Below the pieces are notes generated by a model. The model had not been told where the DNA came from. It did not search any database and saw nothing but the letters and a program-made list of their open reading frames with translations. Below are positions 1 to 64,000 of a stretch of 64,000 nt of DNA, one piece after another; the stretch's first letter is position 1, and each line of letters opens with the position of its first letter. Location: NCBI GenBank assembly GCA_043821445.1, contig JBDRCT010000029.1, positions 7,317-71,316 on the forward strand, read 5' to 3'. Source of the DNA: Candidatus Omnitrophota bacterium (GTDB lineage: Bacteria > Omnitrophota > Omnitrophia > Omnitrophales > Aquincolibacteriaceae). The position numbers and the translations under genes were made by a program.

Positions 1-213
1 CGCGGGATCGATCAAGTGGCGCTTGAAACGGGGATACCGATCGCGACCGGAGTGATCACGGTAGATAATCTGGAACAAGCGATCGATCGGGCGGGATTGA
101 AGCACGGCAATAAAGGCGAGCAGGCAGCCTTGGCGGCGCTTGAGATAGCGGGTCTCAACGAACGGTTATCCATAAAGGCAAAAAGCGCGGGGGCTCGAAA
201 AAGAAAGAAATAG
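1..213 (+). CDS. ribH: 6,7-dimethyl-8-ribityllumazine synthase, 3' end (gene starts before the window)
   Basis: Frame open from base 1. C-terminal sequence ...[22 protein letters not shown]...AALEIAGL is typical of the lumazine synthase C-terminus. It lies next to nusB and other rib genes. Confidence 0.75.
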
Positions 214-246
214 AATTTTTATCTTAGGATAAACCAAAGGCAAAAA

Positions 247-696
247 ATGCTTCGCAAAAGAACCCAGGCGCGAGAGTGTGCGCTTCAGATCCTCTATCAG
301 TACGAGATGAACCCGGAGCCTATGCCGGAGATCCTGAAAAAATTCTGGTCTCAGCAGGATGAGGCTTTTTCCGAGGATGTTCGCGTTTTTGCGGAGAAGC
401 TCGCCCTCGGGACGGTTGAACATCAAGCAGAGATCGACAAGGTCGTTGAGCGATATACGGACAACTGGGAACTATCCCGGATGGCCATGATCGATCGTAA
501 CATCATGCGATTTGCGACCTACGAACTACTTTATCTGGCCGATGTTCCACCTAAAGTGACCCTTAATGAAGCTGTGAACCTGGCAAAGAAATTTTCACAA
601 GAAGAATCCGGGAAATTTGTTAACGGTATCCTCGATAAGATCAACCACACCGAAAAGCCCAAAAGCCCCAAGGATCATGACCCTTCCGCCGCATGA
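247..696 (+). CDS. nusB: transcription antitermination factor NusB
   Basis: 149 aa. The N-terminus RQARECALQILYQ...RFATYELLY matches the NusB family. Conserved ribH-nusB adjacency. Confidence 0.9.
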   Translation: MLRKRTQARECALQILYQYEMNPEPMPEILKKFWSQQDEAFSEDVRVFAEKLALGTVEHQAEIDKVVERYTDNWELSRMAMIDRNIMRFATYELLYLADVPPKVTLNEAVNLAKKFSQEESGKFVNGILDKINHTEKPKSPKDHDPSAA

Positions 697-1792
697 AGTT
701 TGGATGAAACGAGCTCTTGCTTTGGCGGAGAGGGGACGTTTCAGTGTTAGCCCCAATCCCATGGTTGGGGCCTGTGTTGTTTCCAGCGGGAAGCTCGTGG
801 GTTCCGGTTTCCATGAGAAATTCGGCGGGCCACACGCTGAGTCGAATGCTTTGGCCAGGGCCGGCAAAAAGGCTCGGGGCGCCACACTTTACGTGACCAT
901 GGAACCTTGTGCCACTTGGCAGAAAACTCCGCCCTGTGCTCCGTATATCAAAGAAAGAGGGATCAAGAAGGTTGTAATCGGTTGTCTTGATCCCAATCCC
1001 TTGAATCGTGGCAAGGGTGTTCGCTTTCTTCGCGAGCAGGGAATTGACGTCAATATCGGTATCTTGGAAGATGAAGTTTGCAAGCAGAATGAGGGATTTT
1101 TTAAATACATAGCCGAAAAAAGGCCGTTCGTGACGTTTAAGATGGCGCAGACCCTAGACGGCAAGATCGCCACACGAAAAGGTTTTTCCCGTTGGATTTC
1201 CTCGCCCCCTTCACGTGAATTTGTTCACAAACTCCGGGCAAGCCATGAGGCAGTTTTAGTGGGAAAGAATACGTTCTATCAAGATGATCCCCGGCTCACG
1301 GTCCCGAAAGGTTCTCATTCGCTCGCCGTCGGAAAACCATGGAAGATTGTGATGATCTCCGCACGAGGTTGGTCGCCGAGAGCGCGTATCTTTGAAGACG
1401 GTCGGCTTACGATCCTTGTATTTCCGGAGAGAGATCTAAAGGCAATCGTTAAAAAAGCGGAGACCCAAAAAGAAACACGGATGCTCTTGCCCGTTAAAGG
1501 AAAACACGGCAGGATCGAGGTCCGCGAGCTTCTTAGAAAACTCGCGTTACTAGGTGTGACCAAACTTCTGGTTGAAGGCGGAGGGGAATTGGCCTGGTCC
1601 TTTCTGGAGACGGGATGCGTGGACCGCGCTTTTTGGATCGTCGCGCCGAAGATTTTTGGTGGTATTCACGCCAAGACCTCCGTGGAAGGCCTTGGCGTGA
1701 GGACCCCGGATCAGGCGTTTTTGTTCAAAACGGCTAAAATAACGCGTTCAGGCGGTGATTGGATTTTTGAAGGAACATTTCACAAAAAATAG
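677..1792 (+). CDS. ribD: bifunctional riboflavin biosynthesis deaminase/reductase RibD
   Basis: Cytidine/dCMP deaminase zinc motifs (HAE...PCATW/C) followed by a RibD C-terminal reductase domain. Start chosen at MTLPPHEVWMKRALALAERG; the upstream ORF extension overlaps nusB. Confidence 0.85.
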   Translation: MTLPPHEVWMKRALALAERGRFSVSPNPMVGACVVSSGKLVGSGFHEKFGGPHAESNALARAGKKARGATLYVTMEPCATWQKTPPCAPYIKERGIKKVVIGCLDPNPLNRGKGVRFLREQGIDVNIGILEDEVCKQNEGFFKYIAEKRPFVTFKMAQTLDGKIATRKGFSRWISSPPSREFVHKLRASHEAVLVGKNTFYQDDPRLTVPKGSHSLAVGKPWKIVMISARGWSPRARIFEDGRLTILVFPERDLKAIVKKAETQKETRMLLPVKGKHGRIEVRELLRKLALLGVTKLLVEGGGELAWSFLETGCVDRAFWIVAPKIFGGIHAKTSVEGLGVRTPDQAFLFKTAKITRSGGDWIFEGTFHKK

Positions 1793-1804
1793 GGCGAAAA
1801 GATT

Positions 1805-2476
1805 ATGTTTACAGGCATTGTTGAAAATCAGGGCATGGTTGTAAAGAAAGAAGAGCGTGGCGGCCAGGTCCGGTTCGGGTTCCGGTTTCAGAAAAAAGAA
1901 AGAGGTCTGAAGATTGGGGATAGCATTGCTGTATCCGGAGTGTGTCTGACCGCGGTTCGTGTTACTCCGGACGATTTTGAAGTGGATGTAGTGCGTCAAA
2001 CCTTGGAAGCGACTACGTTAGGAATGTTGGAAAAAAGAGGTTGCGTGAATCTTGAGAGGTCCCTGAAGCTCGGGGATGGGCTTGGGGGTCATTTCGTGAC
2101 CGGGCACATTGATGGTCGGGGTACGATCGTGAAGATCGAAAAGCGAAAGAGGAATACAACCTTGTTCCTGACAGCCTCGAAGGATATAATCGCACTACTT
2201 GCGGACAAGGGGTCGGTCGCTTGTGATGGAATCAGTTTGACAGTGCAGAAGGTTCGCGGAAAAGTATTTCAAATAGCCGTGATCCCGCATACCCTCCAGG
2301 TCACGACCCTTGGTATCAAGCGAGTGGGCTCCGAAGTCAATCTGGAGGTCGATATTGTCGCACGTTACCTTCAGATGTGTTTCGCAAAAGAAAGATCACG
2401 AAGGACTTTTTCGTCTCGCACCATTCTCCGGGAGCTCCTCCAGCGGGGGGTTGAGTGGAAAAAAGATTTGAACTGA
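1805..2476 (+). CDS. ribE: riboflavin synthase alpha subunit
   Basis: MFTGIVENQG N-terminus and two lumazine-binding repeats. 223 aa. Confidence 0.9.
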   Translation: MFTGIVENQGMVVKKEERGGQVRFGFRFQKKERGLKIGDSIAVSGVCLTAVRVTPDDFEVDVVRQTLEATTLGMLEKRGCVNLERSLKLGDGLGGHFVTGHIDGRGTIVKIEKRKRNTTLFLTASKDIIALLADKGSVACDGISLTVQKVRGKVFQIAVIPHTLQVTTLGIKRVGSEVNLEVDIVARYLQMCFAKERSRRTFSSRTILRELLQRGVEWKKDLN

Positions 2477-2859
2477 ATGCATCCTCCGAGGTTCTTTCGC
2501 CTTTTCGGAAAGAACTCCGCCAGATCCTGATCCATGCGGGGTGGGAAAAGAAGACCACCGAGGAGATCCTTTTGGCGGTCGATGAGGCTTTGACAAATAT
2601 TATCCGGCATGCTTATCAAGGCGGAACAGGTAAAATGACGGTCTCCGTTATGGTAGCCGATGACAGAATCGAGATCGTGCTGGAGGATCGAGGCAAGAAA
2701 TTCGATCCGACCCAACTGCCGCCACCGGAACTTCCGCGTCTTAAACCGGGTGGTTTGGGAGTTCATTTTATCAAGACGATCATGGACCAAGTGATTTATG
2801 ATAACCAGAATCGGGGTGGAAATCGACTTCGTTTGATCAAGCACAAGACTAAAATTTGA
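2455..2859 (+). CDS. anti-sigma regulatory factor / Ser-kinase (RsbW/SpoIIAB-like HATPase_c)
   Basis: 134 aa. ILLAVDEALTNIIRHAY N-box and a G-box (KPGGLGVHFI) typical of partner-switching kinases. It lies immediately upstream of a STAS protein. Confidence 0.7.
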   Translation: MEKRFELNASSEVLSPFRKELRQILIHAGWEKKTTEEILLAVDEALTNIIRHAYQGGTGKMTVSVMVADDRIEIVLEDRGKKFDPTQLPPPELPRLKPGGLGVHFIKTIMDQVIYDNQNRGGNRLRLIKHKTKI

Positions 2860-2875
2860 AAGAGAAAGGTGAACT

Positions 2876-3220
2876 ATGAAAATACAATCGACGAATCAAG
2901 GGGACATTCATGTGTTGGAGCTATCAGGGGAATTGGATTATCATTCTTCACCCGAGCTTCGCGAAAAATTAACAGAATTGACCGCGAAACAGGCTCCCAA
3001 GATCCTCGTGAATCTGGGTGGTGTGGATTACATGGACAGTTCCGGCATCGCGACCTTTGTCGAAGCTTTCCAAAAGGCTAAACGCTATCAGGGCCGTCTT
3101 ATTCTCGCGGCGCTTACGCCCACGGTTCGTGGCGTTTTTGAAATTGCCAAACTCGATAGTATTTTTGAAATCGCCTCAACTATCGCGGAAGCCGAGAAGT
3201 CTTTGGGCGTCAAAACCTGA
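2876..3220 (+). CDS. STAS-domain anti-sigma-factor antagonist (SpoIIAA/MlaB-like)
   Basis: 114 aa. Phosphorylatable-serine motif YMDSSGIATFV. GAGGT RBS upstream. Confidence 0.8.
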   Translation: MKIQSTNQGDIHVLELSGELDYHSSPELREKLTELTAKQAPKILVNLGGVDYMDSSGIATFVEAFQKAKRYQGRLILAALTPTVRGVFEIAKLDSIFEIASTIAEAEKSLGVKT

Positions 3221-3245
3221 ACGTAAATTAAGGGAAAATATTCGT

Positions 3246-4046
3246 ATGAAGGAATTTGCAGGAAAGACCGGACAGTCGGTATTTTTTATTTTATCGGGTG
3301 TCGCCCATTTGTGGAATCTCGGATCAGCGGTCGCCGGTTATACACTTTCAGCTTTTTTTAAGAAGAAGGTCATTCCCAAGGAAGCTCTTTTTCGCCAGAT
3401 GGTTTTGATCGGTATTGATTCTACGGCGATCGTTTCTCTCGTAGGGGCTTCAGTCGGGACCGTTCTGGCCTTACAGGCGGCGTATTCCCTGAAAACCTTT
3501 GGAGCCCTTATGTACACGGGAAGTCTTGTTTGCGTCGCGATGGCCCGCGAATTGGGGCCTTTGATCGCGTCGATCGTGATCTCCGGCCGGATCGGAGCAC
3601 GCATGGCCGCAGAGATCGGGACCATGATGGTTCAAGAAGAAGTGGATGCCCTTACCACGATGGGTATTAATCCGATACGGTATCTCGTCGTGCCGCGCGT
3701 TCTCGCGCTTGCCTTAATGCTTCCGTGTTTAACTGTTATCGTGGATATCGTGGGGATGATCGGTGGTTGGGCGATCGGGACGACAGGGCTTGGGATCAAT
3801 TCCACCCTTTATATCGCCAAGAGCATTGAGGCCCTTTGTCTCAAAGACATCTATACGGGGCTGCTTAAGAGTTTTATCTTCAGTATTTTGATCGCACTGG
3901 TGAGTTGTCACCAAGGGCTTTCCGTTTCAGGTGGCGCAGATGCAGTAGGGAAGGCCACGACGCAAGCGGTCGTAATCTCGATCGTACTGATCATTGTCGT
4001 GGACTGTTTGGCGACGGCAGTCATTTATTACGCCTTGCCCACTTGA
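3246..4046 (+). CDS. mlaE: Mla/Ttg2-type ABC transporter permease MlaE
   Basis: Multi-TM permease with MlaE family signature (…LVGASVGTVLALQ…GARMAAEIGTM…). The longer ORF from 3018 overlaps the STAS gene, so the start is set at ATG 3246. Confidence 0.85.
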   Translation: MKEFAGKTGQSVFFILSGVAHLWNLGSAVAGYTLSAFFKKKVIPKEALFRQMVLIGIDSTAIVSLVGASVGTVLALQAAYSLKTFGALMYTGSLVCVAMARELGPLIASIVISGRIGARMAAEIGTMMVQEEVDALTTMGINPIRYLVVPRVLALALMLPCLTVIVDIVGMIGGWAIGTTGLGINSTLYIAKSIEALCLKDIYTGLLKSFIFSILIALVSCHQGLSVSGGADAVGKATTQAVVISIVLIIVVDCLATAVIYYALPT

Positions 4047-4053
4047 GGAACTT

Positions 4054-4860
4054 ATGAGCGAATCTGAATCGCACGTTATTGAAGTTAGGAATCTCATTAA
4101 GCGTTTCGGGGACCTTACGGTGCTGAACGGGATCAACGTTAAGATCCCTCGCGGCAAGATCACGGTCATTATGGGTGGCTCGGGATGTGGCAAAACGACC
4201 TTCTTGAGACATCTCATAGCCTTGCATCAGCCGACTTCTGGCGAGATCCTGGTGGACGGAACCAATATTGTGGGCCTCAACGAAAAAGAGATGAATAATG
4301 TGAGACGGAAGTTCGGCATGCTTTTTCAAGGATCGGCCCTTTTTAATTCAATGACCGTTGGCGAGAACGTTGCCGTGCCGCTCAAGGAACACACGGATCT
4401 TTCGCCTGAGATTATCCGCATCATTGTCCGCGTGAAATTAGAACTTGTGGGACTAACGGGTTTTGAAGACTTCATGCCCCACCAGATCTCGGGTGGCATG
4501 AAAAAACGCGTGGCGCTTGCGCGTGCGATCGCATTGGATCCAAAAATTGTTTTCTATGACGAACCGGGCGCGGGCCTGGATCCGATCACGGCGAGCATGA
4601 TCGACCGTCTGATCCTGGATCTTAGCAAAAAGCTCAATATCACGTCGGTGGTGGTGTCGCATGAAATGAAAAGTGCGTTCCGAATTGCCGACCAGATCAT
4701 TGTTCTTCATAAAGGCAAAGTGCTACAAATCGGCACGGCTGATGAGATCAAGAATTCAAAGGATTCCTATGTTCAGCAGTTCATTCACGGAGAGTCTGAA
4801 GGTGTCATCCCGTTCAAGCAAACGAGCGAAGCTTATTTAAAAGGGCTTCTTTCCACTTAA
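4054..4860 (+). CDS. mlaF: Mla-type ABC transporter ATP-binding protein MlaF
   Basis: Walker A GGSGCGKTT, ABC signature LSGGMKKRVALARA, Walker B VFYDEPGAGLD. Start at MSESES (ATG 4054). Confidence 0.9.
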   Translation: MSESESHVIEVRNLIKRFGDLTVLNGINVKIPRGKITVIMGGSGCGKTTFLRHLIALHQPTSGEILVDGTNIVGLNEKEMNNVRRKFGMLFQGSALFNSMTVGENVAVPLKEHTDLSPEIIRIIVRVKLELVGLTGFEDFMPHQISGGMKKRVALARAIALDPKIVFYDEPGAGLDPITASMIDRLILDLSKKLNITSVVVSHEMKSAFRIADQIIVLHKGKVLQIGTADEIKNSKDSYVQQFIHGESEGVIPFKQTSEAYLKGLLST

Positions 4861-4884
4861 GAATAGTTTCCAGAGGAGGAAAAG

Positions 4885-5517
4885 ATGGATTCGGCAAATA
4901 CTTATTCGGCATCCGAGATCAAATCCGGATTTTTTGTGCTGGTCGCGCTCGTGCTGCTTCTGATAATGACGTTCGTGGTCGGAGGCTACTTTAAGAAGGG
5001 AGCCAACGAATGGAAAGTGCAGTTTGGGTACTTGAGCGGCTTAAGCGATAGTGCCCCCGTTTATTACGCAGGCCGCGAGGTCGGCAAGGTGGATGGTATC
5101 CAGATCGTTCCAGGGAGCGCACGACCCGTGCTGGTGACGGTCAAAGTTTCCAAGGATGCCTATGTTCGCACCGATAGCGTTGCTTATATTGACACCCTCG
5201 GGATGATGGGGGAGAAATTCATTGAGATCTCCGTGGGTTCGGAAAATGCTCCACCTATGGAAGTCGGTAAGGTGATCGAAGGCGTGGACCCGATCCCGAT
5301 GCACGTTCTGATCCGCAAGATGAATCTTTTAGCAGACGAAGTGTCTGAGATGACCGAAGACCTCAATCCCTTGCTGAAGACCGTCAACGATGTGGTGGGC
5401 GGGAATAAAGAGGAGATCTCCAAGAGCATCGGTAATCTTCATGAGGTGTCGGCGAATCTTCGAGACATGACCGCAGAACTGAAATTGCATCCGTGGCGTT
5501 TAATCCGCAAAGGTTAA
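4885..5517 (+). CDS. mlaD: MCE-domain substrate-binding protein MlaD
   Basis: N-terminal TM helix followed by an MCE fold (…YYAGREVGKVDGIQ…). Follows mlaEF. Confidence 0.8.
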   Translation: MDSANTYSASEIKSGFFVLVALVLLLIMTFVVGGYFKKGANEWKVQFGYLSGLSDSAPVYYAGREVGKVDGIQIVPGSARPVLVTVKVSKDAYVRTDSVAYIDTLGMMGEKFIEISVGSENAPPMEVGKVIEGVDPIPMHVLIRKMNLLADEVSEMTEDLNPLLKTVNDVVGGNKEEISKSIGNLHEVSANLRDMTAELKLHPWRLIRKG

Positions 5518-5531
5518 TGAAAGGATCTTTT

Positions 5532-5870
5532 ATGCGTCTAAGAATATCAATCCTGTTGCTCGCGCTGACAGTGCTTTTGGCGCCTTTTGTGCTGGCCGAG
5601 GAAACATTCGGTGATTATATGTATGGGATCGGGACTAAGTTTGGTCGCGGGCTCGAGAACGTTGTGACCAGCCCTGCCGAAATTCCGTGCACGATCCATG
5701 CGGATATGAAAGATCAAGGCGGTTCCGGATTTTTCCCGGGGTTGGGTATGGGGACTGTTTACATGTTGCGCCGGATGTTTATCGGAGTATGCGAAGTGGG
5801 AAGTTTTTTTATTCCGATGGAACGGACGATCCCCAGGGTTTGTCACGAAGCGGAACCCGCGGTTGTGTGA
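5532..5870 (+). CDS. small secreted protein, paralog A (possibly TIGR04073-type exosortase-associated family)
   Basis: AAAGGA RBS then ATG 5532, followed by a signal peptide. Shares motif FGRGLENVVTSPAEIPCTI with the paralog at 30084. Confidence 0.6.
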   Translation: MRLRISILLLALTVLLAPFVLAEETFGDYMYGIGTKFGRGLENVVTSPAEIPCTIHADMKDQGGSGFFPGLGMGTVYMLRRMFIGVCEVGSFFIPMERTIPRVCHEAEPAVV

Positions 5871-5968
5871 AGCGGTTGGGTGTGTGAGTGGGTGCGGTTG
5901 TCCGCATCAATTTTTGGGATCGAGCGAACGATTCATGGTATCGTTCTCACAATTTTTAGGATTGCGCC

Positions 5969-5998
5969 TTGACGACTGTGCGCGGGTCTTTCTATAAT
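5969..5998 (+). promoter_or_regulatory. sigma70-like promoter (TTGACG-18-TATAAT) for the gene at 6028
   Basis: TTGACG at 5969-5974 and TATAAT at 5993-5998, read directly from the sequence. Confidence 0.5.
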
Positions 5999-6027
5999 GC
6001 TGCGTTCGGCTAAACGAAGGAGAAACG

Positions 6028-6369
6028 ATGACTAAGAATGAAAAAGTTGTTGCGTCCAAAGACCCGGAGGCACAGGATGCGCAGTTTTTTGCGGCGATCG
6101 GCTATTTGAGTTTTCTTTGTTTTGTGCCGCTTGCACTCAAAAAGGAGAACAAGTTCGCGCTTTTCCACGGGAAACAAGCCCTGGTGCTTTTTATCCTTGA
6201 ATTGGCTGCGGCGATCCTGAAGGTTGTTCCCGTGTTCGGAGATCTGGTATTTACTTTGTCGTTCGTAGTGTTCGGGATTCTTTCGCTCATCGGGATCGTG
6301 AAGGTGCTGATGGGAGAGCGGTGGGAGATTCCGGTGATCCACGAGATCGCCGAACGGATCACGTTCTGA
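6028..6369 (+). CDS. small membrane protein, DUF4870-like
   Basis: 113 aa with 2-3 TM helices. Pattern AIGYLSFL…PL…FHGKQALVL resembles the DUF4870 family. Confidence 0.55.
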   Translation: MTKNEKVVASKDPEAQDAQFFAAIGYLSFLCFVPLALKKENKFALFHGKQALVLFILELAAAILKVVPVFGDLVFTLSFVVFGILSLIGIVKVLMGERWEIPVIHEIAERITF

Positions 6370-6439
6370 AGCGAACAGGAATTTAAGCCTCATTACACAA
6401 CATCCTTTTCTTTAAAATTGAAAATTTCCAAGGGTTGGT

Positions 6440-8011
6440 ATGCTTACAGGCACTAAAAAAGTTCAGCAAGGCGGGCAGGACTGGTTCGTGGTCCTCAATC
6501 CCCTCCAGAGCGAGTTGGAACGCAACAAAATCGCCCGTGAGATCGCCAAGGCTTTTCGTCTTCCCGTGGACGAGGCTCTCGATCTCGTGCAGAACACCCC
6601 CATCATCCTGGTAGACAATCTTTTGTATGCGACCGCGCTTCAGGTAAAGCAATATTTTCGAAACGCTCAAACGGATATCGTGATTAGTAATGATGGTTTT
6701 TTGAAGCGACGATGTTATCGAACCGTATGGCCTACACCGCCCAATCTCGCATTCCTTCATCAGGCAGAGTCTTCGGCGGCTTCATCCAAAAAAAATGAGA
6801 CTGAAAAGCTTGATCACAGCGAAGCGATCCAGGAGATCCGATCCTGGGTTCAGGCCGAGGGGGTTTCTTCGGAGCGTGGCGATCGGGCCCCTTTGGGGAA
6901 TGGTATGGCCCATCAAAACGGCCGTCATTTTCGGAGCATTCTTGAGGAAGAGCGTGAAAAACTTTTAAAAGAGAGCGTGGGGCTAAGAGAGAGCGTGAGC
7001 CAGCTTCGCAAGGCGCTTGAAAAGGCACAGGCGGAAGTTTCAGAAAAAGAAAGGATTGTAAAGGTTGGCGAGGCTGCAACAAAACAGAAAGAAAAAGAGG
7101 CCCAGGAATTGCAGACTTTGGTGAATCACGCTGAGGAGAAATATGAGCTTCTCCGTGAGGAGTTCCGCCAGACACGCCAGTATTTTGAAGAAAAGCTGGG
7201 TTCCGAAGATCATAAGGCTGAAGAGTTATTGAAGCAGATCGAAGAGCGCGATCTGACCCATAAAGAGCTGCTGCAAGAGAAGCAGATGCTCCTCAAAAGT
7301 TTTCATGCTGTAAAGAATGATCTCCAGCGTGCGAAGGATGAGCAGGAACAGGCGCGTCGCGAATGGGAAAGCCAGACCGCTCAGTTCCGGAGAGAACTCG
7401 AGAATCAAAAAACCCTGGTGGAGGGTCTCCACGCGAAGATTAAAAATCTCGAAGAAGGCAAGAGGATCGTCCAGTCGAGTGAAACTCGCCTGATTCAGGA
7501 ATTAGAACTCCAGACCCAACAGGCCAAACGGTGGGAGCAGAAATCTTCCGAGTTCGAAAAAGAGATTCGGCAGATCCGGGCATCTTTCGAAGACCAGCAG
7601 AAGTCCTGGCAAGTGCGTCTAGCACAGCTTGAGGCCCGGGAGATGGATTTGGAAAATGCTCGCAAGCAGATCCGTCAGCTTTATGCCGAGCTGGATCAGC
7701 GTGAGACTGTGCAGAAAAAGGCCCAGTTCCATGAGCAACTCATGTCCAAAGAGGCGCGCTTGAAGCAGGTGGTCAAACAGCAGGAGAAGATCGAATCCGA
7801 GATCCGTGACCGTGAGGAGGATATGAGGAAACTCTTGGCAGAACAGGAAACGATCGAACATGAAATGATTGAAACGAAGCAGGCCCATCGGCATTTGGCC
7901 GAGAAAACAAAACGTGAGGGTCCTGTTTTGGAACAACGCAAGCACGAAAGTTCTCCAGACGCCTCTGTATTTCACACCTCCCAAGCTCATCCCGAGGCTA
8001 TTGATGATTGA
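6440..8011 (+). CDS. coiled-coil protein with a small N-terminal globular domain
   Basis: 523 aa. About 85 aa globular N-terminus, then roughly 400 aa of E/Q/K/R-rich heptad-like sequence. Confidence 0.6.
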   Translation: MLTGTKKVQQGGQDWFVVLNPLQSELERNKIAREIAKAFRLPVDEALDLVQNTPIILVDNLLYATALQVKQYFRNAQTDIVISNDGFLKRRCYRTVWPTPPNLAFLHQAESSAASSKKNETEKLDHSEAIQEIRSWVQAEGVSSERGDRAPLGNGMAHQNGRHFRSILEEEREKLLKESVGLRESVSQLRKALEKAQAEVSEKERIVKVGEAATKQKEKEAQELQTLVNHAEEKYELLREEFRQTRQYFEEKLGSEDHKAEELLKQIEERDLTHKELLQEKQMLLKSFHAVKNDLQRAKDEQEQARREWESQTAQFRRELENQKTLVEGLHAKIKNLEEGKRIVQSSETRLIQELELQTQQAKRWEQKSSEFEKEIRQIRASFEDQQKSWQVRLAQLEAREMDLENARKQIRQLYAELDQRETVQKKAQFHEQLMSKEARLKQVVKQQEKIESEIRDREEDMRKLLAEQETIEHEMIETKQAHRHLAEKTKREGPVLEQRKHESSPDASVFHTSQAHPEAIDD

Positions 8012-8408
8012 AATGGTTTTGAGTAAGATCAAGGTCGATGAGAATCGGCATGAGCAACTCGTGGTTTTCCGGGAAAAAGACGGGAACCGGTTTCTTCCCG
8101 TGGTGATCGGGTTGCCGGAGATCCATGCCATCAAATTGAAGCTGGGCAACGTCAAGCCGCCGCGGCCGATGACCCATGATCTGATGCTCAAAATCGTCCA
8201 AGAGCTTGGCGGTAAACTTCAGAGGGTCGTGATCGACAAGCTCGAGAACAATACGTTTCACGCCAAGTTGTATATCCTCAAGGAAAATGGGCAAGAGGTG
8301 GTGATCGATTCCCGGCCTTCCGATAGCGTGGCGATCGCGTTACGGGCACAGGTGCCTGTTTTTGCTGACGACGAGATATTGAAGACGGCGAGCGTTTACG
8401 AGGTCTAG
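8004..8408 (+). CDS. bifunctional nuclease (BFN/DUF151) family protein
   Basis: Start ATG 8004 overlaps the upstream stop. …LVVFREKDGNRFLPVVIGLPEIHAI…FHAKLYI… matches the BFN family. Confidence 0.7.
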   Translation: MIEMVLSKIKVDENRHEQLVVFREKDGNRFLPVVIGLPEIHAIKLKLGNVKPPRPMTHDLMLKIVQELGGKLQRVVIDKLENNTFHAKLYILKENGQEVVIDSRPSDSVAIALRAQVPVFADDEILKTASVYEV

Positions 8409-8411
8409 GGT

Positions 8412-9338
8412 ATGGAAAAAAAGATCCATGATGTGATGATCGTCGGTGGCGGTGGAGCAGGGCTGACCGCCGCCCTCTATGCCTCACGCGCAAATCTTTC
8501 CACAATACTTTTTGAAAAACTTGTTTCGGGAGGACAAATTGCCGCCACCGATTTGGTGGAAAATTATCCAGGATTTACGGAAGGCATTCTGGGATCTGAG
8601 ATTGCCCGGAGAATGGAAGCTCAGGCTGTCCGCTATGGCACCCAAATTATTTATGAGGAAGTGAAAGGTCTTTCGCGGAAAGAGGATATTTTTGAGGCTG
8701 CAAGCGTTGAAACGAGCTATGCCGCTCGAGCTGTCATTCTTGCGATGGGGGCCTCGTTTCGCATGATAGGGGTTCCCAACGAAAAGGAGCTCACGGGCAA
8801 GGGTGTTTCTTATTGCGCAACCTGTGATGGGGCGTTCTTTAAGGGCAAAAAGGTCGTTGCGATTGGCGGCGGAGATTCCGCACTTCAGGAGGGGATCTTT
8901 TTGACGCGGTTTGCCGAGCGGGTGATCATCGTTCACCGCCGCGATAAATTGCGTGCGAGTCCAATTCTTCAGGAACGCGCTAAAACGAATTCTAAGATAA
9001 GCTTTATTTGGGATACCGTTGTTGATAAAATCGAAGGCGACAGGAAAGTAGAAGCTGTTCTTTTGAAAAATGTGAAAACAGATGAGAGGCAGAAGATATC
9101 GGTAGACGGTGTTTTTGTTTTTATCGGACATGATCCCAATAGCGGTTTTCTAAAAGATTTTGTGACCCTGGATGAAAAAGGGTACATTGTGACCGATGAC
9201 TCACTCGCAACTTCCGTGCCCGGGGTTTTTGCGGCGGGGGAAGTGCGCAAGGGGGCTGTGCGCCAATTGGTGTCAGCTTGCGGCGAGGGCTGCGCCGCAG
9301 CTTTAGCGGCTCAAGATTTTTTAACCAACCATAGTTAA
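8412..9338 (+). CDS. trxB: thioredoxin-disulfide reductase
   Basis: FAD motif VGGGGAGLTAA, redox-active CATCDG, NADPH motif GGGDSA. Confidence 0.9.
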   Translation: MEKKIHDVMIVGGGGAGLTAALYASRANLSTILFEKLVSGGQIAATDLVENYPGFTEGILGSEIARRMEAQAVRYGTQIIYEEVKGLSRKEDIFEAASVETSYAARAVILAMGASFRMIGVPNEKELTGKGVSYCATCDGAFFKGKKVVAIGGGDSALQEGIFLTRFAERVIIVHRRDKLRASPILQERAKTNSKISFIWDTVVDKIEGDRKVEAVLLKNVKTDERQKISVDGVFVFIGHDPNSGFLKDFVTLDEKGYIVTDDSLATSVPGVFAAGEVRKGAVRQLVSACGEGCAAALAAQDFLTNHS

Positions 9339-9370
9339 ATCGGACGTTTTTATCATTTTATCTGAAGGGA

Positions 9371-9691
9371 GTGTCCATGAGTTTTGACAAAGAATTTGAG
9401 CAAAACATGAAACAACTAATGCATCTTCTAAAAAAGATCATGAGTCAATATCCAATGGAGGGGAAAAATCCTGCGGAGATGATGAAATTCTTTAAAGATA
9501 TGAAAGACAAGAGCTCGGACGTGAATATTTTTTTTCTGAACATGTCGCCGCTTTCTCCGGAAGAACTCGATGAGATCGAGGGAATGTTCGAAGAAGGTGT
9601 GATGGGCGAATATCTCAGGTCGGGAGAGCTTAAATGCGAGCTCAACGATGATGACCAGGTTTTCCTTAAGCGGCATGGCATCCGTTTTTAG
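9371..9691 (+). CDS. small acidic hypothetical protein
   Basis: 106 aa, no recognisable domain. Plausible RBS (GAAGGGAG). Confidence 0.4.
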   Translation: MSMSFDKEFEQNMKQLMHLLKKIMSQYPMEGKNPAEMMKFFKDMKDKSSDVNIFFLNMSPLSPEELDEIEGMFEEGVMGEYLRSGELKCELNDDDQVFLKRHGIRF

Positions 9692-9703
9692 GGCTATCGA
9701 CTC

Positions 9704-10525
9704 ATGACGCTTCAAAAATTTCTCTCTCTCTGGATTTTCCTTCTGTGCTTCTGTCCCGCAGGACTTCACGCGTCGACCGCTTTTGATTATTCGGCATGGG
9801 ATGCTTTCCTCAAAAAAAATGTGAACGAAAATGGCGAGGTGGATTATCAATCAATCAAGAAGGATCCGAAGGAACTGAACGATTCTCTGGCGAGTTTAGA
9901 ATCCGTTGATGGGCTGGCAATGCGGACGTGGCCGCGGGAAGAAACATTGGCGTTTTGGCTGAACGCCTATCACGCAGCGCTGATCAAACAGGTGGTTGAA
10001 AATTATCCCATAGCCTCCGTTCAAAAAATCCCAAGTTTTTGGGATATTTCGTCGTTCCATCTCGGAGAGAAACCGCGTCAAGGGAGGTACAGTTTGAACG
10101 ATATCCGAGCGGTAAATCTGATCCGGGTCTATCGTGACGAGAAGATCCATCTGGCGCTTTCGATAGCGGCTAGAGGAGGTCCCAAATTGATGCAGGAAGC
10201 CTTCACGGGTCCCAAGGTGGAAGGGCAGCTTTTTCTTTTGACGAGGAAATTCGTGACAGATCCGGCTTATGTGGATGTTACCCCTGGTCGGAAAGCGATC
10301 CGGATCTCGAAGATCTTCAAGTGGTATGGAAAGGATTTTAGGTTGGATTTTGGGACCCCGGAACCTCGCGGTAAGTTCTCAGAGGACGATAACGCCATAC
10401 TTTCTTTTTTGGCGTATTATCTTGAAGATGAAGCTAAAGGAGAGTATCTGCAGGAAGCCAACTACAAGATTGAATATCCCTCCTTCGATTGGTCACTGAA
10501 CGATTTCAAAAAAGAGGTTACTTAG
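9704..10525 (+). CDS. DUF547 domain protein (secreted)
   Basis: Signal peptide. AFWLNAYHAALIKQVVENYP motif typical of DUF547. Confidence 0.7.
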   Translation: MTLQKFLSLWIFLLCFCPAGLHASTAFDYSAWDAFLKKNVNENGEVDYQSIKKDPKELNDSLASLESVDGLAMRTWPREETLAFWLNAYHAALIKQVVENYPIASVQKIPSFWDISSFHLGEKPRQGRYSLNDIRAVNLIRVYRDEKIHLALSIAARGGPKLMQEAFTGPKVEGQLFLLTRKFVTDPAYVDVTPGRKAIRISKIFKWYGKDFRLDFGTPEPRGKFSEDDNAILSFLAYYLEDEAKGEYLQEANYKIEYPSFDWSLNDFKKEVT

Positions 10526-10606
10526 ATCGGTCCAGGATTTTTTAAGCACTCGTTCAAAAGTATTTAACTCCTTTCGCATCAATATGTTACGTTTTTTTTA
10601 AAAGCA

Positions 10607-10635
10607 TTGACAGTCCTAGTGAATTCTCATAAGAT
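10607..10635 (+). promoter_or_regulatory. putative sigma70 promoter (TTGACA-17-TAAGAT) upstream of rplU
   Basis: TTGACA at 10607-10612 and -10-like TAAGAT at 10630-10635. Seen in sequence. Confidence 0.4.
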
Positions 10636-10667
10636 ATGCGCTCTCTTACAGTCAAAGGAGTCATTTC

Positions 10668-10991
10668 ATGGAAAAGTATGCAATTGTTGAGACGGGTTCC
10701 AAGCAGTATTGGGTAGCACCCCAGCAGGTGATCGAAGTCGAGTTGTTGGATGTGGCTGAGGGCCAAAAAGAGGTTATTTTGGATCAGGTGATGCTCGTTC
10801 AGGATGGAGGCCAGGTGAAGGTCGGGACTCCGGTGATCGCGGGGGCCAAGGTCGTTTGCGAAAATCTCGGGGAGTTTAGGGGCCCTAAGTTGGTTCATTA
10901 CCGGATGCGCAAGCGTAAATCATCCCGACGTAAACAAGGACATCGGCAGGATCTGCTCAAGTTGCTTGTCAGAGAGATTAAAGTTGGCTAA
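10668..10991 (+). CDS. rplU: 50S ribosomal protein L21
   Basis: MEKYAIVETGSKQYWV… matches the L21 family. Confidence 0.9.
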   Translation: MEKYAIVETGSKQYWVAPQQVIEVELLDVAEGQKEVILDQVMLVQDGGQVKVGTPVIAGAKVVCENLGEFRGPKLVHYRMRKRKSSRRKQGHRQDLLKLLVREIKVG

Positions 10992-11012
10992 TCATATTTT
11001 TCAGAGGAAAAC

Positions 11013-11255
11013 ATGGCACATACAAAAAGTCAGGGTAGCACAACCAACGGAAGAGACTCCAATTCCAAACGCTTGGGCGTAAAAGCCTATGGTGGGCAGA
11101 AGGTCACCGCAGGCAGCATTATTGTCCGTCAGCGTGGGACCCGGTACCATCCTGGGAATTTTGTTGGGATCGGCACCGACTACACTCTTTTCGCGAAGCG
11201 AGCTGGGATCGTGGAGTTCTGGGCGAATCGATCTGTCCATATCATTCCGGGTTAA
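11013..11255 (+). CDS. rpmA: 50S ribosomal protein L27
   Basis: [24 protein letters not shown]… matches the L27 family. Confidence 0.9.
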
Positions 11256-11277
11256 TCCAGTTCCAATCAAGTTCGAA

Positions 11278-11320
11278 AAGGCTAAAAAGCGATCCTAAGC
11301 TTTTTGGCCTTTTCTATTTT
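11278..11320 (+). terminator. possible hairpin/attenuator between rpmA and obg
   Basis: GGCTAAAAAGC…GCTTTTTGGCC imperfect inverted repeat followed by a T-rich tract. Confidence 0.3.
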
Positions 11321-11331
11321 TAAGGACTTTT

Positions 11332-12303
11332 ATGCTAGTTGATAAAATTCATCTGAAAATCCAGGGCGGGCATGGTGGCAAAGGCTGTGAAAGTTATAAT
11401 CACCGCAAGGATCACAAGAGAGTCCCTAACGGCGCCGACGGCGGCGACGGAGGGAGTGTAATCTTCCGCGCTTCGCATAACGCCCCGGGTCTCGATCGTC
11501 TCAGGTTGAAGCAGCATTTGGACGCGGAGTCCGGCCAACATGGCAGTAGTGATAACAAACGTGGAAGTAAAGGGGCGGACTTGATCGTGTTGGTTCCCAT
11601 TGGGACTTCGATTTATCGCCGTGAAAATCATCTTGCGATCCGGGATCTTTTTCTGGAGGGCGAGGAAGTGATCGTCGCTCGGGGTGGCCGAGGTGGGTCC
11701 GGGAATATCGGCGACAAAACGGCAACTTCCGGTGAAGAAGGCGAAAAACTCGAGATCGATGTGGAATTTCGCATCATGGCGGATGTCTTTCTCGTGGGGC
11801 TCCCAAGCTCCGGGAAATCCTCCTTACTTCACCATTTGACGCGTGCCCCTGTGGAAGGTAAAAATTATCCTTTTGCGACACGCAGTCCAGTATTGGGCGT
11901 TCATCCCTACGACGACTATAAACAGATCAATTTCTGCGAACTGCCGTCCCTTTTTGAAGGTTCTACAAACGGGAGGGGATTGGGGACCGATTTTTTAAGA
12001 CACTTGGCTCGTGCCAAGCTGATCGTGTTCATGATCGATGCGACCTTGAAGTTCTCCCATACTGCCATCGAAGGATTGAGTGTCCTACAAAGGATCGTTT
12101 ATGAGCATGATGCAGCCTACCGGCAGATTCCGAGCGTGGTCGTGGTCAATAAGATTGATCTGGGACACGATATTGGGAAAATTCAGGAGGAGTTCCAGAG
12201 CTCGGGACAGATCTATTTTTTGATTTCAGTGAAAACCGGAGAAGGGGTAGAATCTCTCATGAAGTTTATCCATGAGAGAATCGAGAACGAAGACCATGTC
12301 TGA
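11332..12303 (+). CDS. obg: GTPase Obg/CgtA (short form lacking the C-terminal OCT extension)
   Basis: Glycine-rich Obg fold N-terminus (GGHGGKGCES…GGDGG) plus GTPase motifs (GLPSSGKSS). 323 aa. Confidence 0.9.
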   Translation: MLVDKIHLKIQGGHGGKGCESYNHRKDHKRVPNGADGGDGGSVIFRASHNAPGLDRLRLKQHLDAESGQHGSSDNKRGSKGADLIVLVPIGTSIYRRENHLAIRDLFLEGEEVIVARGGRGGSGNIGDKTATSGEEGEKLEIDVEFRIMADVFLVGLPSSGKSSLLHHLTRAPVEGKNYPFATRSPVLGVHPYDDYKQINFCELPSLFEGSTNGRGLGTDFLRHLARAKLIVFMIDATLKFSHTAIEGLSVLQRIVYEHDAAYRQIPSVVVVNKIDLGHDIGKIQEEFQSSGQIYFLISVKTGEGVESLMKFIHERIENEDHV

Positions 12304-13411
12304 TCGCCTCCAGCGTGCTCAAAAGATTGTTATCAAGATCGGCACGAGCATCCTCAAAATCCGTGGGGAAAGTTTTTCCTATAAGGAGCATACCCGTGTC
12401 TGCCAAGAAATCTACGCTCTCATCAAGAAAGGTCGGCAACCGGTCTTGGTGAGTTCCGGCGCAATCGCTCTCGGGATGAAAAGTTGCGGTTTTAAAAAGC
12501 GGCCAAAAGAAATGGCTGAGCTTCAGGCTTGTGCCGCCATCGGGCAGGGGAAGCTCATGCATGCCTATGAGAGCTTTTTTGCTAAGAAAAAGGTGCACAC
12601 CGCCCAATTGCTTTTAACCCGCGACGGGCTTGAAGATCGCAAGAGGTTCCTTTGTGCTCGTAATACCCTCGAGACACTTTTAAAACGCAACATCCTTCCG
12701 ATTGTTAATGAAAACGATACCATAGCGGTCGAGGAGATCGCTTTTGGGGACAATGACATTCTTTCTGTTCACGTGGCGCATCTTGTAGGCGCGGATCTTC
12801 TGATCAATCTGTCGGATGCGGAAGGGTTTCTCCTGAAGGATGGAACGCGTGTGCGGGAAGTCACTTCCGAAGATGAGATCGACAACAAACTCGTGTTGCA
12901 TCTGACAGATCAAAAAAGAGAAGAGACTGTCGGCGGGATGCGTGCAAAGCTTAAAGCTGCGCAGGTGGCGATGCGTCTCGGGATCCCCTTTCTGATCGTG
13001 AATGGCCACCGGCCGAATATTCTACAGGAGATCCTGGGCGGGAAAGATGTCGGGACTTTATTTATCACCTCCGGCGTCAAAAAGAACATGAGGCGCAAAT
13101 GGATCGCATTCTCAGCGACCCGGAGCGGCAGTATCATAGTCGATGGCGGAGCTTATCAGGCGTTACTTGCGAAAAAGAGTTTGCTGCCGGGAGGAATCGT
13201 GAAGGTCCAGGGGAGTTTCGAAGCGGGGCGGGTCGTGGAGCTCGAGACGCCGGACGGAAAGATCTTTGGTCGCGGAGTAGTGCGCTACAATAGCCGTGAT
13301 CTTAGCCGTATTGCGGGCAAACGGACCGGAGAAATTCAGGCGATCTTGGGCAAAAAATCATGTGATGAGGTGATCCATCGTAACGATCTTGTGATCTGGA
13401 GCGAACGATGA
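12296..13411 (+). CDS. proB: glutamate 5-kinase with C-terminal PUA domain
   Basis: Start MSDRLQRAQKIVIKIGTS. Amino-acid kinase fold with a PUA tail. Confidence 0.9.
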   Translation: MSDRLQRAQKIVIKIGTSILKIRGESFSYKEHTRVCQEIYALIKKGRQPVLVSSGAIALGMKSCGFKKRPKEMAELQACAAIGQGKLMHAYESFFAKKKVHTAQLLLTRDGLEDRKRFLCARNTLETLLKRNILPIVNENDTIAVEEIAFGDNDILSVHVAHLVGADLLINLSDAEGFLLKDGTRVREVTSEDEIDNKLVLHLTDQKREETVGGMRAKLKAAQVAMRLGIPFLIVNGHRPNILQEILGGKDVGTLFITSGVKKNMRRKWIAFSATRSGSIIVDGGAYQALLAKKSLLPGGIVKVQGSFEAGRVVELETPDGKIFGRGVVRYNSRDLSRIAGKRTGEIQAILGKKSCDEVIHRNDLVIWSER

Positions 13412-14664
13412 ATTGGAAACGTGAATTGGAAGGAGTGCTGGTGGGTGCCCGGCAGGCGGCATCTCATGCCGGGCAAGAGTCCGCGGTTTTTAAGAAAAGG
13501 CTTCTTTTTGATATTGCTTCTCGAATCGAGAAAAAGGCGAAGTGGCTTGTTGCCGAGAACCACAAAGATCTTAGGAAAGCCAAGGGGAGCGGATTTTCTT
13601 CCGCTATGATCGATCGGTTGACGCTTAGTGAAGGGCGTGTCAGAGCCATGGCGGCAGGCGTTCGTGCTGTGGCTCGTCTCAAAGACCTGATCGGTCGCGT
13701 GCAGGCACGGTGGATGAGACCGAACGGCCTCAGACTCCAAAAAGTGACTGTTCCGATCGGCGTTATCCTGATGATCTATGAGTCCCGTCCCAATGTGACC
13801 GTGGAATGTGCGGCGCTTTGTCTTAAGAGTTCGAATGTGGCGATCCTTCGCGGGGGGCGTGAGGCGATGGCTTCTAACCATGCGCTTGTGTCGATCTTCA
13901 AAGAGTCTCTCAAACGATACGGTCTCTCATCTTTCCACGTGAATCTTGTGACGACGACAGAATATGCCGCACTCGATTTTCTTTTGGAGAAAGAGGGACG
14001 GATTGACCTTGTGATCCCGCGCGGTGGGGAAAAACTGATCCGGCGAGTCGTGGAAAAGTCGCGTATTCCCGTGATCAAACACTATCAAGGAATCTGCCAT
14101 GTTTATGTCGACAAAAAGGCGGATCTCGAGAAAGCCGTTGCGATCACGCTGAATGCCAAACTGCAGCGTCCGGGAGTTTGTAATGCGATGGAAACGCTTT
14201 TGGTTCATCAAAGCATCGCCGGGAAATTTTTGCCGATCGTCGGCAATTTTCTAAGAAAAGGAGGGTGTGAGGTCCGTGGTGATCGCATGGCCTGTCGCCT
14301 TATTCCTTGGGCGAAGTGTGCGAAGGCGGCCGACTTCGGTCATGAATTTCTGGAGAAGATCCTTGCGGTGCGTGTTGTCAAGGATTTGGAGGAAGCGATT
14401 CGGCATATTGAAACCTATGGTTCCCATCATACGGATGCGATCGTGACCCAAGACAAAAATGCGGCCAAAACCTTTCAAGCAAAAGTGGACTCTTCGTCTG
14501 TGATGGTCAATGCCTCGACTCGTTTTTCCGACGGATTCGAGTATGGGTTTGGCGCGGAGATCGGCATTTCGACCGACAAGATCCATGCTCGCGGTCCGAT
14601 GGGACTGGAGGGGCTCACGTCGTACAAGTATATCGTGGAAGGGAATGGCCATATACGCGCTTAA
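13408..14664 (+). CDS. proA: gamma-glutamyl phosphate reductase
   Basis: 418 aa aldehyde dehydrogenase-family protein, overlapping the proB stop. Confidence 0.9.
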   Translation: MNWKRELEGVLVGARQAASHAGQESAVFKKRLLFDIASRIEKKAKWLVAENHKDLRKAKGSGFSSAMIDRLTLSEGRVRAMAAGVRAVARLKDLIGRVQARWMRPNGLRLQKVTVPIGVILMIYESRPNVTVECAALCLKSSNVAILRGGREAMASNHALVSIFKESLKRYGLSSFHVNLVTTTEYAALDFLLEKEGRIDLVIPRGGEKLIRRVVEKSRIPVIKHYQGICHVYVDKKADLEKAVAITLNAKLQRPGVCNAMETLLVHQSIAGKFLPIVGNFLRKGGCEVRGDRMACRLIPWAKCAKAADFGHEFLEKILAVRVVKDLEEAIRHIETYGSHHTDAIVTQDKNAAKTFQAKVDSSSVMVNASTRFSDGFEYGFGAEIGISTDKIHARGPMGLEGLTSYKYIVEGNGHIRA

Positions 14665-14679
14665 AAGCGGTCTTTCCGC

Positions 14680-15258
14680 ATGAAGATTGGTATTTTGGGA
14701 GGGACTTTCGATCCTATCCACCTCGGGCATTTGCAGCTTGCTCAAAATGCCCAGGCCCAATTCTCGCTCGATAAAGTCATTTTCGTTCCAGCCTATCAGC
14801 CTCCCCATAAACTGGAATTTCTTTCTCGCACACCTGCTGCAGACCGTTACGAAATGGTCCGTTTGGCCCTCGAAGGCGAGCCTTTCCTTGAATCTTCAGA
14901 TTGCGAACTCGTGAGAAAGGGCATTTCTTATACCTGTGACACCCTCGATGAATTTGAAAAAAAATATCCTAACAGCACATTTTTTTTGATCCTCGGGAAA
15001 GACACATTCGAAGGGATCGATGCCTGGTATCGTGCTGCTGAACTTAAGAAAAAGGTCCGTTTCCTGGTGGCGGAACGGGGTACTGGTGAAATTTCTGCGC
15101 CCGAAGGCGCCCGTATCGAACGAATCCAAATGCCTTTATGTCCGATCTCTGCCTCCGGGATCCGTGAGGCTATCCAACAGGGAAGGAATGTGGACGATCA
15201 TGTGCCTCCGAAAGTTCTTCAATTGATTCACGCACGTGCGCTTTACCGGAAAAACTAG
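14680..15258 (+). CDS. nadD: nicotinate-nucleotide adenylyltransferase
   Basis: GGTFDPIH(L)GH nucleotidyltransferase motif. Confidence 0.85.
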   Translation: MKIGILGGTFDPIHLGHLQLAQNAQAQFSLDKVIFVPAYQPPHKLEFLSRTPAADRYEMVRLALEGEPFLESSDCELVRKGISYTCDTLDEFEKKYPNSTFFLILGKDTFEGIDAWYRAAELKKKVRFLVAERGTGEISAPEGARIERIQMPLCPISASGIREAIQQGRNVDDHVPPKVLQLIHARALYRKN

Positions 15259-15261
15259 AAC

Positions 15262-16497
15262 ATGAACACAACTTTACCTTGGGCTATTTTGGGAGTGCTC
15301 TTCATAGTTTCCTTTTTCTTTTCCGCGTCCGAAACAGCTCTTTTTTCACTTTCTAAGCTCGATAAACGCAAGCTTAAAGAGCAATACCCACATCTTTCAA
15401 AATGGATCTTTGAACAATTACAAACACCACGCAAGACGCTCGGCACGGTTCTGATCGGCAATTTGGCGGTGAACACATTGGCAACATCGACAGTCACGCT
15501 TGTAGCTCTCAATCTTTTTGGGAATGCGCGGCTCGGCATAGTTTTGGCAGCATTGACTGTTTTCCTGATCGTTTTTTGTGAGATGCTTCCCAAGATTCTG
15601 GCGGTCCGGTCGCGTGTCAAAATGGCCTTATTCGTATCTCTGCCGCTTAAGTTTTTTGCGATGTTGTTCGCTCCCTTTAGGCTCTTGATGCGTTTTATAA
15701 CGGATCGTATTCTCTCCTTTCTTGTTCACGAAAAAATCGATCAGTCAGACATGATCTCTGAAAAAGAACTCAAGGTGCTTGTGAAGATTGGAGAGGAAGA
15801 AGGGGTTTTGGGAGGACAGGAGCGGCATATGATCCAAAAGCTTTTAGAGCTCGGGGAACGACCGGTCAAGGATATCATGACGCCGCGAACGGATCTTATT
15901 GGTTTGGATATCGAGGAGCCTTCGGAGAAGCATGAGGAACTTATTCGAAAATTTCACTTCACGCGTTTGCCTGTTTTTCAAGGCTCGATCGATCATATTC
16001 TTGGAGTTGTTGAATCGCAGAACTATCTTTTGCAAGAACCGCTTCCCGATGTGAAGCAAGTGATGCAGGAGCCGCTTTTTGTTCCGGAAAGCAAACGGAT
16101 CGATGATCTTCTGGAAACATTCCGAAGTAAGAATGAACGTTTTGCGGTCTGCGTGGATGAGTTTGGCGGGACGGCCGGGGTGGTGACACAGGAGGATATT
16201 CTTGAGGAGATTTTCGGGGAGTTTTACGATGAATATGCCAAGATCGAGCATCCTATCAGGCGTTTAGGCGAGGATCTTTACCTGGTGGATGGAAAAGTCA
16301 GCCTTGTGGAGTTCAACGATGTTCTTTCCTCGCATCTGATCGCAGAAGAGGCGACGACGCTCGGGGGTTATCTTTTCGAAAAAATGGGAGTGGTTCCTGT
16401 CAAAGGTGCAGTTTTTAATACAGAACAATTCGATTTTGTGATCCAGGATATGATCCGCCAGCGTATCCACCAGGTCATGGTCAGGAGGAAGCCATGA
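15262..16497 (+). CDS. CorC/HlyC-family transporter (DUF21-CBS pair-CorC_HlyC)
   Basis: 411 aa. N-terminal DUF21 TM region, two CBS domains and a C-terminal transporter-associated domain. Confidence 0.8.
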   Translation: MNTTLPWAILGVLFIVSFFFSASETALFSLSKLDKRKLKEQYPHLSKWIFEQLQTPRKTLGTVLIGNLAVNTLATSTVTLVALNLFGNARLGIVLAALTVFLIVFCEMLPKILAVRSRVKMALFVSLPLKFFAMLFAPFRLLMRFITDRILSFLVHEKIDQSDMISEKELKVLVKIGEEEGVLGGQERHMIQKLLELGERPVKDIMTPRTDLIGLDIEEPSEKHEELIRKFHFTRLPVFQGSIDHILGVVESQNYLLQEPLPDVKQVMQEPLFVPESKRIDDLLETFRSKNERFAVCVDEFGGTAGVVTQEDILEEIFGEFYDEYAKIEHPIRRLGEDLYLVDGKVSLVEFNDVLSSHLIAEEATTLGGYLFEKMGVVPVKGAVFNTEQFDFVIQDMIRQRIHQVMVRRKP

Positions 16498-17447
16498 TAG
16501 GTCTCCTGACCCTGTTTTTTCTATCTCTGGTGGCTTCGGCGTTTTTTTCAGGGGCTGAGATGGCTTTTGTTTCGGCGAACAAGCTGAAGCTTCACGAAAT
16601 AGCGGATGCCGGAGATAAAAAAGCCAGGTTCATTATGCATCTCCAGCAGCATCCCAATTATTTCCTGACCGCCATTCTCATAGGGAATAATGCGGCAAAC
16701 GTTACGGCGATCTCGATCGCGACGTGCATTTTCAAGGAATATTTAGGATGGAACAGCGAATGGGCCGTGATGCTGGTGATCGCACCAGTATTGATCATTT
16801 TTACGGAAATGGTTCCCAAGGATTACGGTCGCTTAAATGCGATTTCTTTTTTGCAGGGGAAGATCTTTTGGCTTAAGGGCCTCAAGGCGGTCCTGTACGG
16901 ACCGATCATCCTGTTCTTCAAGATGCTGAATTTTTTCTGGCCCTCTTTTCAACAGGGTGTTGTCCGGGATATCTTTGTGAATGAGGAGGAATTTCGCTCA
17001 CTCATCGATGAAAGTACCCAGAGAGGCATTGTAGGTCCGCAGGAAGAGAAACTGATCCACACCATCCTCGACTTTGAACGGATCCAGGTCTCCTCGGTGA
17101 TGATTCCAGCGGGGAAAGTGCCGATGGTGGATATTCACAGCAAGATCGAGGATGTCAAACAAATCGCACGTGAGACCCACGCTCGCATGATGCTCGTTTA
17201 CGAGGAAATACCGTCCATTGTGATGGGGATGGTCTATGTCTTCGATATCCTATGGGAGGAAGAGAACGCTCAGGGGCTCCATGATTTTCTCAGGGCCCCC
17301 ATTTTTATCTCAGAGGACACTTCCTTGGAGAAAGCTTTCCTGACACTCCAGAAAAAACGCCAATCCTATGCCGTTGTGACTGATCGAGCCGGGGACATTA
17401 AAGGGGTTGTCCCGATCGAGCGGCTTCTTATGTTCGAGAAGCACTGA
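16494..17447 (+). CDS. DUF21-CBS domain membrane protein (paralog lacking CorC_HlyC tail)
   Basis: 317 aa. The start overlaps the upstream stop. Same N-terminal architecture as the preceding gene. Confidence 0.75.
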   Translation: MIGLLTLFFLSLVASAFFSGAEMAFVSANKLKLHEIADAGDKKARFIMHLQQHPNYFLTAILIGNNAANVTAISIATCIFKEYLGWNSEWAVMLVIAPVLIIFTEMVPKDYGRLNAISFLQGKIFWLKGLKAVLYGPIILFFKMLNFFWPSFQQGVVRDIFVNEEEFRSLIDESTQRGIVGPQEEKLIHTILDFERIQVSSVMIPAGKVPMVDIHSKIEDVKQIARETHARMMLVYEEIPSIVMGMVYVFDILWEEENAQGLHDFLRAPIFISEDTSLEKAFLTLQKKRQSYAVVTDRAGDIKGVVPIERLLMFEKH

Positions 17448-17646
17448 ACGACGCGCGATTTTCTCCGTCCGATAAACTCTTCATTCCAATAGATTCTAAT
17501 AAAACAGTTCCTGTTTTTTTTGCTCTTCCTACCGTTTTTCTCCGGAGCATTTTGATCTCTTCTAGTGCGACGCCATTACTATAAAGCTTTACTAAGTGAG
17601 GCCGTTACATTGATATCGGAAGATTTAACTCGAGGAGGCAGACTTT

Positions 17647-18747
17647 TTGAGAATTATTGCTATCGCGAACCAAAAAGGCGGGTGTGGAAAGACCACAACC
17701 AGCATCAATTTTTCGGCGTGTCTGAATTTTCTTCAAAAAAAAGTTCTCGTGATCGATTTGGACCCGCAGGGGCATTCCACGATCGGGTTGGGGGTCAAGA
17801 CGCAGAAGGGAATACGGACCCTTTATGATCTACTAAGTCCGCTTCAACACGTGGCGCCTCCTCTCTCGCAAGTCATACGGAGCTTGAATCAGGATTTTGA
17901 TCTCATTCCCTGCAATGCCAGCCTGAATGCCCTTGAGGAAGAATTCGGGTTTGTGCCTAATTATCATCTCAAACTCCGGGATCTTCTGACCCGGATCGGC
18001 GAAGACCAGCGTCATTATGACTTTGTGGTTCTGGATTGCCCCCCGAATCTCGGGGTTCTCACCTGGAATGCCCTCAGTGCGGTTGATGAAGTCGTGGTTC
18101 CGGTTGAGCCGTCATTTTTTTCACTTCACGGGCTTGCGAAAATTTCGGAAACTTTCCAAGTTGTGAATCGGAGCCGGGAAACGCCCCTTGCCGTTCATGC
18201 GCTTTTGACGCTTTTCAATTCCCAAGTGAATTTTTCTCATGAGATCTATGATGAAGTGAAAGCTCATTTTCAGGACCGACTTTTTACGACGATTATCCAT
18301 GAACATGTAAGTCTGAAGGAAGCGGCGGCTGCGGGACAAAGTATTGTCCAATATGCGCCCCAATCGACGGCTTTTCAGGATTATTTGAATCTTGCAGTCG
18401 AATATTTGGAGCGGGATTGGAACCGGAGGCTTCCAGAGAAAGAACTCGGATGGGAGCAGGTTTTTAAAAATCATTTCGGGCCACGTTTGATCTCGGATGG
18501 GATCCTTTTTCAGTTCTCGAGTAAAACAGCATCCTCGGTAGAAATCGCCGGAGATTTTAATCGTTGGATTCCTGAGCCGCTCATTCGCCGTGATCAGGAC
18601 GGACTTTGGCAGAAGGTTATTTCGGTGGAGCTCAAGACGTTTCGCTACAAGTTCATTGTGGACGGAGAGTGGCAGGTGGATCCCCATCAGCCCGCGCAGA
18701 AAGAAAATGCCTATGGCGGCATCGATTCTTATATGGAATTTGCCTGA
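17647..18747 (+). CDS. ParA/MinD-family ATPase fused to a C-terminal AMPK-beta/CBM48-like glycogen-binding domain
   Basis: TTG start with a GGAGG RBS. Deviant Walker A KGGCGKTT. The C-terminal 85 aa (…GDFNRW…FRYKFIVDGEWQVDPHQP…GGIDSYMEF) align with the AMPK beta GBD (…GSFNNW…HQYKFFVDGQWTHDP…). Confidence 0.8.
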   Translation: MRIIAIANQKGGCGKTTTSINFSACLNFLQKKVLVIDLDPQGHSTIGLGVKTQKGIRTLYDLLSPLQHVAPPLSQVIRSLNQDFDLIPCNASLNALEEEFGFVPNYHLKLRDLLTRIGEDQRHYDFVVLDCPPNLGVLTWNALSAVDEVVVPVEPSFFSLHGLAKISETFQVVNRSRETPLAVHALLTLFNSQVNFSHEIYDEVKAHFQDRLFTTIIHEHVSLKEAAAAGQSIVQYAPQSTAFQDYLNLAVEYLERDWNRRLPEKELGWEQVFKNHFGPRLISDGILFQFSSKTASSVEIAGDFNRWIPEPLIRRDQDGLWQKVISVELKTFRYKFIVDGEWQVDPHQPAQKENAYGGIDSYMEFA

Positions 18748-18749
18748 TC

Positions 18750-19556
18750 ATGGATGATCCCAAAAAGCTCGTTCGTGGATTGAAAGACATTTCGCCTCTC
18801 TTTGGCGCGGTTTCCGAAGACGTCCCGGTCCGTCGTTCTCCCGAAGTTCAGGTGCTGGGTGTTTCGAGCCCCGACTGCGATGGCGATTCGCTTCTCCTGA
18901 ACACATTCTTTGCATTGCAGATCGCATCCCCGGAGAGAGCCTGTTCTCTTCTCAGCATTCTATCGCGCAAGGCCAGGGTTCCTTCGGGGTCCGGGGATAG
19001 TCTGTCAGAATCGTTTGGGGACCATCTCGTGCGGTATTGTCTTTATTGGGATGAGCTTCATGATCTTGTTAGCGGTCCTTCTTTGCCTCGATCCGAGAGA
19101 GTGCTCCGGAGCCGGGATATTTTCCTGGATTTCGAGTATCGTCACCTACTTCAGTTTGAGAAGGTGATTTCTTTGCTAGATAAATGGGTTCTTTTGTTGA
19201 GACCCACGGCTGAATCCTTGACGGAAGGTTACAAAATGATGAAAGTGGGGCTTGCACTTAACCCGCAACTCGAATTTTACGTCACCTTGTCCGGAAGCGC
19301 GGAGGAGGCTAAAGGGGTGGTAGTCTTCGATCAGTTTTCAAGCTTTGTGTTCACACATCTTGATGCTCATCTTGGATGGTTAGGGTGGATGGATCTTGCG
19401 GATCCTGCGCGACATTTTTCTGCGGCTCTTCACACGGAGCCGTTGAAATATCAGCATTGGAATGCAAAGCCCAGCCTCCAGAAGTACCTGCTGGCTGATT
19501 GGATCGAATCTTTGGAAAGAAAAACGCAGGTTTGTGCTCCGGCCGAGGTGCAATGA
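18750..19556 (+). CDS. MinD/FlhG-like protein with degenerate P-loop (putative pseudo-ATPase)
   Basis: VLGVSSPDCDGDS replaces the Walker A. It retains the LRPTAESLTEGYKMMK segment, homologous to the FlhG/MinD TPEPTSLTDAYALIK. The ORF upstream of ATG 18750 overlaps the previous gene. Confidence 0.5.
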   Translation: MDDPKKLVRGLKDISPLFGAVSEDVPVRRSPEVQVLGVSSPDCDGDSLLLNTFFALQIASPERACSLLSILSRKARVPSGSGDSLSESFGDHLVRYCLYWDELHDLVSGPSLPRSERVLRSRDIFLDFEYRHLLQFEKVISLLDKWVLLLRPTAESLTEGYKMMKVGLALNPQLEFYVTLSGSAEEAKGVVVFDQFSSFVFTHLDAHLGWLGWMDLADPARHFSAALHTEPLKYQHWNAKPSLQKYLLADWIESLERKTQVCAPAEVQ

Positions 19557-20092
19557 TGATCACGATCCAAGAGCGCGTTACCCGGCAGGAGATCTTCCAG
19601 CTGATCCGCCTTTCGATCCAGGAACTTCACGCGGACAAAATAATCCTCGAGGATATGAATGGCACCCCGTTTCTTTTTAAGAGCAAGGATGCACAAGTTT
19701 GGGCGCGTATTTTTTACCGGTCGATGCGGGATTATTCCGTGGAAGAATTACAGCAGGAAATCAAAAAGCTTTGGGTGCTGATGCCTAACGATGCGATACT
19801 CTATCTTTTCTATCCAGAATTGGACCGGCAACAGATCTTCAAGATGAACGGCTTCAGTGATCGCTTGAGCTTTTTTGAGTACGGCGGGCTTTTGAGTGCA
19901 GATCGGGAAAAAGTTGGTGCCCGAATATGCAAATGGATTCCCTCTTCCATGCCTGCCCTCAGCCTGGCCCAAGATGGGGAGATGCTCTCCCGCGTTCATC
20001 TTTCCCCAGGGAGTTTTTTGCAAAGCGCTCGCCTGACATCACAGGAAATCGCAGGTCTCGCCGAATTGTCTTTGGCTTTGCATCGGGTCTGA
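19553..20092 (+). CDS. hypothetical protein, third gene of the ParA cluster
   Basis: 179 aa. ATG 19553 overlaps the upstream TGA (ATGA). No recognisable domain. Confidence 0.4.
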   Translation: MMITIQERVTRQEIFQLIRLSIQELHADKIILEDMNGTPFLFKSKDAQVWARIFYRSMRDYSVEELQQEIKKLWVLMPNDAILYLFYPELDRQQIFKMNGFSDRLSFFEYGGLLSADREKVGARICKWIPSSMPALSLAQDGEMLSRVHLSPGSFLQSARLTSQEIAGLAELSLALHRV

Positions 20093-20427
20093 AACAGCTC
20101 TTCCGGATAATCTCGCGATCTTTTGGGACATTGACGGGCGCTAAGGAACGTGCGTTTTTTTTCAATACGATAGCCGTTGACGTTTTTTGTCCTTTGCGGG
20201 AGAATGCCCCCGAGGTTTGGGATTTTGGGCACGGGCATGCGCTTTAGCAGGTTCAAAAAGAGAGAAGTAAGGAGCCGCCTTATTTTCTCTCAAGAAATAG
20301 TTTCTTCCGTTTTGAAAAAGTGAGGCGCGACGGTCCGGAAGCCCAGATCGCCCAAAGAGCTCGCTTGGATTTCGTGACAGCCTTTTTGATCGCCAATGTT
20401 CGTTTCAACAGGCCGGAAGGGGACATC

Positions 20428-21861
20428 ATGATGACTAAAGTTTGTCGGAGGCTTTCTCTCATTTCCACTCTTTTTTTTCTTCTTCTTTTTTGCGGAAAAG
20501 ACGCTTCCGCCCAGGAAGATCTCAAGAACGAAATCGGGACTGTCCACAGTGAAAGCCGGCTTACAGAAAAGATATCCAAAACCGCCGCCAAGTCGGAAGA
20601 AAAAGAGCGGACGGACAAATACAAGACGGGGATCACCTATGCGGACGTCCTGAAGGAACCCGACAATATCGACCTCAATTTCCGTTACGCGCAGGAGCAG
20701 ATCGTCAAGGGCAGACTTCTAGGCGCCGCGGCGACTTTGGAGCGTATTCTTCTTGTCAATCCGAACCTTGCGGATGTGCGGCTCCTTTACGGAGTCGTGC
20801 TTTACCGGCTGGACAATTTGAATGAGGCTCAGAGGGAGCTGGACGCCCTCAAGGCCGTGCCCCTGCCGGCCAGGATCAAACAGGACGTCAGCCTTTACCT
20901 AAAGAAGATCCAGTCGCGAAAAAGGAGCACCCACGTTTCCGTCCGGGAGTCCCTGGGATGGGGCTATGACACGAACCGTAACGCGTCGCCCTCTTCAAAG
21001 TTTCAGTGGTTTAACGAGGTCCCGCTCGCCACTACCGGCAACAACGTCAGGCGGCCCGACACGAATTTCCTGAACGTTACGACCGTGGACGTGAGCCATA
21101 ATCTGGGGTTCCAGGCCGGTCACTCCGTTTTCGGGTCTTTTACTTATTTCCTGCAGGAACAAACCAACGTGAATTCTCTGGATCTTAGTTCTTTTCAGTA
21201 TGAATTTGGCGGGACCTTCAAGAACAAACACGTCGATTTTACGCCGTCTTTTTATGCCAGCAACGTTCTCCTTTCCAGGGAAGGTTTTTTAAGGACCCAA
21301 GGGGGGAAATTCCTTTTCGAGCGTAACGTCACGAAAAGGCTGGGCGCGTTCTATAGTTTCGGAATCGAACGCCAGGATTACACGAACATTTTCGAGGACA
21401 ACAATGCCTACAACCGCAAAGGGCCCCAGATTGATAATTTTTTGGGGATCAACTATATGCTGCTCCCGACGATGCGATGGACCACGAGCGTCGGTTATTC
21501 CCATAAATTCGCCAAACAGGACTACTACGCTTACGACCACGTTACTCTGAATAACAGCCACACGTGGATCTTGCCGAAGGGGCAGTTTTTGATCAATGCG
21601 ATCAATGCCTATTTCGATAATTACGACGCGCCGGACTTTGCCGTCTCCCCCCGCAACCGCCATGACAAGATCATGAGGTACCGGGTGACGTACGGCGTGC
21701 CGCTCACGACGCTTTTGATCGGAAAGATCCTGCCCGGGCCGCTCAAGGACACGGTCTTTACTTTTTCCTACGAATATTACAGGTCTCTTTCGAATATCAC
21801 GAATTACTCGTATAACGACAGCAAACTCCAGGCGCTTCTCAACTTCCGATGGGAGTACTAG
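20428..21861 (+). CDS. outer-membrane protein: N-terminal TPR-like region + C-terminal beta-barrel (Slam/DUF560-like topology)
   Basis: GGAAGGGGA RBS, then a signal peptide and a TPR-like segment. The C-terminal roughly 350 aa is rich in alternating aromatic/Gly/Asn/Tyr residues and ends …LLNFRWEY, a beta-barrel C-terminal aromatic signature. Confidence 0.55.
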   Translation: MMTKVCRRLSLISTLFFLLLFCGKDASAQEDLKNEIGTVHSESRLTEKISKTAAKSEEKERTDKYKTGITYADVLKEPDNIDLNFRYAQEQIVKGRLLGAAATLERILLVNPNLADVRLLYGVVLYRLDNLNEAQRELDALKAVPLPARIKQDVSLYLKKIQSRKRSTHVSVRESLGWGYDTNRNASPSSKFQWFNEVPLATTGNNVRRPDTNFLNVTTVDVSHNLGFQAGHSVFGSFTYFLQEQTNVNSLDLSSFQYEFGGTFKNKHVDFTPSFYASNVLLSREGFLRTQGGKFLFERNVTKRLGAFYSFGIERQDYTNIFEDNNAYNRKGPQIDNFLGINYMLLPTMRWTTSVGYSHKFAKQDYYAYDHVTLNNSHTWILPKGQFLINAINAYFDNYDAPDFAVSPRNRHDKIMRYRVTYGVPLTTLLIGKILPGPLKDTVFTFSYEYYRSLSNITNYSYNDSKLQALLNFRWEY

Positions 21862-21932
21862 ACCGTGTCAATTTTGAAATTAAGGGTACACGGTAGAGTA
21901 CTGTTTACCCTGCTAAAATTAAATGGAGAACA

Positions 21933-23279
21933 GTGCTAGCCATGAAAAAAACACCATCGTTCTTTGGTATTTTTTTGATGCTTGTTTTCAACGCGTCCGT
22001 TTCTGCCCAAGTCCCGCTTGCGGGGTCGGGAGCCGTTCCGGCGCAGGCGGGTCTTGAGCAGGTCGGGGTCGTGGCCGCCGCCTTCGGCAAGGTCGAGCTT
22101 AAAACGCCCGGCCAAGTCGGCCGCGTCGCCGAAAGCGGGAAGCCAGTCTTCATGGGCGATGAAGTAAAGACCGATGCGAAGGGGCGTTTGCAGATCCTGC
22201 TTCTTGACGAGACGGTTTTTACCGTTGGACCCGATAGCGCGATCGTGATCGATGATTTTGTTTATGACCCCGCGACCGATGAGGGGAAAGTAAGGGCAAG
22301 CGTTACCAAGGGTGTTTTCCGTTATGTTTCCGGGAGGATCGCGGCCAAAAAACCCAATAATGTCGCGATCAAACTCCCTTCGGCCATGATTGGTATCCGA
22401 GGAACGATCGTCGTGGGGCAAGTGGCGGCGCTTACCTCCCTTGCGATACTTATGGGCCCAGGCGAAAATAACGACGCCAGGGCCACAGTAGGAAGTTTTG
22501 TCGTCCAGGGCGAAGGGGCTCATGCAGGGGTGGAGCGAACTGTCAACCGGACGGGCTTCGGCGTTCAGGTGGACCAGACCGGAACGCTTTCCGCCACGTA
22601 CAAAGTTCCCGATGCTGACGTGAGCCGGTTGACTTCAGTTCTGGCCCCGGCGCAAGGATCGACCGAGGACTCCGGGCTGGGCGGCGGGGATTCCGCGACC
22701 AATCTTTCGGGCGAAGGGGGGGTGATCACGGAAGAAAATTCGAATATTTCCGGAGGCGTTACTGAGATTTCCAACAGCCTCGGCGATGATTCAACAAAGG
22801 GCGCCCAAGACACGGCCTCGGGCGCCACCAGCGTCGCGGACGGTATTTCAAAAATAGTGGATCTGGCGCGCATCACGACAGGGATTTTCTATTACTCCGC
22901 CTATGGATCATATCCGGGCGTTGGAGGCTACGCATCCGGACAATTGGAAATTAATTTTGGCACAAGAACGATTGGCAGCGGAAATTCCAATCTTTACGTC
23001 ACCGACGGCACCAACTGGGACGAGACATCGAGCTTCAGCGGCGGCGCAAAGTCTTTTGACCAGGCGGTTGGCGGGGGGCCTAACGCGGTTTACGATTGGA
23101 GCGGCACACCCGGCGACAACGGCGGCACTTTTACGACACTTCAGGTTACGCTTTCCAATGTCGGCGGAGAGGTCGCCCATCATGCAACGGTAGATTATAG
23201 CTACTCACAGGGCGGTACGGGTCCGATTAGTGGTAGCGGTAGCGCCACCGGAGACCGTTATGCGGGGTCCGCCCCCTGA
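21933..23279 (+). CDS. secreted FecR-domain protein with Gly/Ser/Thr-rich C-terminal region (paralog 1)
   Basis: Signal peptide. FecR-like core GDEVKTDAKGRLQILLLDETVFTVGPDSAIVIDDF…IGIRGTIVV. Very GC-rich. Confidence 0.6.
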   Translation: MLAMKKTPSFFGIFLMLVFNASVSAQVPLAGSGAVPAQAGLEQVGVVAAAFGKVELKTPGQVGRVAESGKPVFMGDEVKTDAKGRLQILLLDETVFTVGPDSAIVIDDFVYDPATDEGKVRASVTKGVFRYVSGRIAAKKPNNVAIKLPSAMIGIRGTIVVGQVAALTSLAILMGPGENNDARATVGSFVVQGEGAHAGVERTVNRTGFGVQVDQTGTLSATYKVPDADVSRLTSVLAPAQGSTEDSGLGGGDSATNLSGEGGVITEENSNISGGVTEISNSLGDDSTKGAQDTASGATSVADGISKIVDLARITTGIFYYSAYGSYPGVGGYASGQLEINFGTRTIGSGNSNLYVTDGTNWDETSSFSGGAKSFDQAVGGGPNAVYDWSGTPGDNGGTFTTLQVTLSNVGGEVAHHATVDYSYSQGGTGPISGSGSATGDRYAGSAP

Positions 23280-23369
23280 ACGGGACATTTCCATTCTGAA
23301 ACGGAATCAAAGAAAAGGGGACAGGCAATCAATGAATGCCTGTCCCCTTTACCTTTAAGGAAAATTCTC

Positions 23370-24227
23370 ATGAAAAAAAATATTCTCTGGATTTCCGTTA
23401 CTTTGATCGTTGCACTGATCGGGGCGTGGGGTGTTCTGTCCGCGCAGCCCGCGGGGCCGGCGCAGGCGGGGGTGGCGGGCGCCGTGAGGGGAGAGGTAAA
23501 GGCGGCGCCGGAAAGCGCGGCGGAGCGGCCTCTTAAAAGCGGTGACAAGATTTTTATGGGTGACCGGATCGAAACGGGCAAGGATGGCCAGATGCAGGTC
23601 CTTTTGCTCGATGAGACCGTTTTCACGCTTGGGCCTTCGAGCGCGACGGTCGTGGATGAATTCGTTTACGATCCGGCAACCGATGACGGCAAGGTGCGGG
23701 CCAGTATGCTGAAGGGGATCTTCCGTATCGTCACCGGAAGTGTGGCGCACAAAAAACCGGAGAACATGGAGGTCGCGCTCCCGGCCGGGGTCATTGGCTT
23801 TCGTGGCACGATCGTCGGCGGCATCATTGAAGGTTTGCGGTCGATGGTCGCGCTTCTGGGCCCCGAGCAGGCGGCCGGGCAGATCTACGTGAGCAATACG
23901 GTGAATGGCAAAACGGTCGGCGTGGATATCACGCAAGGCGGATACGGCACGGTCATAGGTGGCGCCGGCATTGCGCCGGTCCCCGCGTTCCACATTCCCG
24001 AGTCAGACCTTAACCGGATTGCGAACGCGGTAGGGCAGTCCATGACTCCCGGCGCGGCGGCCGAAACGACCGGGGAAGACATGACGACGGCCTCGAAAGC
24101 GAGAACGGGCGCTGGTGCGGAGGCTGCGGGAGAGCTCTTCAAGACCACGGATAAGATGGATCAGTATTCGCAGCAGGCCGCTCAGGATAAGGGGAGCAGT
24201 TCGTCGTCAGGCCATAGTTCCAGTTAA
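23370..24227 (+). CDS. secreted FecR-domain protein (paralog 2)
   Basis: Clear paralog of the 21933 protein (…GDRIETGKDGQMQVLLLDETVFTLGPSSATVVDEFVYDPATDDGKVRASM…FRGTIVGG). Confidence 0.6.
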   Translation: MKKNILWISVTLIVALIGAWGVLSAQPAGPAQAGVAGAVRGEVKAAPESAAERPLKSGDKIFMGDRIETGKDGQMQVLLLDETVFTLGPSSATVVDEFVYDPATDDGKVRASMLKGIFRIVTGSVAHKKPENMEVALPAGVIGFRGTIVGGIIEGLRSMVALLGPEQAAGQIYVSNTVNGKTVGVDITQGGYGTVIGGAGIAPVPAFHIPESDLNRIANAVGQSMTPGAAAETTGEDMTTASKARTGAGAEAAGELFKTTDKMDQYSQQAAQDKGSSSSSGHSSS

Positions 24228-26037
24228 AAAGCAGAAATAAAGGCGCCCCTTTATTTTGGAGGTCGCGATGGTGACACCGTCCCAGGATGGGCCCGGCGGA
24301 TCGGCGCGGCAGGATTGAACGCGGGATGCGTAGAGATCGTAAAGTGGCCCCAGTTCAATGTCCGGCAACTTGATCTTCCTGCAGTTTTCAAGCGATTTTT
24401 CGACTTCTTCCCAACGTCCGCTCCGGTAAGAGGCGAGCATCCGTTCTTGTTCCGTTTTGAGTTCCCGGAAGACCGCGCGGTCGTTTAAATCCTTATCTCC
24501 CAAAAGTGCGAAGATATTGACCGGGGTCTTCTTTCCCTTCACACGGATCAGGTCCACTTCCAGGGCCGCATTTCCGGCACTCCTGCCATTGTATTGGCCC
24601 CCAGGATGGTGGTCGTGCCATAATTTTTTGAGGCGCCTTCCAGCCGCGAGGCGAAATTGACGTCATCGCCCAGGACCGTGTAATCGAACCGATGCTCGGA
24701 CCCCATGTTGCCGACGCAAGCCTCGCCGGTATTGATGCCGACACCGCTCTTGATCTCCAGGAACGGTTTGCCTCGCTCCTCAGCCTCCCGCTTCCGGAGT
24801 GCGTTCCACTCCCGCAGGAACTGCTGCATCTCGATTGCCGCGAGACACGCGTGTTTTGCATGGTCCTTGTCCCCGAGCGGAGCGTTCCAGAACGCCATGA
24901 TGCAGTCCCCGATGTGTTTATCGATCGTGCCGCCGTGCTTCAGGATGATATCGGTCATGGGCGTCATGTAATGGTTCATGAATTTTGTGAGTTCCTGGGC
25001 GGTCATGGTCTCGGAAAGGCTCGTGAAACTCCGGATATCCGAAAAAAGAAAGGTCATGGTCCTGGTCTCGCCGCCGAGCTTGAGCTGTTTCGGATCCTTG
25101 ACCGGTTTTGCCACCAAGGCCGGGGAAAGATAACGGCTGAAGGCGCCGCGGATCTGGCTTTTCTCGCACTCGGTACGCAAAAAATTCAGGAATGAGGACA
25201 CAAGATAGATGAGGAAGATCACAAGCGATGGGAACACGGGGTCCGTGAGCAGATGGTGCCGATCAAAGGCGTACCACGAAAGTCCCATGGCGAGCGTCAC
25301 GGCCGTGATGCCGACCGCTGCGCAGAGAACGGCGCCCGCCCGCGGCAAAAGCAGGATCAAAATGAGCCCCAGCAGGACCAGGTAACTGAATTCGGCGCCT
25401 TCGGCCCAGTCCGGCCGTTCGAGGAAGTTTTGAAGAAGGATCTGTTCGGCGATCCCCGCATGGATCTTCACCCCCGGAGCGCGCGGATTGAGCGGCGTTG
25501 AACGGAGATCTTTAAGGCCTGCCGCGCTTGTCCCGATAAAAAGCAGGGTCCCTTCCAGACTCGCAAGGTCAAAATCGTCCGAGAGAACCTTCCAGGCCGG
25601 GAGGTAACGTTCGGGCTGATCGCCCGTATCATAAAGCCAGACCCTGCCGTGTTTGTCCGTGGGAATCGTGAGTTTGCCGATGCGGACCTTCACGATGCCC
25701 GTCCTTTCTCCGAAGGCCCGTTCGCCGCTGCCGCCGCTGAGCTTGATCTTGTAGAGGGTCGCCCCTTGTGCGACCCGCAGGGCTTCCGCTGCCAGGGAAG
25801 GATAAATGGTTTCCCGCAGGTTGAAAAAGAGGGGGAGACGGCGGATGACGTTATCCCGGTCATCCGGCATCGCGATGCTTCCGTTGCCGGCCGCGGCTTT
25901 CTCCAAAACGGGCAGATCGACAACAGCGCCCTCATAAGAAGGGCGAAGGTGGTCGATGGCCTTATCGCCCGCGATGCCGCCGTTCCCGTTCGAAGCCGCG
26001 ATTGCCGTTTCTCGATCAGTCCCGAAGACGGAGCTTG
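24207..26037 (-). pseudogene. CHASE2-domain class III adenylate/guanylate cyclase, 5'-truncated and frameshifted near the 3' end
   Basis: The 452-aa ORF (24548-25906) carries the distal part of CHASE2, TM helices and the cyclase core (FLFSDIRSFTS…GDCIMAFWNAP). The cyclase C-terminus (DLIRVKGKKTPVNIFALLG) continues in another frame in the ORF at 24207-24557. The frame is open upstream to 26037 with no start codon and no N-terminal TM or CHASE2 N-half. Confidence 0.65.
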
Positions 26038-26140
26038 GTCAAAATTTCAATGATCAAGATCATACAAAAAAATCCAACTTAGAACGGTGCCGGGTAAACG
26101 AGGGCCAAACTAATTTAAAAGTGTTAAGAGCACGTCAAGA

Positions 26141-27432
26141 TGTCCGCTTTCCGTAGCACGTGATTTGTCCGCTTTTGGTTTTTGGTTATTTTGAGCTCCT
26201 GGGTTTCTTCGGGTTTGAATTTGGCAATTATGTGCGGTCCGTAGGTGACGGTGATTGATTCATCGAGATGCTCATGGATCGTAACTTTGCATTTAGCAAA
26301 GGAGATTCTGAATTTCGAAGGTTGAATCTAAAGGATCCTGTTGTTCCAGTGTACGGTGTTGTCGCATCCGACGGAACGTTGCTCTTTGATTGAGAAGACG
26401 AGGTCAAGGTTCTTGCCCCGGTGAGGGGTAAAGGCCGTTCCTTTTTGTTCCGGGGGTTTTACGAAAGATGCCCGGTACTGTGGCAGAAAGGTCTCAAGGA
26501 TGTAGCGGTTGGCATCGGGAATGGTCTTGATGCCGTAGAGTTTGAGTTCATTGGGCAAACGACCCTGTCATGTTCCGAAGATCCTTTCGGATCGGCCCCG
26601 TGCTTGAGGGGAATAGGCAGGAATGGGCTCGATGCCGAGCTCGTAGAGAGCTTGTCCGATCTGAGTGAGATTAGAGAGATCGACTTTGGGGCTAGACGGC
26701 AGGGTTCGGAAGAAGTGACTGGCGCGATCCGAATAAAGGAGGCAAAAGACCCCCTTGGACCGGACCACATGGCGTAGAGCGAGCATGCATTCCCTGGAGT
26801 TTTCCTGGGGAACGAGCTTGGCGTAATAGATGTCACCGGTGGCATCATCAGCGACCACGATGAGATCTTGGTGGCCTGGAAGGTTCGGGATCCATGAATG
26901 CGTGGAACCGTCGATATGGAGCATCATTCCCGGGATGGGTTTTCTGGGCCGGCGTTGGTGGTGTTTTGATTTTTTGGAGCGGACCTCGACGTACCCAGCG
27001 CCTTGGAGCAGGTTTTTAACCCAGGTGTATTTATAACCGATGCCGTGCTTGGCGAGTTGTTCATAAAAGTGCCATGTGTTCCAATCTTTGTATTGGTCGC
27101 GGTAGAGCTGAAGAACGCGGCTTCTGACGGGTTCTGGCGCCCTTTTAGGGCTCGGACGCCTGCTTCTGCGGTCGAGAATGCTTTCGTAGCCGCCCAGTTC
27201 GACGGATTCTTTCCAGCGGCGAATGGTGCGTTCGTCAACTTTCAAGATTTCAGCAACCTCTCTCCAGGTTAAGGATTTGTGATAGGCCCTGGTGAAGACA
27301 TCTTGTATTTTCATGATCCGCTCCCATTGAGCCGGGGGATAGAGCATAATCAGCCTCCTGTTCTGAGCTTGAAAAGCTGATTATACGGTCCGGCATAAAA
27401 GCGGACATTTCACGTGCTACGGAAAGCAGACA
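26141..27432 (-). mobile_element. IS element (~1.29 kb) with 36-bp imperfect terminal inverted repeats; ISNCY/IS481-like DDE transposase
   Basis: IRL at 26141-26176 (TGTCCGCTTTCCGTAGCACGTGATTTGTCCGCTTTT) against the reverse complement of IRR at 27397-27432: 33 of 36 positions match. One transposase gene lies between them. Confidence 0.7.
26328..27347 (-). pseudogene. DDE transposase (HTH + rve-like core, HIDGSTHSW motif) interrupted by an in-frame TGA at 26568-26570
   Basis: The ORFs 26568-27347 and 26328-26558 are in the same frame, separated only by the TGA. The joined product reads …RGRSERIFGT*QGRLPNELKLYGIK…, like uninterrupted ISNCY-type transposases (…ER.FGTLQDRL.KELRL.GI…). Confidence 0.65.
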
Positions 27433-27467
27433 ATTCATTAGCTTACGACAGCGTTGGTCACTTCCAT

Positions 27468-27496
27468 TGACAACGCCCCCTAAAACGATAATAATA
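27468..27496 (+). promoter_or_regulatory. putative promoter (TTGACA … TAATAA) upstream of the bactofilin-HTH gene
   Basis: TTGACA at 27468-27473, an AT-rich -10 region about 16-17 nt downstream, and an AAGGAGA RBS at 27528-27534 before ATG 27540. Confidence 0.35.
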
Positions 27497-27539
27497 AGTT
27501 AGCTTCTGTATCCCACAATGCCTCCAAAGGAGAACGACC

Positions 27540-28076
27540 ATGGCCAATAATAAAAAGAAGGAAGATATCCAGGAGAAGATTCTTGACGTTGACGCGAGCA
27601 TGCAGGGCACGATTTCGTTCAAGGATCCCGTGAATTTGCGCATCAACGGAAGTTTTGAGGGCAAGCTTGACACGCGCGGCAATCTCACGATCGGCGAGAA
27701 CGCCAAGGTCAGCGCGAATATTCACGGCGACAATATCGTCATAGCCGGAAAAGTTTCCGGAGATGTCATGGCGACTCAAAGCATTTCCATTCTTGGAACG
27801 GCAACTCTCAAAGGGAACCTTACCACGCCACGCTTGAGCATCGGAGACGGCGCAATCCTTCAAGGACTTGTGAATATGCAAGGCCTGAGCGTTTCAGATG
27901 GATCGGATGTTTTTTTGACTTTAAAGGATGTGGCGCAGTATTTGGAGGTGGAGGCTCGCATTATTGAAGAGTGGGCACATTCCAAAAAGATCCCGGCCCG
28001 TTTTGATAATGGTCACTGGATCTTTACCAAGACCGAGGTGGATCAATGGGTCCAGCGGGAGAGGGCTTCGGTCTAA
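27540..28076 (+). CDS. bactofilin (DUF583) domain fused to a C-terminal excisionase/MerR-type helix-turn-helix DNA-binding domain
   Basis: Residues ~30-125 have a bactofilin beta-helix repeat pattern (NLTIGENAKVSANIHGDNIVIAGKVSGDV…LKGNLTTPRLSIGDGAILQG). The C-terminus LTLKDVAQYLEVEARIIEEWAHSKKIPARFDNGHWIFTKTEVDQWV matches the HTH_17/excisionase signature. Confidence 0.7.
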   Translation: MANNKKKEDIQEKILDVDASMQGTISFKDPVNLRINGSFEGKLDTRGNLTIGENAKVSANIHGDNIVIAGKVSGDVMATQSISILGTATLKGNLTTPRLSIGDGAILQGLVNMQGLSVSDGSDVFLTLKDVAQYLEVEARIIEEWAHSKKIPARFDNGHWIFTKTEVDQWVQRERASV

Positions 28077-28155
28077 CGTCGCGCGTTTTGTCCGCGGTGT
28101 TTTTCCTGTCGCAAAGCATTCTCACGCTTTTTAGCTATAAGGCGACTAATACATT

Positions 28156-28464
28156 ATGAATAACATGCTGACCTTCGACGAGGTGAAAAACTTTCTCGGG
28201 GTCGAACAACAAGTGATCGAGCAGTTCATCCGGGATGAAGTTTTGCACGCCTACAAGATCGGCGGCGTGTATATTCGCTTCCGGAAAGAAGAGGTTCTCG
28301 GTCTTAAGTATGATGTCCTGCTTAAGAAAAAAAAAGGCGCGACTTCCGGTTCCTTCGGGCAGCGGTTGTGGGATTTTTGGCGATTCAATAATTTTTATAT
28401 CATCTCCGTTCTGATCATCGCGGCATTGGCGTATTGGTTTTTGCACACCACGGTGTCTTCTTAG
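28156..28464 (+). CDS. membrane-anchored helix-turn-helix protein (N-terminal excisionase-type HTH, C-terminal TM helix)
   Basis: LTFDEVKNFLGVEQQVIEQFIRDEVLHAYKIGGVYIRFRKEEV is paralogous to the HTH of the preceding gene. C-terminal hydrophobic helix FYIISVLIIAALAYWFL. Confidence 0.55.
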   Translation: MNNMLTFDEVKNFLGVEQQVIEQFIRDEVLHAYKIGGVYIRFRKEEVLGLKYDVLLKKKKGATSGSFGQRLWDFWRFNNFYIISVLIIAALAYWFLHTTVSS

Positions 28465-28474
28465 GGCGGCTATT

Positions 28475-28858
28475 TTGAAAATCCTTCAGGGTATCGATCT
28501 GGTCAAGGTCGAGCGGATGGAACGGACGATCGAGCGGACGTCAGGGAAGGCCTTTCTGAATCGCGTTTTTAGCGCTGTGGAGCAGGCCTATTGCGGCTCT
28601 AAACGCATGAAATTCGAGCATTACGCGGCCCGCCTTGCTGCAAAAGAAGCGGTTCTGAAGGCCCTCAAGGTTCGTCCGAAAAAAAACAGGCGGCTTTCGG
28701 AGATCGAGGTCAGGCACGAAGCTACCGGGAAGCCGTTTATTGCCCTAAGCTTAAAGTGTCGCAAGCAGTTCCATATCCCGGCACAGGCTCAGATCGAGTT
28801 GTCGGTTGCGCACGAACGTGAGTATGCGATCGCGACCGTTGTGGTCGTGATTCCCTAG
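28475..28858 (+). CDS. acpS: holo-[acyl-carrier-protein] synthase
   Basis: GIDLVKVERM…AARLAAKEAVLKALKV matches the 4'-phosphopantetheinyl transferase family. Confidence 0.8.
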   Translation: MKILQGIDLVKVERMERTIERTSGKAFLNRVFSAVEQAYCGSKRMKFEHYAARLAAKEAVLKALKVRPKKNRRLSEIEVRHEATGKPFIALSLKCRKQFHIPAQAQIELSVAHEREYAIATVVVVIP

Positions 28859-28874
28859 AAAAAAGAGATATGAA

Positions 28875-29648
28875 ATGAAACAAAAAATGCTCATCGTCAA
28901 CGCGGATGACTGCAACTTAACCTCTCAGGTCACATCAGCCATTTTGAAAGCCCACGAGAACGGAATTGTGACCAGCACGACCTTTTTAATTAATCTTCCA
29001 GTGGGGCCGGGCGTAGTCCGAGAGCTTCTGGGCAGAAAAAAACTCGGGATCGGACTTCATATCAATGTGACCCTTGGAAAGCCTGTGGCCAAGCCGGAAC
29101 TCGTGAGATCTCTCCTTCAGAAGGACGGGCGCTTCAAGAAAAAGGAACAGTATTCTGAAAAGAGACTGCCGCCTGTTTCCGAGATCGCAGAAGAGTTTAA
29201 AGCACAGCTCCTGAAATTTGTAAAGGTCTTCAAGCGATTGCCAACTCATGTGGATGTTCATCATCATATGCACGATTTTCGGCCATTTCTGGAAGCGCTT
29301 GCGGCGATCGCCCGAAAACACAATCTTCCTGTCCGTTGGACGCGGCTTTTGACCGAACCGGAGGTCAGAAATGCCCACAAGGATCTCAAAACCACGGACC
29401 ATTTTTATGGGAATATAGACCCGCACACATTCTGGACGGAAGAAGTGCTGAGGCATTTACTTTTCACACTTCCGGAGGGGACAAGCGAGATCATGTGCCA
29501 TCCGGGATGGGTGGATGATGAACTTTGCTCCATCAGTTCGCTTACGATCCCGCGTGAGAGAGAGTATCAGCTTTTCAGTTTGAAGGAACTACGCAGGTAT
29601 GTCGACCATCTCGGGATCCGGTTGGCGCATTTTGGATGCTTGCGTTAG
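28875..29648 (+). CDS. YdjC/ChbG-family carbohydrate deacetylase-like protein
   Basis: MLIVNADDCNLTSQVTSAILKAHENGIVTSTTFLIN matches the YdjC family signature. Confidence 0.75.
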   Translation: MKQKMLIVNADDCNLTSQVTSAILKAHENGIVTSTTFLINLPVGPGVVRELLGRKKLGIGLHINVTLGKPVAKPELVRSLLQKDGRFKKKEQYSEKRLPPVSEIAEEFKAQLLKFVKVFKRLPTHVDVHHHMHDFRPFLEALAAIARKHNLPVRWTRLLTEPEVRNAHKDLKTTDHFYGNIDPHTFWTEEVLRHLLFTLPEGTSEIMCHPGWVDDELCSISSLTIPREREYQLFSLKELRRYVDHLGIRLAHFGCLR

Positions 29649-29770
29649 GGTCACAAAGAATAATGTGAGAGCGATTTAGGACGTCGCGGTATTTTTATTT
29701 ATGTCATTCCTTTGACAGCGGAAACCCAGAGTGGATCCCCGATGAAAGCATCCAAGGATGACAAAAAGCG

Positions 29771-29962
29771 CTACTTTACGATGGTTCCATCAAGTGTTTC
29801 AAAGATGATCGTGACGAGGTTATGACATTTGGGGCATTTGATTTGCTTAAAAGCCTGGATATTATCATGTTTGGGGCGGTACATGATCGAGAGAATCTTA
29901 GTGACGAAGCTAGCTTCACTGCCGGACCATTGGCAAGCGGGACAGTTATAAGCTGATTTCAT
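29771..29962 (-). CDS. small zinc-ribbon protein (CPxC…CPKC)
   Basis: 63 aa with two CxxC pairs. Confidence 0.4.
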   Translation of the reverse strand: MKSAYNCPACQWSGSEASFVTKILSIMYRPKHDNIQAFKQIKCPKCHNLVTIIFETLDGTIVK

Positions 29963-30083
29963 GGGCGCCTCTTGTTAACGTTTGCTGATCTTTGTTGCGC
30001 ATGGAAAGCATCGGCTAGCGTGCTTAAAAACTTTAAATATGTTTGGATTTCCGTGAAGATTCCAAAAGTGTCCGGAGGATGTT

Positions 30084-30425
30084 GTGAAAATCAGAATGAT
30101 CAGTCTCGTGTTTGTGCTGCTGTTTTGCCAGCCATTTTCTCCCGCTTATGCGGCCGAGGAGCCTGGATATTTCACCCAGTTGGGACGGGCTTTCACACGA
30201 GGGCTCAAGAACATAGTGAGTTTTCCGTGGGAGATCCCTTTGACCATCAGCCGCTATGATCAGAAAACTAACGGTAACCCCCGTGTTTTCCGGAATGCGG
30301 AGGGTTTTGTGGATGGAACGTTCCGTGCCGTGACAAGATTTGGCTGCGGTGCTTGGGATGTTCTCTTTTCTGTGGTACCCGGGCAGCAAAATGAATTACC
30401 TCTCAAGCCCGAGACTCTTTTTTGA
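30084..30425 (+). CDS. small secreted protein, paralog B of the 5532 gene
   Basis: GGAGGA RBS then GTG 30084 and a signal peptide. Shares TRGLKNIVSFPWEIPLTI with paralog A. Confidence 0.6.
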   Translation: MKIRMISLVFVLLFCQPFSPAYAAEEPGYFTQLGRAFTRGLKNIVSFPWEIPLTISRYDQKTNGNPRVFRNAEGFVDGTFRAVTRFGCGAWDVLFSVVPGQQNELPLKPETLF

Positions 30426-30542
30426 GCTTCGGAACCCTTTTCTTGTAAATCCGCAGTATCTTAAGTAGAATACCGCCTCTTGCGTTTTCGGAACCTGAGA
30501 GCAGATAGGACAATCGGAAAGAAATCTTTGTTCCTTGTATCA

Positions 30543-30555
30543 TGGGCCGGTAGTT
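30543..30555 (+). repeat. 13-nt exact duplicate of the tRNA-Ala 5' end (TGGGCCGGTAGTT), also at 30651-30663
   Basis: Seen in sequence. Chance expectation within 115 bp is about 1e-6. Confidence 0.5.
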
Positions 30556-30651
30556 TCCATCTCGCTTATAGCGAGGACGGATCCGTCCTTCGGCAACGCC
30601 GGAGGCGGACAGTTGGGTTGGATAATAGCTAAGCTCATAGGTGCTTATCGT

Positions 30652-30727
<76 letters not shown>

Positions 30728-30819
30728 TTCTTTCAGCCATGAGTCTTGACTGCAGGGGTGGGGTATGGGTCCGATATCGCCAGCGGCTCAAGGCATGGAA
30801 TTCATGGTTCTGTGCTGAA

Positions 30820-30862
30820 TTTTGCGGGGATGGCGGAACTGGCAGACGCACTGGACTCAAAA
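30820..30862 (+). repeat. 43-nt direct repeat = 5' half of tRNA-Leu(CAA) (through the anticodon loop) plus 4 upstream nt; identical to 40800-40842 (putative attL)
   Basis: TTTTGCGGGGATGGCGGAACTGGCAGACGCACTGGACTCAAAA is present at both sites. The copy here diverges after the anticodon loop. Confidence 0.75.
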
Positions 30863-30880
30863 AGCGTCTGCCTTTTTTTT
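30841..30880 (+). terminator. rho-independent terminator built from the tRNA-Leu fragment
   Basis: 9-bp stem GGCAGACGC/GCGTCTGCC with a 14-nt loop, followed by T8. Confidence 0.6.
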
Positions 30881-30990
30881 GCGAACCTCTTGTGTTTCCT
30901 TCATTTACATCATTTCTTCTCTACAAAATATCTTTTTTGATTTGTTCTGTGCTGACCTCTCTTGACCTCACATAAGGCTTATTCAGCGCT

Positions 30991-31016
30991 AAAATAGACA
31001 CAAAATGGTCACAAGG
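30991..31016 (+). repeat. 26-nt direct repeat AAAATAGACACAAAATGGTCACAAGG, second copy at 40704-40729
   Basis: Exact copy, seen in sequence. Nested inside the 43-nt repeat pair. Confidence 0.7.
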
Positions 31017-31585
31017 GGTTCATGTTGGATTTCGGTTATAAAGCCAACGGGCGAAGCAAACGCAGAAGCGGGTACTTAAATTCAAGGATTTCCATCTTTT
31101 ACCAGTTTTATGCGGGTGCATTGTTTTTGATAAAATGAGCTGCACTCCGGACATTTTTCGGACGCCAGCTTTTTATTTTTTATCCTTCAAAAACTAAACT
31201 CCCACCCTCGTTTCATTCTTATCATTTTTAGTATCATTCTGATTAGCCCCACCATGAAAGGTCATAAACCGCGAGCTTCAATATCGAGTAAAAACCACCT
31301 ATTTAAATATCGGTTTCTTGTAAATCGCGACGTTTGCCCAGGGGAATACGCTCGATAGCGTGTTACCTTCTTGGAGCAACAGTGGACAAAAAATAAGAAG
31401 ATTTCAAAAAAGGTCTGTGGAGTTCTTTCAAGAGAAACAGCGGTGATGGCGATTTTTTCTTCAATCTTGGGAAACGGAGCGGGATTCAAGGTTTTTGGCG
31501 TATAATATAGTTCGTGAGAGGGGTCATTGTTCTGAAGACTTTGTCTTCCGAAGGTCCCATTAAACCAAAAGAATAGGAGCGCGCG

Positions 31586-34500
31586 TTGAGTCTAAAGTTT
31601 TTTAAGGACTTCATTCTGGCTGTCAAAATGCGTCTCGGTGCTTTTTGGGCCCGGAAGAAGATCGCCGAGGAACAGCCTCTTCGTGCCGAGCTTTTCAGTA
31701 TTGATCAGTTTAAGGCGCATGCGAAAGGCCTGGCCCAAAGACATCGTGTCAGTTACAAAAAGGGGCAGAACCGGCTCTTGCTTCGGTTGAGAAAAAATGA
31801 ACAGGTGCTTTCGGAGATCCACGAATTACTTAACGAGACGGGAAAACCCAAACGAAGGATCGCGCCGGCCGGAGAATGGCTTCTCGATAATTATTATCTC
31901 ATTGAAGAACAAATAAGGCTCGCCCAGAAATACCTCCCGGGAAAGTACATCCGCGAACTTCCCCATCTTCTTCGAGGACCGCTTGCCGGTTATCCGCGTG
32001 TTTATGAGCTTGCCATGGAGCTTGTCTCCCACGGCGACGGACGGCTGGATAGCCAGGGGCTTGCGGAGTTTGTCACGGCATATCAAACCGTCAGCCACTT
32101 GAAACTCGGCGAACTGTGGGCCATCCCCATTATGTTAAGGCTGGCGCTTATCGAAAACTTGAGGCGCGTATCCTCCCGGTTGATTGTGGCACAAATGGAA
32201 AGAGATAAAGCGGATCATTGGGCGACGCGGATCCTGGGAGTTTCGGCCAAAGATACCGATGGGGTGATCTTTGAAATCGCAGCGATGGCCAAAGGGAACC
32301 TGCCGCTTTCCGACGCTTTTGTCGCGGAATTCACACGGCGTTTGCATGGTCAAAGCCAAGCGCTCACTCTTCCTTTTGCTTGGTTGGAAAAGAAACTTGC
32401 GGAGCAAGGAGAGACCCTCGACAGAATCATCCGGGCAACCAGCCAAAAACAGGCGGCCGATCAGGTCTCGATCGCGAACACGATTGGGAGTCTGCGTCTT
32501 CTGGAAGTTACCAATTGGCATGATTTTGTCGAAGCCTTGAGCGTTGTCGAAAAGGTTTTGAGCCAGGATCCATCGGGAGATTACAGCCGGATGTCTTTCG
32601 AGACCCGCGATCGCTATCGGCATGTCGTGGAGAAGCTTTCTTTGAGAAGCAAGACCGGCGAAGAGAAGATCGCGGCGCGCGCGATCCAGATCGCAAAGAG
32701 GGCCGAAGGGGAGAAAGGTCCTGGCCACGTCACGACGCATGTAGGTTTTTATCTTCTCGATAAAGGATTGGAGCTTTTTTGTGGCGAACTGGGCTTTCGC
32801 TTACCTCTCCGGCAGTATCTTCAGGCGAAAAAAAATTTTTGGCCGGCTGTCCTGTATTTTTCTTCCATTACTGTGATGACCCTTACCTTGACCGCAGGTA
32901 TTTTGTTTTGGATGAAGCCAGGGGGGAGCTCGAATTGGCCGTGGTTTCTTTTATTCGGGATGCTCCTTCTGTTCGCGATAAGCCAGACGGCGGTGTCACT
33001 TGTCAACTGGTTTTCCGCGATGCTCGTGAGCCCCCAAGACCTTCCCCGGATGGATTTTTCAGAAGGAATTCCCGCTTACGCCCATACGCTGGTCGTGATC
33101 CCTTGCATGCTCAGTAACGCGCGCATGGTTACCGCACTTTTCGAAGGGCTAGAGGTCCACTATCTTGCGAATATCGACGCGAATACGGATTTTGCCCTCT
33201 TAACGGATTTTTGCGATGCCCCGCAGGAGACGATGCCTGAGGATGCGGCCTTGTTGGAGCAAGTTACGGACGGGATTGAGCAGCTGAATCACAAATATCG
33301 ACGGCGGAAAGATCACGTTTTCTATCTTCTTCACAGGCCGCGCCGGTGGAATGAAAAAGAAAAGGTGTGGATGGGGTATGAACGCAAGCGGGGCAAACTG
33401 GCGGATCTTAATGCGTTCCTTCGCGGAAAAGGGGAAGGCCGGTTTAGCGTGATTCTCGGGGACCCGCAGAGGCTTCAGACCGTGAAATATGTCATCACGC
33501 TGGATACGGACACCCGGATGCCACGGAACGCGGCGCGGGAGCTTGTCGGGGTCATCGCGCATCCGTTGAACAAGGCGGTCTATGATGAAAAAAAACAGCG
33601 GGTCATCTCCGGATACGGGATCCTCCAGCCCCGGGTCGAATCCAGTTATCCTGGAGAAAATCCTTCTTTGTTCGTGAGAGTCTTTGGAGGCGATTCCGGG
33701 ATCGATCCTTACACCAAAGCGGTGTCCGATATTTACCAGGATCTTTTCTTCGAAGGGTCTTTTATCGGTAAAGGGCTTTATGACGTCGATGCGTTCGAAA
33801 GATCCATGGAAGGCCGTTTCCCGGAAAATCTTATCTTAAGTCATGATCTTTGGAGGGCTGTTACGCCCGCTCAGGGCTTGTGACGAATGTTCAATTCTAC
33901 GAGGAATATCCCTCGGGTTATCTTAAAGACTCAAACAGGAGATACCGTTGGATCCGCGGGGATTGGCAAATCGTTCCCTGGTTGTTCGCTTCGGTCCGCG
34001 GGTCCAGCGGCGCAAAGGCCCGAAATCCGGTTTCTTTTCTGTCTCAATGGAAGATCGTGGATAACTTAAGACGGAGTCTTGTTCCTTTTGCGACGGTTTT
34101 GCTGCTTGTGTCAGGCTGGATGTTTTTTCAGCCATCCTGGATGTGGTCGGTCTTTGTGATCGTTCTTCTTGGTTTTCCCCTCGTGCCGATATCTCTGACG
34201 GAGGCGGTGAGGAAACCCGGGGATCTGACCTTCAAGACCCATTTTGGGCTGGTGTTGTCTTCATTCAAGAAGAACGTGGTCCGGTTCTTCTTCTCGATCG
34301 CTTTTTTGCTGCACGAGGCGTTCTATTCTTTGGATGCGATCGTGCGAACTTTGTGGAGAATGTTCGTGTCGCGGAGGCATTTGCTGGAATGGCGGCCCTC
34401 CCGGGATTCGGAAGTGTCTCTGCGAAAAAATATTTTAGATTGCTACAGGAACATATTCCTGGAACCCATTGCCGCGGGGCTATTGCTGGTTTGCCCTTCG

Positions 34501-37500
34501 GGTGTGTTCCCGACTTTCGACGGGTTGGCGCTGATCCTTTTAAGCCTGTGGTTCCTTTCTCCTCTTGTGGCGTATGGGATCAGCCGACCCTCTTCTCCCC
34601 GCAAGATCCTGCTGTCCAAAACGCAGGTCCTGTTTCTCAGAAATCTTGCCAGGAGAACTTGGGCGTTCTTCGAGAACTTTGTGACCGAGAAGGAACATTG
34701 GCTACCTCCGGACAACTTCCAGGAAGAGCCCGTGAGGGTCGTAGCCCACAGGACCTCTCCGACGAATATCGGCCTGTTGCTGCTGGCGAATTTGACGGCC
34801 TATGATTTTGGTTATGTTTCGATGGGAATGATGTTCCACAGGACCGAAAAAACATTCGATACCCTAAACTTAATGGAAAAATTCAGGGGGCATTTTTATA
34901 ATTGGTACGATACGGAATCGCTCAGGCCGCTCCTGCCTCTTTATGTCTCTTCAGTCGACAGCGGGAACCTGGCCGGTCATCTCATGGTGCTTCGCTCGGG
35001 GCTCGCGGAAATGAACGCGCAAAAGGTCGTCTCTCCTAAAGCATTTAACGGCCTTACGGACACGTTGAATATCCTGCATCAAAGTATCACGGAGCTTGAG
35101 AAAAGCCAAAAAAACGCCGTCTCCGAACCTCTTCGGGGAGTTTTCGAAAGGATCAAGCAATTCCAGGAAAAGACCAAGACTTCACCCGCATGCCTTTCGG
35201 AGATCCATACGCTTTTACGCCAACTTTCAACAGATATTTCAAAGGTCCTTTCGGTCCTGGACCAGAAATATTATGAAAAAGTCAAAAAATGGGCCCGTGC
35301 CTTCGAGAGGCAATGTTACGATTTTCTGGAAGATATGTCTTTTATCGCTCCCTGGATCCTGCTTGCCCCGGAAACGCCCGGGATGTGGGACGGAGGAGAT
35401 GAGGCGCAAAATAAGCGGCTGGCCCGGCTCCGTGAGGCCTTGCAGTATTTGGATGAGATCCCTACTCTCGGGGAAGTGGCAAGGCTTGAGCAAAAACTGG
35501 TTCCGCTTATCGAGGAGATCGCTCGGGCCCTGGTCCTTACGGACGAGGAGTCCCGTAGGACCTACGACTGGTTCATGAAACTCCGTGACGCGATCAAGGA
35601 AGCCGGGACACGGTCCGCAGAGCGGATCAAGGCGATCGACTATATCGTTTTGCGATGTAATGAAGTCTCCGGCATCGAATATGAGTTCTTGTACGACAAG
35701 GACTCTCACCTCCTTTCCATCGGATACAATGTCAGTGAGCACAAGGTGGATCGCGGTTGTTATGACCTTTTGGCGTCCGAGGCCAGGCTCTGCAGTTTTG
35801 TCGCGATCGCCCAAGGAAGAATGCCTCAGGATCATTGGTTCAAGCTTGGCCGGATGATCTCAAAGTCCGAAGGAGATCATGTCCTGGTCTCCTGGGGCGG
35901 ATCGATGTTTGAATATCTCATGCCTCTCTTGGTGATGCCGACCTATGAAGGGAGTCTGCTGGACCGGACCTACAAGGCCGTGGTCAGCGGTCAGATCCGG
36001 TATGCGGCCAAGAACAATATTCCCTGGGGGATATCAGAGTCCGGCTACAATAAGATCGACGCGAACAGGGTCTACCAGTATCATTCGTTCGGAGTTCCGG
36101 ACATGGGGTTCAAGCGCGGCCTCGCGGAGGATCTGGTCGTGGCTCCGTATGCCTCGATGCTAGCCCTGATGGTAGAACCGGAAAAGGCCTGCGAGAATCT
36201 CGGGCGCTTATCCGCGGAAGGAGCCGGAGGAATCTATGGTTTCTACGAAGCAGTGGATTACACGCCGGCGCGTCTTACCCCGGATGAAACCCGGGCGGTC
36301 GTGAAATCCTACATGGCCCATCATCAAGGTATGAGTTTGTTGTCCCTGGCTTATGTGTTACTGGATCGTCCGATGCAAAGACGCTTTCTCGCGGAACCGA
36401 TGTTCAAATCAACGGAACTTCTTCTCCAGGAACGGGTCCCCACCGCCGAATCTTTTCTCTACGATTTTGAAGTGACTGGTATGCTCCGGAAATTTGGAGA
36501 ACGGGAAACGCTTTTGCGGGTGTTCACGACCCCTCACACACCGGTGCCTGAAGTCCATCCTCTCTCGAATGGCCGGTATCATGTGATGGTCACCAATGCC
36601 GGAGGAGGCTACAGCCGTTGGAAAAATCTTGCAGTGACGCGATGGGTCGAGGACTCGGCGCTCGACAACGACGGAACCTTCATCTACATCCGGGATGTGG
36701 AGTCCGGCCAGTTCTGGTCCTCGGCGTATCAGCCGACGCAAAAAAAACCAAGAAACTATGAGGCCTTGTTTTCCCAGGCTTGGGTGGAATTCAAACGGAG
36801 GGACCACCAGATCGATACGCATACCGAGATCGCGGTCTCTCCGGAAGATGACATTGAACTGCGTCGCGTGACGATCACCAATCGGTCTCGGAACAGACGT
36901 ATCATCGAAGTGACTAGCTATGCGGAAGTCGTCTTGAACGATCCCGCAAGTGATCAGGCCCATCGGGCGTTCAGCAACCTGTTCGTTCAGACCGAAATTA
37001 TCCGGTCTCACCAAGCGATCCTTTGCCGGCGGCGGCCGCGGTTCGACAAGGAAATATTCCCTTGGATGTTGCATCTGATGGCGGTCCATGGGGATGCGGT
37101 CGTTGGTGCCTCTTACGAGACGGATCGGAACAAATTTATCGGACGAGGCCATACCGTGGCTGATCCCGCAGCGATGGAGGGGCGCGGCCATCTCTCAGAT
37201 AGTGAAGGTTCTGTGCTCGACCCGATCGTTTCGATACGGAGCCGGATCGAGCTGGCGCCCGACGAATCAGCCGTGATCGATTATGTGATGGGAATGTGTG
37301 AGAATCGCGAAGCTGCTCAGGCCTTGATGGAAAAATATAGGGACCGGAATCTGGCCGACCGTGTTTTTAACCTGGCCTGGACCCACGGGCAGGTTGCTTT
37401 GCAGCAGATTAATGCTACGGAGGCTGCCGCCCAGTTGTACGGCCGTCTGGTCAGTGCCATTCTGTATGCCAATCCCGCGTGGAGAGCGAGCGCGAGTATC

Positions 37501-40374
37501 TTGCGGCGAAATAACCGGGGGCAGCCGGATCTTTGGGGATACGGTATTTCGGGTGATCTTCCGATCGTGCTTGTATGCATCGAAAATCAGGACAATATCG
37601 ATCTTATCGTGCAGATGATCCAGGCTCATGCCTATTGGCGCATGAAGGGGCTGGCGGTCGATCTGGTCATATGGAACGAAGATACTTCCGTTTACCGCGA
37701 TAGTCTTGGGGAACGGATCAGCGGGTTGATCGCTGCGAATGCCGAGGAAAGAGCGGGCCAGAGAGGCGGTATTTTCTTAAGGCGCGTCGATCAGATGTCA
37801 GATGAGGACCGGATCCTTATGCAAACGGTTGCGCGGATCATTATTTCGGATCGCGGAGGTACGCTAGCTGAGCAGCTGGAGGATATGACGCAGCCCAAAG
37901 CGAACTTGCTCCCTTTTGTTCCGACCCGGAAAGAGGATCAAGAGGAAGAGGATCGAGGCCCCGCGGAGCGCTCCGATCTGGCTTATTTTAACGGCGTAGG
38001 AGGATTTACCTTGGACGGGCGGGAATACGTGATCACGACCTCACGATCGAGGCCTACTCCCGCTCCGTGGGTCAATGTGCTGGCGAACCGGCATTTCGGT
38101 ACGGTGGTTTCGGAAAGTGGAAGTGCTTACACCTGGAGCGAGAATGCACATGAATTTCGTCTTACACCTTGGAAGAATGATCCCGTTTCGGATGCTTCCG
38201 GAGAGGCGCTTTACATCCGCGATGACGAAAGCGGGAGATTTTGGTCTCCAACCCCGTTTCCCGCGATGGGGAAGACCCGTTACACTTCGCGCCATGGATT
38301 CGGCTATAGCATTTTTGAACACACTGAAAACGGGATCGTTTCGGAATTAACGGTGTTCGTTTCCCTGGAGGAGCGCGTTAAATTCTCAAGTTTGAAGATC
38401 AAGAATATTTCCGGGCGCCGGCGGCGTCTTTCCGTGACGGCGTATTATGAGCTGGTCATGGGAACCATCCGGGATAAATATCACACGCATATCGTGACCG
38501 AGATCGATCCTAAAAGCGGTGCTCTGCTTGCGCGGAATCCCTATAACAAAGCATTTCCGGACCGGGCTGTTTTTTTAGATGTCAGTGAACCGGTGCGTTT
38601 CGTCACCGGGGACCGGATCGAATTTATCGGAAGGAACGGGATGATGCAAGCGCCTTCCGTGATGCGAAGGGACAGGCTTTCCGGCAAAGTGGGCGCGAGG
38701 ATCGACCCTTGTGTTGCCACGCAGGTTAAATTCGATCTTGAGGGAGACCAGGAAAAAGAGATCCTTTTCACTTTCGGCTCCGGGAAAACGGTAGATGAAG
38801 CGCGGGACCTCGTCCGGCGTTTTAGCGGCAGTGAGGCAGCGCGTCAGGAACTTGAAAGAGTGTGGGAATACTGGAAACGGACTCTAGGGGTCGTGTATGT
38901 GGAAACGCCCGATGTCTCGATCGATTTTCTCGTGAACGGATGGTTGCAATATCAAATCATCAGCTGCCGTCTCATGGGGCGAAGCGGTTTTTATCAATCC
39001 GGCGGGGCCTTCGGCTTCCGGGACCAGCTTCAGGACGTGATGGCGCTCGTCCATTCGAAACCGGAAATGGTCCGGGAGCAATTGCTCTTCTTTGCTGCGC
39101 ACCAGTTTGTGGAAGGAGATGTGCAGCACTGGTGGCATCCGCCCTCCGGCCGCGGGGTTCGGAGCCAGTGTTCGGATGATTATCTGTGGCTTCCGTTCGT
39201 GACGTGTCTCTATGTCGAAAAGATCGGGGACACAGGGATCCTTGATGAAACGATCGGGTTCCTGGAAGGGCCGCCGGTCAAGCCGGAAGAAGAATCTTAC
39301 TACGATATGCCGAGAGCCTCCGCCTTGGCTGGGACCCTTTACGAACATTGTGTTTTGAGTGTTAAAAGAGGGTTGAAGTTCGGCGCTCACGGCCTTCCTC
39401 TCATGGGAAGCGGGGACTGGAATGACGGGATGAATCTGGTCGGGCGCGAAGGAAAAGGCGAAAGCGTCTGGCTCGCTTTTTTTCTTTTCGATGTTCTTAA
39501 ATCGATGGCGGTTCTGGCAGCCCAGCGCGGGGATACGGCCTTTTCGGAGTTCTGTGTTGCAGAGTCCGGAAAGCTTGCTAGGAATATTGAAGAGCATGCG
39601 TGGGACGGCGAGTGGTATCGCCGGGCTTATTTCGACAATGGAGATCTTCTGGGTTCTTCCCAGAATAGCGAATGCCGGATCGATTCGATCTCACAGTCCT
39701 GGGCGGTCCTTTCAGGCGCGGCCGAGCGGGACAGGGCCCGAAGGGCCATGGATCAGGTGGACCGGCAGTTGGTCGACAGGAAACACGCGCTCGTCAAATT
39801 ATTCGACCCGCCTTTTAATAAAGCTTTTCCCAACCCGGGATACATCAAAGGCTATGTCCCCGGCGTGCGGGAGAACGGCGGACAGTACACGCACGCTGCC
39901 GTCTGGGTGGCGATCGCGTTCGCGGTCTTAGGGGATAAAAAACGGGCTTGGGAGTTACTTAATATGATCAACCCGGTGCATCATTCCGATACTGCCGATA
40001 AGTGCGCCGTTTACAAAGCGGAACCGTTCGTGATGGCCGGAGATGTCTATGCCGCTCCGGGTTTTTCCGGACGCGGGGGATGGACTTGGTACACAGGATC
40101 CGCGTCCTGGATGTATCAACTTATCGTGAAGTATTTGATGGGGCTCCGGCTGAAAGTGGACAGGCTTTATTTCGAGCCGTGTCTTCCCGCGGATTGGTCT
40201 TCTTGGAAGTTGCATTACCGATATCGGGAGACCTTCTATCACATCACATTTCTTCGGGCGGGATCTTTGGACCACGTGATTTCCGTGACCGTGGACGGCG
40301 TCGAGCAGGAAGAGAGAACCCTCCTGCTTGTTGATGACCGGATTGAGCACTCAGCCGAGGTGAAAATCGGATAA
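31586..40374 (+). pseudogene. cyclic beta-1,2-glucan synthase (Cgs/NdvB/ChvB-like, GT84 + GH94 domains, ~2930 aa) split by a -1 frameshift at ~33848-33850
   Basis: ORF1 (765 aa) ends …NLILSHDLWRAVTPAQGL*. ORF2 begins (TTG) LEGCYARSGLVTNVQFYEEYPSGY…RWIRGDWQI. Intact homologs read …SHDLLEGCYARSGLV…, so one T is missing from a T-run (CTTTGG where CTTTTGG is expected). The N-terminus (…GYPRVYELAMELVSH…GELWAIPIMLRLALIENLRR) is typical of Cgs. Confidence 0.8.
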
Positions 40375-40422
40375 TCTTGGGCCGAGTCTTCACCTAAGCC
40401 CTCTTTAAATCTGATTCTGTTA

Positions 40423-40641
40423 TTGAAAAAAGGGCCGGATTCACCTAATATCTTCACCTCGTCTCATCGGGAAGCGTTTGATGCTGTGTTAACGCGGGCG
40501 GAGATTAAGGATGCCTCGTTACATTCATTGTGCCACACCTTCGCTTCTCATTTGGTAATGAGAGGCGTTGACCTTGTGACCGTTTCGAAACTGCTGGGGC
40601 ATGTGTCGATCCAAATGACCATGTGCTCTACAGCCATTTAG
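40423..40641 (+). pseudogene. tyrosine recombinase/phage integrase C-terminal fragment (remnant)
   Basis: …LHSLCHTFASHLVMRGVDLVTVSKLLGHVSIQMTM… corresponds to the integrase catalytic box II region (HxLRHTFA…LLGH.S…T). The N-terminal ~250 aa are absent and the catalytic Tyr context has degenerated (MCSTAI instead of RYAHL). Confidence 0.6.
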
Positions 40642-40703
40642 GTCCCGAGCATCAGGCGAGAGCTGTAGATGTTTTGGATGGTTTTTGGGGGCCTACGAGT
40701 CAA

Positions 40704-40729
40704 AAAATAGACACAAAATGGTCACAAGG
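40704..40729 (+). repeat. second copy of the 26-nt direct repeat
   Basis: Identical to 30991-31016. Confidence 0.7.
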
Positions 40730-40803
40730 CCGGATTTTTACGGATGTAGTCGTTGCATTTGAATGCTATTTAAGTCGTTATAGTTGAAGTAGTTATAGCT
40801 TTT

Positions 40804-40887
40804 GCGGGGATGGCGGAACTGGCAGACGCACTGGACTCAAAATCCAGCGGTAGCAATACCATGAGAGTTCGACTCTCTCTCTCCGCA
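40804..40887 (+). tRNA. tRNA-Leu (anticodon CAA), type II with long variable arm, no encoded CCA
   Basis: Acceptor stem GCGGGGA/TCTCCGC, anticodon loop CUCAAAA, variable arm CGGTAGCAATACCATG, T-loop AGTTCGACTCT. Confidence 0.85.
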
Positions 40888-40916
40888 TGATTTTACTTCT
40901 AGGAGATAGCCCGTTC

Positions 40917-43574
40917 ATGGCCAGCGGCTTTAAAGCATATCCTTTCGACGAGATCGAAAAAAAATGGCAGACCTACTGGGCTGACCACAAGACCTTCCGC
41001 GCTCCTGATCCCGGCGAAACCGGCAGCGACAAACTTAAGTATTACGTCCTCGATATGTTTCCTTATCCTTCCGGTTCGGGTCTCCATGTCGGTCATCTCG
41101 AAGGTTATACTGCGACCGATATTGTCAGCCGTTATAAACGCATGCGTGGGTTCAATGTTTTGCATCCCATGGGCTGGGACGCATTCGGACTTCCAGGCGA
41201 GCAATACGCCATCGAAACCGGTACACATCCTCGCGAAACCACCCAAAAGAATATCCAAACCTTCAAGCGCCAGATCCAGCAGGTCGGTTTCAGCTACGAC
41301 TGGGATCGTGAGGTCGATACGACGGATCCCCATTATTTCCGCTGGACCCAGTGGATCTTCATGAAGCTCTTTGAAAAAGGCCTCGCCTACGAATCTGAGA
41401 TCCCGGTGTGGTGGTGCGATGGCTGCAAGACCGTTCTCGCGAACGAGGAAGTGGATGCCAACGGTACCTGTGAACGTAAAGGTCACAAGGATGTCTACCG
41501 CCGCCCGCTTCGCCAGTGGATCCTCAAAATTACCGCCTATGCCGAACGTCTTTTGAAAGATCTGGATCTTTTGGATTGGTCCGAATCCATCAAGGAAATG
41601 CAGCGTAATTGGATCGGGAAATCCGTTGGCGCAGAAGTCGATTTCAGATTGGAAAAAAGTTCCGACGTCATTCGTGTTTTCACCACACGGCCGGACACCC
41701 TGTTCGGAGCGACGTATATGATTTTAGCGCCGGAACACCCCCTGGTGGCAAAGATTACGACTCCGGCCCAAACGAAGGCCGTGCAAGCTTATGTGGCCAC
41801 CGCGACGCACAAATCCGATCTTGATCGCACCGATCTTGCCAAAGAAAAGACCGGCGTTTTTACGGGCGCTTATGCGATCAATCCCGTGAATGATAAGAAG
41901 ATCCCGGTCTGGATTGCGGATTATGTGCTTATGGGGTATGGAACCGGTGCGATCATGGCTGTTCCTGCGCATGACACTCGTGATTTTGAATTTGCGAAAC
42001 AATTCGGATTGGATATAAAAACAGTTATCATTCCAGATGAAGCGTGGGCAATAGAACACGGAAAGAGCATTTCATTAACTGAAAATCTGGAAAATCTTAA
42101 GGACAAATATCGCGATGCGATTCTATCAAGAAGTGTAGTTGCCCCCGAAATAGCTCGGTTAATAGAGAATGGCTCATGGGATATGCAGCAAGCAGGTCCG
42201 GCATTGCGAGGGGCTTATATTCGTTGGCCAGAAAAATTTGATACTGCTTTTACTGGTGTTGGGTTTTGCATAAATTCTAAGACGCCGAATCAAACATTTT
42301 CGATCGATGGAATGTCTAGCGATGCGGCGATTGAAAAAATCACCGCATGGTTAGAAGAGAAAAAAATAGGGAAAAAAACAGTCCAATATAAATTGCGCGA
42401 CTGGCTCTTTAGCCGCCAGCGCTACTGGGGTGAGCCGATCCCGGTTGTTCATTGTGCAAAATGCGGTCCGGTCCTTATTCCTGAAACTGAACTGCCGCTC
42501 AGACTTCCGGAAATGAAGGATTATACGCCGACAGAGAATGCGGAACCGCCGCTTGCCAAGGCCAAGGATTGGCTCCATTGCAAGTGTCCGAAATGTGGCG
42601 GCGCAGCCACGCGCGAAACGAATACCATGCCCCAATGGGCGGGCTCGTGCTGGTATTATCTTCGTTATCTCGATCCCAAAAACACGAAGGCCCCGGTCGA
42701 TCCCCCAAAAGAGAAATACTGGATGAATGTGGATCTTTACGTCGGAGGCGCGGAACATGCGGTGCTTCATCTGCTTTATTCAAGGTTCTGGCATAAGATA
42801 CTTTATGACCTTGGGATCGTCTCCACGCCCGAGCCATTCCAGAGGCTTACGAACCAGGGTATGATCCTCGGCGAAGATAGCCAGAAAATGTCCAAATCGC
42901 GGGGCAACGTGGTCAATCCCGATGAGATGATCGCGCAATACGGCGCCGACAGTCTCCGGCTTTACGAAATGTTCATGGGACCTTTGGAAATGACAAAGCC
43001 GTGGGCGAATTCCGGCGTGGAAGGTGTCTACAGATTTCTCGGGAAAGTGTGGAGGCTTTTTATCGATAAGGACGACAGACTGCACGCCAGTATCGCCCAA
43101 CGTGTCCCCAGTGCCGTCGAATTGAAGACACTCCACAAGACGATCAAAAAAGTGACGGAAGATCTGGAAGGGTTACGTTTTAACACGGCGATCTCGGCTT
43201 TGATGATCTTCATGAACGAAATTGCACAGGAACGAGATCACACGAGGGAAGTGCTGGAGAAATTCTTGCTCCTTTTGGCACCTTTTGCGCCTCATGTGGC
43301 AGAAGAACTATGGCAACGTTTGGGTCACAACCAGACGCTTGCTTATGAAAAATGGCCCGAGTATGATGAAAGGTATCTTGTCGAGGAAGAAACAGAACGG
43401 GCGATCCTGATTGGCGGTAAAGTTCGAGATAAAATAGTCGTTCCTCGTAACCAAGACGAGGAAACTATTAAAAAACAAGTATTAGAATTACCGAAAATCC
43501 GAGCGCTTACGAATAACGGTAAAAATGTTAAAAGGATTATCATTAAAGCCAACACTATAAACTTAGTTGAGTAA
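40917..43574 (+). CDS. leuS: leucyl-tRNA synthetase
   Basis: AGGAGA RBS then ATG 40917. HMGH-type class I motif (…[16 protein letters not shown]…) and KMSKS (QKMSKSRGN). 885 aa. Confidence 0.9.
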
Positions 43575-45621
43575 GATGCCTAAAGTCGAGATCAAAGACC
43601 AGAAGATCTTTGTCGGGAAGAAAGAAGTGCCGCTCATTTCCGGCGAAGTCCATTACTGGCGCCTCAATCCCCACTATTGGCGTGAAGCACTCCACCGCGT
43701 TAGGGAAATGGGACTTGAGATCATTTCGACGTATGTTCCCTGGGATTTTCACGAGTATAAGCGGGGCCATTTTGATTTTACCGGCAAGACCGATGCTGCC
43801 CGCAATCTCAAAGCATTCCTCGAATTGACCCGCAAAGAGAATTTCTGGCTTATTCTCAGGCCGGGACCCTATATTTATAGTGAATGGCCGCGGGATGGCG
43901 TTCCTGATTATGCCTACAAATATCATCGCCTGCATCCCAAGTTCCTGTCCTATGCCAAAGAATATTTGAATCAAGTAAGCAAGATCTTTATGCCCTATCT
44001 GGCGTCCCGAAAGAACGGCCATATCCTGATGCTTCAGGCGGATAATGAGATCGATCCATGGCCGGACATATTCGGACATCAGTACGGACTTTCGGAGAAG
44101 CCGGGACTTTTCCAGGATTTCATGCGCGATCTTTACAAGGGGGATCTTCCGGCGCTGAACGAATGCTGGGGCACGAATTATGCTTCCTTCCTGGAAGCGT
44201 CGCCTTTTATCGCGACCATGCTTGCCCACGAAACGGGGCTTCCGCTTAAGGGGGATAAAGAGCTTAAGCGGCATCTTGATTATTTTAAATTCAAGTATGG
44301 GTATTCCAAGGAGGTCGCGAAGAGAAGCATCCGGATGTACCGCGATCTCGGGGTCGATATTCCGATCTACTTGAACACCTATCCGTTTTTTTATGCGCAC
44401 GATTGGGCTGATTTCCAAGAAGTCGCGGACGGGGTCGGACTGGATCTCTATCCTTCCAATGAACTCAAAGAAGATGAGTTCGAGCATCGCAAGCTTTGCG
44501 ACAAGATCCGTTATCTTGTGAGTGTTTCCAAGCTCCCGTTTATCGCGGAATTCCAGTCGGGCATCTGGCACGGCCGTCATTATGAAACCAGTGTGCTCAC
44601 GCCCAACCATTACCGGATGATCTGTTTTTCTGCGCTTCTTGCCGGGATCAAAGGGTGGAATTGGTACATGCTTGTCAATCGTGATAATTGGTACATGTCG
44701 CCGATCAACGAATGGGGCCGGGTGCGTGGTGAACTTTATGATGTTTTCAAAAAGATTGTTTCCGTTTTTAAGCAGTTAAAACCGACCTCGCTTCAGAAAC
44801 TGACCGAGATCGGCGTCACTTTCAACCCACTCCAGTATGCGGCCCGGACGCTTACGCACAACAGTCCCATTCTTACCGCGCTTTACCAAGGAGATGTGGA
44901 CTATGACGTGTGCGATCCTCGTTGCAAACTTCCCAAGAAGAAAGTAGTCTTTTACTCTGGCAATCAGTGGCTTGAGAAAATCGCACATCAGAACCTGCGA
45001 CGTTATGTGGAGGAAGGCGGAACTTTGGTGGCGTTCCGGTCATTCCCGCGCAAGGACAACGATTTTAAACCGTATCAAGTGGTCGGGTTTGAGGAGCCAG
45101 AGCGCACTCTTTTTGAGTTCAAGAGGCAATTCACATTAATGCTCGACAGGGGTGTCGCACCGATCGCTGTCAATAGTTCGGTTTATGTTTTTAAGGCGAA
45201 GGGATGTAAAAAGATCCAGGTGGATCTCGGGACCTACGGAAAACAGACGGTCGGATACATTAAAAAAATCGGCAAAGGAAAGATCATACACTTAGGTGTG
45301 GAACCGATGCCGAATTTAGTGCTTGGGGTTTTGAACTCTCTCAAAACACCGCTGGTCAGTAATTCAATGACTCGGGATGTCAAAACAGCGCTTTTTAGCC
45401 GAAGCAGACGTTATTTTCTTGTGGTAGTCAATAACGGCAATGAAGATAAAAGCGCCGCGGTCTATCTTCCGGCGCTTGCCAAAATCATGGGGAAAATGAC
45501 CGTCCGCGATTTGATGAGCGGAGAAGTGGCGGTTTATTCGAAAGAGGGTCGTCATCCACTCAACATTCACGTTGCACGCAAAGACGGCCGGGTTTTAGAG
45601 ATGACGTTCTCCCGCGGTTAG
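43567..45621 (+). CDS. glycoside hydrolase family 35-like beta-galactosidase
   Basis: …[10 protein letters not shown]…[26 protein letters not shown]…[32 protein letters not shown] matches the GH35 catalytic-domain pattern. Confidence 0.7.
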
Positions 45622-45700
45622 GGACGGTTTTCCTTCGACGGTGTTCTTTTTTGCCGTTATTTGAACGGATGTACCAAGTGATTTCTGGAAAGGAAAGAAT

Positions 45701-46510
45701 ATGTATGAAGCCTTTTTTGGATTGAGAGAACCCCCCTTTAATATGACGCCGGACCCGCGTTTTGTTTATCTGAGCCACCATCATCAAGCTGCGCTGGCCG
45801 CAATGTCCTATGGTGTGAACCGTCGCTCTGGGTTCATCCAGATTACCGGTGAGATCGGGGCTGGGAAGACGACGCTTTCGCGTATGTTTCTTCAGCAGCT
45901 AAACGAGAATGTGCATAGCTCGCTGATCTTCAATCCCAAACTTTCCGAGCTGGAGCTTTTGCAGGGGATCGTCGAGGATTTCGGGCTGAAACCCAAGTTG
46001 AAGCGGCGCAAAGATTACTTTGATTGCTTGAACCGTTTTCTTCTTGAAGAGAGCGCCAAAGGATTTAACTCGGTTTTGATCATCGATGAGGCGCAGCTCC
46101 TCCCAGCGCGGGCTTTGGAGCAGATCCGTCTTCTTTCGAATCTTGAGACCACGACGCAAAAGCTTTTGCAGATCATTCTTATGGGGCAGCCGGAGCTGAA
46201 AGACCTTCTCAAGCGTCCGGACCTTAAGCAACTCCGGCAACGCATTACGGTGCGTTATCATTTGCCGGAACTGAGCCTGGAAGAAGTAGGGCAGTATATC
46301 GCGCATCGTTTGAATGTGGCGGGGGCAAGCGAGAATTTTTTTACTGCCGAAGCTATGCAGCGTATCTACGAAATTTCCACGGGGATTCCAAGGATTATTA
46401 ATGTGTTGGCAGACCGGGCTTTGCTCGCTGCCTATACCCGAAGTGCTTTCGTGATCGATCCGCTGTTGGTGGAATGTGCCGAAGCCGATCTCCAGGGAGC
46501 AAGCGTATGA
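45701..46510 (+). CDS. ExeA/GspA-like AAA ATPase (type II secretion / secretin-assembly accessory protein A)
   Basis: Walker A GEIGAGKTT. AAA_22/ExeA family N-terminus (…FGLREPPFNMTPDPRFVYLSHHHQAALAAM…). Confidence 0.7.
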   Translation: MYEAFFGLREPPFNMTPDPRFVYLSHHHQAALAAMSYGVNRRSGFIQITGEIGAGKTTLSRMFLQQLNENVHSSLIFNPKLSELELLQGIVEDFGLKPKLKRRKDYFDCLNRFLLEESAKGFNSVLIIDEAQLLPARALEQIRLLSNLETTTQKLLQIILMGQPELKDLLKRPDLKQLRQRITVRYHLPELSLEEVGQYIAHRLNVAGASENFFTAEAMQRIYEISTGIPRIINVLADRALLAAYTRSAFVIDPLLVECAEADLQGASV

Positions 46511-46986
46511 GTCTGATCCAACAAGCTTTGGAAAAAACAAAGCGCATGCAAGAGACGAGAACTACGAATCCCCCTTCGACTTCGAGGACATATGAACGTG
46601 ATCCGATGGGGGCTGCTCTTGAACAGGAGCTCATCCAGGTCCAGCAATCCTATGCCAAGAGGCGAAAGTTATATTGGTTGGTTTTTTTGGCGCTACTCTT
46701 GGTGTGTCTTGTCACCGGACTTTTCTACCTCGGGAGCCGTAACAAAAATGTTACGCCCAAGAAAGCTGAGTCTGGGGGGGTGCCGCAGGTTCCGGTAAAG
46801 ATCGTCTCCGGGTATCTCTACCGGCTTACCGGCATCACGAATGTTAGCGGCAAGGCCATAGCGGTGATCAACAATCGGCTTGTTGGTGTTGGGGATGTGC
46901 TTAACAACAGAGCTGTTGTTATGGCGATCGGGGAGGGCGAAGTCCGCCTGGGCGTCGAGGATAAAGAGATCATTCTGACGATGTAG
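46507..46986 (+). CDS. GspB/ExeB-like protein (single TM helix + C-terminal GspB domain)
   Basis: ATGA overlap with the upstream gene. The C-terminus …LTGITNVSGKAIAVINNRLVGVGDVLNNRAVVMAIGEGEVRL resembles the GspB C-terminal domain. Confidence 0.5.
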   Translation: MSLIQQALEKTKRMQETRTTNPPSTSRTYERDPMGAALEQELIQVQQSYAKRRKLYWLVFLALLLVCLVTGLFYLGSRNKNVTPKKAESGGVPQVPVKIVSGYLYRLTGITNVSGKAIAVINNRLVGVGDVLNNRAVVMAIGEGEVRLGVEDKEIILTM

Positions 46987-47001
46987 GAGATCCGGTTACG
47001 A

Positions 47002-47097
47002 ATGCCGTCCTTTTCTAAATATCAAAATACCATCCTTCTCGTCCTTCTTTTAGTCCTCGCCCTGGTTATCGCTTTTCGGTATTGGCAGCTGGCCTGA
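47002..47097 (+). CDS. possible 31-aa single-TM mini-protein (MPSFSKYQNTILLVLLLVLALVIAFRYWQLA)
   Basis: AGGAGA RBS about 11 nt upstream. Hydrophobic core. Below the ORF-track length cutoff. Confidence 0.3.
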   Translation: MPSFSKYQNTILLVLLLVLALVIAFRYWQLA

Positions 47098-47248
47098 AGC
47101 AAAAGGGCGCGTAGCTCATCGTAGGTCCTCCTCGGATACTGTTTTCTTTCGCGTTCATTCGATTTCCAACAGCGGCCACCATGAAAGCGAAAATTTTTCT
47201 AAAATAAAAGTTCATAAAAATCAATTTTATATTGTATAATAAACAAAT

Positions 47249-49555
47249 ATGAAGCTGCCATTTTTATGGATCGCAATGGGGTTTTCGCTAGGGATCGTGA
47301 CAGAAAAGTATTGGAATCTTCCCTTCTTATGGGTTGAATGCGGACTTTTCGCAGGGATCGTTCTGCTGTGGTTCTTCCGTGGGAAAAAGTGCTTTGGGGT
47401 GCTTTTTGTGCTTCTTGTGGGATTCTCAGGAGTTCTTTGGGCGCGTCTTGACGCTTATGTTCCGGTGAATGCGGTCCAACACTTTGCAGGTACTGAGCGC
47501 GTGTCGCTCAGGGGGGTTGTTGATTCCTTGCCGGAGATAAAGACGCACGGGAAAAGGAAAACAGTCTCCTTTGTTCTTTCCGCAAATTCGATCACAAAAA
47601 AAGAAAACGGGCGCCGGAAGTTCCTCAAAATAACCGGGAAGGTCCAGGTTTTTTTGCTTCAGTCGCCGGTGATTCCGCAGGTGGGGGACGAGCTTCGACT
47701 TTATGGGGATTTAAACTTGCCCCGTGAAGCTCTCAATCCTGGGGAATTCGATTATGGGAAATTTTTAGAGCAAAAAGGTATCCACGCAATTTTCACGACG
47801 ATCGGAAAAAAAAGCGCGCGGATGACAAAGGAAGGGAATTCTTGGGCCCCAGCCAGGATGATTGCTGTCTCGCGCCGGCACCTTGCAGAGCTTGTGGATA
47901 AAATCTACCAACCTCAGGAAGCCGCGATCGTCAAAGCGCTCGTGCTTGGCCTCCGCAGCGATGTTTCGCCCGAAGTCCGTAGCCAATTCATGAAGACCGG
48001 GACAATCCATTTGCTTGCGATCAGCGGGATGAATATCACTATGATCGCCGGAACATTCTATTTGATATTTCTATTTTTCGGAATGGGGTTTCGGAGAGGC
48101 TCGTGGGTCACTATTCTGATCGTGATTGTTTATGTCGGTCTTGCAGGGTCCGGGATCCCTATCCAACGTGCGGGATATGGCGCGGTGCTGGTACTCCTCG
48201 CGGTGCTAGCCGGGAGGCCGGCTCACCTCTTAAATTCTCTCTGTTTTGCTTTTTTTGTGATACTTGTCTGGAATCCTCAAAGTTTCTGGAACATCGGATT
48301 CCAACTTTCTTTTCTTTGTGTTTTTTCGCTTATTTTGATTCTGCCGCTTTTGGCTCGAGTCAATGCGTGGATCCTTTCCTTGGGCTCAAGTCTGGCGGTG
48401 CTTTTCGGAACGTTCCCTGTCGTGATTTATTATTTTAATATTTTTTCACCGGTCAGTGTTCTAGCGAACATTGTGGCTATTCCACTCTGTGATGCAGCGC
48501 TGTTCATGTCGCTTTTCGCACTCTTGCTCTCAGGGGTGCCATTTCTGAGCATTGTTTTTTTGAAATTTTCTTCCTGGATTATTGTGTGTTCGCTTGTTTG
48601 GGTGAAATGTCTTTCTGCGTGGCGATGGGGGTACTGGTTTCTCGAGCGACCATCCCTCGGTCGACTTGCGGCGTATTACGCGTGCATGGGGATGATCTTG
48701 TTTTTCCATAAAAGGGCTTTTCGCGGAAAACGTTTTCTTATGACCTGCTTAATCGGTTGTTGGATAGGTTTTTCGGTCCTATTTTTCATAGGACCAGGAG
48801 GAAAAGAGTTTACGCTTACAATGCTTGCAAGTGGCAGGAACCAGATCGTATGCGCGCGATTTTCAAACAAAGCATGCTGGCTTCTGAACGCTGGAAGGAG
48901 TTTTCCATCCGATCAGGGTGAATGGCTGATCGCTCCCTTTCTGCGGAACCAGGGGATTCGACGTCTGGAAGGGATACTGTTCTCCGATCTTTCCAAAAAG
49001 CACACGGGAGGTCTCCTATCGGTCTTGAGAGATTTTCCAGTCCGTTATCTTCTTTATCCTGCCGTATCCCTCTATCGGCCCGGCGAATTTCACAAAAACC
49101 TTCTTAAATTGAGCCGCAAAGCTAAGAATTTTCAGCAAGGAGACGAGGTGTTGATGGGGACGGAGAAAATAAGGATGATCGCGCAGTCACAAAAGGGTGC
49201 CGCTTATCTGATCCAATCCGGTCCGTGGCGTATTCTGTTCATCTCGCAGTGGGAGTCCGGGCTTTTCAGGGAATTACTTCGGGGGCATGAGGACGCGGAT
49301 GAGATCCACGCAGTTTTTTTGCCGGCATTGGGGCATGGAATTCCAATCGAAGTTCGAGATTGGCTAGAGCGAGTTCGGCCATTGCTTGTTGTTTTCCCGG
49401 ACTTCCAGGAGGAACTTGCTTCGTATTTTTCCGTCCGCTGCGTTCCTTTTCTTGCTCTGAAACATACCGGTGCGTTGCATTTCAAGAGAAGTGGTTCCCA
49501 GCTTGTGCTGGCGTCGTTCTTGAGGGGACCTTTGGGTGTTTATTCGTACCTGTGA
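47249..49555 (+). CDS. comEC: DNA internalization-related competence protein ComEC/Rec2
   Basis: 768 aa polytopic membrane protein with a DUF4131-like N-terminus, a competence domain and a C-terminal metallo-beta-lactamase-like region. Confidence 0.8.
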   Translation: MKLPFLWIAMGFSLGIVTEKYWNLPFLWVECGLFAGIVLLWFFRGKKCFGVLFVLLVGFSGVLWARLDAYVPVNAVQHFAGTERVSLRGVVDSLPEIKTHGKRKTVSFVLSANSITKKENGRRKFLKITGKVQVFLLQSPVIPQVGDELRLYGDLNLPREALNPGEFDYGKFLEQKGIHAIFTTIGKKSARMTKEGNSWAPARMIAVSRRHLAELVDKIYQPQEAAIVKALVLGLRSDVSPEVRSQFMKTGTIHLLAISGMNITMIAGTFYLIFLFFGMGFRRGSWVTILIVIVYVGLAGSGIPIQRAGYGAVLVLLAVLAGRPAHLLNSLCFAFFVILVWNPQSFWNIGFQLSFLCVFSLILILPLLARVNAWILSLGSSLAVLFGTFPVVIYYFNIFSPVSVLANIVAIPLCDAALFMSLFALLLSGVPFLSIVFLKFSSWIIVCSLVWVKCLSAWRWGYWFLERPSLGRLAAYYACMGMILFFHKRAFRGKRFLMTCLIGCWIGFSVLFFIGPGGKEFTLTMLASGRNQIVCARFSNKACWLLNAGRSFPSDQGEWLIAPFLRNQGIRRLEGILFSDLSKKHTGGLLSVLRDFPVRYLLYPAVSLYRPGEFHKNLLKLSRKAKNFQQGDEVLMGTEKIRMIAQSQKGAAYLIQSGPWRILFISQWESGLFRELLRGHEDADEIHAVFLPALGHGIPIEVRDWLERVRPLLVVFPDFQEELASYFSVRCVPFLALKHTGALHFKRSGSQLVLASFLRGPLGVYSYL

Positions 49556-49577
49556 GCTGTTTTTTGGGTCATTTCTA

Positions 49578-49607
49578 TTGACAATTTTTCTTGCCCCATG
49601 ATATAGT
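49578..49607 (+). promoter_or_regulatory. putative promoter TTGACA-17/18-TATAGT upstream of the 49651 gene
   Basis: Seen in sequence. Confidence 0.4.
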
Positions 49608-49650
49608 AACTCCTCGCAAATTTTCCTAACTTGAAGTTTTTAAACGACTT

Positions 49651-52600
49651 ATGAAAATCTCAAAGGTTTTTGCCCTCATTTTTATACTGCTTCTTCCGTA
49701 CACTTTCGCCTTTGCGGATTGGGTCTGGTCTCCCGAGCAGGGGAAGTTCGTCAATACTGAATCCGAAACTCAAAGCGGTGCTGATGACATCTTCGATAAT
49801 GCCCTCGATCTTTATAAAGAGAAAAAGCTCGATAAAGCGGCCGATCAATTCAAAATAGTTCTCAAGCAATACCCCAAATCCCGGGTAGCCCCCGAATCAC
49901 AATATCGGCTTGGGACCATTTTTGAAGAGACGGGTGATTTTGTGGAAGCTCATAAGGCCTATCAGGCTCTGATCAAAGAATATCCCCAGAGCGAGCGTTT
50001 TGAAGAGGTGATTGAGCGCGAGTACCAAATTGGGACTATGTTCCTTTCCGGGAAAAAAGGAAAGCTCATGGGGCTCGATATTCGCCCATCATTGCCGTTG
50101 GCCATTGAAGTGTTCCAAAAAATCGTGGCAGCGGCGCCTTATGGGGCATTCGGGGACAAAGCTCAGTTCGATCTCGGGGTTGCTTACCAAAAGTCCGGAA
50201 GCTTTGATGATTCACTAGAAGCCTACCAAAATTTGATCGATCAATACCCGCAAAGCAACCTGCTTCAGGAGGCTCGTCTTCGGATGGCCGAAGTTTCGTA
50301 TGCGAAATCCTCAAGCCAGACACGTGACCAAAGTGCGCTCGAAGAAGCGGCCCGTCAGGCACAGGGCTATCTTAAGCGGTATCCGGGTTCCGAAGAAGCC
50401 GGAAAGGCAGAGAAGATCAGCCAGGAAGTAGATGAACTGAATGCTGAGAAGAACTATCGGATCGGTCTCTATTATGAGAAGGATAATTATCTTACAAGTG
50501 CACTGATCTATTATTCGGATACCGCGAAGCGCTATCCGAATACGAGTTGGGGCCAGAAGGCCGTAGAAAAACTTCATTCATTGCAAGAGCCTGTGAAATA
50601 TCTTAATGCCAAGGCCGGAGAGTTACAGAAAGAGTTGGAGGCTTTGCAGGCGAAATACCAGGCGCTGGGGCCGGGGCAGAAGTCCGAGCGGGAACAACTT
50701 AAAAAGGAGATCGCTGAGCTGCAGAAGCGTATTCAGGCGATCGATAAGAACAAATCCGAGAGTTTGAATCGACGTAAACAGGACCTTAAACGCCGCGAAC
50801 GGGAACTGAATGAAAAATTTAAAGAGCTCGCGCGTAAGAAAAAACGCTTCAAGAATAATACATCTCCCGAATTCCAAAATGCCATGGATCGCTGGCAAGG
50901 ATCTCTTGAGGCCGAGCGTGATGCGCTTGCCGAAGAAAAGAGCCGTCTCGCGTCTTGGCGCTCAGAGCTCGGGATCTCGGATACGAAGTTTTATGAAAAC
51001 CTGATCCCGGACCACCTGATACCGTTTATGGGAAAGCCCGAGACTCCGCTACAAAAGATCCAACAGATGGACGAAAAAGAACTTTATAAGCTCTCCCGGA
51101 AGAAGAAGGAACTTCTTGAAAAGAAAGAGAAGCTCTACAAGCGTTATAGTGAGCTTCAGACCTTGCTGATGCCTGAGCGTTCCGAAAGCGGCCTGAAACG
51201 AAAGCGTTTGCGTGGTGTCGCGAAAAAAGATTCCGGCGAGCCCACCGATCCCAAACTTTTGGCGCGAAAGAATGATATCGAGGCTCTCGAGGCTAAGTTG
51301 GACGAGAAAATGGCGCTCTATGAAAAACATTTTGGAAAATCCGCCGAGCAGGAGCTTGAGGCGATGATCGAAAATCAAGCGGCTCAAAAGCAGGCTTTTA
51401 ATCCGTTTACCGTCGAAACGGGCGACCTTCAAAAGAAGAGCATCGAAGAATTACTTGAGTTGAAAATGCATCTTGCGGAGCAGGTCAAGGCCCAACAGGA
51501 TATTGTTGAAACTCTTAGCACTGCTTTTGATAAGGAGCTGGCTTTGAGGGAACAGCAGGCTATGATGAAGTCTTTTGATGACCAAAAGGATGTCGATGTG
51601 CGTAAGCTTCGCAAAGAGATCAAAAGTACGGAAAAGGAACTCCGCAAACGTTATCAAGACATTCAAGATCGTCAGAAGAACAAAGGGAGGCTTCTTGCCA
51701 GCTTGGATGAGGCGTTGAAACCTGAGGAAGGGAGGGGAAAAGTTCTGAAGACCCTTGCCAAACCGGTTACGGGTCCTGCCTATCTTGCCCAAGCATTTAT
51801 TTTTGGGCTTCCGAACAAGGATGTTACTTTGACCGACGCCGCGAAGAAACCGGGCTCCGATGCGAAAGCAAAAAAAATTCAGCAAGGGATTGAGCTGGAA
51901 AGTCTCATGATCCAGGCGCAGGCTGAGGAGATCAACAAGCTTGAAAAAGAGCTCGAAATTTTGAACGCGAAGGCATCGTTCGCCGGAGGTATGAAGTTCC
52001 GTGCTTCGTACGTTAAGGTGCCGTACACATTTATTGAGGAGGCCGTTCAAAGCTCGCGCCGCGTTGTTCCAAGGAAAAACAGGAAAGATGTGCTTCTGAA
52101 TCGATTGGACAATCAGACCCAAGAGCTTGACCGGTTCAAAGCTGAGTTGGAGGCTACGGAGGCCGTGATCAAGGAAAAGACGCCTGCGGCCCTTCCTAGT
52201 CATTCTACGGCTACAGAAACAGACGCGGACAAAAAGGAAAAGGCCGAATTGGTCCCGGATGAGAAACAACTCCGGGAAGATGCTATGAGCCTGCGGGAGC
52301 AGCTTGAGATCTCCTACAGTATTTACGCCCGTGAGCAAGGACTCGTGCTTGGCGATGCGGGTCTGGAAGAAGTTCCAACGGACGCTGAAGGCGCTAAGAG
52401 GTATCGAGAGTACAAAAAAGTGGAGGCGGAACTCGCCGGTGTGATCGATGAAGAACTTGTGATTGAACAGCAGGAGAGGTCGATCCTTGAAAAGCGGATC
52501 GCAGAAGCTGATAAAGTGATACCGACCGTGACTTCCAAGGCGATGCAGCAGGATCTTGGGACGGAAAAGACTCGCATCGGGCAGCGCCTTTCAGACCTGG

Positions 52601-52653
52601 CCACGCGGCATGATTTTCTTTCCAAGGAAAAAGAACGTTTCAGCATCAAGTGA
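49651..52653 (+). CDS. secreted 1000-aa protein: BamD/YfiO-like TPR N-terminal domain + ~700-aa coiled-coil tail
   Basis: Signal peptide with no lipobox Cys. Residues ~45-290 resemble BamD-family TPR lipoproteins (…YRLGTIFEETGDFVEAHKAYQALIKEYPQSE…AQFDLGVAYQKSG…YQNLIDQYPQSN…). The remainder is a K/E/Q/L-rich coiled coil. Confidence 0.6.
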   Translation: MKISKVFALIFILLLPYTFAFADWVWSPEQGKFVNTESETQSGADDIFDNALDLYKEKKLDKAADQFKIVLKQYPKSRVAPESQYRLGTIFEETGDFVEAHKAYQALIKEYPQSERFEEVIEREYQIGTMFLSGKKGKLMGLDIRPSLPLAIEVFQKIVAAAPYGAFGDKAQFDLGVAYQKSGSFDDSLEAYQNLIDQYPQSNLLQEARLRMAEVSYAKSSSQTRDQSALEEAARQAQGYLKRYPGSEEAGKAEKISQEVDELNAEKNYRIGLYYEKDNYLTSALIYYSDTAKRYPNTSWGQKAVEKLHSLQEPVKYLNAKAGELQKELEALQAKYQALGPGQKSEREQLKKEIAELQKRIQAIDKNKSESLNRRKQDLKRRERELNEKFKELARKKKRFKNNTSPEFQNAMDRWQGSLEAERDALAEEKSRLASWRSELGISDTKFYENLIPDHLIPFMGKPETPLQKIQQMDEKELYKLSRKKKELLEKKEKLYKRYSELQTLLMPERSESGLKRKRLRGVAKKDSGEPTDPKLLARKNDIEALEAKLDEKMALYEKHFGKSAEQELEAMIENQAAQKQAFNPFTVETGDLQKKSIEELLELKMHLAEQVKAQQDIVETLSTAFDKELALREQQAMMKSFDDQKDVDVRKLRKEIKSTEKELRKRYQDIQDRQKNKGRLLASLDEALKPEEGRGKVLKTLAKPVTGPAYLAQAFIFGLPNKDVTLTDAAKKPGSDAKAKKIQQGIELESLMIQAQAEEINKLEKELEILNAKASFAGGMKFRASYVKVPYTFIEEAVQSSRRVVPRKNRKDVLLNRLDNQTQELDRFKAELEATEAVIKEKTPAALPSHSTATETDADKKEKAELVPDEKQLREDAMSLREQLEISYSIYAREQGLVLGDAGLEEVPTDAEGAKRYREYKKVEAELAGVIDEELVIEQQERSILEKRIAEADKVIPTVTSKAMQQDLGTEKTRIGQRLSDLATRHDFLSKEKERFSIK

Positions 52654-52666
52654 TCAACGGGGACTT

Positions 52667-53194
52667 ATGATGAAAAATATGCGATGGGTGGGGTTTTGGG
52701 GTTTAGTGGTAGCGGTGGCGTTCAGTGGCTGCGGTTACACCCGTAAGACAGTGTTGCCGCGGAATATGAAAACGATCTATGTGGAGACGGTGAAGAACAA
52801 GCTCGATCCCGAGAATCTTTACGCTTATCAGCCTGGAGTTGAGATGAATATCACCAATGCGGTGATCCAGCGGCTCCAGATGGATGGCACTTTGAAGGTT
52901 GTGGAACAGCAGAAAGCCGACACGATCCTAAAAACGGATTTGCTATCTTTGGATCAAGAGGGGCTTCGTTTCAATTCCTTGGAAGGTGTGTCGCAGTACC
53001 GTCTTTTCATGGTCGTCAGGTTGCAACTTGTGGACGCGAAGACGGGAGATCTGATCTGGGAGGAGCCGAATTTTTCGGGAGGTACTGAGTACTATGTAAC
53101 CACCGTTACATCGATCGGTGAGCAGAAGGCGGCCGTGGATGCCGTTCGTACCCTCGCATATAACATTGCGGATCGTATTGTCGAAGACTGGTGA
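52667..53194 (+). CDS. lptE: LPS-assembly lipoprotein LptE
   Basis: Lipobox AFSGC-GYTR at the start of the mature protein. About 175 aa. Conserved position immediately upstream of holA. Confidence 0.65.
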   Translation: MMKNMRWVGFWGLVVAVAFSGCGYTRKTVLPRNMKTIYVETVKNKLDPENLYAYQPGVEMNITNAVIQRLQMDGTLKVVEQQKADTILKTDLLSLDQEGLRFNSLEGVSQYRLFMVVRLQLVDAKTGDLIWEEPNFSGGTEYYVTTVTSIGEQKAAVDAVRTLAYNIADRIVEDW

Positions 53195-53218
53195 TCCTTT
53201 TTCACGGACGGTACCCTT

Positions 53219-54160
53219 GTGACAGAAGTTTTTCTTATTGCCGGCGATCCGTTCCTTAGAACCCAGAAAACCAAGGTTCTTATTTCTGAGATCGAAAAAA
53301 AAACCGGAGAGTCTCTCGCCCAGCAAACCTTCGACCTGGACGAAACGCCTCTTGAAATCGTTCTAGCCGCCGCAAGAACCCTTCCGTTTCTATCATCGAG
53401 GCAGGTGATTTGTGCGCGGGGAGCTGGATCCTTAAAGGAGCCTGATCTCGCAGTCCTAGCTGCCTACCTCGGAAATCCCGCGTCGAAAACTACTCTGATC
53501 CTGGAATCGGATGATCTCAAAGGCGCTTCGGAGCTTCAAAAGCTTATGAAGGCCAAGGGGCAGCTGATTCTTTTGACGAGGGACGAAGCCCGGGGGGCAG
53601 GCGCGATATTCATCCAGCAAAAGCTCAAGCAATATCACAAGATCATGTCTTCTGGGGCCAAGGCTCGGATTCTTGCCATGTGCGGAGATGCCATGATGTT
53701 CCTGGATACCATGCTTGAGAGGCTCGTGCAGTTTTCGGGTGACCAGCAAGAGATCGATGAAGACATGGTCAACCGGTTCGAAGAGAACTGGACGGAAATG
53801 GATGTTTTTAAGCTCACGAACGCTCTGGTCGACCGTGATCCGGCGAGGGTTCTTAAAGTTTTTCGCGATCTGACAGAATTTTACGAAGCGGATCTTTTTG
53901 CTCTGGTCGGGATCCTGCATTGGCAGCTCCGGCAATTATGGCAGGCGGCCATGCTTTTAACCTCGGGAGTTTCCGAGCGTGAGATCGGCTCCAAGCTTCG
54001 GATGTCCCCGGGCCGTTTGAACGCGTTGAGGCGATTTCCTGTTGAGCGCCTAGAATCAGCCGTGGAAGTACTTTATCAGATCGACCGAAAGTCCAAGAGC
54101 GGTCAACTCGACGGTATTTCAGGGTTGGAAGCTTGGCTTTTGGAATATAGCGCTTTGTGA
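53219..54160 (+). CDS. holA: DNA polymerase III delta subunit
   Basis: 313 aa with an N-terminal delta-subunit domain. Conserved lptE-holA synteny. Confidence 0.8.
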   Translation: MTEVFLIAGDPFLRTQKTKVLISEIEKKTGESLAQQTFDLDETPLEIVLAAARTLPFLSSRQVICARGAGSLKEPDLAVLAAYLGNPASKTTLILESDDLKGASELQKLMKAKGQLILLTRDEARGAGAIFIQQKLKQYHKIMSSGAKARILAMCGDAMMFLDTMLERLVQFSGDQQEIDEDMVNRFEENWTEMDVFKLTNALVDRDPARVLKVFRDLTEFYEADLFALVGILHWQLRQLWQAAMLLTSGVSEREIGSKLRMSPGRLNALRRFPVERLESAVEVLYQIDRKSKSGQLDGISGLEAWLLEYSAL

Positions 54161-54228
54161 TGTCCGATCCAAAGCCGGGTTTTGTGCGGGAATAAAACCA
54201 GGCTTTGAAAGGAAAAATTCAGAGAGTC

Positions 54229-54491
54229 TTACTTTTTCTTGATCTTGGTGAGGAAAAGTGCGATGCGGGATTTTCTCCGGTCCGCACGGCCGTGCGGGAT
54301 CACACCTTTGGTGACCGCGTGGTCATAACGGGCCACCAGGGTGGCAGCTAGCGATTTGGCCTTTTCGGGCTCGGAGGCAAGCTGAGCCAGTTTTTTGCTG
54401 AGGGACTTCAGCTCAGAAAGAACGGCCATATTCTTCGCGCGTTTTTTAGCATCACTTCGAATACGTTTTGCAGCAGAACGAATATTGGGCA
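54229..54491 (-). CDS. rpsT: 30S ribosomal protein S20
   Basis: MPNIRSAAKRIRSDAKKRAKN… matches the S20 family. The longer ORF to 54555 is rejected as an extension. Confidence 0.85.
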
Positions 54492-54595
54492 TTTCAATGA
54501 CTCCTTTGAGTGAAAAAAGTGGCGACAATGTAACACGGGACCCCCATTCTGTCAATCCGCATCCCCAGGGGCAGAAGAGCGGAAAGCATCATCTC

Positions 54596-56182
54596 ATGAG
54601 AGCGGCCGCTGTGGTGGCGGCTATGACACTGATCAGTCGTATTTTAGGGTTGATCCGTGATATTGTGAGCGCCAAAAGCTTCGGGACGAACTGGCACTAT
54701 GACGCCTTTCTATATGCCTTTATGCTCCCGAACCTTTTCCGCCGTATCGTGGGCGAAGGTGGACTCACGAGTGCTTTTATTCCGGTCTATAACGAGATCG
54801 GAGAAAAACGGGGGCGTGCGGAGGCGTTCCACTTTGCCAATATCACACTCAGTTTCCTGAGCCTTGCGCTTTTTGCTTTTATTCTGGCTGTCGAAGGTGT
54901 ACTCCATATCCTTCTTAGAATCGGTTTTCATTCCCAGACTGTGATGCTGACTCTGGAGCTTTCGCGCATTCTTTTCCCTTATCTCTGGTTCCTGTCGCTT
55001 TATGCGCTCGGGATGGGGATCCTGAACAGCCATCGACATTTTCTTGCGCCAGCCATGGGTCCCGCGATCCTCGATCTTGTATGGATCGGCGCAGTGCTTT
55101 GGGTGCCGTCCTGGATGGGGCATGATTATCTTGCGAAGATCAGCTGGCTTTCCTACGTCATTCTTTTCGGCGGGTTTTTGCACGTGGCGGTCGAGTTACC
55201 ACCGCTTCGCAAGATCGGTTTCAAGTTCCGTTGGGTCTGGGATATTGGTTATGAAGGTCTTAAGAAGACATGGCAGCTCTTGTTGCCGGTGATGCTGAGC
55301 TTTGCAGTGGTCCAGATCAATATCGCCGTGGATATGACGCTGGGTATGGCCATCGGGCCCGGCGCGAACTCGAGCCTCTGGTACGGGAACCGTCTCATGC
55401 AATTTCCGCTCGGGATCTTTGCCTTAGCCATGGGGACTGCGCTGCTTCCGATGCTTGCTCAACAGATCGCTCGGGGTGAGAAGGAAGCGTCCCGCAAAAC
55501 GCTTTCGTTCGCACTCCGGAGCATTTTCTTCATCATCATACCGTCATCGGTCGGACTGATCGTACTTCGGGAGCCCATCATCCGTGTGCTTTTTGAACGC
55601 GGTGAATTTAACGCCGTTTCAACCGCGCGCAGTTCCGCCGTTCTTTTGGGGTACACGATCGGCCTTTTTGCGTTTGCGGGACAGAAAATCATGAATAGCG
55701 GCTACTACGCCGCGCAGGATTCCAGGACCCCCATGAGGACTTCGATCATTGCCCTTATTTCGAACATTGTCCTGAATCTGATCCTGATGGTTCCTTTCAG
55801 AGAGGCGGGGTTGGCGGTCGCGACCTCGATTGCCGGCATTATTCAGTTCGGGCAGTTGGTCTATTTTTATCCTAAAAAAGTCGGAGAATTCCCGTTCCGT
55901 GAAGTCGGCACTTCTTTTTTGCGCATCCTGCTCGCCTCTCTCGTGATGGGCATGATCGGTCATTACAGTCTCGAATTTTTAAGGTGCTGGATACCGGGGC
56001 AAGGGACTCGGATGCAGATTCTTCAGGTGTTCGGCAGCATCGCCGTCGCAACGCTCGCTTATCTGGGCCTGTGTCTTGCGTGCCATGTCCCAGAAGCCAA
56101 GGAGGCTTGGACATGGTTCCGGAAAAAGCGAAAACCTGTCGCCGGCCCCATTAATACAGAAAGCCTGATGGATGGAGCATAG
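54596..56182 (+). CDS. murJ: lipid II flippase MurJ/MviN
   Basis: MRAAAVVAAMTLISRILGLIRDIV… is the canonical MurJ N-terminus, with 14 predicted TM segments. The ORF upstream of 54596 overlaps the divergent rpsT. Confidence 0.85.
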   Translation: MRAAAVVAAMTLISRILGLIRDIVSAKSFGTNWHYDAFLYAFMLPNLFRRIVGEGGLTSAFIPVYNEIGEKRGRAEAFHFANITLSFLSLALFAFILAVEGVLHILLRIGFHSQTVMLTLELSRILFPYLWFLSLYALGMGILNSHRHFLAPAMGPAILDLVWIGAVLWVPSWMGHDYLAKISWLSYVILFGGFLHVAVELPPLRKIGFKFRWVWDIGYEGLKKTWQLLLPVMLSFAVVQINIAVDMTLGMAIGPGANSSLWYGNRLMQFPLGIFALAMGTALLPMLAQQIARGEKEASRKTLSFALRSIFFIIIPSSVGLIVLREPIIRVLFERGEFNAVSTARSSAVLLGYTIGLFAFAGQKIMNSGYYAAQDSRTPMRTSIIALISNIVLNLILMVPFREAGLAVATSIAGIIQFGQLVYFYPKKVGEFPFREVGTSFLRILLASLVMGMIGHYSLEFLRCWIPGQGTRMQILQVFGSIAVATLAYLGLCLACHVPEAKEAWTWFRKKRKPVAGPINTESLMDGA

Positions 56183-56188
56183 ATCAGG

Positions 56189-57703
56189 ATGACGGAGAGA
56201 GGACGGCGGATAACGATTAAAAGAAGGATGAGAGATAACGAAGAACCAAGCACCACCTGCCATCCTCCAGCCGATGTCTTTCAACATCTCCGCTCTGTTG
56301 CAAGCAAACTCCCTCTGACGTCCGGTATTTATCTGATGCGCGACGGGCGGGGAGAGATCCTTTATATCGGTAAGGCCAAGTCGCTTCGCAAGCGAGTGCT
56401 TTCGTATTTCAGAATTCCTGCGCCGATCCCCAAGATCGCGATTTTGATGCAAAAGGTGCGGGCGATCGATCATGTTGATACTCCCACGGAAGTGGATGCG
56501 TTGCTCCTCGAGGCGCATCTGATCCGCAGGCAACAACCCCGCTACAACCAGGACCTTAAAGACGATAAAAGCTTTCCTCTTCTCAAGATCACGCGTGAAA
56601 AATTTCCGAGGATCTGCATCACGCGTCAAAAAACCGACAAGCGGGCGATCTATTACGGCCCCTACACCGATGCGAAGCTTCTGCATCAAGCGGTGAATCT
56701 GATCAACGATCTTTTTCCAATCCGCAAATGTCAGTTGCTTCCCAAAATCGCATGTCTTTACCATCACATTGGGCAGTGCATTGCCCCCTGTGTCAAGCCG
56801 GAGGTGAAGCCGCAATATGATCGTTTGATCAATGAAGTGAAGCGTTTCCTTGGGGGAGGCAAAAAAAGCTTCGCTCAGTATCTCAATGACAGGATGGAGA
56901 GGGCGAGTCGGGAGTTGCGATTTGAGGACGCTCAGTTTTTCAAGGAGCAGATCAACGCTCTTTCAAAACTCCGCAGAAAATGCTTCCTTCCGAAGAATCC
57001 TGGACAAGGCATCTCGCTTTCGGCGACGATCGAACTTAAACAGAAGCTGAAACTCGAAAAGATCCCCGAGCGCATCATTTGTTTCGATGTCTCGAACGTG
57101 CAGGGAGATCAAGCCGTGGCATCGAAGGTGAGCTTTTACCGGGAACTTCCAGACAAGTTCGGATACCGACGTTACAGGATCCGGGGCGTTTCCGGGATCA
57201 ATGATTACGCCATGATGGCAGAGGCCCTGAGACGTATGCTTCGCGGTATCAAGGAAGGCCGGGAAGATTTCATGCCGGATCTCATGATGATCGATGGTGG
57301 CAGGGGGCATCTCAACACTGCATCCAAGGTGCTCGCGCAGGAGGGGATGACAACGATAGATATCATTTCCATCGCTAAACAGTTCGAATGGATCCACTCG
57401 CCAAAGTTCCGTGCGCCGCTTGTTCTGGCCCCAGATTCCCCGGCTCTCTACCTTCTGAAAAAGGTTCGGGATGAAGCGCATCGGTTCGCGATCACGTATC
57501 ACCGCCAGCTTAGGGCAAGGGTCCTGCAGCGTTCTATTTTAGATGACATTCCGGGTATGGGCGCGAAGCGTAAGCGTATCCTTCTCAGGCACTTTAATTC
57601 CATAGAGGAGATCCGTCATGCCGGCGTTGAAAAACTTCGCGCGGTTCCCGGGATTGACCAAAAAACCGCTGAAACTGTTCGAGCCCATTTTTCCCCCCGG
57701 TAG
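56189..57703 (+). CDS. uvrC: excinuclease ABC subunit C (short form)
   Basis: GIY-YIG motif (GIYLMRDGRGEILYIGKAKSLRKRV) and a C-terminal (HhH)2 (…DDIPGMGAKRKRILLRHFNSIEEI…). Confidence 0.8.
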   Translation: MTERGRRITIKRRMRDNEEPSTTCHPPADVFQHLRSVASKLPLTSGIYLMRDGRGEILYIGKAKSLRKRVLSYFRIPAPIPKIAILMQKVRAIDHVDTPTEVDALLLEAHLIRRQQPRYNQDLKDDKSFPLLKITREKFPRICITRQKTDKRAIYYGPYTDAKLLHQAVNLINDLFPIRKCQLLPKIACLYHHIGQCIAPCVKPEVKPQYDRLINEVKRFLGGGKKSFAQYLNDRMERASRELRFEDAQFFKEQINALSKLRRKCFLPKNPGQGISLSATIELKQKLKLEKIPERIICFDVSNVQGDQAVASKVSFYRELPDKFGYRRYRIRGVSGINDYAMMAEALRRMLRGIKEGREDFMPDLMMIDGGRGHLNTASKVLAQEGMTTIDIISIAKQFEWIHSPKFRAPLVLAPDSPALYLLKKVRDEAHRFAITYHRQLRARVLQRSILDDIPGMGAKRKRILLRHFNSIEEIRHAGVEKLRAVPGIDQKTAETVRAHFSPR

Positions 57704-57795
57704 AGTTTTCCGCACCAGGCTCTCAGCAATTTGCCGTGTCCACCTAAAGACGAAACTCGTTTAAATTTCAAAAGTTGTGATAAAATAACCTTACT

Positions 57796-60700
57796 ATGAC
57801 ACATCCATTCCTGAAGCGGCTTAATGAGAAGATCCTTGTGTTTGACGGGGCACTGGGGACAAATCTCCAGACCCTCGGCCTTACTCCCCAGGATTTCGGA
57901 GGTAAAGACGGCTGTAATGAATATTTGGTTATCACTAAGCCTGACGCCATTCAGAGTGTCCACGAAAGTTTTCTGAAAGCAGGCTGCGATGTCATCGAAA
58001 CCGACACGTTCGGCTCGAATCGTATTGTGCTTACGGAGTACGGTTTAGAGGACCGGGTGGTTGAGCTGAACGAAAGGGCTGCGCGTCTTGCTAAGGCGCT
58101 CGCCCAAAAATACTCCTCGCCAGATCATCCGCGATTTGTCGTGGGCGCTGTCGGCCCCGGGACCAAGCTCCCATCGCTTGGCCATATCGGCTTTAATGAG
58201 CTCAAGGAATGTTACAAAGAGCAATATAAGGGGCTCATCGCAGGCGGGGTGGACGGACTTCTTATCGAGACCTGCCAAGACCTGCTTCAAACCAAGATCG
58301 CTATTATTGCCGCAGTGGAATATTTTAAAGAGACGGGCCGTCGGTTGCCGCTCATGGCCCAGGTCACTCTCGAACCTACGGGCACGATGCTGCTTGGGAC
58401 AGACATCCATGCAGTGATCGCTACGCTCGAGATGTTCCCGGTGGATGTGATCGGGATGAATTGCGCGACAGGTCCCGCCGAAATGACAGAGCACATTCGC
58501 ACGCTTTGCGAAAGTTCCGTCAAGCATATTTCCGTTTTACCGAATGCCGGGCTTCCTGAGAACGTCGGCGGCGTGGCTCATTACCATTTGACTCCTACGG
58601 AGCTTGCGGATTTCCACGAGCGTTTTGTCAAAGAATTCGGCGTTTCAGTCGTGGGCGGTTGCTGCGGTACGACGCCCGAACACTTAAAAGCCGTCGTGGA
58701 TCGCGTGGGGAAATGCATTCCCAAAAAGCGAACGCCTAAACATGAGCCCTCTTGCGCGAGTCTTTACGGGATTTCTGCTTTTGCGCAAAAGCCCGCGCCG
58801 CTTTTGGTAGGCGAGCAGGCGAATGCCAACGGCAGCAAAAAATTCAAACAGCTCCTTGAGCACGAAGATTATGATGCGATCGTTGATGTAGCGCGCGAGG
58901 CCGTGAAGGAAGGCGCGCATCTTGTAGACCTTTGTGTGGCGTATGTGGGACGCGATGAAAAAAAAGATATGGGCGAAGTGATCCGCCGTTTCAATCAGCA
59001 TGTCACCGTTCCAGTGATGATCGATTCGACAGAATACGTGGTGATCGAGGAGGCTCTGAAGCGTGTCGCGGGAAAACCCGTCATCAACTCGATCAATCTT
59101 GAAGATGGCGGAGAACGGTTACGCAAGATCTGTCCCATGGCAAAAAAGTATGGTGCCGCACTGGTGGCTTTGACGATCGATGAAAAAGGTATGGCGAAAA
59201 CGCGCGAGGAAAAGCTTCGTATCGCTAAGCGTATTTATCAGATCGTGACTCAGCAGTACGGTATCCGGCCGGAAGATCTTTTCTTCGACTTGCTGACTTT
59301 TACCGTTGGGAGCGGCAGTGAGGAGTTCCGCAATGCGGCACCTGAAACGATAGCGGCCATTCGCCGTCTCAAAAAAGAACTACCCGATGTTCACACGATC
59401 CTCGGGATCAGCAATATTTCTTTTGGTCTTGCGCCGCATGCCCGGCAGGTGTTGAACAGCGTTTTTCTTCATGAATGTGTGGAAGCGGGACTTGATGCCG
59501 CGATCGTTCATGCCCAAAAGATCGTGCCGATCTTTAAGATCGCAGCGGACGATCTTGAGATCGCAAGGAGATTATTGCATAACAAGTGGATCGGCGGTAA
59601 AGATCCTTTGCAGGAATACATCGTGCATTTTTCTGGGAAACGGGGGACTGCTGGGAGGCCCCGCGAGAAGACCTGTGCGGTCGAAGAAACTTTGAAAAAT
59701 CATATCCTTGACGGAAGCTCCGACGATCTTGCCTTGCATCTAGATGAAGCTCTTAAAAAATACAAGCCGCTTGAGATCATCAATGAGCTTTTGCTGGATG
59801 GCATGAAAGTGGTCGGAGAACTTTTTGGCACGGGGAAGATGCAGCTTCCTTTTGTGCTTCAGTCGGCAGAGGTTATGAAAAAGGCCGTGGCCTATTTGGA
59901 AAAGTTCATGGATAAAACGGAGGGCCAGGAACGTGGACGGATCGTGCTTGCGACCGTCAAAGGTGATGTTCATGACATTGGGAAGAACTTGGTCGATATT
60001 ATTCTTACCAACAACGGGTATAAGGTCTTCAATATCGGAATCAAGCAGCCGGTTGAGGCGATCATGAAAGCCGCGATCGAGAATCGTGCGGATGCGATCG
60101 GGCTTTCGGGACTTTTAGTGAAGTCGACTCTTATCATGAAAGAGGACCTTGAAGAAATGAGCCGACGCGGGATTAAGTTGCCGGTGATCTGCGGAGGCGC
60201 GGCGCTCACGGAGCGTTATGTAGAGCGTGACCTTACACCGGTCTATCAGGGAGCGGTTTATTATGGGCGTGATGCCTTTTCCGGTCTGAAGATCATGGAA
60301 GGGATCAAGCAGGGCTCGGCTCCGGATAAACAGGAGGTCAAAACCTCCGCGCCGGTTATTTCGGCTTCACCTACTCCGCCGCCTAAGGCTATGCCTCCAC
60401 GTTCGAGCGCCACGAATATCATTAAGGGGCCATCGTTTCATATTCATCGCGATAACCCCATACCCAAGCCTCCGTTCTTTGGCTACCGAATTCTCAAGAG
60501 TCTCCGGATGCAAGATGTGTTCCCTTGGATCAACAAGATCGCGCTTTATCGGGCGCAGTGGCAATTCAAGCAAGGGGATAGAACTCCGCGCGAATTTGAA
60601 CTTTATCTTCAGGAGAATGTAGAGCCTATTTTTGAGCGATTCAAAGCTCGAACGGTCCGTGAGAAGATCTTAGAACCCAAGGTTATCTATGGCTTTTACA

Positions 60701-61248
60701 AGTGTTATTCCGAGGGTAATGACCTGGTGGTGTTGGATGGGTCCGCTCAGAATGAATTGACCCGATTCACATTTCCCCGGCAATCACGGGAGCCTTACCA
60801 GTGTATTGCGGATTTCTTTAGACCGAAGGGAGAAGAGCCTGATATTGTCGCTTTTCACGCGGTGACCGTGGGTAAGCGTGCCAGTGAGATGGAGAAAAAA
60901 CTTTTTAAGGCAAATAAGTATTCGGAATACCTTTATCTTCACGGACTCTCCGTGGAGGCTACCGAGGCTTTGGCCGAGTATACGCATCTTCTGATCCGTC
61001 GTAATCTTGGGATCGATAAGCGGGACAAACGCACCAAAGATGAGATTTTCCGGCAAGGGTATCAGGGGTCGCGTTATAGTTTCGGGTATCCCGCCTGTCC
61101 GAATCTTGCGGACCAGAAAAAACTTTTCCATCTCCTTCCTGTGGAAAAGATCGGGATCACCCTGAGTGAGATCTTCCAGATGGTACCGGAGCAATCCACC
61201 TCCGCTGTCATTGTTCATCATCTGCAGGCAAAATATTTCAGCGTGTAA
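57796..61248 (+). CDS. metH: cobalamin-dependent methionine synthase
   Basis: 1150 aa. Hcy S-methyltransferase N-terminus (LVFDGALGTNLQ), pterin-binding and B12-binding (…GDVHDIGKN…) domains, and an AdoMet activation domain. Confidence 0.9.
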   Translation: MTHPFLKRLNEKILVFDGALGTNLQTLGLTPQDFGGKDGCNEYLVITKPDAIQSVHESFLKAGCDVIETDTFGSNRIVLTEYGLEDRVVELNERAARLAKALAQKYSSPDHPRFVVGAVGPGTKLPSLGHIGFNELKECYKEQYKGLIAGGVDGLLIETCQDLLQTKIAIIAAVEYFKETGRRLPLMAQVTLEPTGTMLLGTDIHAVIATLEMFPVDVIGMNCATGPAEMTEHIRTLCESSVKHISVLPNAGLPENVGGVAHYHLTPTELADFHERFVKEFGVSVVGGCCGTTPEHLKAVVDRVGKCIPKKRTPKHEPSCASLYGISAFAQKPAPLLVGEQANANGSKKFKQLLEHEDYDAIVDVAREAVKEGAHLVDLCVAYVGRDEKKDMGEVIRRFNQHVTVPVMIDSTEYVVIEEALKRVAGKPVINSINLEDGGERLRKICPMAKKYGAALVALTIDEKGMAKTREEKLRIAKRIYQIVTQQYGIRPEDLFFDLLTFTVGSGSEEFRNAAPETIAAIRRLKKELPDVHTILGISNISFGLAPHARQVLNSVFLHECVEAGLDAAIVHAQKIVPIFKIAADDLEIARRLLHNKWIGGKDPLQEYIVHFSGKRGTAGRPREKTCAVEETLKNHILDGSSDDLALHLDEALKKYKPLEIINELLLDGMKVVGELFGTGKMQLPFVLQSAEVMKKAVAYLEKFMDKTEGQERGRIVLATVKGDVHDIGKNLVDIILTNNGYKVFNIGIKQPVEAIMKAAIENRADAIGLSGLLVKSTLIMKEDLEEMSRRGIKLPVICGGAALTERYVERDLTPVYQGAVYYGRDAFSGLKIMEGIKQGSAPDKQEVKTSAPVISASPTPPPKAMPPRSSATNIIKGPSFHIHRDNPIPKPPFFGYRILKSLRMQDVFPWINKIALYRAQWQFKQGDRTPREFELYLQENVEPIFERFKARTVREKILEPKVIYGFYKCYSEGNDLVVLDGSAQNELTRFTFPRQSREPYQCIADFFRPKGEEPDIVAFHAVTVGKRASEMEKKLFKANKYSEYLYLHGLSVEATEALAEYTHLLIRRNLGIDKRDKRTKDEIFRQGYQGSRYSFGYPACPNLADQKKLFHLLPVEKIGITLSEIFQMVPEQSTSAVIVHHLQAKYFSV

Positions 61249-61343
61249 ACAGACTCGCTTCTTGGTAAGTTCGCTCGGGAAACGTCAAACGTTTTGCGCT
61301 AACTGTTTTCTGTTCAACGGAGACGTAGAATATTTAAAGACGA

Positions 61344-61382
61344 AAAACCGGGTTGCTTTTATAAAGCAACCCGGTTTTTTGA
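61344..61382. terminator. bidirectional rho-independent terminator between convergent metH and pckG
   Basis: AAAAACCGGGTTGC-TTTTATAAA-GCAACCCGGTTTTTT: 11-bp perfect stem flanked by A- and T-runs. Confidence 0.7.
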
Positions 61383-61390
61383 AAGTGTAC

Positions 61391-63178
61391 TTATTTCGAA
61401 ACGGCTTGTCCCAGTTTTTCAGTCAGCGTCCGGTACTCCTGCCAGATCGCTTCAGGCATATGAGAACCGAATTGTCGAAGGTATTTTTCGATCTCCTGGA
61501 GCTCCTCCGTCCATTCCGAAGGATCTACCGAAAAAAGTTGCTGGATCTTATCCTGCGGGATAGAAAACCCTGAAAGATCAAAATCTTTCATTTCGGGAAT
61601 GATCCCGATCGGGGTTTCTTTGGCGCCGACCTTGCCTTCAATACGATCGATGATCCACTTGATCACGCGGATGTTATCGCCAAAGCCCGGCCAAATGAAT
61701 TTTCCATTTTCATCGGTACGGAACCAATTGATGGAATAGATTTTGGGTTCGTGCTTGAGTCTTTTCCCGAAGTCGAGCCAGTGTCCAAAATAGTCACCCA
61801 TATTGTAGCCACAGAAGGGAAGCATGGCCATGGGATCACGGCGGGTGGCACCTACGGTAAGCGCTGAGGCGGCAGCGGTGATCTCAGAGCCCATGCGTGT
61901 GCCGAAAAACACGCCCTGCTGCCAGTTAAGGGCTTCCGCGACAAGTGGGATGAGTCTTGCGCGTTTCCCGCCAAAAAGGATCGCCGAGATGGGAACGCCT
62001 TGAGGGTTATCAACCTCTTTTGAAAGACTGGGGCAGTTATACATGGAGACCGTGAACCGGGAATTGGGATGCGCAGCCTTTGTCGCCTTGGAAGCGTCCC
62101 ACGGATTTCCCTGCCAGTCTTCAACATGTTGAGGGACCGCTCCGTCCAGGCCTTCCCACCAAGGTTCATTGCTGTCACGATCGATCGCGGTGTTCGTAAA
62201 AAGAGTCGGAAAGAACTTATTGTTCTTGAGCGTTTCGATCATCTTGGGGTTTGTCTTACGGGAAGTTCCCGGCGCGACACCGAAAAATCCAGCTTCGGGA
62301 TTGATTGCGTAAAGACGTCCATCGGGGCCTACATTGAGCCATGCGATATCATCGCCGACAGTCCAGATCTTATAGCCTGGAAGCGCGGATTGCATGAGTG
62401 CCAAATTCGTTTTTCCACAAGCGGAAGGAAGTGCCGCGGCGATGTAAGTGATTTTGCCCTTGGGGTCTTCGATCCCCATAATGAGCATATGCTCTGCGAG
62501 CCAGCCTTCCTTTTTTCCAAGGCAGGATGCGATGCGTAGCGCGAAGCATTTTTTGCCGAGCAGGGCGTTTCCGCCGTAGCCGGAGCCGAAGCTTTGGACA
62601 AGGTTTTCCTTGGGGAAATGCATGATGAAACGTCGTTCGGGATTGAGGTCCCCGATGGAATGGAGACCGCGGACAAAATTTTCGGAGTTTCCGATGCGGT
62701 CAAGAGCTTCTTTTCCCATGCGGGTCATGATGCGCATACTGACGGCAACGTAGCTATTGTCCGTGATTTGCACGCATGCTTTGGCATAGGGAGATTTGGG
62801 ATGTCCCATCATGTAGGGCATGACGTACATGGTGCGGCCTTGCATGCAGCCGTCGAAAAGGGCCGTCATTTTGGCCTTGGCTTCTTTCGGATCCATCCAA
62901 TTGTTGTTGGGTCCCGCCATTTCTTTGTCGGGATGACAGATAAAGGTCAGCTGTTCTGTCCGTGCGACGTCATTGGGATGCGAATGGTGGTAGTAGGCGT
63001 TTGGCCAGTTCTTTTCGTTCAATTTCTCGAAAATAGGTTTTCCGTTGAGGCGTTCTTCTTTGATGCCGATCTCGATCAACTCTTTCGCCTCCGCTTCCGT
63101 GCCGTCACACCAGTAGATCTTGGAAGGTTTGGTCAGTTTTGCTTGTTCTTCTACCCATCGTTCAAGTGGCGTTGCCAT
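61391..63178 (-). CDS. pckG: phosphoenolpyruvate carboxykinase (GTP)
   Basis: 595 aa. The PEPCK-GTP family pattern runs throughout (…YWCDGTEAE…, kinase-1a motif region …GSGYGGNALLGKKC…). Confidence 0.9.
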   Translation of the reverse strand: MATPLERWVEEQAKLTKPSKIYWCDGTEAEAKELIEIGIKEERLNGKPIFEKLNEKNWPNAYYHHSHPNDVARTEQLTFICHPDKEMAGPNNNWMDPKEAKAKMTALFDGCMQGRTMYVMPYMMGHPKSPYAKACVQITDNSYVAVSMRIMTRMGKEALDRIGNSENFVRGLHSIGDLNPERRFIMHFPKENLVQSFGSGYGGNALLGKKCFALRIASCLGKKEGWLAEHMLIMGIEDPKGKITYIAAALPSACGKTNLALMQSALPGYKIWTVGDDIAWLNVGPDGRLYAINPEAGFFGVAPGTSRKTNPKMIETLKNNKFFPTLFTNTAIDRDSNEPWWEGLDGAVPQHVEDWQGNPWDASKATKAAHPNSRFTVSMYNCPSLSKEVDNPQGVPISAILFGGKRARLIPLVAEALNWQQGVFFGTRMGSEITAAASALTVGATRRDPMAMLPFCGYNMGDYFGHWLDFGKRLKHEPKIYSINWFRTDENGKFIWPGFGDNIRVIKWIIDRIEGKVGAKETPIGIIPEMKDFDLSGFSIPQDKIQQLFSVDPSEWTEELQEIEKYLRQFGSHMPEAIWQEYRTLTEKLGQAVSK

Positions 63179-63275
63179 GGATATGACTCCTTTTGTATAG
63201 GGAATTGGGTTGCCGGTACGGGGTGAAGTCTACCGATGCAGGGTGAATTTGCAAGAAATTTTTGACTATCCTTGT

Positions 63276-64000
63276 CTAAGAAGCTGGATGGGAGGGGGAT
63301 GGAGGATTGTGGGAATGGATAAGTTCCGCGAACTCGTCAGATGTGATGACGTATTTTTTAAGTTCACGAGGTGTTTTACCCCAAACGCTGTATTCCGCCG
63401 CAACGAGGATCTCCTGAGCAGGTCCCGTCTCCATCAGGATCTTGGGAAGATGGACGTCGGCTTGCTGGATGTCTTCCGGCAGGAGGTCAGGATTCGTGAA
63501 TATCTTCCGATGCCATTCGTCCAGGGTTCCTGAGGAAACGGCATTTTTTTTGTCCGTTAAGTAAGAACGATTCTCCTGAAAAACGAGAAGAGGCATCCGT
63601 GAATAAATGACAACATGACCGTGCTTTTTCTTCCGCTTGCGACGGATCATCGCGTCATGAACTTTTTCGACGCTCATCACGACATCCGAACTGAATCGTC
63701 CGATCTTTTGACCGACGTATTTCAAGCCTCTGGAGATTTGCCACCTTAAAAAACCAAGGCCGTCGGCGGCGTAGCCGAGACTTTGGATGCGGGTCGGTTC
63801 CTCGCGCACTGACGAGATCCCCCAATTCAGGGGGGCCATGACAGCGCTGTCCAGGTCATAAAGGATGTCTTCGACCCAGACAACGAGTTTGTAAACGCGG
63901 ACTTGCATGATAGGTGTGATCCCGCCATAGCCGCCGGTCAGGACCGAGCCTAACAACCGGGCATCCGATAAAGAGGCTTGGCGGAGCTGAAGCGCATCCC
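63276..64000 (-). CDS. hypothetical protein, 5' end beyond the window
   Basis: The reading frame stays open to the window edge. No confident family assignment. Confidence 0.35.
   Translation of the reverse strand, partial: DALQLRQASLSDARLLGSVLTGGYGGITPIMQVRVYKLVVWVEDILYDLDSAVMAPLNWGISSVREEPTRIQSLGYAADGLGFLRWQISRGLKYVGQKIGRFSSDVVMSVEKVHDAMIRRKRKKKHGHVVIYSRMPLLVFQENRSYLTDKKNAVSSGTLDEWHRKIFTNPDLLPEDIQQADVHLPKILMETGPAQEILVAAEYSVWGKTPRELKKYVITSDEFAELIHSHNPPSPSHPAS

Follow-up and report, generated by a model that had tools for sequence, protein, structure and literature searches.

A BamD protein of Omnitrophales without a lipid anchor and with a long, segmented helical C-terminal extension

Members of the order Omnitrophales encode a form of the outer-membrane assembly factor BamD that, judged from its sequence, is not lipidated and is exported through a signal of the signal peptidase I type, and whose C-terminal two-thirds form a clade-specific, selectively maintained, segmented α-helical domain without relatives elsewhere. 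We characterised this long BamD in a window of 64,000 nucleotides, the whole stretch of DNA analysed, from Candidatus Omnitrophota (class Omnitrophia, order Omnitrophales, probably family Aquincolibacteriaceae). The product is 100% identical to MFH1800036.1 (our cluster P0001), whose title, 'MAG: outer membrane protein assembly factor BamD [Candidatus Omnitrophota bacterium]', comes from automatic annotation. The protein is probably the BamD subunit of the BAM complex in this Omnitrophota bacterium, consisting of a TPR head, a hairpin instead of a lipid anchor, and a tail that acts as a scaffold or docking arm. In the literature searched we found no published description of a non-lipidated Omnitrophota BamD or of its helical tail.

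The open reading frame was found at the coordinates given in the preliminary description, on the + strand, with the same length of 1000 residues and an ATG start. The gene, its neighbours and the regions of its product are as follows.

49578..49607, + strand: promoter-like site in the gap between comEC and bamD, about 44 nt 5' of the start codon: TTGACA, 18-nt spacer, TATAGT (TG-extended)
49651..52653, + strand: long bamD gene, 1000 codons plus stop, ATG start
49651..49716, + strand: signal peptide, residues 1-22, signal peptidase I site A-F-A/D, without lipobox
49717..49755, + strand: mature N-terminus D-W-V-W-S-P-E-Q-G-K-F-V-N, residues 23-35, predicted β-hairpin
49756..50586, + strand: TPR head, residues 36-312, 13 helices, with the BamD core at about 150-312 and about 100 extra TPR residues before the core
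50587..52650, + strand: C-terminal extension (the tail), residues 313-1000, 79 kDa, pI 8.9, segmented, all-helical and family-specific
52667..53194, + strand: lptE, lipoprotein gene, PF04390 E=1.1e-11, lipobox A-F-S-G-C
53219..54160, + strand: holA, DNA polymerase III delta subunit, TIGR01128 173.9 bits, third in the bamD-lptE-holA string

The promoter-like site agrees with 11 of 12 consensus positions and is the sole such site within 49300-54400, and by this consensus match it is a candidate promoter of bamD. The adjacency to lptE noted earlier is confirmed, with lptE beginning 13 nt past the bamD stop. A scan of this gap showed no terminator-like site, and the two genes are probably co-transcribed. 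The window also contains mlaEFD and hence the host is a diderm; no BamA gene was found within the 64 kb.

According to the models, residues 36-312 fold as a TPR solenoid of the BamD type. Long BamD scored 115.5 bits with TIGR03302 (BamD) against a cut-off of 81.4, and 62 bits (E=8.8e-17) with PF13525 (YfiO) against a threshold of 25. The AF2 pLDDT of the head is mostly 90-96, and Foldseek superposed it on E. coli BamD (5ayw_D) with a TMt of 0.77 and an rmsd of 2.7 Å over 196 columns. Further matches were to 3q5m (TMt 0.76), Neisseria 5waq (TMt 0.68), 3qky and 9n2d_F, the top E-value being that of Rhodothermus BamD. Sequence matches in the PDB were 3qky and 5efr, and BLASTP paired residues 163-327 of long BamD with residues 63-236 of E. 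coli BamD. The position of E. coli BamD R197, a BamA contact in that species, is occupied by Tyr in long BamD, in a weak alignment. The resemblance of the N-terminal region to BamD/YfiO proteins that was originally claimed is thus upheld by TIGR03302, PF13525 and the fold match to 5ayw_D.

These TPRs could also be read as those of a CpoB/YbgF-like protein, or another envelope protein of TPRs and coiled coil, working in Tol-Pal/cell-division coordination and not as a BamD. CpoB likewise joins a coiled coil and TPRs, residues 46-116 gave 79.7 bits with TIGR02795 (YbgF), and the PDB matches include CpoB 6g5s (2.5e-09) and YbgF 2xev. However, the YbgF score lies under its cut-off of 90.1 and the CpoB model NF008068 reached 43.4 against 383, whereas the BamD model was passed; compared with CpoB the domains stand in the opposite order, BamD structures give the best superpositions over the full domain, and the gene is flanked by comEC and lptE, with no tol-pal genes nearby. 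A CpoB-like identity is therefore very unlikely.

The signal peptide includes the sole hydrophobic stretch of transmembrane strength in long BamD (residues 3-21), and no transmembrane segment was predicted after it. Of 192 non-identical homologues, 179 have Ala at position -1 and 10 have Gly or Ser there; 191 have A/S/V/L/T/G at position -3. The signal peptidase I signal (AFA-DW) and missing lipobox first seen in the single sequence are a property of the family, as none of the 192 homologues has a lipobox Cys; a signal peptidase I AxA-type site directly precedes the N-terminal motif instead. Relatives outside the long form can be non-lipidated too (P0129-P0131). The LptE lipobox, S/G-G-C-G-Y-T, is kept at both long-form and short-form loci, which implies that these organisms possess the lipoprotein pathway.

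The mature N-terminus follows the consensus x-W-V-W-S-P-E-x-G-K-F-V-N, in which both W and the P are shared by all 192 homologues; S and G occur in 187 of them and F in 183. AF2 places strands at residues 25-27 and 32-34, with a pLDDT of only about 54. We ruled out WVWSP as a general sorting signal: in six-frame translations of the window and 80 related loci (about 1 Mb of Omnitrophota DNA) the motif is confined to BamD.

Other Omnitrophota have a short BamD of 313-371 aa without the tail (loci L073-L080 and P0129), which ends at about residue 315-330 of long BamD and is 33-38% identical to its head. The short form starts with the motif [YF]-W-[VIL]-W-[ST]-P-x-x-G-K-[WF]-[VI]-N-P and is non-lipidated as in the long form. 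The gene order ComEC-BamD-LptE-HolA-RpsT(-)-MurJ-UvrC is kept at the long-form loci and at short-form L073-L080 and L084. From the shared locus and N-terminal motif it follows that long BamD is the positional orthologue of short BamD plus an add-on, and this orthology, the curated HMM thresholds and the fold match to solved BamD bear out the earlier suggestion of a divergent BamD. The lptE context is also real, but since the short-form loci share the bamD-lptE adjacency it predates the tail and says nothing about it. We found one bamD locus per GTDB genome in a scan with family-specific peptide patterns, which a divergent lipidated copy could escape. P0123 (316 aa), a candidate short form within the long-form lineage, was rejected as a frameshifted fragment; like it, L023, L058 and L064 are truncated or frameshifted database entries.

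The tail was previously taken to be an exceptionally long, uninterrupted coiled coil of about 100 nm, and thereby a possible periplasm-spanning ruler or tether. Such a rod, alone or as an oligomer, would set the distance from the outer membrane to the inner membrane or peptidoglycan, like Lpp in E. coli. Consistent with it, the tail is 72% helical and colinear, its roughly 690 residues showing few indels among relatives 35-90% identical, so that its length is strikingly conserved; there are strong heptad segments at residues 309-350 and 407-434, and the sole Foldseek matches of the tail are the long coiled-coil arms of MukB, condensin and Rad50. These matches are not meaningful, however, because their TM is ≤0.13 and their rmsd >40 Å. 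In an a/d occupancy test of our own design, used in place of COILS or MARCOIL, only 15% of 28-residue tail windows exceeded the 95th percentile of composition-matched shuffles, and the register shifts repeatedly. AF2 splits the tail into 16 or more helices, of which the longest has 56 residues (8.4 nm), with six loops of pLDDT <50, and the sequence (13.1% K, 12.8% E, 11.4% L) contains 23 Pro and 27 Gly. The tail-only model (pLDDT 80.6, pTM 0.50) suggests that the helices pack on each other. Furthermore, the C-terminal 150 or so residues are poorly conserved or unrelated in a divergent subgroup, and locus L059 lacks residues 851-1000. Omnitrophota cells are mostly about 0.2 μm across (PMC10066038), so that a 100-nm rod would equal half a cell diameter. 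The helix number, the prolines, the loops and the few heptad windows contradict an uninterrupted coiled coil, and a ruler or tether consisting of one 100-nm coiled coil is unlikely; a shorter rod or scaffold may be made from the tail. With regard to the opposite concern, that this region is low-complexity sequence without heptad periodicity, its 18 invariant positions speak against low complexity, whereas little continuous heptad periodicity was indeed found.

A profile of the tail gave no match above chance in Pfam or the PDB. HHalign comparisons between five tail segments revealed no internal repeats (probability ≤28%), which argues against a repeat origin. Helix pairing by covariation, using mean-field DCA on 183 full-length sequences (Neff 128) with a reduced alphabet, anti-diagonal sums and helix-pair scores, was underpowered and set aside: gap-rich loops dominated, the parallel-diagonal control equalled the antiparallel score, and the positive control, adjacent TPR helices of the head, was not recovered. 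The discarded calculation contained weak hints of local hairpins at 314-338/344-399, 344-399/406-440 and 912-959/963-998. A global SMC-like fold-back of the tail, as its helix lengths might suggest (313-399 versus 912-998, for example), appears weakened by L059 and the divergent subgroup.

Substitution rates indicate that the tail is under strong purifying selection, with a dN/dS of 0.12 versus 0.07 for the head and, within the tail, 0.09 for helices and 0.33 for loops. Besides the invariant positions there are many near-invariant ones, the two classes together including W415, F716, G719, R784 and P791, and three blocks are conserved.

50863..50973, + strand: conserved tail block, residues 405-441, S-x-x-F-x-x-A-x-D-R-W-x-x-S-L-E-A-E-R-D-A-L ... 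W-R-x-E-L-G, with W415, L419 and E422 invariant
51763..51834, + strand: conserved non-helical/short-helix motif, residues 705-728, P-x-x-G-x-x-x-L-x-x-A-F-x-F-G-L-P-x-x-D-V-x-L-T, with F716 and G719 invariant
51892..52086, + strand: most conserved tail block, residues 748-812, with R784, P791 and A798 invariant

The last of these contains the non-helical stretch A-S-x-A-G-G-x-K-F-R-x-S-x-V-K-V-P-Y-x-F-I, and residues 778-792 are coil in both the full-length and the tail-only AF2 models.

A search of 1.84 billion (1.84e9) representative proteins with the tail returned 72 matches, all from the long-BamD family, the shorter of them starting at residue 1-2 of fragments; neither a homologue outside this family nor a stand-alone tail gene was found among these proteins. 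Every classifiable genome with the long form belongs to the order Omnitrophales. An annotation or assembly artefact, in which a short bamD has been fused by frameshift or mis-assembly to a coiled-coil gene lying downstream or runs on into non-functional sequence, might be suspected from the existence of short forms and of the damaged database entries mentioned above. This explanation is effectively refuted, however, by an uninterrupted ORF of 940-1120 aa in more than 60 species-level genomes and about 115 protein clusters, by the tail dN/dS of about 0.1, by the lack of a stand-alone tail gene in that search and by the short-form loci, which offer nothing to fuse with because lptE directly follows bamD there.

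A built-in periplasmic chaperone has also to be considered, in which the tail arms would act like Skp/prefoldin tentacles, or replace SurA or BamB/C/E, to hold unfolded outer-membrane proteins and pass them to the TPR head and BamA. Residues 288-398 are weakly similar to Pfam OmpH/Skp (E=0.0033), the tail profile gave marginal matches to prefoldin beta (E=0.037 and 0.34), the tail is basic, and it joins BamD at the region where the accessory lipoproteins bind in E. coli. However, the matches fall under curated thresholds (OmpH PF03938, 18.1 bits versus 32.4), they may be compositional since they are located in the most coiled-coil-like segment, and Foldseek gave no match to a Skp or prefoldin fold. 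Such a chaperone is thus rather improbable.

Judged by its shape and conservation, the tail most likely serves as a scaffold or docking arm in the periplasm. In our preferred model of a BAM subunit with an added arm, the TPR head would perform the canonical job of BamD, docking on the POTRA domains of BamA and receiving incoming outer-membrane proteins. The Trp-rich N-terminal hairpin (x-WVWSPExGKFVN) would substitute for the lipid anchor and keep long BamD either on BamA or at the outer membrane, on its inner face. The tail would start at the BamD C-terminus and reach into the periplasm as an articulated arm of helices, of at most tens of nanometres, providing a scaffold or docking platform that may link BAM to peptidoglycan, an inner-membrane export site, LptDE or other BAM complexes. 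The conserved non-helical motifs at residues 705-728 and 776-800 are putative contact sites of this arm. A more specific and speculative model, which we consider conceivable though doubtful, is that Omnitrophales BamD has been rebuilt as a 112-kDa soluble periplasmic protein with the Trp-rich hairpin for an anchor, and that its family-unique arm couples BAM to a second envelope machine, namely the translocon of co-transcribed LptE with LptD, an inner-membrane export site or peptidoglycan.

Only two BAM subunits are essential and near-universal, and one of them is BamD, which descriptions present as a lipoprotein. An entire phylum nevertheless appears to make BamD without the lipid anchor and with an invariant N-terminus of 13 residues instead, which raises the question of how it is attached to the membrane. 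One order has in addition acquired a strongly conserved 79-kDa domain without relatives, a natural experiment on BAM add-ons, and the plain 'BamD' label of annotation pipelines hides both the missing anchor and the tail. If true, a BAM-coupling arm would represent a new way in which very small cells use a single polypeptide to organise, across their periplasm, the biogenesis of the outer membrane. The organisms with the long form are uncultured.

Among known systems, the antiparallel coiled-coil arms of MukB, SMC and Rad50 resemble the tail in having long helices with joints, but they show no sequence similarity to it, carry ATPase heads that the tail lacks and work in another compartment, so that, with TM ≤0.13, the likeness is one of shape at most. 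CpoB/YbgF is, like long BamD, a non-lipidated periplasmic protein of TPRs and coiled coil, similar over the TPRs at 46-116; it differs in being about 260 aa long, with an N-terminal coiled coil, C-terminal TPRs and a tol-pal cluster, and long BamD fails the curated CpoB models. The short-form Omnitrophota BamD has the same locus and N-terminal motif but not the tail. Canonical BamD/YfiO (E. coli P0AC02, Neisseria 5waq, Rhodothermus marinus 3qky) shares the TPR solenoid (TMt 0.68-0.77) and the periplasmic location with long BamD, which lies in an outer-membrane biogenesis locus and passes TIGR03302 and PF13525. Whereas the canonical protein is a lipoprotein of 240-290 aa with an acylated N-terminal Cys, long BamD has a signal peptidase I site and no Cys, starts with the WVWSP hairpin, and carries about 100 extra N-terminal TPR residues and a 690-residue helical C-terminal extension. 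The extended BAM of Flavobacterium johnsoniae (9n2d), whose BamD chain 9n2d_F matches the head, provides a precedent for extra periplasmic mass around the BamA-BamD core in non-proteobacterial phyla; we saw no similarity of long BamD to the additional subunits of 9n2d, and where the additional mass of 9n2d consists of separate subunits, that of long BamD is fused into one polypeptide.

The window open reading frame that encodes the long BamD gives a product with 100% identity to NCBI MFH1800036.1 and lies within the following genes and sites:

5′ of bamD: comEC
comEC-bamD gap: near-consensus promoter-like site, TTGACA-18-TATAGT
49651..52653, plus strand: long bamD, ATG start, exactly 1000 codons
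13 nt after the bamD stop: lptE (PF04390; lipobox A-F-S-G-C)
3′ of lptE, in order: holA, rpsT (minus strand), murJ, uvrC, metH

No terminator-like site was found in the bamD-lptE gap. The window also encodes mlaE-mlaF-mlaD, hence the organism is a diderm. The leuS, lptE and holA genes are adjacent in E. coli; here leuS (40887-43574) lies ~9 kb upstream of lptE-holA (52667-54160), with GH35, an ExeA-like AAA ATPase, comEC and the long bamD between them.

Elsewhere in the window, the segment 22001-26000 has a GC content of 0.585 (~0.50 in the remaining window) and may be a horizontally acquired island. Its open reading frames (21933-23279, 23370-24227, 24548-25906 (minus strand); 26568-27347 (minus strand)) encode two FecR-domain proteins and a CHASE2-adenylate/guanylate cyclase, then a transposase-like HTH_29/HTH_32 protein. 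The region 31586-40374 encodes a 2174-aa protein with two GH94 modules and a glucoamylase domain, preceded by a 765-aa open reading frame without a Pfam match; the 2174-aa protein may be linked to cyclic beta-1,2-glucan metabolism. Two unusual fusions join a ParA/MinD-type ATPase to a C-terminal CBM48/AMPK glycogen-binding module (17647-18747) and a bactofilin domain to an HTH_17 DNA-binding domain (27540-28076).

The window protein scores above threshold with both TIGR03302, NCBIfam's curated model for BamD (115.5 bits; cut-off 81.4), and the Pfam YfiO model, and stays under the thresholds of the CpoB/YbgF models. In a full-length AlphaFold2 (AF2) model made with an alignment of 89 homologues, residues ~45-312 form 13 helices at pLDDT 90-96. 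Foldseek superposes the head on E. coli BamD (5ayw_D: TMt 0.77, rmsd 2.7 Å, 196 columns; 3q5m: TMt 0.76) and Neisseria BamD (5waq: 0.68), with the lowest E-values for Rhodothermus BamD (3qky/5efr) and an additional match to the F. johnsoniae BAM chain 9n2d_F. BLASTP against E. coli BamD aligned residues 163-327 weakly (E=0.011) with E. coli residues 63-236, and on that weak alignment the head would consist of a BamD core preceded by ~100 extra TPR residues.

A scan in which each GTDB species was represented by a single genome yielded 126 relatives, from which 78 loci were kept, one per genome; all are Omnitrophota MAGs or SAGs, two of them bearing the label "Planctomycetia". About 60 loci carry the long form (940-1123 aa), including Aquincolibacterium lacustre with 83% identity to the window protein, and eight (L073-L080) carry a short form of 313-371 aa, which shares the non-lipidated N-terminal motif and has 33-38% identity in the head. 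The long-form genomes found in Seymour et al. 2023 all belong to the class Omnitrophia, order Omnitrophales (RIFOXYB12_FULL_50_7, AM-2014-D6_bin-627, UBA2337, UBA1443, GWA2_52_8, Omnitrophus fodinae AAA011-A17 and CG11..45_26). Long-form and short-form loci have in common the string ComEC-BamD-LptE-HolA-RpsT(-)-MurJ-UvrC, and by position the 1000-aa protein is orthologous to the ordinary-sized BamD of the phylum, with a C-terminal add-on. Curated models, fold and shared locus thus uphold the preliminary description in its proposals of a BamD-like N-terminus and a divergent BamD. It also drew on the lptE neighbourhood; that adjacency is real, but it occurs as well with P0130, a more distant non-lipidated relative, so the linkage is older than the tail and uninformative on tail function. 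At L001 (16412-19159) and L002 (16379-19159), from the contig of a 41%-identical relative, a giant gene of >3700 aa with Methyltransf_23 and FHA matches follows uvrC, consistent with the giant ORFs known from Omnitrophia (PMC10066038).

At the predicted cleavage site of 192 non-identical homologues, Ala fills position -1 in 179 proteins, with Gly or Ser in 10 others, and position -3 has a small or aliphatic residue; a lipobox is absent from all, as had been noted for the window protein. The mature protein always begins one residue ahead of W-V-W-S-P-E-x-G-K-F-[VI]-N, in which W, W and P are each present in 192/192 and S and G in 187/192. AF2 models this motif with low confidence as a beta-hairpin (strands 25-27 and 32-34), and no WVWSP-type motif was found in other open reading frames, either in the window or in 80 related loci. 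The neighbouring LptE retains its lipobox in long-form and short-form lineages alike, which indicates that a lipoprotein pathway exists and that BamD specifically bypasses lipidation. We infer that the Trp-rich hairpin would take the place of the lipid anchor, acting at the membrane interface or docking on BamA. P0130 (347 aa) and a second distant relative, P0131 (421 aa), at L081 912-2550 (GCA_038331335.1) and L082 6001-7266, likewise lack the lipobox Cys and begin with another aromatic hairpin-like motif (Q-Y-R-L-N-D-G-Q-W-Q-L and Q-Y-K-L-I-N-G-Q-W-E-K-L); a BamD that lacks the lipid anchor and starts with a hairpin may therefore reach past Omnitrophota.

The tail (residues 313-1000; 79 kDa, pI 8.9) contains 13% K, 13% E and 11% L. 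When residues 316-1000 were searched exhaustively with phmmer (E ≤0.001) in a set of 1.84 billion representative proteins, 72 matches emerged, all ~1000-aa proteins with the tail from residue ~320-450 or their fragments; neither tails on their own nor unrelated coiled-coil proteins were among them. A 17-sequence tail profile found nothing meaningful among PDB sequences and Pfam, and Foldseek matched the tail model only to MukB, SMC and Rad50 arms (TM ≤0.13, rmsd >40 Å). The tail falls in no described family. In P0162 (1139 aa) and P0183 (1163 aa) it starts at ~residue 445 instead of ~320, and these proteins may have an extra N-terminal or head insertion.

Eighteen tail positions are invariant, including W415, L419, E422, Y496, E610, R654, R665, F716, G719, R784, P791, E942, R979 and L990, and two non-helical motifs (residues 705-728 and 776-800) are conserved. 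Indels are few across relatives at 35 to 90% identity, and with the closest unsaturated relative as comparison the tail has a dN/dS of 0.12 (helices 0.09, loops 0.33; head 0.07). These observations rule out the tail as junk. No internal repeats were detected in it. Window-like tails share the C-terminus R-x-D-F-L-S-K-E-x-E-R-F; a divergent subgroup, which includes O. fodinae, has residues ~320-850 in common and an unrelated last ~150 residues, which are missing in one member (L059).

The tail had been described as an uninterrupted coiled coil, a description that does not survive. Both AF2 runs (full-length: pLDDT 77, pTM 0.52; tail-only: pLDDT 80.6, pTM 0.50) divide the tail into no fewer than 16 helices of up to 56 residues, with six loops at pLDDT <50 (~446-461, 508-529, 575-591, 692-707, 845-866 and 901-907), and its sequence contains 23 Pro and 27 Gly. 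Heptad a/d occupancy in 28-residue windows exceeds the 95th percentile of composition-matched shuffles in only 15% of windows; the register shifts repeatedly, and the signal is strong only at residues 309-350 and 407-434. This segmentation also argues against the periplasm-spanning 100-nm ruler or tether once suggested, as does a typical cell size of only ~0.2 μm, with three of four sorted Omnitrophia cells <0.3 μm (PMC10066038). A shorter rod is an open alternative, and a Skp- or prefoldin-like holdase is a live one, to which sub-threshold OmpH and prefoldin matches weakly point. We favour a jointed periplasmic arm that would scaffold BAM or dock it to other envelope components, with the head probably in the canonical BamD role on BamA.

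As our data show, the protein is exported, orthologous to BamD and not lipidated, and its helical domain is constrained and specific to the family. Its database annotation as BamD was already known; the literature searched on Omnitrophota and BamD, on BamD C-terminal extensions or coiled coils and on Omnitrophota genomes does not describe the architecture of a non-lipidated head plus tail. An essential textbook subunit is surprisingly remodelled across a phylum, in host organisms that are uncultured and with a new part whose function we infer. Set beside canonical BamD, the head agrees in sequence and fold but differs in that it is not a lipoprotein.
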